From: Torpedo marmorata
Taxonomy: Eukaryota
Assembly: GCA_977017645.1 (NCBI GenBank)
Contig: OZ360233.1
Location: 18,228,001-18,292,000 of the forward strand
Direction of reading: 5' to 3'
Length of the DNA: 64,000 bases
Below the pieces are notes generated by a model. It saw only the letters and a program-made list of their open reading frames with translations, did no database searches and was not told the DNA's origin. The position numbers were made by a program, and so were the translations under genes. Positions 1-64,000 of this stretch are shown one piece after another; the first letter of the stretch is position 1; the number at the start of each line of letters is the position of its first letter.

Positions 1-39
1 GGGGCAGAATATGGAAATATTCGGCTGTTCACCTTCATT

Positions 40-192
40 CTGGGTTCCTCACCATCCAGTAGTTTGCTGATTCTTTGGGCCGTTCTGCTTGGCGAGTCTT
101 TGTCTGATTGGTCAGCGCGTGTCCCTCCCGGCTCAGCGCAATTCCTCACATATCACACTGTTTCTGGGATATTGCGGAGACGCACAAAAGTT
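40..192 (+). pseudogene. Family-B V relic with the V exon deleted; leader remnant plus RSS
   Basis: Leader-like LLILWAVLL, GC donor, intron fused directly to CACACTG-23-ACAAAAGTT (154-192). Confidence 0.75.
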
Positions 193-612
193 CATTTTGA
201 GATGGGAAGTGGTTTGAGAGAAAACGGCAGAAAGAAGACGGGAGAGCGTGTTAAGTATTGCGGAAAGTTAAGCAGGTGAAAACGTGAGACAGAGTGAGGT
301 AGATAAATAGAACGAAAGAAGGGGAGTGAGAGTGGATTCTCTGAAAGGGAGGGAGGAGATACACAGCTGGAAGGAGAAAGATGCGGGGAATGTACAGATA
401 GAGGGTGCAATATGCGTGAAGGACGGGGAATGATATGCAGACTGTCTTATCAACTCGTTCTGATTGGTTCACGAATGGCCACACGAACCAATCCTGTGTG
501 AGGGAAACACTCACATATCTGTCCTTGCCGTTGGTTCGCTCATAATATCGCCCCACCCCTTGTATAGCGGTAACACAAAGTAATATTCGATTTTGACCTT
601 AATCCGCGTACC

Positions 613-658
613 ATGTCCTCCCTGAGTTGTTTGCTGATTCTGTGGGCCGTTCTGACTG
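613..658 (+). other. Extra upstream leader exon (L0). Further copies start at 5011, 7746, 15088, 21462, 25405, 29804, 32548, 39891, 46616, 53330 and 59592
   Basis: ATG plus 15 codons (MSSLSCLLILWAVLT), then G|GTGAGT; no V exon of its own. Confidence 0.8.
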
Positions 659-919
659 GTGAGTCTGTCTGATTGGTCAGCGACGTCTGTCCATCGTCCT
701 TGCTCTACGAGTCTCCCTCTTTAACTTAATAAAAGGTATACGATTCCCCCGAGTCATACCCTCTCCGTCGCACGTTCTCCCACCGTTTACTCATTTACAC
801 ACTCTCTGTTTAATGAACTTCCTCACGGTCGCTCTGTCGATCTATCTCTCTCTCTCTCGCTCCTCGCCGTTCTCGTGAGAGGGAAACGGCCCGTGTCTCC
901 AACAAAATGTCTGCTGCTG

Positions 920-968
920 CCGACGTGAATTTGCGCTCTTCTATCGGGCGAACATTTGTAAAATATCC
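920..968 (+). promoter_or_regulatory. Putative V promoter: CRE-like GACGTGA and TATA-like TGTAAAATAT (representative)
   Basis: Conserved about 70 and 35 nt before the ATG in family A; TGACGTGA also precedes C1 (~18314). No Ig octamer seen, consistent with TCR V promoters. Confidence 0.5.
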
Positions 969-993
969 TTCCTTCGAATTTATTCCACGCATC

Positions 994-1419
994 ATGTTCC
1001 TCTTTAGTTGTTATCTGATTCTATGGGCCGTTCTGCCTTGTGGGACTGATTGATCAACACGTGTCCCGCGGGGTCAGCGGCGTTTCGCGCCGTTCACACA
1101 TTCTGTCTTTTGTTCCAGGGGCGAGTGGGAACGATTCAGTGACCCAAGAACCCCCGGAACTGATTGTCAATGAAGGACAGATCGTATCACTGAGCTGCAG
1201 TTACTCAATGGTTCCCAATGCATATTTCTGGTACATTCAACGTCCTGGAGAATCTCCCAAATATTTGCTGAAAATCTATGCGTCAGGAGATGTGGTTCCG
1301 TCGCTCGATTGTCCGGAGAGGATATCGGGTTCATTGGACAAAAAGAGCCAGACATTCCACCTCAATAACTCGAAAACCCTTGTGGAGGATTCTGCCGCGT
1401 ATCTCTGCGCCGTGGAGCT
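994..1419 (+). CDS. TRAV: TCR alpha/delta-like V segment, family A (A1); own splice donor weakened
   Basis: Leader 994-1039 (MFLFSCYLILWAVLP), donor GTGGGA rather than GTGAGA, acceptor ttccag, V exon 1119-1419 (DSVTQ..SLSCSY..WYIQ..DSAAYLCAV), RSS CACACTG-23-ACAAAAACT at 1420-1458. Alpha versus delta cannot be resolved from this window. Confidence 0.8.
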
Positions 1420-1458
1420 CACACTGTTCCAGGGCGGTGGCAGATCCGCACAAAAACT
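1420..1458 (+). promoter_or_regulatory. 23-RSS (representative; one follows each V exon)
   Basis: CACACTG, then 23 nt (ttccagggcggtggcagatccgc), then ACAAAAACT. Confidence 0.92.
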
Positions 1459-2253
1459 CACCTCGAGACATTGAATCGGACCCTATGGCTAGGGGGCGCT
1501 CTCGGCCACGCATGGAAGCGAATACACGACCTTCCTGGAGAGTCTGCTGCAACGCCGAGATGCAGGAGATTTTCCCTCCTCTGAGCGTTTCTCTTTCACT
1601 GCTGCCTCTGTGTCTCATTCCGTAATTTGAGGTGGACGGTAGGAAGTCAGGGGGAGAGGAAGAAATGGATAGCTGTTTGCCAGAATATTGTATGAAAATG
1701 AAGGAGTGTTTGTTAGATGGAAATTGAGAAATTAAAAAAGCGGTAAACCGCGCGGGTGGGTGTGACCGGTAGGTGATCCTTCGGCCTCTCCTTCCCAAAA
1801 TCAACAACAAGCTCCTTGGTCTTGGTGAAAATAAGAACATAATTGTTGTTCTCGAACCACCAAACCAGGTTCACCATCTCCATTCTGCATTCTGACTCAT
1901 CTTTTCCAGTTATTTGGCCAACACTGGTGGTGTCTTCAGCTAATGTGTCGGTTGAGTTGGGGCTGAACTAGGCTGAACGGTCAATTGGTGCACATGGCAG
2001 AGATTGAAGGAAGGGAGAGATTGGAACTGCTCTCGAAAGATTAAATAAGTGTAAGACGGAGTCGCGTAGAGGTAGGAAGCTTAACAGAACGCGTGAAGGG
2101 GCGTGAGGTTTCAGGAAAACGAGTGAAGGTGATCGAAAGGGCAGAACGAGAGAAAAGAAGAGAGAGACGTCGGGAGTGTAAATATAGGTGGAGAAATAGG
2201 TCCGAAAAAGACGGAGAATGAGAAACGTCCAACATTAACAACCAGTTTTCATT

Positions 2254-3787
2254 ATTAGGAAATTTTTATGTAAAGGAAAGTTAGCAAGAGTAAGCATGGA
2301 AAAGTTAACCTGGAATTATGAGTTGGGTGGATTGCAACTTCCTAATTTTCAAAATTATTATAAAGCAGCCCAATTAAAATTTGTTAATGAATTTTTTGAT
2401 TCAACTAAATATTCTGCTTGGATTAAAATAGAATTAAATAATATAGGAGAACATTTTAAAGAAGAAATTATTTATAAATGGGATTCTAAATTAATATTAT
2501 TAAAAAAGAAAAATTCACCGATTATTAAACATTTGTTAGAAATATGGGGTAAGATGGATAAAGAGATAAGTGGAAGAGGATTAATTTCTTCAAATATGCC
2601 ACTATATCAAAATGGACTTATATCATTTTTTCTTAATAATCAGTTATTTAAAATTTGGTTTCGAAAAGGTATTAAGAAGATTAATGATTGTTTTGAAGCT
2701 GGAAAATTTATTACGTTTCAAAGAATGAAAGATAAATTTAATATACCAGATAATACATTTTTAGCTTATTATCAAGTTAAAGCTTTTTTAACTGAGAAAT
2801 TAGGTCATGCTTTGATTTTACCAAGACAAAATGAATTAGAATTATTAGTTACTAATGGAGAAGTTAATACATTTATTTCTCAAATGTATAAATTGTTTCA
2901 GAGGAATATGCCGAAAATAGGATTGCATAAATCAAGATTAAAATGGGAATTAGATTTAAATGTAAATATAGATGAAAATCATTGGAAAGATTTATGTAAG
3001 TTAAGTATGACGAAAATTATTAATGTTAGATATAGATTAGTACAATATAATTTCTTTCATCAATTATACTTAACACCTAAAAAATTAAAGAAATTTAATC
3101 CGACATTATCAGGACTATGTTTTAGATGCAATAATGAGGAAGGTTCTTTTGTTCATTCTACATGGTTTTGTCCAAAGATTCAAGATTTTTGGTTGAAAGT
3201 TAAGTTATTTTAGATAAAATATTTAATATTACATTTCCAATTACAATTACAATTGGAGACATTAGAAAATTTAGTATTAAAAAGAAATTAAATATGTTTC
3301 AAGTAGAATTTTTACGAATTGCTTCAGCGGTTTCGAAAAAATGCATTGCTATTACTTGGAAATCTGACTTAGATTTAGGATTAGAAAGATGGCATGCAGA
3401 GTTCCGTTCGTGTATACCACTGGAAAAAATTACTTATAATTTACGTAATAAATATCATTTCTTCTTGAAAATTTGGAGCCCATATATGAGAGCTGTGCGT
3501 TTAAGGATCTGAAGATCTCGAGATATCGGATCTACTGGCATACTTGACCTCCTTAATAGAATTAGTTTATAGATGATATTCCCCTTACTCTATCTTTTCT
3601 TTTCTTTCATTTTTCTATTTTTATTTTTACGTTTACTTTATATTACTAGATTAGTGGGGATGGGGGGGTGTTAGGGAGGGGAGGGAGGGTGGGGGGGTGA
3701 AAATGTATCACATGTACTTTTACAATTTTATATTTTATTTTATGTATTTTGTGATTTAAAAGTTGAAATAAAATTAAAAAAAAAAAA
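2254..3787 (+). mobile_element. 5'-truncated L1/Tx1-clade LINE (ORF2 C-terminus, 3'UTR, polyA)
   Basis: GGLQLPNFQNYY, CFRC..H..W.CP zinc knuckle, G-rich 3'UTR, AATAAA at 3767, polyA 3776-3787; one frameshift near 3210. Confidence 0.88.
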
Positions 3788-4129
3788 GGCGGAGTCGCGC
3801 AGAGGTAGGAAGCTTAACAGAACGCGAGAAGGGGCGTGAGGGTGCAGGAAAACGAGTGAAGGTGATGGAAAGGGCAGAACGAGAGAAAAGAAGAGAGAGA
3901 CGTGGGGAGTGTAAATATAGGTGGCGAAACACGTCCGAAAAAGACGGAGAATGAGAAACGGCCAACATTAACAAACCAGTTTTCATTGGTTCAACAACGG
4001 CGCTCTCTTGAGCCCATGAGCGAGGAGGGCGCCCTCCTGTGTGTCCCAGAGGATGGGCTGCTACTAACGAGACCCCACTGTCTGATATCGGGGCAGAATA
4101 TGGAAATATTCGGCTGTTCACCTTCATTC

Positions 4130-4590
4130 TGGCTTCCTCACCATCCAGTAGTTTGCTGATTCTATGGGCCGTTCTGCTTGGCGAGTCTCTGTCTGATTGG
4201 TCAGCGCGTGTCCCTCCCGGCTCAGCGCAATTCCTCGCATATCACACACTGCGTGTTTCATTCCAGGCACAAATGTGGAAATCTAGTGCCCCACGGACCG
4301 ATGGAACGGATGGCCGCAGGAAGTGTCACTGAGCTCCAGTTACCCGAAAAAGGTTACCGTATGTTTTTGGTACATTCAAATTCCCGTGGAATCTTGGATA
4401 TATTTGGTTAAAATGTACAGCGCAGGAGATGAGGTTCCGTGTCACGATTGTCCGGACAGGATAACGGGTTCCTTGGAGAAAAGGGGCAGGTAACCTCGAT
4501 ATCTCCAAAGCTATTAAAGCGGACATGGCCGTTTATGTGCGCGGTGCGGCTCACATTGTTTCTGGGATATTGCGGAGACGCACAAAAGCT
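4130..4590 (+). pseudogene. TCR V pseudogene, family B
   Basis: No ATG, GC donor, frameshifted V remnants (FWYIQ), RSS CACATTG-23-ACAAAAGCT at 4552-4590. Confidence 0.78.
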
Positions 4591-5397
4591 CATTCTGAGA
4601 TGGGAAGTGGTTTGAGAGAAAATGGCATAAAGAAGACGGGAGAGCGTGTTAAGGCTTGCGAAAAGTTAAGCAGGTGAAAACGTGAGACAGAGTGAGGTAG
4701 AGCAATAGAACGAAAGAAGGGGAGAGAGGGTGGAGTGAGTGAAAGGGAGGGAGGAGATCCACAGATGGAAGGAGAAAGATGCGTTGAGTGTACAGATAGA
4801 GGGTGAAATTTGCGTGAAGGACCGGGAACGAGATACAGACTGTCTTATCAACTCCGTCTGATTGGTTCAATAATGGCGACTCGAACGAATCCTGTGTGAG
4901 GGAAACACTCACATATCTGTCATTGACGTTGATTCGCTCATAACATCGCCCCACCCCTTGTATAGCGGTAACACAAAGAAATATTCGTTTTTGACCTTAA
5001 TCCGCGTACCATGTCCTCCCTGAGTTGTTTGCTGATTCTGTGGGCCGTTCTGACTGGTGAGTCTGTCTGATTGGTCAGCGACGTCTGTCCATCGTCCTTG
5101 CTCTTCGAGTCTCCCTCTTTAACTTAATTAAAGGTGGACAATTCCCCCAGGTCAAACCCTCTCCGTCACACGTTCTCCCACCGTTTACTCATTTACACAC
5201 TCTCTGTTTACTGAACTTCCTCACGGTCGCTCTTTCGCTCTATCTCTATCTCTCTCTGTCTCGCTCCTCGCCGTTCTCGTGAAAGAGAACCGGCTCGTGT
5301 CTCCAACAGAGTTTCTGCTGCTTCCGACGTGAGTTTGCGCTCTTCTATCGGGCGAGCATTTGTAAAATATTCTTCCTTCGAATTTAATCCGAGCATC

Positions 5398-5823
5398 ATG
5401 TTCCTCCTTAGTTGTTCGCTGATTCTATGGGCCGTTCTGCCTGGTGAGACTGATTGATCAACACGTGTCCCGCGGGGTCAGTGCCGTTTCGCGCCGTTCA
5501 CACATTCTGTCTTTTGTTCCAGGGGCGAGTGGGAACGATTCAGTGACCCAAGAACCGCTGGAATTGATTGTCAATGAAGGGCAGATCGTATCACTGAGCT
5601 GCAGTTACTCGATGAATCCCAATGCATATTTTTGGTACATTCAACGTCCTGGAGAATCTCCCAAATATTTGCTAACAATCTACAGGTCAGGAGATGTGGT
5701 TCCGTCTCCCGATTGTCCGGAGAGGATATCGGGTTCATTGGAGAAAAAGAGCCAGACATTCCACCTCAATAACTCGAAAACCCTTGTGGAGGATTCTGCC
5801 GCGTATCTCTGCGCCGTGAAGCT
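5398..5823 (+). CDS. TRAV: TCR V segment, family A (A2), apparently functional
   Basis: Leader 5398-5443 (MFLLSCSLILWAVLP), donor GTGAGA, V exon 5523-5823 open with Cys/Trp/YxC motifs, RSS 5824-5862. Confidence 0.85.
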
Positions 5824-6799
5824 CACACTGTTCCAGGGCGGTGTCAGATCCGCACAAAAACTCACCTCGAGACATTGAATCGGACCTATGGCTAGGGGGC
5901 GCACTCGGCCAAGCAATGGAAGCGAATACACGATCTTCCTAGAGAGTCTGCTGCAACGCCGAGATGCAGGAGATTTTCCCTCCTCTGAGCGTTTCTCTTT
6001 CTCTGCGTCCTCTGTGTCTCATTCCGTAATTTGAGGTGGAAGGTAGGAAGTCAGGGAGAGAGGAAGAAATGGATAGCTGTTTGACAGAATATTGTATGAA
6101 AATGAAGGAGTGTTTGTTAGATGGAAATTGAGAGGTTAAAAATGCTGTAAACCGCGCGGGTAGGTGTGACCGGTAGGTGATCCTTCGGCCTCTCCTTCCC
6201 AAAATCAACAACAAGCTCCTTGGTCTTGGTGAAAATAAGAACATAATTGTTGTTCTCCAACGCCCAAACCAGGTTCACCATCTCCATTCTGCATTCTGAC
6301 TCATCTTTTCCAGTTATTCGGCCACCACTGGTGGTGTCTTCAGCTAATGTGTCGGTTGAGTTGGGGCTGAACTTGGATGAACAGTCAATTGGTGCACATG
6401 GCAGAGATTGAAGGGAGGGAGAGATTGGCACTGCTCTCGAAAGATTAAATAAGTGTAAGACTGAGTCGCGAAGAGGTAGGAAGCGTAACAGAACGCGAGA
6501 AGGGGCGAGAGGGTGCAGGAGAACAAGTGAAAGTGATGAAATGGTGGAGCGAGAGTGAAGAAGTGGGAGACGTGGGAATGTAAATATAGGCGGAGAAACA
6601 CGTGCGAAAAAGAGCGAGAATTAGAAATGGTCAACATCAACAACCAGTTTTCGTTGGTCCAACAACGGCTTCTTATTGCGCCCACGTGCGCGGAGGGCGC
6701 CCTTCTCTCTGACCTAGACGATGGGCTGCTACTGACCAGACCCCATGTCTGATATCGGGGCATAAATGTTGAAATGTTCGTCTGGTGATCTTCATCCCG

Positions 6800-7265
6800 G
6801 CTTCCTCCCCAAGTTGAGTTGTTTGATGAATCTATGGGCCGTTATGCTTGGCGAGTCTCTGTCTGATTGGTTTCCCACCGGCTCAGCGAAATTCCTCGCA
6901 CATCACACACTGCGTGTTCGTTCCAGGCACAAATGGGGAAATCTAGTGACCCACGGACCGCCGGAACGGATGGCCGCGTGAAGGCAGACCGTGTCACTGA
7001 GCTCCAGGTACCCAACAACGGCTACCGTATATTTTTGTTACATTCAAATTCCCGTGGAATCTTGGATAGAGATGTTGAAAATCTACAGCTCAGGAAATGT
7101 GGTTCCATCTCACGGTTGTCCGGACACGATGACGGGTTCCTTGGAGAATATGGGCCGGATATTCCACCTCAATATCCCCGAAGCTCTTGAGCGGGACTTG
7201 GCCGTTTATCTCTGCACGGTGCTGCTCACGCTGTTCCTGGGAAATTGCGGAGTCGCACAAAAGGT
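6800..7265 (+). pseudogene. TCR V pseudogene, family B
   Basis: VSLSSRYP..FCYIQ..AVYLCTV; first Cys and Trp lost; RSS 7227-7265. Confidence 0.78.
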
Positions 7266-7518
7266 CATTCTGAGATGGGAAGTGGTTTGAGAGAAAACGT
7301 AAGAAAGAAGACGGGAGAACGCGATAAGAATTGCGAAACGTTAAGCAGGTGAAAGAGTGAGACAGAGTGAGCTTGTGGAATAGAACAAGAGAAGGGGAGA
7401 GATGGTGGAGTGAGTGAAAGCGAGGGAGGAGATACACAGAGGGAAGGAGGAAGACGCGGGTTAGTGTACAGATAGAGGGAGAAACTTGCGTGAAGGAAGG
7501 GGAACGAGATGCAGACTT

Positions 7519-7561
7519 TCTTGGTCTGCAGTCAAATGATCTACCACTGAGCTATGCCCTC
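7519..7561 (-). pseudogene. tRNA-Cys(GCA) 5' fragment retrocopy
   Basis: Reverse complement GAGGGCATAGCTCAGTGGTAGATCATTTGACTGCAGACCAAGA resembles vertebrate tRNA-Cys positions ~1-44; flanked by ~18-bp direct repeats. Confidence 0.75.
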
Positions 7562-8106
7562 ATCGAGATACAGACGTTCTTAACAACTCGGTCTCATTTG
7601 TTCAATAATGGACACACGAACCAATCCTGTGTGAGGGAAACACTCTCATATCTATCCCCAGGCGTTGGTACGCTATAACATCGCCCCACGCCTTGTTTTG
7701 CGGTAACACAAATAAATATTCGCGTTTTACCGTAATCCGCGTACCATGTCCCTCCTGCGTTGTTTGCTGATTCTATGGGTTGTTCTGACTGGTGAGTCTG
7801 TCTGAGTGGTCATCGACTTCTGTCCATCGTCCTTTATCGACGTGTCTCCCTCTTTAACCTAATTAAAGTTCGGCGATTCCCCCAAGACTCACACTCCTTC
7901 GCTCACCCTCTGTTTACTCATTTAAGATTTCACTTTGTGCTCACTTAACTCACTCGCGCGGTCTCTCCCGCACTCCCGCTCTCGCCCCTCGCCGCTCTCG
8001 TGCCAGGGAAACGACCAGAGGTTCTTCTGCTTCCGACGTGCGCTGGCGAACATATGTCGGGCGAGCATTTGTAAAATATCTTTCTTTCGCATTTAGGCCG
8101 GGCACC

Positions 8107-8532
8107 ATGTTTCTCCTGAGTTTTTGGCTGATTCTATCGGCCATTCTGCCTGGTGAGACTCGTTGGGCAACACGTGACGTGCTGGATCAGCGCCGTTCCG
8201 CGCCATTCACACATTCTGTGTTTTGTTCCAGGGGCGAGTGGGAACGATTCCGTGACCCAAACACCTCCGGAATTGAGCATCGACGGAGAGCAGATCGTAT
8301 CACTGAGCTGCATTTACTCGATGAGTCCCTTCGCATATTTTTGGTACATTCAACGTCCTGGAGACTCTCCCAAATATATGCTGAAGATCTTCACGTCGGG
8401 AGATGTGGCTCTGTCTCACGATTGTTCGGAGATGATATCGGCTTCCTTGGAGAAAAAGAGCCAGAGATTCCATCTCAAAATCTCAGAAACCCGCGAGGAG
8501 GATTCCGCCGTTTATCTCTGCGCCGTGGAGCT
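8107..8532 (+). CDS. TRAV: TCR V segment, divergent family A (A3), apparently functional
   Basis: Leader 8107-8152 (MFLLSFWLILSAILP), V exon 8232-8532 (DSVTQTPPELSIDGEQ..DSAVYLCAV), RSS 8533-8571. Confidence 0.85.
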
Positions 8533-8849
8533 CACACTGTTCCAGGGCGGTGGCGGATCCGCACAAAAACTCACCTCGAGAATTTCCATCGCTCGCTGTG
8601 GCCAGCGGGCGCACTCGGGCACCGGCAGCCAGTTCTGTCGGTCAGTGCACTGGAAGCGTCAACACGACCTTCCTGGAGAGTCTGCTGAAAACGGCAAAAC
8701 CGAGTTGCAGGAGATTTGCCCTCCTCTGAGCGTTTCTCTTACTCTGCCTCCTCTGTGTCAGATTCCTTACTTTGAGGTGGAAGGTAGCAAGCCAGGGAAA
8801 GAGAAGGAGTGTTCTTGTGATGGAAATTGTGAGATTAATAAAGCGGTCT

Positions 8850-9210
8850 GTTTAGGACAGATGCGTGTTCCTTCGGCCTGTCCTTTCTAAAATCAACAAC
8901 AAGCTCCTTGGTATTGGTGACATTAAGAACAGGATTGTTGTTCTGGAACCACCCAACCAGGTTCTTGATTTCCATCATGCATTTAGTCTCATTATTCCCA
9001 GTTATCCGGCCAACACTGGTAGCGTTGTCATCTAATTTGTAGATAGAGTTGGAGCTGAACCTGGCTGCACAGTCATGGGTGCCCATGGCATAGATTAGGG
9101 GACAAAGCAGGCAGCCTTGGACTGCTCCTGTGTTGATGGTCAGCGAGGAGGAGGTGATGCTGGCGATCAGCACTGTTTGGGTCTGCAGTGAGGAAGTCAA
9201 AAATCCAGTC
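8850..9210 (-). mobile_element. Rex1/Babar-like RT relic, interrupted by CR1 and resuming ~11948-12195 (shorter pieces at 1765-2005, 6165-6410, 60765-61000)
   Basis: TGAVQGCLLCPLIY..YKLDD..KTKELVVDFRK. Confidence 0.7.
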
Positions 9211-21842: not shown

Positions 21843-22268
21843 ATGTTCCTCCTTAGTTGTTATCTGATTCTATGGGCCGTTCTGCCTTGTGAGACTGATT
21901 GATCAACACGTGTCCCGCTGGGTCAGCGGCGTTTCGCGCCGTTCACACATTCTGTCTTTTGTTCCAGGGGCGAGTGGGAACGATTCGGTGACCCAAGAAC
22001 CCCCGGAATTGATTGTCAATGAAGGACAGATCGTATCACTGAGCTGCAGTTACTCGATGAATCCCAATGCATATTTCTGGTACATTCAACGTCCTGGAGA
22101 ATCTCCAAAATATTTGCTGAAAATCTATGCGTCAGGAGATGTGGTTCCGTCGCTCGATTGTCCGGAGAGGATAACGGGTTCATTGGAGAAAAAGAGCCAG
22201 ACATTCCACCTCAATAACTCGAAAACCCATGTGGAGGATTCTGCCGTGTATCTCTGCGCCGTGGAGCT
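21843..22268 (+). CDS. TRAV: TCR V segment, family A (A5), apparently functional
   Basis: Leader 21843-21888, donor GTGAGA, V exon 21968-22268, RSS 22269-22307. Confidence 0.83.
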
Positions 22269-22751
22269 CACACTGTTCCAGGGCGGTGGCAGATCCGCAC
22301 AAAAACTCATCTCGAGACATTGAATCGGACCCTATGGCTAGGGGGCGCTCTCGGCCACGCAATGGAAGCGAATACACGACCTTCCTGGAGAGTCTGCTGC
22401 AACGCCGAGATGCAGGAGATTTCCCCTCCTCTGAGCGTTTCTCTTTCTCTGCGTCCTCTGTGTCTGATGCCGTAATTTGATGTAGAAGGTAGGAAGTCAC
22501 GGAGAGAGGAAGAAACGGATAGCTGTTTGCCAGAATGAAAATGAAGGAGTGTTTGTTAGATGGAAATTGAGAGGTTAAAAAAGCGGTAAACCGCGCGGGT
22601 GGGTGTGACCGGTAGGTGATCCTTCGGCCTCTCCTTCCCAAAATCAACAACAAGCTCCTTGGTCTTGGCGAAAATAAGAACAAAATTATTGTTCTCCAAC
22701 CACGAAACCAGGTTCACCATCTCCATTCTGCATTCTGACTCATCTTTTCCA

Positions 22752-24241
22752 ATTATTATCGAGCGGCACAAATGCGATTTGTTGCATATTTTTTTGAAAC
22801 TGAAGTGGGTTGGAATAGAACTAGGAGAAATAGGAGAAAAGAAACCACAAGAATGCATATACAAATGGAATTCAAAACTGCTGACTGGGGTTAAAGAAAC
22901 GCCGTTATTAAATCATTTGATTAATGCTTGGAATAAAGTTAATGATGACATAGGGTTGAAAGGAAGTATATCACCCAAAAGGCCTTTGATACAGAATAAT
23001 CTGATACCATTTACAAAAGATAATCAAATTTTAAATACTTGGTCATTAAAAGGAATAAAGAAGATAGAAGATTGTTATGAAGGAAATCAAATGATGTCAT
23101 TTGTACAATTACGGAATAAATATGGAATACCTAATAATACACTTTTTTGTTATTTTCAATTAAGAGGTTATTTAAGAGAAAACGTAGGTCCAGACTTGTT
23201 GTTACATGATTGTAGTGAGGTAGAAACTCTTATTAGGAAAGGAAATACTAAGGAATTTACTTCTATAGTGTATTCTTTGCTACAAAGGGGAGCTTTAAAA
23301 CGAGGACTTCATAAATCTAGACAAAGATGGGAACAAGATCTTAATGTTATAATTGATGAAAAAAGGTGGTCGGATTTATGTTTAGATAGTATGACTAATA
23401 CTGTTAATGTAAGATATAGATTGGTACAATATAACATTTTACATCAATTATATCTTACACCACAAAAATTGAACAAGATAAAGTCTACGATATCAAATGG
23501 ATGCTTTAGATGTGGTGAAGAAGAGGGAACTTTTTTACATTCAACGTGGTCATGTTCAAAAGTTAAAGGTTTTTGGATAGAGTTAGGAAATCGGTTAAAA
23601 CAAATTACAGGTGTTACATTTCCACAGAATCCTGACTTATTTTTATTGGGAAACGTGGAAGGAACTCGACCAAAATTGAAGTTATCTACATGGCAATTGA
23701 AATTTGTTAAAATTGCATTAGCAGTAGCAAGGAAATGTATAGCAGTAACTTGGAAATCGGATACAAATTTAAGTATGGATAGATGGAATTCAGAGATGCA
23801 GAGTTGTATTCCATTGGAAAGAATAACATATAATATGAGGAATAAATATGGGGTATTTTTGCAAATTTGGCGTCCATTTATCCAATTATTAGGAATGAAT
23901 ATTTAAATGTGTTGCCCTACATCCTAGACCTTACTGACTCTCTGAAATTTAAATTTAAAGAACGAACATTGTTGAATATCTTGCACCGAGCCGTGGACCC
24001 GTACAGATATTTTTCTTCCTCTATCTTTCTTTTCTTATTTTTAGTAAGGGGAGGGAATAAGGGATGGGAAGGGTGGAGGGTGGGTTGTTTTAGTGAGGGT
24101 GGGTTTAGATGGGGTTAGAATCACGGTAATACGAATTTTGTATGTATTGAATTTATTAATGTTTATTATGTACCTTGTACTATTCTGTATTATTGTGAAA
24201 AATTTGAAAATTTAAAATAAAATATAAAAAAAAAACGAAAA
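22752..24241 (+). mobile_element. Second L1-clade family, 5'-truncated
   Basis: Open ORF2 C-terminus to 23906 (CFRCGEEEGTFLHSTWSC), AATAAA and polyA around 24216-24241. Confidence 0.88.
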
Positions 24242-24831
24242 AACAAGCTCCTTGGTCTTGATAACACTAAGAACAAAATTGTTGTTCTCGAACGACCCAA
24301 CCAGGTGCTCTATATCCATTCTGCATTCTGACTCATCTTTTCCAGTTATTTGGCCAAGACTGGTGGTGTCTTCAGCTAATTTGAAGATTGAGTTGGGGCT
24401 GAACTTGGCTGAACGGTCAATTGGTGCACATGGCAGAGATTGAAGGGAGGGGAGCGATAGGCACTGCTCTCGTAAGATTAAATAATTGTAAGACGGAGTC
24501 GCGTAGAGGTAGGAAGCTTAACAGAACGCGAGAAGGGGCGTGAGGGTGCAGGAAAACGAGTGAAAGTGATGGAAAGGGCGGATCGAGAGAAAAGAAGAGA
24601 GAGACGTGGGGAGTGTAAATATAGGTGGAGAAACACGTCCGAAAAAGACGGAGAATGAGAAACGGCCAACATTAACAACCAGTTTTCATTGGTTCTACAA
24701 CGGCGCTCTCTTGAGCCCATGTGCGAGGAGGGCGCCTTCCTGTGTATCCTAGAGGACGGGCTGCTACTAACGAGACCCCACTGTCTTATATCGGGGCAGA
24801 ATATGGAAATATTCGGCTGTTCACCTTCATT

Positions 24832-24984
24832 CTGGGTTCCTCACCATCCAGTAGTTTGCTGATTCTTTGGGCCGTTCTGCTTGGCGAGTCTTTGTCTGAT
24901 TGGTCAGCGCGTGTCCCTCCCGGCTCAGCGCAATTCCTCACATATCACACTGTTTCTGGGATATTGCGGAGACGCACAAAAGTT
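24832..24984 (+). pseudogene. Family-B relic, V exon deleted, RSS retained
   Basis: Same junction as 40-192; RSS 24946-24984. Confidence 0.75.
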
Positions 24985-25785
24985 CATTTTGAGATGGGAA
25001 GTGGTTTGAGAGAAAACGGCAGAAAGAAGACGGGAGAGCGTGTTAAGTATTGCGAAAAGTTAAGCAGGTGAAAACGTGAGACAGAGTGAGGTAGATAAAT
25101 AGAACGAAAGAAGGGGAGTGAGAGTGGATTCTCTGAAAGGGAGGGAGGAGATACACAGCTGGAAGGAGAAAGATGCGGGGAATGTACAGATAGAGCGTGC
25201 AATATGCGTGAAGGACGGGGAATGATATGCAGACTGTCTTATCAACTCGTTCTGATTGGTTCACGAATGGCCACACGAACCAATCCTGTGTGAGGGAAAC
25301 ACTCACATATCTGTCCTTGCCGTTGGTTCGCTCATAATATCGCCCCACCCCTTGTATAGCGGTAACACAAAGTAATATTCGATTTTGACCTTAATCCGCG
25401 TACCATGTCCTCCCTGAGTTGTTTGCTGATTCTGTGGGCCGTTCTGACTGGTGAGTCTGTCTGATTGGTCAGCGACGTCTGTCCATCGTCCTTGCTCTAC
25501 GAGTCTCCCTCTTTAACTTAATAAAAGGTATACGATTCCCCCGAGTCATACCCTCTCCGTCGCACGTTCTCCCACCGTTTACTCATTTACACACTCTCTG
25601 TTTAATGAACTTCCTCACGGTCGCTCTGTCGATCTATCTCTCTCTCTCTCGCTCCTCGCCGTTCTCGTGAGAGGGAAACGGCCCGTGTCTCCAACAAAAT
25701 GTCTGCTGCTGCCGACGTGAATTTGCGCTCTTCTATCGGGCGAACATTTGTAAAATATCCTTCCTTCGAATTTATTCCACGCATC

Positions 25786-26211
25786 ATGTTCCTCTTTAGT
25801 TGTTATCTGATTCTATGGGCCGTTCTGCCTTGTGGGACTGATTGATCAACACGTGTCCCGCGGGGTCAGCGGCGTTTCGCGCCGTTCACACATTCTGTCT
25901 TTTGTTCCAGGGGCGAGTGGGAACGATTCAGTGACCCAAGAACCCCCGGAACTGATTGTCAATGAAGGACAGATCGTATCACTGAGCTGCAGTTACTCAA
26001 TGGTTCCCAATGCATATTTCTGGTACATTCAACGTCCTGGAGAATCTCCCAAATATTTGCTGAAAATCTATGCGTCAGGAGATGTGGTTCCGTCGCTCGA
26101 TTGTCCGGAGAGGATATCGGGTTCATTGGACAAAAAGAGCCAGACATTCCACCTCAATAACTCGAAAACCCTTGTGGAGGATTCTGCCGTGTATCTCTGC
26201 GCCGTGGAGCT
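25786..26211 (+). CDS. TRAV: TCR V segment, family A (A6; duplicate of A1); weak own donor
   Basis: Leader 25786-25831, donor GTGGGA, V exon 25911-26211, RSS 26212-26250. Confidence 0.8.
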
Positions 26212-27046
26212 CACACTGTTCCAGGGCGGTGGCAGATCCGCACAAAAACTCACCTCGAGACATTGAATCGGACCCTATGGCTAGGGGGCGCTCTCGGCCA
26301 CGCAATGGAAGCGAATACACGACCTTCCTGGAGAGTCTGCTGCAACGCCGAGATGCAGGAGATTTTCCCTCCTCTGAGCGTTTCTCTTTCACTGCTGCCT
26401 CTGTGTCTCATTCCGTAATTTGAGGTGGACGGTAGGAAGTCAGGGGGAGAGGAAGAAATGGATAGCTGTTTGCCAGAATATTGTATGAAAATGAAGGAGT
26501 GTTTGTTAGATGGAAATTGAGAAATTAAAAAAGCGGTAAACCGCGCGGGTGGGTGTGACCGGTAGGTGATCCTTCGGCCTCTCCTTCCCAAAATCAACAA
26601 CAAGCTCCTTGGTCTTGGTGAAAATAAGAACATAATTGTTGTTCTCGAACCACCAAACCAGGTTCACCATCTCCATTCTGCATTCTGACTCATCTTTTCC
26701 AGTTATTTGGCCAACACTGGTGGTGTCTTCAGCTAATGTGTCGGTTGAGTTGGGGCTGAACTAGGCTGAACGGTCAATTGGTGCACATGGCAGAGATTGA
26801 AGGAAGGGAGAGATTGGAACTGCTCTCGAAAGATTAAATAAGTGTAAGACGGAGTCGCGTAGAGGTAGGAAGCTTAACAGAACGCGTGAAGGGGCGTGAG
26901 GTTTCAGGAAAACGAGTGAAGGTGATCGAAAGGGCAGAACGAGAGAAAAGAAGAGAGAGACGTCGGGAGTGTAAATATAGGTGGAGAAATAGGTCCGAAA
27001 AAGACGGAGAATGAGAAACGTCCAACATTAACAACCAGTTTTCATT

Positions 27047-28580
27047 ATTAGGAAATTTTTATGTAAAGGAAAGTTAGCAAGAGTAAGCATGGAAAAGTTA
27101 ACCTGGAATTATGAGTTGGGTGGATTGCAACTTCCTAATTTTCAAAATTATTATAAAGCAGCCCAATTAAAATTTGTTAATGAATTTTTTGATTCAACTA
27201 AATATTCTGCTTGGATTAAAATAGAATTAAATAATATAGGAGAACATTTTAAAGAAGAAATTATTTATAAATGGGATTCTAAATTAATATTATTAAAAAA
27301 GAAAAATTCACCGATTATTAAACATTTGTTAGAAATATGGGGTAAGATGGATAAAGAGATAAGTGGAAGAGGATTAATTTCTTCAAATATGCCACTATAT
27401 CAAAATGGACTTATATCATTTTTTCTTAATAATCAGTTATTTAAAATTTGGTTTCGAAAAGGTATTAAGAAGATTAATGATTGTTTTGAAGCTGGAAAAT
27501 TTATTACGTTTCAAAGAATGAAAGATAAATTTAATATACCAGATAATACATTTTTAGCTTATTATCAAGTTAAAGCTTTTTTAACTGAGAAATTAGGTCA
27601 TGCTTTGATTTTACCAAGACAAAATGAATTAGAATTATTAGTTACTAATGGAGAAGTTAATACATTTATTTCTCAAATGTATAAATTGTTTCAGAGGAAT
27701 ATGCCGAAAATAGGATTGCATAAATCAAGATTAAAATGGGAATTAGATTTAAATGTAAATATAGATGAAAATCATTGGAAAGATTTATGTAAGTTAAGTA
27801 TGACGAAAATTATTAATGTTAGATATAGATTAGTACAATATAATTTCTTTCATCAATTATACTTAACACCTAAAAAATTAAAGAAATTTAATCCGACATT
27901 ATCAGGACTATGTTTTAGATGCAATAATGAGGAAGGTTCTTTTGTTCATTCTACATGGTTTTGTCCAAAGATTCAAGATTTTTGGTTGAAAGTTAAGTTA
28001 TTTTAGATAAAATATTTAATATTACATTTCCAATTACAATTACAATTGGAGACATTAGAAAATTTAGTATTAAAAATAAATTAAATATGTTTCAAGTAGA
28101 ATTTTTACGAATTGCTTCAGCGGTTTCGAAAAAATGCATTGCTATTACTTGGAAATCTGACTTAGATTTAGGATTAGAAAGATGGCATGCAGAGTTCCGT
28201 TCGTGTATACCACTGGAAAAAATTACTTATAATTTACGTAATAAATATCATTTCTTCTTGAAAATTTGGAGCCCATATATGAGAGCTGTGCGTTTAAGGA
28301 TCTGAAGATCTCGAGATATCGGATCTACTGGCATACTTGACCTCCTTAATAGAATTAGTTTATAGATGATATTCCCCTTACTCTATCTTTTCTTTTCTTT
28401 CATTTTTCTATTTTTATTTTTACGTTTACTTTATATTACTAGATTAGTGGGGATGGGGGGGTGTTAGGGAGGGGAGGGAGGGTGGGGGGGTGAAAATGTA
28501 TCACATGTACTTTTACAATTTTATATTTTATTTTATGTATTTTGTGATTTAAAAGTTGAAATAAAATTAAAAAAAAAAAA
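27047..28580 (+). mobile_element. L1-clade fragment (duplicate)
   Basis: Same junctions and frameshift as 2254-3787. Confidence 0.88.
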
Positions 28581-28922
28581 GGCGGAGTCGCGCAGAGGTA
28601 GGAAGCTTAACAGAACGCTAAAAGGGGCGTGAGGGTGCAGGAAAACGAGTGAAGGTGATGGAAAGGGCAGAACGAGAGAAAAGAAGAGAGAGACGTGGGG
28701 AGTGTAAATATAGGTGGCGAAACACGTCCGAAAAAGACGGAGAATGAGAAACGGCCAACATTAACAAACCAGTTTTCATTGGTTCAACAACGGCGCTCTC
28801 TTGATCCCATGAGCGAGGAGGGCGCCCTCCTGTGTGTCCCAGAGGATGGGCTGCTACTAACGAGACCCCACTGTCTGATATCGGGGCAGAATATGGAAAT
28901 ATTCGGCTGTTCACCTTCATTC

Positions 28923-29383
28923 TGGCTTCCTCACCATCCAGTAGTTTGCTGATTCTATGGGCCGTTCTGCTTGGCGAGTCTCTGTCTGATTGGTCAGCGC
29001 GTGTCCCTCCCGGCTCAGCGCAATTCCTCGCATATCACACACTGCGTGTTTCATTCCAGGCACAAATGTGGAAATCTAGTGCCCCACGGACCGATGGAAC
29101 GGATGGCCGCAGGAAGTGTCACTGAGCTCCAGTTACCCGAAAAAGGTTACCGTATGTTTTTGGTACATTCAAATTCCCGTGGAATCTTGGATATATTTGG
29201 TTAAAATGTACAGCGCAGGAGATGAGGTTCCGTGTCACGATTGTCCGGACAGGATAACGGGTTCCTTGGAGAAAAGGGGCAGGTAACCTCGATATCTCCA
29301 AAGCTATTAAAGCGGACATGGCCGTTTATGTGCGCGGTGCGGCTCACATTGTTTCTGGGATATTGCGGAGACGCACAAAAGCT
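28923..29383 (+). pseudogene. TCR V pseudogene, family B (duplicate of 4130-4590)
   Basis: Near-identical copy; RSS 29345-29383. Confidence 0.78.
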
Positions 29384-30190
29384 CATTCTGAGATGGGAAG
29401 TGGTTTGAGAGAAAATGGCATAAAGAAGACGGGAGAGCGTGTTAAGGCTTGCGAAAAGTTAAGCAGGTGAAAACGTGAGACAGAGTGAGGTAGAGCAATA
29501 GAACGAAAGAAGGGGAGAGAGGGTGGAGTGAGTGAAAGGGAGGGAGGAGATCCACAGATGGAAGGAGAAAGATGCGTTGAGTGTACAGATAGAGGGTGAA
29601 ATTTGCGTGAAGGACGGGGAACTAGATACAGACTGTCTTATCAACTCCGTCTGATTGGTTCAATAATGGCGACTCGAACGAATCCTGTGTGAGGGAAACA
29701 CTCACATATCTGTCATTGACGTTGATTCGCTCATAACATCGCCCCACCCCTTGTATAGCGGTAACACAAAGAACTATTCGTTTTTGACCTTAATCCGCGT
29801 ACCATGTCCTCCCTGAGTTGTTTGCTGATTCTGTGGGCCGTTCTGACTGGTGAGTCTGTCTGATTGGTCAGCGACGTCTGTCCATCGTCCTTGCTCTTCG
29901 AGTCTCCCTCTTTAACTTAATTAAAGGTGGACAATTCCCCCAGGTCAAACCCTCTCCGTCACACGTTCTCCCACCGTTTACTCATTTACACACTCTCTGT
30001 TTACTGAACTTCCTCACGGTCGCTCTTTCGCTCTATCTCTATCTCTCTCTGTCTCGCTCCTCGCCGTTCTCGTGTAAGAGAACCGGCTCGTGTCTCCAAC
30101 AGAGTTTCTGCTGCTTCCGACGTGAGTTTGCGCTCTTCTATCGGGCGAGCATTTGTAAAATATTCTTCCTTCGAATTTAATCCGAGCATC

Positions 30191-30616
30191 ATGTTCCTCC
30201 TTAGTTGTTCGCTGATTCTATGGGCCGTTCTGCCTGGTGAGACTGATTGATCAACACGTGTCCCGCGGGGTCAGTGCCGTTTCGCGCCGTTCACACATTC
30301 TGTCTTTTGTTCCAGGGGCGAGTGGGAACGATTCAGTGACCCAAGAACCGCTGGAATTGATTGTCAATGAAGGGCAGATCGTATCACTGAGCTGCAGTTA
30401 CTCGATGAATCCCAATGCATATTTTTGGTACATTCAACGTCCTGGAGAATCTCCCAAATATTTGCTAACAATCTACAGGTCAGGAGATGTGGTTCCGTCT
30501 CCCGATTGTCCGGAGAGGATATCGGGTTCATTGGAGAAAAAGAGCCAGACATTCCACCTCAATAACTCGAAAACCCTTGTGGAGGATTCTGCCGTGTATC
30601 TCTGCGCCGTGAAGCT
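30191..30616 (+). CDS. TRAV: TCR V segment, family A (A7; duplicate of A2)
   Basis: Leader 30191-30236, V exon 30316-30616, RSS 30617-30655. Confidence 0.85.
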
Positions 30617-31593
30617 CACACTGTTCCAGGGCGGTGTCAGATCCGCACAAAAACTCACCTCGAGACATTGAATCGGACCCTATGGCTAGGGGGCGCACTC
30701 GGCCAAGCAATGGAAGCGAATACACGATCTTCCTAGAGAGTCTGCTGCAACGCCGAGATGCAGGAGATTTTCCCTCCTCTGAGCGTTTCTCTTTCTCTGC
30801 GTCCTCTGTGTCTCATTCCGTAATTTGAGGTGGAAGGTAGGAAGTCAGGGAGAGAGGAAGAAATGGATAGCTGTTTGACAGAATATTGTATGAAAATGAA
30901 GGAGTGTTTGTTAGATGGAAATTGAGAGGTTAAAAATGCTGTAAACCGCGCGGGTAGGTGTGACCGGTAGGTGATCCTTCGGCCTCTCCTTCCCAAAATC
31001 AACAACAAGCTCCTTGGTCTTGGTGAAAATAAGAACATAATTGTTGTTCTCCAACGACCAAACCAGGTTCACCATCTCCATTCTGCATTCTGACTCATCT
31101 TTTCCAGTTATTCGGCCACCACTGGTGGTGTCTTCAGCTAATGTGTCGGTTGAGTTGGGGCTGAACTTGGATGAACAGTCAATTGGTGCACATGGCAGAG
31201 ATTGAAGGGAGGGAGAGATTGGCACTGCTCTCGAAAGATTAAATAAGTGTAAGACTGAGTCGCGAAGAGGTAGGAAGCGTAACAGAACGCGAGAAGGGGC
31301 GAGAGGGTGCAGGAGAACAAGTGAAAGTGATGAAATGGTGGAGCGAGAGTGAAGAAGTGGGAGACGTGGGAATGTAAATATAGGCGGAGAAACACGTGCG
31401 AAAAAGAGCGAGAATTAGAAATGGTCAACATCAACAACCAGTTTTCGTTGGTCCAACAACGGCTTCTTATTGCGCCCACGTGCGCGGAGGGCGCCCTTCT
31501 CTCTGACCTAGACGATGGGCTGCTACTGACCAGACCCCATGTCTGATATCGGGGCATAAATGTTGAAATGTTCGTCTGGTGATCTTCATCCCG

Positions 31594-32067
31594 GCTTCCT
31601 CCCCAAGTTGAGTTGTTTGATGAATCTATGGGCCGTTCTGCTTGGCGAGTCTCTGTCTGATTGGTCAGCGCGTTTCCCACCGGCTCAGCGAAATTCCTCG
31701 CACATCACACACTGCGTGTTCGTTCCAGGCACAAATGGGGAAATCTAGTGACCCACGGACCGCCGGAACGGATGGCCGCGTGAAGGCAGACCGTGTCACT
31801 GAGCTCCAGGTACCCAACAACGGCTACCGTATATTTTTGTTACATTCAAATTCCCGTGGAATCTTGGATAGAGATGTTGAAAATCTACAGCTCAGGAAAT
31901 GTGGTTCCATCTCACGGTTGTCCGGACACGATGACGGGTTCCTTGGAGAATATGGGCCGGATATTCCACCTCAATATCCCCGAAGCTCTTGAGCGGGACT
32001 TGGCCGTTTATCTCTGCACGGTGCTGCTCACGCTGTTCCTGGGAAATTGCGGAGACGCACAAAAGGT
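31594..32067 (+). pseudogene. TCR V pseudogene, family B (duplicate of 6800-7265)
   Basis: Near-identical copy. Confidence 0.78.
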
Positions 32068-32320
32068 CATTCTGAGATGGGAAGTGGTTTGAGAGAAAAC
32101 GTAAGAAAGAAGACGGGAGAACGCGATAAGAATTGCGAAACGTTAAGCAGGTGAAAGAGTGAGACAGAGTGAGCTTGTGGAATAGAACAAGAGAAGGGGA
32201 GAGATGGTGGAGTGAGTGAAAGCGAGGGAGGAGATACACAGAGGGAAGGAGGAAGACGCGGGTTAGTGTACAGATAGAGGGAGAAACTTGCGTGAAGGAA
32301 GGGGAACGAGATGCAGACTT

Positions 32321-32363
32321 TCTTGGTCTGCAGTCAAATGATCTACCACTGAGCTATGCCCTC
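32321..32363 (-). pseudogene. tRNA-Cys fragment (duplicate)
   Basis: Identical to 7519-7561. Confidence 0.75.
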
Positions 32364-32908
32364 ATCGAGATACAGACGTTCTTAACAACTCGGTCTCATT
32401 TGTTCAATAATGGACACACGAACCAATCCTGTGTGAGGGAAACACTCTCATATCTATCCCCAGGCGTTGGTACGCTATAACATCGCCCCACGCCTTGTTT
32501 TGCGGTAACACAAATAAATATTCGCGTTTTACCGTAATCCGCGTACCATGTCCCTCCTGCGTTGTTTGCTGATTCTATGGGTTGTTCTGACTGGTGAGTC
32601 TGTCTGAGTGGTCATCGACTTCTGTCCATCGTCCTTTATCGACGTGTCTCCCTCTTTAACCTAATTAAAGTTCGGCGATTCCCCCAAGACTCACACTCCT
32701 TCGCTCACCCTCTGTTTACTCATTTAAGATTTCACTTTGTGCTCACTTAACTCACTCGCGCGGTCTCTCCCGCACTCCCGCTCTCGCCCCTCGCCGCTCT
32801 CGTGCCAGGGAAACGACCAGAGGTTCTTCTGCTTCCGACGTGCGCTGGCGAACATATGTCGGGCGAGCATTTGTAAAATATCTTTCTTTCGCATTTAGGC
32901 CGGGCACC

Positions 32909-33334
32909 ATGTTTCTCCTGAGTTTTTGGCTGATTCTATCGGCCATTCTGCCTGGTGAGACTCGTTGGGCAACACGTGACGTGCTGGATCAGCGCCGTTC
33001 CGCGCCATTCACACATTCTGTGTTTTGTTCCAGGGGCGAGTGGGAACGATTCCGTGACCCAAACACCTCCGGAATTGAGCATCGACGGAGAGCAGATCGT
33101 ATCACTGAGCTGCATTTACTCGATGAGTCCCTTCGCATATTTTTGGTACATTCAACGTCCTGGAGACTCTCCCAAATATATGCTGAAGATCTTCACGTCG
33201 GGAGATGTGGCTCTGTCTCACGATTGTTCGGAGATGATATCGGCTTCCTTGGAGAAAAAGAGCCAGAGATTCCATCTCAAAATCTCAGAAACCCGCGAGG
33301 AGGATTCCGCCGTTTATCTCTGCGCCGTGGAGCT
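32909..33334 (+). CDS. TRAV: TCR V segment (A8; duplicate of A3)
   Basis: Leader 32909-32954, V exon 33034-33334, RSS 33335-33373. Confidence 0.85.
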
Positions 33335-34012
33335 CACACTGTTCCAGGGCGGTGGCGGATCCGCACAAAAACTCACCTCGAGAATTTCCATCGCTCGCTG
33401 TGGCCAGCGGGCGCACTCGGGCACCGGCAGCCAGTTCTGTCGGTCAGTGCACTGGAAGCGTCAACACGACCTTCCTGGAGAGTCTGCTGAAAACGGCAAA
33501 ACCGAGTTGCAGGAGATTTGCCCTCCTCTGAGCGTTTCTCTTACTCTGCCTCCTCTGTGTCAGATTCCTTACTTTGAGGTGGAAGGTAGCAAGCCAGGGA
33601 AAGAGAAGGAGTGTTCTTGTGATGGAAATTGTGAGATTAATAAAGCGGTCTGTTTAGGACAGATGCGTGTTCCTTCGGCCTGTCCTTTCTAAAATCAACA
33701 ACAAGCTCCTTGGTATTGGTGACATTAAGAACAGGATTGTTGTTCTGGAACCACCCAACCAGGTTCTTGATTTCCATCATGCATTTAGTCTCATTATTCC
33801 CAGTTATCCGGCCAACACTGGTAGCGTTGTCATCTAATTTGTAGATAGAGTTGGAGCTGAACCTGGCTGCACAGTCATGGGTGCCCATGGCATAGATTAG
33901 GGGACAAAGCAGGCAGCCTTGGACTGCTCCTGTGTTGATGGTCAGCGAGGAGGAGGTGATGCTGGCGATCAGCACTGTTTGGGTCTGCAGTGAGGAAGTC
34001 AATAATCCAGTC

Positions 34013-36749
34013 GTTCTTTCAGGCGTTATAGAACAGTGGGGTGGGGGGGTGGAGGGGTCGCATTGCTTGTTAGGGAAAATATTACAGCGGTGCTTTGGCA
34101 GGATAGATTGGAGGGCTCGTCCAGTGAGGCTATTTGGGTGGAATTGAGGAATAGGAAAGGCATGAAAACACTAAGGGAGTGTATTATAGACCACCGAATG
34201 GGCAGAGGGAATTAGAGAAGCAAATTTGTAAGGAGATAGAATATATGTGTAATAAACATAAGGTGGTGATTATAGGTGATTTTAACTTTCCACACATTGA
34301 CTGGGACGCCCATACTCTAATAGGGCAGGATGGGTTGGAGTTTGTCTTATGTGTTCAGGAAAGTTTTCTGAATCAATACATGGAATTACCGACTAGATAG
34401 GGGGCAGTATTGGATATCCTATTTTGGAACGAGATAGGTCAGGTGACAGAGGTTTGTGTTGGGCAACACTTTGGGTCCAGTGATCATAATACTATTAGTT
34501 TTAGGTTGATAATGGAGAAGGATAGGGCTGGGCCTAAGGTTGAGATTGTTGATTGGAATAAGGCAAATTTCGAGGAGATGAGCAAGGATTTCGAGGGTGT
34601 TAATTGGGATAATTTATTTTTAGGGAAGGATGTCACAGATAAAATGAGGATATTCAAAGGGGAAATTTCGAGAGTACAGAGTCGGTTCGTCCCTGTGAGG
34701 ATTAAAGGAAGAGTTAGAAAATATAATGAACTTTGGTTTTCAAAGGATATTGGGAATTTGGTTCTGAGGAACATGGATGTGTACAACAGGTATAGACAGC
34801 AGGGAATAGATGAGGTCCTTGAGGAATATAAGGAGTGTAAAAAAATCTTAAGAAAGAAATTCGAAAGGCTAAAAGGAGATATGAGGCTGCTTTGGCAGGC
34901 AAGGTAAAAATAAATCCAAAGGGATTCTACAGGTACATTAAAAGCAAAAGAATAGTGAGGGATAAAATTGGGCCCATTGAGGATCAGACGGGTAGGCTAT
35001 GTGAAAAGTCAGATGGGGGAGATTTTAAATGAATTTTGTTCTTCAGTATTTACAAAGGAAAGGAATATTGAGCCAGGTGAAGTAAGGAAATCTGGCAGTG
35101 AGGTCATGGATAATATAAAGATTAATGAGGAGGTAGTATTGGCTAATTTAAAGAGTATAAAGGTGGATAAATCTCCAGTTCCTGACAGGATATTCCCGAG
35201 GACCCTGAGGGAGTTTAGTGTACAAATAGTGGGGGCTCTGACAGAAATATTTAAAATGTCACTGGCCACGGGCGAGGTGCCGGAGGATTGGAGGGTAGCT
35301 CATGTTGTCCCGCTGTTTAAGATGGGCTCTAAAAGTAAACTTGGAAATTATAGGCCTTGTGAGTCTGACATCGGTGGTGGGTAAATTAATGGAGAGTGTT
35401 CTTAGAGATGGTGTATACAGTTATTTGGAAAGACAAGTATTGATTAGGAGTAGTCAACACGGTTTTGTTCGTGGTAGATCATGTTTAACAAATCTCATAG
35501 AGTTTTTCGATGAGGTTACCAAGAAGGTTGACGAGGGGAAGGCTGTGGATGTTTTCTATGTGGACATTAGTGAAGCATTTGACAAGGTTCCGCATAAGAG
35601 GCAAGTTAAGAAGGTTCAAGCATTAGGTATTAACGACGAAGTAGTGAAATGGATTCAAAAATGGTTGGATAGGAGAGGCCAGAGAGTAGTGGTGGAAAGC
35701 TGTTTGTCAAATTGGAGGCCGGTGACCAGTGGAGTGCCTCAGTGATCGGTACTGGGTCCATTGTTGTTTATCATATATATTAATGATCTAGATGATAGGG
35801 TGGTAAATTGGATTAGTAAGTATGCAGATGATCCGAAGATTGGTGGTGTTGTGGACAGTAAAGAGGGATATGAAAGCTTGCAGGGGGATATAGGACAGTT
35901 AGAAGAGTGGGCGGAAACATGGCAGATGGAGTTTAATACTGATAAATGTGAGGTGCTACATTTTGGTAGGATTAATCAGCAAAGGCCATACATGTTAAAT
36001 GGAAGACAATTGAGAAGTGCATTAGAACAGAGGGATTTAGGAATTCTGGTACATAATTCCCTGAATGTTGAGCCACACGTAGATAGGGTGGTGAAGGAAG
36101 CATTTGATATGTTGGCCTTCATAAATCAGAGTATTGAATATAGGAGTTGGGATGTCATGTTGAAGTTGTATAAGGCATTGGTGAGGCCAAATTTGGAATA
36201 TTGTGCGCAGTTTTGGTCGTCGAACTATAGGAAGGATATAAACAGAATAGAGAGAGTGCAGAGGAGATTTACAAGAATGTTGCCTGGGTTTCTGGGTTTG
36301 AGTTATAGGGAAAGATAGAACAGGCTGGGACTTTATTCCATGGAGCGTAGGAGGTTGAGGGGTGATTTAATAGAGGTATTTAAAATTATGAAGGGGACAG
36401 ATAGAGTCAATGTGGACAGGCTTTTTCCATTGAGAGTGGGGAAGATTCAAACAAGAGGGCATGGATTGAGATTGAAGGAGGAAATGTTTAGAGGAAACAT
36501 CAGGGGGAATTTCTTCACTCAGAGGGCGGTGGGATGGTGGAACGAGCTTCCGGCCGAAGTGGCAGATGCAGGTTCAATTTTAATGGTTCAGGAAAATTTG
36601 GATAGGTATATGGACGAGAGAGGTGTGGAGGGTTATGGGCCGGGTGTGGGTCAGTGGGACTAGGTGGGAGAATGTGTTCGGCATGGAGTAGAAGGGCCGA
36701 ACAGGCCTGTTTCTGTGCTGTAACTGTTATATGGGTATCTGGTTATATG
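34013..36749 (+). mobile_element. CR1-clade LINE (duplicate)
   Basis: Near-identical to 9211-11947. Confidence 0.92.
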
Positions 36750-37243
36750 ACAGGGTCCCAGATGCTTTCGATTGGCCAAAGGTTTTGAGGTGAGGGTGTG
36801 GAACGAAGATGTTTCGGTGATCTAGGTGATTTAATGCAGAGTGGAGAGTCAGTGATATGGCTTCGTCCTTTGACCTATTGTGGGGATAGGCCAACTGAAA
36901 TGCGTCTAGGTCATTCCCCAGATCGGAGTTAATTCGCTACATAACCAAGTTCTCAACAATTCATCACAGTCGGTCACTTTGCTCTTATTGAGCAAGTAAG
37001 GAAGGGAGAACACTGGAAGCGAAGCATGTGGGGGAAGGGCAGAGAAGGACAACCAAAGAGAAGCATTTATACCTGCTCGTTTTAATTCGTTCCATCGCAG
37101 CGTCATTCAGAACCAATGACCATTCCTGTGCTAGCGAAATGCTATAAATCTCAGCGCTGCGGCTGCTGCGGACGTGAATTTGTAACCTTACAGCGGGGAA
37201 ACACGTAAGAACATATTTTTGTTTTGACCATTATTCGGGAACC

Positions 37244-37709
37244 ATGTCCCCAAGAGGTACCTGCTGATTGTATGGGCCATTCTGCCAGGTGAGACTCTGT
37301 CTGATCAGTCAGCGCGTCCCGCGGATTCAGCGCAGTCCCGTACCGCTCCCACACTCCGTGTTTCCGTCCAAGCACGAGAGGGGAGGATTATGTGACACAA
37401 GGACCGCCGGTAGTCATGGCCGAGGAAAGGCAGACCGTGCCACTGAGCAGTAGTTACTCGACGAGTCAATCCGCATATTTTAGGTACATTCAACGTCTTG
37501 CAGAATCTCCCAAATATTTGCTGAAAATGTACAGCTGGGGATATGTGGCTGCATCTCAAGTTTGCGCAAGAGGAAATCGGTGTTCTTGCAGACAAAGGGC
37601 CAGAGGTTCGATTTGACTGTCTATGGGACGCTTGTGTCGGTCAGCGCCGTATATCTCTGCGTCGTGCAGCCCACTGATCCAGGGCGATGGTGGGTCCTCA
37701 AAAACACTC
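37244..37709 (+). pseudogene. TCR V pseudogene (duplicate of 12442-12907)
   Basis: Near-identical copy. Confidence 0.75.
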
Positions 37710-38588
37710 TGGTAATTAGAAATAGGCAGTGCCACCAGGGGGCGTGCTTTCCCCCACACAGTCCTCACCAGTGCACAGGACGGAGACGGCAACTTTGCAT
37801 CACGGGAGATAGTCTTCTCCAAAGTGCAGCGCCGATATTTACCCTAGCGTGTGGAAAGACGTTTGTCTCACTCTCTGTTCCGAGGAGGAGGGGAGGAATT
37901 TAGAGAAAAGCGCGGATTAGGGTCGACCGCCTTTTGCGAGAGAGGAGGAGTGACAGAAACTGCTTGGATAGGGAGTGAGCAAAAGGGTGAAAGGAATTTA
38001 GAGAGAAAGGTGAGGAGTGAGAGAGAGCGAATGAAAGGGAGAGATCGTGATTGACGAAGAGAGATATCACAGGAGGGAGGAAGTGGACAGGGAGTTGTAT
38101 GTGAGAAAGAGTGAGAAAATTATTTAATGAAGGAGACATTGAGAGGGCAAGAACGGGAATGAAAGGGACAGGCGGTAGGTGCGACTGTGGGAATTGAAGG
38201 GAGGGAGAGATTGGCACTGCTCACGAAAGTTGAAATAAGTGTAAGTCGGAGTCGCATAGAGGAAGGAAGCGTAAAAGAACGCGAGAAGGGGCGAGAGGGT
38301 GCAGGAAAACGAGTGAAGGTGATGGAAATGGCGGAGCAAGAGAGAAGAAGAGAGAGACGTGGGGGTTGTAAATATAGGTGAGGAACCACGTGCGAAAACG
38401 ACGGAGAATGAGAAACGGCCAACATTAACAACGAGTTTTCATTGGTCCAACAACGGCGTCCTTTTGAGCCCCTATGTGAGGGGAGCGCCCTCCTATGTGT
38501 CCAAGAGGATTGGCGGCTACTGACGTGACCCCTCTTTTTATATCGGGGTAGCATATGGAAATATTCGGCTGTTTACCTTCACACTGGC

Positions 38589-39061
38589 ATGGTCCCCATT
38601 GAGGTGTTTGATGATTCTATGGGCCTTTCTGCTTGGCGAGTCTCTGTCTGATTGGTCAGCGCTTGTCCCTCCCGGCTCAGCGCAATCCCGCGCATCTCAG
38701 ACACTGCATGTTTCGTGCCAGGCACAAATTGGGAAAATTTGGTGACCCACGGACAGCCGTAACGGATGGCCGCGGGAAGACCGACCGTGTCACTGAGTTC
38801 TTGGTACCCGACAAGTGTTACCGTATATTTTTGGTACATTCAAAATCCCGTGGATTCTTCCACATATTTGCTGAAAGTTTACAGCTCAGGAGATGTGGTT
38901 CCGTCGCACGATTTCCCAGACAGAATGACGGTTTCCTTGGAGAAAAATGGTCGAATATTCCACCTCAATATCTCCGAAGCTCTTGGAGCGTACTTCGCCG
39001 TTTATCTCTGCGCAGTGCGGTTTGCACTGTTCCTGGAGATTGCGGAGAATTTCAAAAGCTC
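38589..39061 (+). pseudogene. TCR V pseudogene, family B (duplicate of 13787-14259)
   Basis: Near-identical copy. Confidence 0.75.
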
Positions 39062-40258
39062 ATTCTGATAATTTGCAATGACCGCTGTCACTAGGGGCCG
39101 CTCTGGGTAGCCGCCAGCCTATCCTGACCCGCCCATGGAATAAATGCGACAGCGAGATTTCCCTGGTGAGGGTCTTCTCACACGACAGCGTTGAGTAACA
39201 GGAGTTCATATCTGCTCTGAGAAAAGACGTTTCTCTTCCTCTCAGTCTCCAGTGACGGAGGTTCTGAGGTGGAGGGGAAGAAGACCGAGTGATGCATATT
39301 TGGGTGGACATTGTTTCGCGAGAGAGCAGCAGCGTCAGGAAAATGTTTGCGAAAGGGATTGAGGGATAGTGTGGGAGAAATAGATAGGGAATCAGACGGG
39401 ACAGATGAGAGAGAGAAAGTGAGAACAAATGAGGTAGAGATAGAGAGCGCGAAATTGAGAGTGAGAGAGATGGGAAGTTGTTGGAGAGAAAAAGGGAGAA
39501 AGAGGACGGGAGAGCGTGTTAAGGATTGCGAAACGTTAAGCAGGTGAAAACGTGAGACAGAGTGAGGTAGAGGAATAGAACGACAGAAGGGGAGAGAGGG
39601 TGGAGTGAGTGAAAGCGAGGGAGGAGATACACAGAGGGAAGGAGAAAGACGCGGTGAATGTACAGATAGAGAGAGAAACTTGCGTGAAGGACGGGAACGA
39701 GATGCAGACTGTCGTAACAACTCGGTCTGATTGGTTCAGTCATGGTTCAATAATTGCCAAACCAACCAATCCTGTATGAGGGAAACACTCTCATTGCTGT
39801 TCCAGGCGTTTGTCCGCTCATAACATCGACCCACCCCTTGTATAGCGGTAACACATAGAAATATTCGCTTTTGACCTTAATCCGCGTTTCATGTCCCTCC
39901 TGAGTTGTTTTCTGCTTCTATGGACCGTTCTGACTGGTGCGTCTGTCTGATTGGTCACCGACTTCTGACCATCTTCCTTGCTCTCCGTGTCTCCCACTTT
40001 AATCTAATAAAAGTTCGGTGATACCCCAAGACTCACACTCGTTCTCTATCCCTCCGTTTACTCATTTACACTTTAATTCTGTGCTTACTGATCTCCCTCG
40101 CGCGATCTCTCCCGCACTCGCTCGCTCCTCGTCGCTCTAGTGCGAGGGAAACAACCCCTGTCTCCAAGAGAGGTTCTTCTGCTTCCGACGTGAGCTTGCG
40201 GCCTTTTATCGGGCGAGTATTTGGAAAATATCGTTCTCCCGAATTTAAGCCGGGCATC

Positions 40259-40681
40259 ATATTCCTCCTGAGTAGTTGGCTGATTCTATGGGCCGTTCTG
40301 CCTGGTGAGACTGATTGACAACTCATTTTGCGTGGATTCAGCGCCATCCAGCGCCGTTCACACATTCTGTGTTGTTCCAGGGGCGAGTGGGAACGATGCA
40401 GTGACCCAAAGACCGCCGGCACTGATAGTCGATGAAGGGCAGATCGTATCACTGATCTGCAGTTACTCGATGAGTGCCGAGGCATATTTCTGGTACATTC
40501 AACGTCCCGGAGAATCAACAAAATATTTGCTAAAAATTTACACGTCAGGAGATATGGTTCAGTCTCACGATTTTCCGGAGAGGATATCGGGTTCCTTGGA
40601 GAAACAGAGCCAGAGATTCCACCTCAATATCTCAAAAACCTGTGAGGAGGATTCCGCCGTGTATCACTGCGCTGTGGTTTT
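40259..40681 (+). pseudogene. TCR V segment (A9; duplicate of A4), ATA start, degenerate RSS
   Basis: ATA at 40259, V exon 40381-40681 open, RSS 40682-40720. Confidence 0.75.
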
Positions 40682-43222
40682 CACTCTGTTCCAGGGCGGT
40701 GGAGGATCCGCATAAAAACTCTCCTCGAGAATTTCCATCGCTCGCTGTGGCGAGGGGATGCACTCGGTGACGGGCAGCCAGTCCTGCCCGTCCGCTCAAT
40801 GGAAGCGACAACACGACCTTCCTGGAGAGTCTGCTGAAAATGGCAACGCCGAGTTGCAGGAGATTTGTGCTCCTCTGAGCGTTTCTCTTTCTCGGCCTCC
40901 TCTGTGTCCGATTCCTTAGTTTGAGGTGGAAGGTAGGAAGGCAGGGAGAGAGAAGGAAATGGATAGCTGTTTCCAAGAATATTGTAGGAAAAGGGAAGGA
41001 GTGTTCTTGTGATGGAAATTGAGAGATTAAAAAAGTGGTGTGGGTAGGACAGGAGCGTTACCCCTCGGCCTGTCCTTCCTAAAATCAACAAGCTCCTTGG
41101 TCTTGGTGTCATTAAGAAACAGATTGTTTATACTCCAGATGTAGCTACGACCCAATCCAATAACTGCTCTTTTCGGGTTTATTGATCCAGACATAGGGAG
41201 TTTTTCTGTACCTGTTCAACGGGTTGTGACTTTCTCTACATTGTTGGCTTGGAGAGCCATCCTATTCAAATGGAAAGATTCTAGACCTCCAACAGTGTTT
41301 CAATAGTTTTCTCATATTATGTCTTGTTTAAGCTAAGAAAAAATTAGATATCATGTATTTGATTCATCGGTGAAATTTTAAGATACATGGCGACCTTTTA
41401 TGTCTTATTTTCATATGATGTAAGTGTTTCTAATGTGATTAGGTGTATTTACTCTTCCTTTGATTTTTGATTTACGGTAGGTACCAAAAATTACAAAATA
41501 TATATAACCTTCAGGATAAGCTGCTCAGCTGTTTTTCTTTAGTTGTTTTTTTTTAATAGCGTAGGTTAGGTAGGGTTTTTTTTTTGAAAATAAAAAATAT
41601 AATACTTTTGATTTTTTTTTATTGTCAACTATTGCAGTGGAGGGGGTATCGAATTTATACTGTTTGAAATTTATTTTAATATATATACTTGTGTGATATT
41701 GTATTTTCAATTTCGTTCCCTTTTCTTCATTGTATTGTATTTCTTATAATAATCAATAAAAAAGATTGAAAAAGAAAGATTGTTGTTCTGGAACCACCCA
41801 ACACTGGTGGAGTCGCCATCTAATTTGTAGATTGAGTTGGAGCTGAACTTGGCTGCACAGACATGGATGCCCATGTCATAGATTAGGGGACAAAGCAGGC
41901 AGCCTTGGAGTGCTCCTGTGTTGATGGTCAGCCAGGAGGAGGTGATGTCGTTGATTAGCACTGTTTGGGTCTGCCAATGAGGAAGTGAAAGATCCAGTCG
42001 CAGAGGGATGGACAGAGTTCTAGATCCTTTAGCTTGGTCATAGGCTATGCAGGTATGAGGGTGTTGAACGCCGAGCCGTAGTCAATGAAGAACAGCCCCA
42101 CGAGAGTGTTTCGGTGGTCCAGGTGATTAAATGCAGAGTGGAGAGTCAGCGATATTGCGCCGTCAGTTGATCTTTTGTGGCGGTAGGTGAACTGAAGTGG
42201 GACCAGGTCCTTCCAGAGATAGGAGTAAATTCGCTCCATAACCAACCGCTGAAAACACTTCATCAGTGTTGGTCAACTTGCTCTTATTGGGCACGTCGGG
42301 GAGGGAGGAGACTGGAAGCAAATACACACAGAAATACCGGAGGAACACAGCCGGTCTCGTAGCGTCCATAGGAGGGACAGATATCTAACCAACATTCCGG
42401 CCTAAGCCCTTTTCCAAGGAATAAGCAAAGCTCAGGAAGGCGTCAGAATAGAAACTGACGACTGGCAGGGGAAGGAGTCCAGAATAACAGGTGTTAATTG
42501 GATATGGATGGAGGAGAAGTGAGAATTGATTTTGGCTCTGTGAAGGGAGNNNNNNNNNNNNNNNNNNNNNNNNNNNNNNNNNNNNNNNNNNNNNNNNNNN
42601 NNNNNNNNNNNNNNNNNNNNNNNNNNNNNNNNNNNNNNNNNNNNNNNNNNNNNNNNNNNNNNNNNNNNNNNNNNNNNNNNNNNNNNNNNNNNNNNNNNNG
42701 AGGAAGAACAACGGGGGATGTTTAACGAAAAATTGAGAAGTCGATGTTCATGCGATACGGTTGGAGGTAGCCCAGACGGAAGATGAGGTGTTGTTCCTCC
42801 AATTTGCACGTGGTCACAGTCTGGCCGTGCATGAGACCACGGACAGACATATCAGAAAGTGAGTGGATCGGCGAATTGAAATGGGTGGCCACTGGGAGAA
42901 TCACGCGTTTGCGGCGGAGAGAGCCGAGGTGCTCAACAAAGCGATCTCAGAGTCTGCGCCCAGTGTTTGCGATGTAGAGGAGACAAGAACAGACTGGAAA
43001 CGGAGCATGTGCGGGAAGGGCAGAGAAAGACAACCAGAGAGACTGCATTTAGACCTGCTCGTTTATATTGGTTCCAGCGCAGCGTCATCCAGAGGGAATG
43101 ACCAATCCTGTGCGAGGGAAAGCCACCAATCTCGGAGCGGCTGCTGCTGCTGACGTGAAGTTGTAAATATAGTAGGACAAGATGTGAGAAAATATTGTTC
43201 TTTTGACCTTCATTCGGGCATC

Positions 43223-43652
43223 ATGTCCCTCAAGAGGTACCTGCTGATTGTATGGGCCATTCTGGCAGGTGAGTCTCTGTCTGATCAGTCAGTGCGTCCC
43301 GCGGATTCAGCGCAATCCCGTGCCGCTCACACACTCCGTGTTTCATTCCAGGCACGAGTGGGGAGGAATCCTTGACCCAAGGACCGCCGGAAATGACGGC
43401 CGAGGAAAGACAGACCGTGCCACTGAGCTGCAGTTACTCGACGAGTCACACCGCATATTTGTGGTACCTTCAACATCTTGGAGAACCTCCCAAATATTTG
43501 CTGAAAATGTACAGCTCGGGAGAAGTGGTTCCGTCTCACGATTGTCCGGATCGGATGTCGGGTACTTTGGAGAAAAAGAACCAGCGCTTTCACTTGACTA
43601 TCTCTGGGGCTCTTGTGGAGGACTCCGCCATGTATTTCTGCGCCGTGAGGCC
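43223..43652 (+). CDS. TRAV: TCR V segment, family C (C2; duplicate of C1)
   Basis: Leader 43223-43268, V exon 43352-43652, RSS 43653-43691. Confidence 0.85.
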
Positions 43653-44117
43653 CACACTGTTCCTGGGCGATGACGTATCCGCACAAAAACTCGATTTGAG
43701 AATGAGGAAGGTGCCGAGCAGCGCCGCGATTTACCCTTGCGTGAGCAAAGGCGTTTCTCTTCCTCCCCGTTCCGAGCAAAACGGGGATCAATGTGAACAG
43801 CGTTTAACCAGAGGGAAGCGGAGACAGGAAATGAAGGTAAAGAGAGTTAGCGAGAGACTGATATAAATCGAGAGAGAGAGGAAGAGAGGGATTATGTTGA
43901 GCAGTGAGAGAGAGAGGGAGTGAATGGGAGGGACGTGATGGACGAAGAGAGACGAAACCGCAGGGAGGGTGACAGAGAGCGGTACTGAGAGAGAGTATGA
44001 CAGTGAGTGAATGAGGGATACATTGAGCGAGGCAGATGGGTAGTGAGCGGGAGTGGGTTTAGAGAGAGAGAGAGCGACTGAGCGAAAGCGAGAGCGAGAG
44101 AGCGAGAGCGAGAGAGC

Positions 44118-44153
<36 letters not shown>

Positions 44154-44407
44154 GAGAGAGGGCGAGAGCGAGAGAGAGTGAGAGATGTGGAGTATACAGA
44201 GAGGCGGAGAAACGCGAGGACGGAGAATGGGAGACGGTCGGCATTACCAACCTGCTCAATGGTAGCGTCAACCTGACCCAACAAGAAATGCTGTGCGACG
44301 AAAACGGCCGGTGCGTCCCACGGGGTTGGATGCTCCTGACTTCACCCCATCTCGTATATCGGGGTAACAAGAGGAAATATTTTTCCTTTGAGTTACATTC
44401 GGGCACC

Positions 44408-44853
44408 ATGTACCCCCTGATTTGTTTGCTGACTCTATCGGCCGTTCTGCCTGGTGAGTGTCTCTCTGGTTTATCAGCACGTGTCCGCCCGGTTCAGCGA
44501 TTCGTGTTTCGTTCTCGAAATGATTGGGGAAGTTTATGTAACCTATGGACCGCCGGAACGCATGACAGAGGAATTACAGACCGTGTCACTGAGCTACAGT
44601 TATTTGATGAGTACCTCCGCACAGTTTTGGTACATTCAATATCCTGGAGAACCTCCCAGATTTTGATGAAAATGTACAACTGCGGCGATGTGGTTACGCC
44701 TCAAGATTGCGGAAGAAGTTGTCAGGTTTCTTTGAGACAAAGAGCCAGAGAGTACACCTGATTGTCTACGGGACGCTTGAGTCGGACTCCGCCGTGTATA
44801 TCTGCATCGTGAAGCCCACTATTCCAGAGCGATGGCGGGTCCGTATAAAACGA
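44408..44853 (+). pseudogene. TCR V pseudogene, family D
   Basis: Leader intact, frameshift or stop after FWYIQYPGEPPRF, degenerate RSS. Confidence 0.75.
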
Positions 44854-45732
44854 AATTGAAATGGGCAGTGCCACCAGGGGGCGTGCTATTCCCCCAACAC
44901 AGTGCGGACCAGTGCACAGGACGGAGTCGGCAACTGTGCCTCCGGGCGAGAGTCGTCTCTAAAATGCAGCGCAGAGGTTTAGCCTCGAGTGATCAAGGAC
45001 GTTTGTCTCACTCACTGTTACAAGGCGGAGGGGAGGAATTGAGAGAAAAGCGCGGAATCTGGTGCTCCCCCTTTTGCGAGAGAGGGGGAGAGACAGGATC
45101 TCCTGAGAAAGGGAGTGAGCGAAAGGGTGAAAGAAATTCAGTAGAAAGAAGGTGAGGAGTGAGAGAGAGTGAATGATAGAGAGAGATCGTGATTGACGAA
45201 GAGAGATATCACAGGGGGGAGGCAGTGGGGAGGGAGTGGTAAGTAAGGAAGAGTGTGAAAATTATTTAATGAAGGAGACATTGAGAGTGCCAGAGCGGGA
45301 GAGGGACAGAGGGAATGTGTGACAGTGGGAGAAAGAGATTGAAGGGAGGGGAGCGATAGGCACTGCTCTCGAAAGATTAAATAAGTGTAAGACGGAGTCG
45401 CGTAGAGGTAGGAAGCTTAATAGAACGCGAGAAGGGGCGTGAGGGTGCAGGAAAACGAGTGAAGGTGCTGGAAAGGGCGGAACGAGAGAAAAGAAGAGAG
45501 AGACGTGGAGAGGTGTAAATATAGGTGGAGAAACACGTCCGAAAAAGTCGGAGAATGAGAAACGGCCAACATTAACAACCAGTTTTCATTGGTTCAAAAA
45601 TGGCGCTCTCTTGAGCCCATGTGCGAGGAGGGCGCCCTCGTCTGTGTCCTAGAGGATGGGCTGCTACTAACGAGACCCCACTGTCTGATATCGGGGCAGA
45701 ATATGGAAATATTCGGCTGTTCACCTTCATTC

Positions 45733-46195
45733 TGGCTTCCTCACCATCCAGTAGTTTGCTGATTCTATGGGCCGTTCTGCTTGGCGAGTCTCTGTCTGAT
45801 TGGTCAGCGCGTGTCACTCCCCGCTCAGCGCAATTCCTCGCATATCACATACTGTGTGTTTCATTCCAGGCACAAATGTGGAAATCTAGTGACCCACGGA
45901 CCGATGGAACGAATGGCCGCAGGAAGTGTCGCTGAGCTCTGGTTACCCGAAAAAGGTTACCGTATGTTTTTGGTACATTCAAATTACCGTGGGGACTTGG
46001 ATATATTTGCTGAAAATGTACAGCGCAGGAGATGAGGTTCCGTGTCACGATTGTCCGGACGGGATGACGGGTTCCTTGGAGAAAAGGGGCCGTTTTCCTC
46101 AATATTTCAAAGGATCCTGAAGCGGACTTGGCCGTTTATGTCTGCGCTGTGCGACTCACACTGTTCCTGGGATATTGCGGAGACGCACAAAAGCT
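45733..46195 (+). pseudogene. TCR V pseudogene, family B
   Basis: FWYIQ remnant, frameshifts, RSS 46157-46195. Confidence 0.77.
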
Positions 46196-47016
46196 CATTC
46201 TGAGATGGGAAGTGGTTTGAGAGAAAATGGCAGAAAGAAGACGGGAGAGAGTGGTAAGGATTGCGAAAAGTTAAGCAGGTGAAAACGTGAGACAGAGTGA
46301 GGCAGAGCAATAGAACGAAAGAAGGGGAAAGAGGGTGGAGTGAGTGAAAGGGAGGGAAGAGATACACAGATGGAAGGAGAAAGATGCAGGGAGTGTTCAG
46401 ATAGAGGGTGAAATTTGCGTGAAGGAACGGGAACGAGATGCACACTGTCTTATCAACTCGGTCTGATTGGTTCAATAATGACCACTCGAACCAATCCTGT
46501 GTGAGGGAAACACTCACATATCTGTCCTAGGCGTTGGTTCGCTCTTAACATCGCCCCACCCCTTGTATAGTGGTAATACAAAGAACTATTCGATTTTAAC
46601 CTTAATCCGCGTACCATGTCCTCCCTGAGTTGTTTTCTGATTCTGTGGGCCGTTCTGACTGGTGAGTCTGTCTGATTGGTCAGCGACGTCTGTCCATCGT
46701 CCTTGCTCTACGAGTCTCACTCTTTAACTTAATTAAAGGTGGACAATTCCCCCAAGTCAAACCCTCTACGTCGCACGTTCTCCCACCGTTTACTCATTTA
46801 CACACTCTCTGTTTACTGGACTTCCTCACGGTCGATCTGTCGCTCTGTCTCTGTAGCTCTATCTCTCTCTCTCTCTCTCTCGCTCCTCGCCGATCTCGTG
46901 AGAGGAAAACGGCCCGTGTCTCCAAAAGAGTTTCTGCTGCTTCCGACGTGAATTTGCGCTCTTCCATCGGGCGAGGATTTGTAAAATATCTTTCCTTCGA
47001 ATTTAATCCGGGCATC

Positions 47017-47442
47017 ATGTTCCTCCTTTTTCCTTCGCTGATTCTATGGGCCGTACTGCCTGGTGAGACTGATTGATCAACACGTGTCCCGCGAGGTCAG
47101 TTCCGTTTCGCGCCGTTCACACATTCTGTCTTTTGTTCCAGGAGCCAGTGGGAACGATTCAGTGACCCAAAAACCCCCGGAATTGATTGTCAATGAAGGG
47201 CAGATCGTATCACTGAGCTGCAGTTACTCGAAAAATCCCGATGCATGTTTTTGGTACATTCAACGTCCTGGAGAATCTCCCAAATATTTGCTGAAATTCT
47301 ACACGTCAGGAGATGTGGTTCCGTCGCCCGATTGTCCGGAGAGGATATCGGGTTCATTGGAGAAAAAGAGCCAGACATTCCACCTCAATAACTCGAAAAC
47401 CCTTGTGGAGGATTCTGCCGTGTATCTCTGCGCCGTGGAGCT
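47017..47442 (+). CDS. TRAV: TCR V segment, family A (A10)
   Basis: Leader 47017-47062 (MFLLFPSLILWAVLP), V exon 47142-47442, RSS 47443-47481. Confidence 0.85.
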
Positions 47443-47759
47443 CACACTGTTCCAGGGCGGTGGCAGATCCGCACAAAAACTCACCTCGAGACATTGAATC
47501 GGACCCTATGGCTAGAGGGCGCTCTCGGCCACGCAATGGAAGCGACTACACGACGTTCCTAGAGAGTCTTCTGAAAAGTGCAACGCCGAGTTGCAGGAGA
47601 TTTGTCCTCCTCTGAGCGTTTCTCTTTCTCTGCCTCCTCTGTGTCCGATTCCTAAGTTTGAGGTGGAAGGTAGGAAGTCAGGGAAAGAGAAAGATATGGA
47701 TAGCTGGAAAAGGGAAGTAGTGTTCTTCTGATGGAAATTGAGAGATTAAAAAAAGTGGT

Positions 47760-47938
47760 AGATGCAGGATCAATTTAAATGTTTAAGGAAAATTAGGATA
47801 GGTATATGGACGAGAGAGGTGTGGAGGGTTATGGGCCGGGTGCGGGTCAGTGGGACGAGGTGGGAGAAAGTGTTCGGCATGGACTAGAGGGGCCGAACTG
47901 GCCTGTGTCTGTGCTGTAAATGTTATATGGTTATATAT
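47760..47938 (+). mobile_element. Short CR1 3'-end fragment
   Basis: Homologous to the 11760-11947 terminus; absent from the paralogous site at ~54450. Confidence 0.75.
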
Positions 47939-49499
47939 GGTGTGGGTAGGACAGGAGCGTGGCCCCTCGGCCTGTCCTTTCTAAAATCAACAAGCTCCTT
48001 GGTCTTGGTGTCATTCAGAAAAATTTTGTTTATTCTCCAGGTGGAGCTACAACCCAATCCAATAACTGCTCTTTTCGGGGTTATTGACCCAGACACAGGG
48101 AGGTTTTCTGTGCCTGTTCAACGGGTTGTGGCCTTCTCTACATTGTTGGCTAGAAGAGCCATCCTATTCAAAGGGAAAGACTCTAGACCTCCAACAGTGT
48201 TTCAATGGTTTTCTCATATTATGTCTTGTTTAAGCTTAGAAAAAAATAGATATCATGTATTTGATTTATCGGTGAAATTTGAAGATACATGGCGACTTTT
48301 TATGTCTTATTTTCATATGATGTAAGTGTTTCTAATGTGATTAGATGTATTTGCTCTTCCTTTGTTTTTTAATTTACGGTAGGAACCAAAAATTACAAAA
48401 TATATATAACCTTCAGGATAAGCTGCTCAGCTGTTTGTTGTTAGTTTTTTTTATTAGAGTAGGTTAGGTGGTTTTCTAAAAATATATATACATATAATAC
48501 GTTTGATATTTTTCATTGTCACCTATTGCAGTGGAGGGCGGATCAAATTTATACTGTTTGAAGTTTTATTTTAATATATATACACATGTGATGTTGTATT
48601 TTCAATTTGTTTCCTTTCCTTCATTGTATTGTATTTCTTATTAAAATCAATAAAAAACATTGAAAAAGAACGATTGTTGATCTGGAACCACCCAACCAGT
48701 TTCTTGATTTCCATCCTGCATTCTGGCTCATCTTTTCCAGTTATTCACCCAACACTGGTGGTGTCGACATCTAATTTGTAGATTGAGTTGGAGCTGAACT
48801 TGGCTGCACAGTCATGGATGCCCATGGCAAGGAGTGGGGAACAAAGCAGGCAGCCTTGGAGTGCTCCTGTGTTGATGGTCATCGAGGAGGAGGTGATGTG
48901 GTTGATCAACACTGTTTGGGTCTGCCAAAGAGGAATTCAAAGATCCAGTCGCAGTGGGATGGACAGAGTTCTAGATCCTTCAACTTGGTCATAGGCTTTG
49001 CAGGTATGAGGGTGTTGAACGCCGAGCTGTAGTCAATGAACAACAGCCCCACGAAGGTGTTTCGGTGGTCCAGGTGATTTAATGCAGAGTGGAGAGTCAG
49101 CGATATTGCGCCGTCAGTTGACCCTTTGTGCCGATAGGTGAACTGATGTGGGACAATGTCCTTCCAGAGATAGGAGTAAATTCGCTCCATAACCAACCTC
49201 TGAAAACACTTCATCACAGTCGGTCAACTTGCTCTTCTTGGGCAAGTCGGGGAGGGAGGAGATTGGAAGCAAACACACCCAAATGCTGGAGGAACACAGC
49301 CGGTCTCGCAGAGTCCATAGGAGGGACAGATATCTAACCAACGTTTCGGCCTAAGCCCTTTTTCAAGGAATAAGCAAAGCGCAGGAAGGCGTCAGAATAC
49401 AAATTGAAAACTGGCAGGTGGAGGAGTCCAGAATAACAGGTGTTAATTGGATATGGATGGAGGAGAAGTGAGAATTGATTTTGGCTCTGTGAAGGGAGA

Positions 49500-49578
49500 C
49501 ACAGGGAGAAGCGAAGAGACATAGACAGAGGCAGAGAGCGAGAGAGAGAGAAAGGGAGAGAGAGAGAGAGAGAGAGAT

Positions 49579-49615
<37 letters not shown>

Positions 49616-49640
49616 GGGAGAGAGAGATAGAGATAAAGAG
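49500..49640. repeat. (GA)n/(GATA)n microsatellite
   Basis: Visible directly; the paralogous positions are N runs (17715-17862, 42550-42699, 56034-56183). Confidence 0.85.
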
Positions 49641-50163
49641 ATCTTGGGGAAAAGCGACAGGAGGAAGAACTACGGGGGAAGTTTAACGAAACATTGAGAA
49701 GTCGATGTTGATGCGATACGGTTGGAAGTAGCCCAGACGGAAGATGAGGTGTTGTTCCTCCAATTTGCGCGTGGTCACTGTCTGGCAGTGCATCAGAAAG
49801 TGAGTGGATCGGGGAATTCAAATGGGTGGCCACTGGGAGATCCAAGCTTTTGCGGCGGAGTGAGCCGAGGTGTTCAACAAAGCGATCTCAGAGTCTGCGC
49901 CCAGTGTCTGCGATGTAGAGGAGACAAGAGCAGACTGGAAACGAAGCAGGAGCGGGAAGGGCAGAGAAATACAACCAGAGAGACTGCATTTAGACCTGCT
50001 CGTTTATATTGGTTCCAGCGCAGCGTCATCCAGAGCGAATGACCAATCCTGTGCGAGGGAAAGCCAACAATCTCGGAGCGGCGGCTGCTGCTAACGTGAG
50101 GTTGTAAATATAGCAGGACATCATGTGAGAAAATATTGTTCTTTTGACCTTCATTCGGACTCC

Positions 50164-50593
50164 ATGTCCCTCAAGAGGTACCTGCTGACTGTATGGGCCA
50201 TTCTGGCAGGTGAGTCTCTGTCTGATCAGTCAGTGCGTCCCGCGGATTCAGTGCAATCCCGTGCCGCTCACACACTCCGTGTTTCATTCCATACACGAGT
50301 GGGGATGAATCCGTGACCCAAGGACCTCCGGAAATAACGGCTGAGGAAAGACAGACCGTGCCACTGAGCTGTAGTTACTCGACGAGTCACGCCGGATATT
50401 TTTGGTACCTTCCACATCTTGGAGAACCTCCCAAATATTTGGTGAAAATGTACAGCTCGGGAGAAGTGGTTCCGTCTCACGATTGTCCGGATCGGATGTC
50501 GGGATCTTTGGCAAAAAAGAGCCAGCGCTTTCACTTGACTATCTCTGGGGCTCTTGTGGAGGACTCCGCCGTGTATTTCTGCGCCATGTGGCA
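50164..50593 (+). pseudogene. TCR V segment, family C (C3): open frame but dead acceptor and heptamer
   Basis: Leader 50164-50209, acceptor ccag>ccat at 50291-50292, heptamer AACACTG at 50594-50600, nonamer intact at 50624-50632. Confidence 0.78.
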
Positions 50594-51049
50594 AACACTG
50601 TTCCTGGGCGATGACGGATCCGCACAAAAACTCGATTTGAGAATGAGGAAGGTGCCGTGCAGCGCCGCGATTTACCCTTGCGTGAGCAAAGGCGTTTCTC
50701 TTCCTCCCCGATCCGAGAAAAACGGGGATCAATGTGAACAGCGTTTTACCAGAGAGGAGCGGAGACAGGAAATGAAGGTGAAGAGAGTTAGCGAGAGATT
50801 GATAGAAATTGAGAGAGAGAGGAAGAGAGAGATTATGTTGAGCAGTGAGAGAGAGAGGGAGTGAATGGAAGAGGGAGGGATGTGATGGAGGAAGAGAGAC
50901 AAAAACGCAAGGGAGGGTGACAGAGAGCGGTACTGAGAGAGAGTATGATAGTGAGTGAATGAGGGATACATTGAGCGAGGAGGATGGGGAGTGAGCGGGA
51001 GTGGGTTCAGAGAGAGAGAGAGACAGACAGAGCGAGAGCGAGAGAGAAG

Positions 51050-51081
<32 letters not shown>

Positions 51082-51299
51082 TGTGGAGAATACAGAGAGG
51101 CGGAGAAACGCGACAAGGACGGAGAATGGGAGACGGTCGCCATAAACAACCTGCTCAATGGTAGCGTCACCCTGACCTAACAAGAAATGCTGTGCGACAA
51201 AAACGGCCGGTGCGTCCCACGGGGTTGGATGCTCCTGACTTCACCCTATCTCGTATATCGGTGTAACCTGAGGAAATGTTCTTCTTTTGACCTACATTC

Positions 51300-51570
51300 G
51301 TGTCACTGAGCTGCAGTTACTTGATGAGTACCTGCGCACAGTTTTGGTACATTCAATATCCTGGATAACCTCCCAGGTTTTGATGAAAATGTACAGCTGC
51401 GGCGATGTAGTTACGTCTCAGATTGCGGAAGAAGTTGTCAGGTTTCTTTGAAACAAAGACCCAGAGGGTCCACTTGACTGTCTACGGGACGCTTGAGTCG
51501 GACTCCGCCGTGTATTTCTGCGTCGTGAAGCCCACTATTCCAGAGCGATGGCGGGTCATTATAAAACGAA
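51300..51570 (+). pseudogene. 5'-deleted family-D V pseudogene
   Basis: Promoter-like region fused directly to VSLSCSY; leader, intron and most of FR1 missing; DSAVYFCVV present. Confidence 0.72.
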
Positions 51571-52446
51571 ATCAAAATGGGCAGTGCCACCAAGGGGCTT
51601 GCTCTTCCCCCAACACAGTGCGGACCAGTGCACGGGACGGAGTCGGCAAATGTGCCTCCGGGCGAGAGTCCTCCCTTAAATGCAGCGCCGAGGTTGAGCC
51701 TCGCGTGAGCAAGGACGTTTGTCTCACTCTCTGTTCCGAGGCGGAGGGGAGGAATTGAGAGAAAAGCGCGGAATCTGGTGGTCCGCCTTTTGAGAGAGAG
51801 GGGGAGAGACAGGATCTGCTGAGATAGGGAGTGAGCGAAAGGGTGAAAGAAATTCAGTAGAAAGAAGGTGAGGAGTGAGAGAGAGTGAATGATAGAGAGA
51901 GATCGTGATTGACGAAGAGAGATATCACAGGAGGGAGGCAGTGGGGAGGGAGTGGTAAGTAAGGAAGAGTGTGAAAATTATTTAATGAAGGAGACATTGA
52001 GAGTGCAAGAGCGGGAGAGGGACAGAGGGAATGTGTGACAGTGGGAGAAAGAGATTGAAGGGAGGGGAGCGACAGGCACTGCTCTCGAAAGACTAAATAA
52101 GTGTAAGACGGAGTCGCGTCGAGGTAGGAAGCTTAACAGAACGCGAGAAGGGCGTGAGGGTGCAGTAAAACGAGTGAAAGTGATGGAAATAACGGAACGA
52201 GAGGAAAGAAGAGAGAGACGTGGGGAGTGTAAATATAGGTGGAGAAACACGTCCGAAAAAGACGGAGAATGAGAAACGGCCAACATTAACAACCAGTTTT
52301 CATTGGTTCAACAACGGCGCTCTCTTGAGCCCATGTGCGAGGAGGGCGCCCTCCTGTGTGTCCCAGAGGACGGGCTGCTACTAACGACACCCCACAGTCT
52401 TATATCGGGGCAGAATATGGAAATATGCGGCTGTTCACCTTCATTC

Positions 52447-52909
52447 TGGGTTCCTCACCATCCAGTAGTTTGCTGATTCTATGGGCTGTTCTGCTTGGAG
52501 AGTCTCTGTTTGATTGGTCAGCGCGTGTTCCTCCCGGCTCAGCGCAATTCCTCGCATATCACATACTGTGTGTTTCATTCCAGGCACAAATGTGGAAAAC
52601 TAGTGACCCACGGACCGACGGAACATATGGCCGCACGAAGTGTCGCTGAGCTCCAGTTAGCCGAAAAAGGCTACCGTATGTTTTTGGTACATTCAAATTC
52701 CCGTGGAATCTTGGATATATTTGGTGAAAATCTACAGCGCAGGAGATGAGTTTCCGTCTCACCATTGACCGGACAGGATGACGGGTTCCTTGGAGAAAAG
52801 GGGCCGGTAACCTCAATATCTCCAAAGCTCTTGAAGCGGACCTGGCCGTTTATGTCTGCGCGGTGCGGCTCACACTGTTCCTGGGATATTGCGGAGACGC
52901 ACAAAATCT
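52447..52909 (+). pseudogene. TCR V pseudogene, family B
   Basis: Frameshifts; RSS 52871-52909. Confidence 0.77.
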
Positions 52910-53701
52910 CATTCTGAGATGGGATGTGGTTTGAGAGAAAATGGCAGAAAGAAGACGGGAGAGCGTGTTAAGGATTGCGAAAAGTTAAGCAGGTGAAAAC
53001 GTGAGACAGAGTGAGGTAGAGCAATAGAACGAAAGAAGGGGAAAGAGGGTGCACTGAGCGAAAGCGAGGGAGGAGATACACAGATGGAAGGAGAAAGATG
53101 CGGCGAGTGTACAGATAGAGGGTGAAATTTGCGTGAAGGACGGGGAACGAGATGCAGACTGTCTTATCAACTAGGTCTGATTGGTTCAATAATTGCTACT
53201 CGAACTAATCCTGTGCGAGGGAAGCACTCACATATCTGTCCTTGGCGTTGGTTCGCTCATAACATCGCCCCGCCCCTTGTATAGCGGTAACACAAAGAAA
53301 TATTCGATTTTGTCCTTAATCCCCGTACCATGTCCTACCTGAGTTGTTTGCTGATTCTGTGGGCCGTTCTGACTGGTGAGTCTGTCTGATTGGTCAGCGA
53401 CGTCTGCCCATCGTCCTTGCTCTACGAGTCTCACTCTTTAACTTAATTAAAGGTGGACAATTCCCCCAAGTCAAACCCTCTCCGTCGCACGTTCTCCCAC
53501 CGTTTACTTATTTACACACTCTCTGTTTACTGAACTTACTCACGGTCGCTCTGTCGCTCTATCTCTCTCTTCTTCTGTTCTCGTGAGAGGGAAACGGCCC
53601 GTGTCTCCAACAGAGTTTCTGCAGCTTCCGACGTGAGTTTGCGCTCTTATATCGGGCGAGCATTTGTAAAATATCCTTCCTTCGAATTTAATCCGGGCAT
53701 C

Positions 53702-54127
53702 ATGTTCCTCGTTTGTCGTTCGCTGATTCTCTGGGCCGTTCTGCCTGGTGAGATTGATTGATCAACACGGGTCCCGCGGGGTCAGCGGCGTTTCGCGCAG
53801 TTCACACATTCTGTCTTTTGTTCCAGGGGCCAGTGGGAACGATTCAGTGACCCAGGAACCCCCGGAAGTGATTGTCAACGAAGGGCAGATCGTATCACTG
53901 AGCTGCAGTTACTCGATTAATCCTGCTGCATTTTTTTGGTACATTCAACGTCCTGGAGAATCTCCCAAATATTTGCTGAAAATCTACACGTCAGGGGATG
54001 TGGTTCCGTCTCCCGATTGTCCGGAGCGGATATCGGGTTCATTGGAGAAAAATAGCCAGACATTCCACCTCAATAACTCGAAAACCCGTGTGGAGGATTC
54101 TGCCGTGTATCTCTGCGCCGTGGAGCT
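53702..54127 (+). CDS. TRAV: TCR V segment, family A (A11)
   Basis: Leader 53702-53747, V exon 53827-54127, RSS 54128-54166. Confidence 0.85.
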
Positions 54128-56720
54128 CACACTGTTCCAGGGCGGTGGCAGATACGCACAAAAACTCACCTCGAGACATTGAATAGGACCCTATGGCTAG
54201 GGGGCGCACTCGGCCACGGAATGGAAGCGACTACACTACCTTTCTGGAGAGTCTGCTGTAACGCCGAGATGCAAGAGATTTTCCCTCCTCTGAGCGTTTC
54301 TCTTTCTCTGCCTCCTCTGTGTCTCATTCCGTAATTTGAGGTGGAAGGTTGGAAGTCAGGGAGAGAGAAGGAAATGGATAGCTGTTTCCAATAATATTGT
54401 AGGAAAAGGGAAGGAGTGTTCAAGTGATGGAAATTGAGAGATTAAATAAGTGTTGTGGGTAGGAGAGGAGCGTGGCCCCTCGGCCTGTCCTTCCTAAAAT
54501 CAACAAGCTCCTTGGTCTTGGTGTCATTAAGAAACAGATTGTTTATACTCCAGGTGGAGCTACGACCCAATCCAATAACTGCGCTTTTCGGGGTTATTGA
54601 TCCTGACATAGGGAGTTTTTCTGTACCTGTTCAACGGGTTGTGGCCTTCTCTACATTGTTGGCTAGGAGAGCCATCCTATTCAAATGGAAAGACTCTGGA
54701 TCTCCAACAGTGTTTCAATATTTTCCTCGTAATTATGTCTTGTTTAAGCTTAGAAAAAAATTAGAAATTATGCATTGGATTCATCGGTGAAATTTGAAGA
54801 TACATGGCGACCTTTTATGTCTTATTTTCATATGATGTAAGTGTTTCTAATGTAATTAGATGTATTTACTCTTCCTTTGTTTTTTGATTTACGGTAGGAA
54901 CCAAAAATTACAAAATATATATAACCTTCAGGATAAGCTGCTCAGCTGTTCTTTGTTAGTTGTTTTTTTTTAAATTAGCGTAGGTTCGGTGGTATTTTTT
55001 TATATGTAGTACTTTTGATTTAAAAAAAATTGTCACCTATTGCAGTGGAGTTGGGATCGAATTTATACTTTTTGAAGTTTTATTTTAATATTTATAAATG
55101 TGTGATATTGTATTTTCAATTTCGTTCACTTTTCTTGATTGTATTGTATTTCTTATAAAAATAAAAATAAAAAGATTGAAAAAGGAAGATTGTTGATCTG
55201 GAACCACACAACCAGGTTCATGATTTCCATCCTGCATTCTGGCTCATCTTTTCCAGTTATTCACCCAACACTGGTGGTGTCGACATCTCATTTGTAGGTT
55301 GAGTTGGAGCTGAACTTGGCTGCACAGTCATGGATGCCCATGGCATGGAGTGGGGGACAAAGCAGGCAGCCTTGGAGTGCTCCTGTGTTGATGGTCAGCG
55401 AGGAGGTGGTTGATGTGGTTGATTAGCACTGTTTGGGTCTGCCAAAGAGGAATTCAAAGATCCAGTCGCAGTGGGATGGACAGAGTTGTAGATCCTTCAG
55501 CTTGGTCATAGGTTTTGCAGGGATGAGGGTGTTGAACGCCGAGCTGCAGTCAATGAGCAACAGCCCCACGAATGTGGTTCGGTGGTCCAGGTGATTTAAT
55601 GCAGAGTGGAGAGTCAGCGATATGAAGCCGTCAGTTGACCTTTTGTGGCGATATGTGAACTGAAATGTGACCAGGTCCTTCCAGAGATAGGAGTAAATTC
55701 GCTCCATAACCAACCTCTGAAAACATTTCATCACAGTCGGTCAACTTGCTCTTCTTGGGCAAGTCGGGGAGGGAGGAGATTGGAAGCAAATACACACCGA
55801 AATGCTGGAGGAACACAGCCGGTCTCGCAGCGTCCATAGGAGGGACAGATATCTAACCAACGTTTCGGCCTAAGCCGTTTTTCAAGAACTAAGAAAAGCT
55901 CAGGAAGGCGTCAGAATAAAAACTGACGACTGGCAGGGGCAGGAGTCCAGAATAACAGGTGTTAATTGGATATGGATGGAGGGGAAGTGAGAATTGATTT
56001 TGGCTCTGTGAAGGGAGACAGAGGGAAAGGCGANNNNNNNNNNNNNNNNNNNNNNNNNNNNNNNNNNNNNNNNNNNNNNNNNNNNNNNNNNNNNNNNNNN
56101 NNNNNNNNNNNNNNNNNNNNNNNNNNNNNNNNNNNNNNNNNNNNNNNNNNNNNNNNNNNNNNNNNNNNNNNNNNNNNNNNNNNGGGAAAAGCGACAGGAG
56201 GAAGAACAACGGGGGATGTTTAACGAAACATTGAGAAGTCGATGTTAATGCCACCCGGTTGGAGGTATCCCAGACGGAAGATGAGGTGTTGTTCCTCCAA
56301 CTTGCACGTGGTCACTGTCTGGAAGTGCATGAGACCATGGACAGACATGTCAGAAAGTGAGTGGATCGGGGAATTGAAATGGGTGGGCACTGGGAGATCC
56401 ACGCGATGGCGGCGGAGAGAGCCGAGGTGCTCAACAAAGCGATCTCAGAGTCTGCGCCCAGTGTCTGCGATGTAGAGGAGACAAGAGCAGACTGGAAACG
56501 AAGCATGTACGGGAAGGGCAGAGAAAGACAACCAGAGAGACTGCATTTAGACCTGCTCGTTTATATTGGTTCCAGCGTAGCGTCATCCAGAGGGAATGAC
56601 CAATCCTGTGCGAGGGAAAGCCACCACTCTCGGAGCGGCGGCTGCTGCTGACGTGAATTTGTAAATATAGCAGGACATCATGTGAGAAAATATTCATGCT
56701 TTGACCTTCATTCGGACACC

Positions 56721-57150
56721 ATGTCCCTCAAGAGGTACCTGCTGACTGTATGGGCCAATCTGGCAGGTGAGTCTCTGTCTGATCAGTCAGTGCGTCCCGC
56801 GGATTCAGCGCAATCACGTGCCGCTCACACACTCCGTGTTTCATTCCAGACACGAGTGGGGAGGAATCCATAACCCAAGGACCGCCGGAAATGACGGCCG
56901 AGGAAAGGCAGACCGTGCCACTGAGCTGTAGTTACTCGACGAGTCAATCCGCATATTTTTGGTACCTTCAACATCTTGGAGAACCTCCAAAATATTTGCT
57001 GAAAATGTACAGCTCGGGAGAAGTGGTTCCGTCTCGCGATTGTCCGGATCGGATATCGGGTTCTTTAGAGAAAAAGAACCAGCGCGTTCACTTGACTATC
57101 TCTGGGGCTCTTGTGGAGGACTCCGCCACGTATTTCTGCGCCGTGCGGCC
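56721..57150 (+). CDS. TRAV: TCR V segment, family C (C4)
   Basis: Leader 56721-56766, V exon 56850-57150, RSS CACACTG-23-ACAAAACTC at 57151-57189 (nonamer one A short). Confidence 0.8.
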
Positions 57151-57387
57151 CACACTGTTCCTGGGCGATGACGGATCCGCACAAAACTCGTTTTGAGAAT
57201 GAGGAAGGTGCCGTGCAGCGCCGCGATTTACCTGCTCAATGGTAGCGTCAACCTGGCCCAACAAAAAATGCTGAGCGACGAAAACGGCCGGTGCGTCCCA
57301 CGGGGTTGGATGCTCCTGACTTCACCCCATCTCGTATATCGGAGTAACATGAGGAAATGTTCTTCTTTTGACTTCCATTCGGACACC

Positions 57388-57834
57388 ATGTACCCCCTGG
57401 TTTGTTTGCTGACTCTATCGGCCGTTCTGCCTGGTGAGTGTCTCTCTGGTTTATCAGCACGTGTCCGCCCGGTTCAGTGATTCGTGCTTCGTTCTCGAAA
57501 TGATTGGGGAAGTTTATGTAACCTATGGACCGCCGGAACGCATGACAGAGGAATTACAGACCTTGTCACTGAGCTGCAGTTACTTGATGAGTACCTCCGC
57601 ACATTTTTCGTACATTCAATATCCTGGAGAATCTCCAAGATTTTGATGAAAATGTAAAACTGCGGCGATGTGGTTACGCCTCAAGATTGCGGAAGAAGAT
57701 GTCAGATTTCTTTGAGGCAAAGAGCTAGAGGGTCCACACTGATTGTCTACGGGACGCTTGAATCGGACTCCGCCGTGTATATCTGCGTCGTGAAGCCCAC
57801 TATTCCAGAGCGATGGCGGGTCCGAATAAAACGA
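57388..57834 (+). pseudogene. TCR V pseudogene, family D
   Basis: Leader MYPLVCLLTLSAVLP, Trp>Ser, stops. Confidence 0.75.
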
Positions 57835-58709
57835 AATCGAAATGGGCAGTGCCACCAGGGGGCGTGCTCTTCCCCCAACACAGTGCGGACCAGTGCACAG
57901 GACGGAGTCGGCAACTGTGCCTCCGGGGGAGAGTCGTCTCTAAAATGCAGCGCCGAGGTTTAGCCTCGAGTGAGCAAGGACGTTTGTCTCACCCTCTGTT
58001 CCGAGGCGGAGGGGAGGAATTCAGAGAAAAGCGCGGAATCTGGTGGACCACCTTTTGCGAGAGAGGGGGAGAGACACGATCTGCTGAGATAGGGAGTGAG
58101 CGAAAGGGTGAAATTAATTCAGAGATAAAGAAGGTGAGGAGTGAGAGAGATTGAATGATAGAGAGAGATCGTGATTGACAAAGAGAGATATCACAGGAGG
58201 GAGGCAGTGGGGAAGGAGTGGTAAGTAAGGAAGAGTGTGAAAGTTATTTAATGAAGGAGACATTGAGAGTGCAAGAGCGGGAGAGGGACAGAGGGAATGT
58301 GTGACAGTGGGAGCAAGAGATTGAAGGGAGGGGAGCGATAGGCACTGCTCTCGAAAGATTAAATAAGTGTAAGACGGAGTCGCGTAGAGGTAGGAAGCTT
58401 AACAGAACGAGAGAAGGGGAGTGAAGGTGCAGGAAAACGAGTGAAGGTGATGGAAAGAGCGGAACGAGAGAAAAGAAGAGAGAGACGTGGGGACTGTAAA
58501 TATAGGTGGAGAAACACGTCCGAAAAAGGAGAATGAGAAATGGCCAACATTAACAACCAGTTTTCATTGGTTCAACAACGGCGCTCTCTTGAGCCCATGT
58601 ACGAAGAGGGCGCCCTCCTGTGTGTCCCAGAGGACGGGCTGCTACTAACGAGACCCGACTGTCTTATATCGGGACAGAATATCGAAATTCTCGGCTGCTC
58701 ACCTTCATT

Positions 58710-59171
58710 CTGGCTTCCTCACCATCCAGTAGTTTGCTGATCCTATGGGCCGTTCTGCTTGGCGAGTCTCTGTCTGATTGGTCAGCGCGTGTCCCTCCCG
58801 GCTCAGCTCAATTCCTCGCATATCACACACTGCGTGTTTCATTCCATGCATAAATGTGGAAATCTAGTGACCCACGGACCGACGGAACGGATGGCCACGG
58901 GAAGTGTCACTGACATCTAGTTACCCGAAAAAGGTTACCGTATGTTTTTGGTACATTCAAATTCCCGTGGAATCTTGTATATATTTGGTGAGAATCTACA
59001 GCGCAGGAGATGAGGTTCCGTCTCACCATTGACCGGACAGGATAACGGGTTCCTTGGAGAAAAGGGGCAGGTAACCTCAATATCTCCCAAGCTCGTGAAG
59101 CGGACTTGGCCGTTTATGTGCGCGGTGCGGCTCACACTGTTCCTGGGATATTGCGGAGACGCACAAAAGCT
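58710..59171 (+). pseudogene. TCR V pseudogene, family B
   Basis: Stops and frameshifts; RSS 59133-59171. Confidence 0.77.
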
Positions 59172-59988
59172 CATTCTGAGATGCGAAGTAGTTTGAGTGT
59201 AAATGGCAGATAGAAGACGGGAGAGCGTGTTAAGGTTTGCGAAAAGTTAAGCAGGTGAAAACGTGAGACAGAGTGAGGTAGAGCAATAGAACGAAAGAAG
59301 GGGAAAGAGAGTGGAGTGAGTGAAAGGGAGGGAAGAGATACACAGATGGAAGGAGAAAGATGCGGGGAGTGTACAGATAGAGGGTGATATTTGCGTGAAG
59401 GACCGGGAACGAGATGCAGACTGTCTTATCAACTCGGTCTGATTGGTTCAATAATGGCCACTCGAACCAATCCTGTTTGAGGGAAATACTCACATATCTG
59501 TCCTAGGCGTTGGTTCGCTCATAACATCGCCCCACCCCTGGTATAGCGGTAACACAAAGAACTATTCGATTTTGTCCTTAATCCGCGTACCATGTCCTCC
59601 CTGAGTTGTTTGCTAATTCTGTGGGCCGTTCTGACTGGTGAGTCTGTCTGATTGGTCAGCGACGTCTGTCCATCGTCCTTGCTCTACGAGTCTCACTCTT
59701 TAACTTAATTAAAGGTGGACAATTCCCCCAAGTCAAACCCTCTCCGTCGCACGTTCTCCCACCGTTTACTCATTTACACACTCTCTGTTTACTGAACTTC
59801 CTCACGGCCGCTCTGTCGCTCTATCTCTGTTGCTCTATCTCTCTCTCTCTCTCGCTCCTCGCCGTTCTCGTGAGAAGGAAACGGCCCGTATCTCCAAAAG
59901 AGTTTCTGCTGCTTCCGACGTGAGTTTGCGCACTTCTATCGGGCGGGAATTTGTAAAATATCCTTCCTTCGAATTTAATCCGGGCATC

Positions 59989-60414
59989 ATGTTCCTCCTT
60001 TGTCCTTCGCTGATTCTATGGGCCGTTCTGCCTGGTGAGACTGATTGATCAACACGTGTCCCGCGGGGTCAGTGCCGTTTCACGCTGTTCACACATTCTG
60101 TCTTTTGTTCCAGGGGCGAGTGGGAACGGTTCAGTGACCCAAGAACCCCCGGAAGTGATTGTCAACGAAGGGCAGATCGCATCACTGAGCTGCAGTTACT
60201 CGATGAATCCCAATGCATATTTTTGGTACATTCAACGTCCTGGAGAATCTCCCAAATATTTGCTGAAACTCTACACGTCAGGAGATGTGGTTCCGTCTCC
60301 CGATTGTCCGGAGAGGATATCGGGTTCATTGGAGAAAAAGAGCCAGACATTCCACCTCAATAACTCGAAAACCCTTGTGGAGGATTCTGCCGTGTATCTC
60401 TGCGCCGTGAAGCT
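59989..60414 (+). CDS. TRAV: TCR V segment, family A (A12)
   Basis: Leader 59989-60034, V exon 60114-60414, RSS 60415-60453. Confidence 0.85.
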
Positions 60415-61246
60415 CACACTGTTCCAGGGCGGTGGCAGATACGCACAAAAACTCACCTCGAGACTTTGAATCGGACCCTATGGCTAGGGGGCGCACTCGG
60501 CCACTCAATGGAAGGGAATACACGACCTTCCTGGAGAGTCTGCTGCAACGCCGAGATGCAGGAGATTTTCCCTCCTCTGAGCGTTTCTCTTTCACTGCTG
60601 CCTCTGTGTCTCATTCCGTAATTTGAGGTGGACGGTAGGAAGTCAGGGGGAGAGGAAGAAATGGATAGCTGTTTGCCAGAATATTGTATGAAAATGAAGG
60701 AGTGTTTGTTAGATGGAAATTGAGAAATTAAAAAAGCGGTAAACCGCGCGGGTGGGTGTGACCGGTAGGTGATCCTTCGGCCTCTCCTTCCCAAAATCAA
60801 CAACAAGCTCCTTGGTCTTGGTGAAAATAAGAACATAATTGTTGTTCTCGAACCACCAAACCAGGTTCACCATCTCCATTCTGCATTCTGACTCATCTTT
60901 TCCAGTTATTTGGCCAACACTGGTGGTGTCTTCAGCTAATGTGTCGGTTGAGTTGGGGCTGAACTAGGCTGAACGGTCAATTGGTGCACATGGCAGAGAT
61001 TGAAGGAAGGGAGAGATTGGAACTGCTCTCGAAAGATTAAATAAGTGTAAGACGGAGTCGCGTAGAGGTAGGAAGCTTAACAGAACGCGAGAAGGGGCGT
61101 GAGGGTGCAGGAAAACGAGTGGTGATCGAAAGGGCAGAACGAGAGAAAAGAAGAGAGAGACGTCGGGAGTGTAAATATAGGTGGAGAAATAGGTCCGAAA
61201 AAGACGGAGAATGAGAAACGTCCAACATTAACAACCAGTTTTCATT

Positions 61247-62782
61247 ATTAGGAAATTTTTATGTAAAGGAAAGTTAGCAAGAGTAAGCATGGAAAAGTTA
61301 ACCTGGAATTATGAGTTGGGTGGATTGCAACTTCCTAATTTTCAAAATTATTATAAAGCAGCCCAATTAAAATTTGTTAATGAATTTTTTGATTCAACTA
61401 AATCTTCTGCTTGGATTAAAATAGAATTAAATAATATAGGAGAACATTTTAAAGAAGAAATTATTTATAAATGGGATTCTAAATTAATATTATTAAAAAA
61501 GAAAAATTCACCGATTATTAAACATTTGTTAGAAATATGGGGTAAGATGGATAAAGAGATAAGTGGAAGAGGATTAATTTCTTCAAATATGCCACTATAT
61601 CAAAATGGACTTATATCATTTTTTCTTAATAATCAGTTATTTAAAATTTGGTTTCGAAAAGGTATTAAGAAGATTAATGATTGTTTTGAAGCTGGAAAAT
61701 TTATTACGTTTCAAAGAATGAAAGATAAATTTAATATACCAGATAATACATTTTTAGCTTATTATCAAGTTAAAGCTTTTTTAACTGAGAAATTAGGTCA
61801 TGCTTTGATTTTACCAAGACAAAATGAATTAGAATTATTAGTTACTAATGGAGAAGTTAATAAATTTATTTCTCAAATGTATAAATTGTTTCAGAGGAAT
61901 ATGCCGAAAATAGGATTGCATAAATCAAGATTAAAATGGGAATTAGATTTAAATGTAAATATAGATGAAAATCATTGGAAAGATTTATGTAAATTAAGTA
62001 TGACGAAAATTATTAATGTTAGATATAGATTAGTACAATATAATTTCTTTCATCAATTATACTTAACACCTAAAAAATTAAAGAAATTTAATCCGACATT
62101 ATCAGGACTATGTTTTAGATGCAATAATGAGGAAGGTTCTTTTGTTCATTCTACATGGTTTTGTCCAAAGATTCAAGATTTTTGGTTGAAAGTTAAATTA
62201 TTTTTAGATAAAATATTTAATATTACATTTCCAATTACAATTACAATTGGAGACATTAGAAAATTTAGTATTAAAAAGAAATTAAATATGTTTCAAGTAG
62301 AATTTTTACGAATTGCTTCAGCGGTTTCGAAAAAATGCATTGCTATTACTTGGAAATCTGACTTAGATTTAGGATTAGAAAGATGGCATGCAGAGTTCCG
62401 TTCGTGTATACCACTGGAAAAAATTACTTATAATTTACGTAATAAATATCATTTCTTATTGAAAATTTGGAGCCCATATATGAGAGCTGTGCGTTTAAGG
62501 ATCTGAAGATCTCGAGATATCGGATCTACTGGCATACTTGACCTCCTTAATAGAATTAGTTTATAGATGATATTCCCCTTACTCTATCTTTTCTTTTCTT
62601 TCATTTTTCTATTTTTATTTTTACGTTTACTTTATATTACTAGATTAGTGGGGATGGGGGGGGTGTTAGGGAGGGGAGGGAGGGTGGGGGGGTGAAAATG
62701 TATCACATGTACTTTTACAATTTTATATTTTATTTTATGTATTTTGTGATTTAAAAGTTGAAATAAAATTTAAAAAAAAAAA
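61247..62782 (+). mobile_element. L1-clade fragment (third copy, ORF uninterrupted for 405 aa)
   Basis: ORF 61289-62506; same junctions as 2254-3787. Confidence 0.88.
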
Positions 62783-63124
62783 GACGGAGTCGCGCAGAGG
62801 TAGGAAGCTTAACAGAACGCTAAAAGGGGCGTGAGGGTGCAGGAAAACGAGTGAAGGTGATGGAAAGGGCAGAACGAGAGAAAAGAAGAGAGAGACGTGG
62901 GGAGTGTAAATATAGGTGGCGAAACACGTCCGAAAAAGACGGAGAATGAGAAACGGCCAACATTAACAAACCAGTTTTCATTGGTTCAACAACGGCGCTC
63001 TCTTGAGCCCATGAGCGAGGAGGGCGCCCTCCTGTGTGTCCCAGAGGACGGGCTGCTACTAACGAAACGCCACTGTCTTATATCGGGGCTGAATATAGAA
63101 ATATTCGGCTGTTCACCTTCATTC

Positions 63125-63585
63125 TGGCTTCCTCACCATCCAGTAGTTTGCTGATTCTATGGGCCGTTCTGCTTGGCGAGTCTCTGTCTGATTGGTCAGC
63201 GCGTGTCCCTCCCGGCTCAGCGCAATTCCTCGCATATCACACACTGCGTGTTTCATTCCAGGCACAAATGTGTAAATCTAGTGCCCCACGGACCGATGGA
63301 ACGGATGGCCGCAGGAAGTGTCACTGAGCTCCAGTTACCCGAAAAAGGTTACCGTATGTTTTTGGTACATTCAAATTCCCGTGGAATCTTGGATATATTT
63401 GGTTAAAATGTACAGCGCAGGAGATGATGTTCCGTGTCACGATTGTCCGGACAGGATAACGGGTTCCTTGGAGAAAAGGGGCAGGTAACCTCGATATCTC
63501 CAAAGCTATTAAAGCGGACATGGCCGTTTATGTGCGCGGTGCGGCTCACACTGTTTCTGGGATATTGCGGAGACGCACAAAAGCT
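63125..63585 (+). pseudogene. TCR V pseudogene, family B (third copy of 4130-4590)
   Basis: Near-identical copy; RSS 63547-63585. Confidence 0.77.
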
Positions 63586-64000
63586 CATTCTGAGATGGGA
63601 AGTGGTTTGAGAGAAAATGGCATAAAGAAGACGGGAGAGCGTGTTAAGGCTTGCGAAAAGTTAAGCAGGTGAAAACGTGAGACAGAGTGAGGTAGAGCAA
63701 TAGAACGAAAGAAGGGGAGAGAGGGTGGAGTGAGTGAAAGGGAGGGAGGAGATACACAGATGGAAGGAAAAAGATGCGTTGAGTGTACAGATAGAGGGTG
63801 AAATTTGCGTGAAGGACGGGGAACTAGATACAGACTGTCTTATCAACTCCGTCTGATTGGTTCAATAATGGCGACTCGAACGAATCCTGTGTGAGGGAAA
63901 CACTCACATATCTGTCATTGACGTTGATTCGCTCATAACATCGCCCCACCCCTTGTATAGCGGTAACACAAAGAAATATTCGTTTTTGACCTTAATCCGC

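Follow-up and report, generated by a model that had tools for sequence, protein, structure and literature searches.

An additional leader exon, very probably inherited from a V-deleted cassette, precedes the family-A V genes of a TCR-like locus of Torpedo marmorata

Canonical TRAV/TRDV genes are built from one promoter, an L-PART1 exon, a short intron, a V exon and a 23-RSS, a layout that is also found in families C and F of the locus analysed here and, in the accessible text of PMC5931798, in the nurse shark TCR alpha V genes. The family-A V genes of this Torpedo marmorata locus share with that layout a leader exon (L1), a leader-V intron of 76-79 nt, a V-set exon of 301 nt and a 3' RSS with a 23-bp spacer. 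Unlike the canonical genes, however, they have an additional promoter and leader exon (L0) 336-411 bp upstream of L1, and the L1 promoter is truncated. Where does the additional leader come from, and which of the two leaders would the gene use?

The locus and the family-A unit

The analysed DNA consists of the window, i.e., the 64,000 nucleotides from 18228001 to 18292000 of contig OZ360233.1, together with 198 kb upstream and 200 kb downstream of it (462 kb in total). Blastn identified 55 family-A V exons in the 462 kb, 12 of which are located in the window, and L0 and L1 are both present in 55/55; because the V exons were located independently by blastn, the L0 count is free of ascertainment via a leader search. 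The features of the window are the following.

46..192, + strand: family-B1 cassette with its V exon deleted; dead leader, and intron stub fused to the RSS at 154-192
413..612, + strand: P0, full-length V promoter paralogue before L0; about 200 bp aligned to the upstream regions of families B, D and C; its -70 CRE-like site is degenerate
446-451, 463-467, 488-492 and 549-558, + strand: P0 motifs, respectively GATA-like, ATTGG, CCAAT and CACCC box (CGCCCCACCC at 549)
613..658, + strand: L0 leader exon, 46 nt, phase 1, MSSLSCLLILWAVLT, donor CTG/GTGAGT
659..680, + strand: ancestral L0 intron stub; homology to canonical introns fades past about 20 nt
681..866, + strand: pyrimidine-rich spacer found only in family-A units; without V exon, RSS or conserved in-frame acceptor
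867..993, + strand: P1, truncated L1 promoter; homology from about -127; CRE-like core CGACGT at 921-926
994..1039, + strand: L1, proximal leader exon; donor degraded to CTT/GTGGGA (4/9 consensus matches)
1040..1118, + strand: leader-V intron, canonical, 79 nt, with acceptor
1119..1419, + strand: family-A V exon, open, V-set domain, TCR alpha/delta-like
1420..1458, + strand: RSS with 23-bp spacer (CACACTG / ACAAAAACT)
5011..5862, + strand: A1 unit; L0 5011, L1 5398, V 5523, RSS 5824
7746..8571, + strand: A2 unit; L0 7746, L1 8107, V 8232, RSS 8533
15088..15885, + strand: A3 unit; L0 15088, L1 15424 (ATG>ATA), V 15546 (open), RSS 15847 (CACTCTG / ATAAAAACT)
21462..22307, + strand: A1 unit; L0 21462, L1 21843 (donor CTT/GTGAGA), V 21968, RSS 22269
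25405..26250, + strand: A1 unit; L0 25405, L1 25786 (donor CTT/GTGGGA), V 25911, RSS 26212
29804..30655, + strand: A1 unit; L0 29804, L1 30191, V 30316, RSS 30617
32548..33373, + strand: A2 unit; L0 32548, L1 32909, V 33034, RSS 33335
39891..40720, + strand: A3 unit; L0 39891, L1 40259 (ATG>ATA), V 40381 (open), RSS 40682
46616..47481, + strand: A1 unit; L0 46616, L1 47017, V 47142, RSS 47443
53330..54166, + strand: A1 unit; L0 53330, L1 53702, V 53827, RSS 54128
59592..60453, + strand: A1 unit; L0 59592, L1 59989, V 60114, RSS 60415

The family-A V genes have the hallmarks of TCR V genes, namely the conserved Cys/Trp/Cys, a split leader and a phase-1 intron; the V exon frame is open in 52/55 copies, and the four V exons tested all match the V-set profile PF07686. 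Their PDB matches include TCR alpha chains, mixed with antibody fragments. The closest named protein in a HMMER search is a little-skate gene model (47%; best V-like matches, 47-48%), and this search returned distant relatives only, none of which discriminates L0 from L1. No cDNA-derived leader matched at 1e-15 in a word-indexed search of protein databases, and a profile search of the genome for a constant region (PF09291) was without match. The nurse shark alphaV4 leader primer, as given in the accessible text of PMC5931798, encodes WIVWAV, which resembles the LILWAV of family A. Related V exons extend downstream for about 1 Mb, to at least 19.27 Mb of the same contig, and we interpret the locus, from its sequence, as the distal end of a TCR alpha/delta V array of cartilaginous-fish type. 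An additional Cys occurs in the CDR2 region of several family-A copies.

The repeat unit of the array has the order C (or E), D, B and then L0-L1-A; V exons are mostly open in families C and A only, and families D, B and E are dead. Family A comprises three subfamilies, A1-A3, that are 16-19% apart (37 copies of A1 and 10 of A3). The initial annotation cautioned that the copies are not independent, and this caution was justified, as the 12 window copies represent 8 lineages at 1% distance and all 55 copies form 29 clusters at 2% distance. As assembled, the array contains apparent segmental duplications that are large and very recent, with periods of 24.8 kb and ~83.5 kb; the window pairs 613/25405, 5011/29804, 7746/32548 and 15088/39891 are at 0-1% distance, and a further duplicated pair (122112/205638) is located outside the window. 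An AT-rich, 5'-truncated LINE-like insert with a poly-A end is present at about 2250-3787 of the window. It has a weak zf-RVT match (E=1.3e-4, below the Pfam cut-off), and it is flanked by an unusually long (~200 bp) direct duplication of the B promoter region, at about 2050-2253 and 3785-3987. Dead family-B V pseudogenes with recognisable 23-RSSs are found at 4552, 29345, 46157, 52871, 59133 and 63547; judging from these signals, family-B pseudogenes may still rearrange non-productively.

Origin of the upstream leader

Alignment, the limits of homology and the phylogenetic tree all assign the upstream leader to a separate, paralogous V cassette. The 200 bp of P0 align with the upstream regions of the single-leader cassettes B3, B1, D and C with scores of 101, 96, 91 and 54, respectively (z 9-30), whereas the direct alignment of P0 with the region upstream of L1 has a score of 25 (z 1-2). 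Homology to the single-leader cassettes continues through the L0 leader and the first ~20 nt of its intron, and then fades. When promoter and leader are used to build a tree, L0 forms its own clade (100%), placed beside D (65%) and B (the three together, 89%) and apart from L1. Thus, L0 is not a duplicate of L1 but the head of a fifth cassette that lacks its V and RSS; a V exon and an RSS were sought between L0 and L1, and neither is present there. It had been noted as a caveat in the initial annotation that L0 could be a leftover of a V-deleted cassette. This is now the best-supported origin, and the homology of P0 and L0 together with the tree make it very probable. Such an origin is compatible with L0 being functional, L0 being better kept than L1.

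Probably, one rearrangement in the ancestor of A1-A3 removed V0, RSS0 and the distal part of the P1 promoter, and the fused L0-L1-A unit was then amplified in tandem. The homology of P1 to other cassette promoters begins at about -127. V exons have also been lost independently in the same array, in 8/38 B1 cassettes of the 462 kb, by a 310-bp deletion that took out the V exon and acceptor and fused the RSS heptamer to an intronic CACAC run. V-less B1 cassettes are present in the window at 46-192, 20895 and 24838; their 23-RSS (CACACTG, 23 bp, ACAAAAGTT) is located ~420 bp upstream of L0, and it could be either a deleting element or inert.

The spacer between L0 and L1 consists of ~190 bp of pyrimidine-rich, array-specific DNA. 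We rejected a dispersed repeat as its source, since all 48 matches listed are within the array (40 of 54 candidates scored). An origin from an inverted piece of the GA-rich upstream tract was not demonstrated either: the blastn matches were low-complexity, and the best profile match had an E-value of 0.15, compared with 0.4 for the reversed control.

Which leader the gene would use

According to the initial annotation, each of the 12 family-A genes in the window has an intact 46-nt, phase-1 L0 exon ~335-400 bp upstream of L1, with a GTGAGT donor in 10 copies and GTGCGT in 2. The ATG positions, length, phase, peptides and donors were all confirmed (GTGAGT 10/12, GTGCGT 2/12), and the spacing between the two ATGs measures 336-401 bp in the window. 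The absence of stops, frameshifts and ATG losses, found in 12/12 window copies, extends to 55/55 copies of the 462 kb, in all of which the ATG, open frame and GT donor are kept and the 46 nt are in phase 1 and in frame with the V exon downstream. At the rate of the flanks, ~6.5 disabling changes would be expected in 55 copies, against the 0 found (P=0.0014, assuming, like every P value given here, independent sites, an assumption that gene conversion in a tandem array violates). Consistent with use of L0, the pairwise distance among the 37 A1 copies is 0.012 for L0, versus 0.070 for L1, 0.047 for V and 0.065-0.082 for the flanks; over 52 sites, the A1 derived alleles number 8 vs 19 (one-sided p=0.026, under the same assumption); and only 0.6% of flank windows reach the invariance of L0, as determined for the 29/37 A1 copies that have a full B1 neighbour. 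The h-region of L0 is also more hydrophobic (2.7-3.4) than that of L1 (2.4-2.7), and in A1 and A2 the predicted U1 pairing of the L0 donor (-9.2 kcal/mol) is stronger than that of the L1 donors (-8.1, -4.4 or -3.6 kcal/mol).

Other observations argue against use of L0. In A3, where most copies have lost the L1 ATG, the L0 donor, CTG/GTGCGT (-4.8), is weaker than the L1 donor in 9/10 copies, and over all 55 copies the allele ratio to the flanks is the same for L0 (0.65) as for L1 (0.66). The initial annotation proposed a comparison of dN/dS; the pN/pS of L0 is 1.28 (L1, 0.95; V, 0.74), which gives no sign of codon-level selection and means that the low variation of L0 is not amino-acid specific.

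The proximal leader is not uniformly intact: L1 is damaged in 5/12 window copies. The ATG has become ATA at 15424 and 40259, and a G>T change at donor position -1 is present at 994, 21843 and 25786, the donors at 994 and 25786 also carrying +3 A>G. In the 462 kb, the L1 lesions comprise seven ATA changes, two stops and five donor -1 G>T changes; they affect 13/55 copies in total, among them the one at 994 that the initial annotation had cited. The V exon is open in 12 of these 13 copies, as would be expected if L0 were in use. Against this, L1 is undamaged in the other 42, and its hard lesions correspond to 2-3 events vs 6.5 expected (P 0.04-0.11, sites again taken as independent). The RSSs of A3 are deviant in 10/10 copies (heptamer CACTCTG or CACTCCG, nonamer ATAAAAACT; e.g., 15847 and 40682), and given these RSSs and the weaker L0 donor, the A3 ATA copies may simply be pseudogenes.

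In TCR V promoters, CRE-like decamers are important elements, on which Anderson, Chou and Loh (1988) reportedly worked. The promoter motifs described for P0 at 446, 463, 488 and 549 are indeed at these positions, but they are not present in every copy: in the window, ATTGG is found in 10/12, CCAAT in 9/12, the GATA-like site in 8/12 and the full CGCCCCACCC in 7/12. Over the 462 kb, P0 has ATTGG and CCAAT in 47/55 copies each and lacks the -70 CRE-like core. P1, on the other hand, lacks the upstream ATTGG, has a degenerate CCAAT (0/55) and has GACGT at -70 in 50/55 copies, the core being CGACGT, with TGACGT in 1/55 only. The live family C promoter has ATTGG near -155 (25/28), CCAAT near -120 (28/28) and TGACGT near -70 (25/28). 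P0 thus resembles it in having both boxes, of which P1 has neither, and this favours use of L0; the missing -70 core, kept by family C and the L1 promoter, and the overall variation of P0 at the flank rate (0.735 vs 0.734) count against it. P1 also varies at the flank rate.

Based on these sequence comparisons, we estimate a probability of roughly 0.55 that L0 is the promoter and leader of a deleted neighbour that now provides the main (or sole) leader of the downstream family-A gene. Transcription would begin at P0, and splicing would join L0 to the V acceptor across a ~460-nt intron with L1 inside it, generating an in-frame leader-V whose signal peptide would consist of the L0 peptide and the first V-exon codons. 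L0 is the likelier leader in use because it is intact while L1 is damaged in some copies. On a P0 transcript, splicing from the L1 donor would reduce L0 to an upstream ORF of 19 codons; hence, loss of the L1 ATG or donor would be harmless or favourable. Two other routes were rejected. L1 as an internal exon after L0 is disfavoured by the lack of a conserved acceptor (the candidates are nearly all out of frame, and 31/55 copies have none), and read-through from L0 via the spacer into L1 meets a stop after 19 codons in 55/55.

The initial annotation proposed a dual-promoter, alternative-leader architecture or, alternatively, a driver of germline transcription through the V-RSS. This view is partly supported; a balanced design is less supported than a takeover by L0, because the lesions are all in L1, whose promoter no longer has its CCAAT half. 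A true dual-promoter V gene, in which both leaders are used and P0 and P1 use may differ by stage or lineage, is nevertheless the alternative that survives best, although we consider it unlikely. It accommodates the complementary retention of motifs, with the CCAAT pair kept by P0 and a CRE-like core by P1, and the state of L1, which besides being mostly undamaged is indel-free and has kept its GT in 55/55. Moreover, between subfamilies L0, L1 and V diverge by 0.12-0.17, which is less than the spacer and intron (0.17-0.26). However, within A1 the divergence of L1 is at the flank rate (0.070), the ATG loss, stop and donor weakening of L1 have separate origins, and P1, which varies at the flank rate, has the core CGACGT instead of TGACGT (the latter in 1/55). 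A rather doubtful possibility is that the deletion-fused gene, with two live, complementary promoters (a CCAAT-type P0 and a CRE-type P1) and two signal peptides, was amplified more than any other V family at this end of the locus, and that promoter choice sets the timing or the T-cell lineage of its opening and expression.

It is improbable, but worth weighing, that L0 is an inert relic, in which case the short-promoter L1 works, L0 has stayed intact through the youth and homogenisation of the array, and the copies with broken L1 are pseudogenes. L1 does keep ~127 bp of promoter including the CRE-like core, many copies are near-identical, and L0 is without a dN/dS signal. The dead families also bear on this explanation. 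Decay of the neighbouring family-B leaders had been contrasted with the integrity of L0; these leaders have decayed, ATG and GT both being lost in 55/55 B1/B2/B3 leaders, but this represents one shared ancestral lesion and not many independent decays. We therefore rejected family B as a decay control for L0. Leader variation is nonetheless low in dead families, being 0.024 in D vs 0.069 in its flanks and 0.033 in B1 vs 0.062 (the leader-vs-flank comparison took 37/38 B1 and 26/28 C copies), and the allele ratio of the D leader (0.38) is almost that of L0 in A1 (0.39), all of which argues against use of L0. Family D has a dead V exon, with its acceptor AG replaced by CG in 16/21 copies, and yet its leader keeps the ATG and GT in 21/21 detected copies, with an open frame and a GTGAGT donor. 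In six further D cassettes (6/27) the leader has been removed by a shared deletion, which makes family D only a partial control; this loss occurred on a shorter tree (0.42) than that of L0 (~1.07), over which, with subfamilies 16-19% apart, L0 acquired no disabling change. The open V exons of 12/13 L1-damaged copies also speak against a relic, though the lesions are recent. The D leaders of the window are at 19565, 44408 and 57388; an intact D leader is either a slow-drift control or a further candidate upstream leader. Located further upstream, it might act as a third donor.

It is established that V segments undergo germline transcription. That P0 is regulatory only, lending its CCAAT boxes (~510-530 bp from the L1 ATG) to a start near L1 or driving sterile V-RSS transcription for RAG, with the L0 coding frame incidental, is very improbable, since the exon and donor are best conserved and not the boxes (8/55 copies lack ATTGG, and 8/55 lack CCAAT), and P0 varies at the flank rate.

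Relation to known systems and meaning for the V family

Capture of a promoter or first exon after partial tandem duplication or deletion is a general mechanism. The family-A unit is like other such cases in having the 5' remnant of one paralogue before the next, and unlike them in that the captured exon codes for a signal peptide and sits in an antigen-receptor V array. The closest parallel is in mouse, where Chou et al. (1987) are said to have originally reported the leader of TRBV12-2 (Vbeta5.1) on the V exon of TRBV13-2 (Vbeta8.2). According to the accessible part of a recent preprint, 46,029/69,248 mouse transcripts first annotated as TRBV13-2 use the TRBV12-2 leader, so that the upstream leader is the major one (bioRxiv 10.64898/2026.01.30.702900). 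In both systems, two leaders are potentially available to a V exon, namely its own and the one belonging to the cassette upstream. The mouse donor gene TRBV12-2 is complete, however, whereas here the V exon and RSS of the donor are gone, part of the recipient promoter is missing, the distance is as short as ~380 bp and the fused unit has been amplified to 55 copies; likewise, the leader splice has been demonstrated in mouse, whereas the L0-V splice of family A is deduced. By analogy, the family-A arrangement would be a hard-wired form of the leader borrowing between TRBV12-2 and TRBV13-2, without being identical to the mouse case. In the literature searched, which was thin on subscription journals, we found no description of cartilaginous-fish V genes with two leaders, and the accessible parts of PMC11496355, PMC6825295, PMC6230588 and PMC2189238 contain nothing on such an arrangement.

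In summary, from the sequence we regard the L0 feature as real, its origin as explained and its function as plausible. Should L0 be in use, annotation that assigns the nearest leader to each V exon would wrongly class up to 12/55 genes as pseudogenes or ORFs, and primers designed accordingly for the leader would target the wrong exon. With its natural L1-null alleles, the array also provides material for testing which promoter elements are required by a TCR V gene of cartilaginous fish. Use of L0 would further mean that a V gene whose own promoter and leader are damaged can persist on those of a deleted neighbour, the fused unit being able to expand into a 55-copy family, and this would be a fixed, heritable version of the leader borrowing of mouse Vbeta genes.
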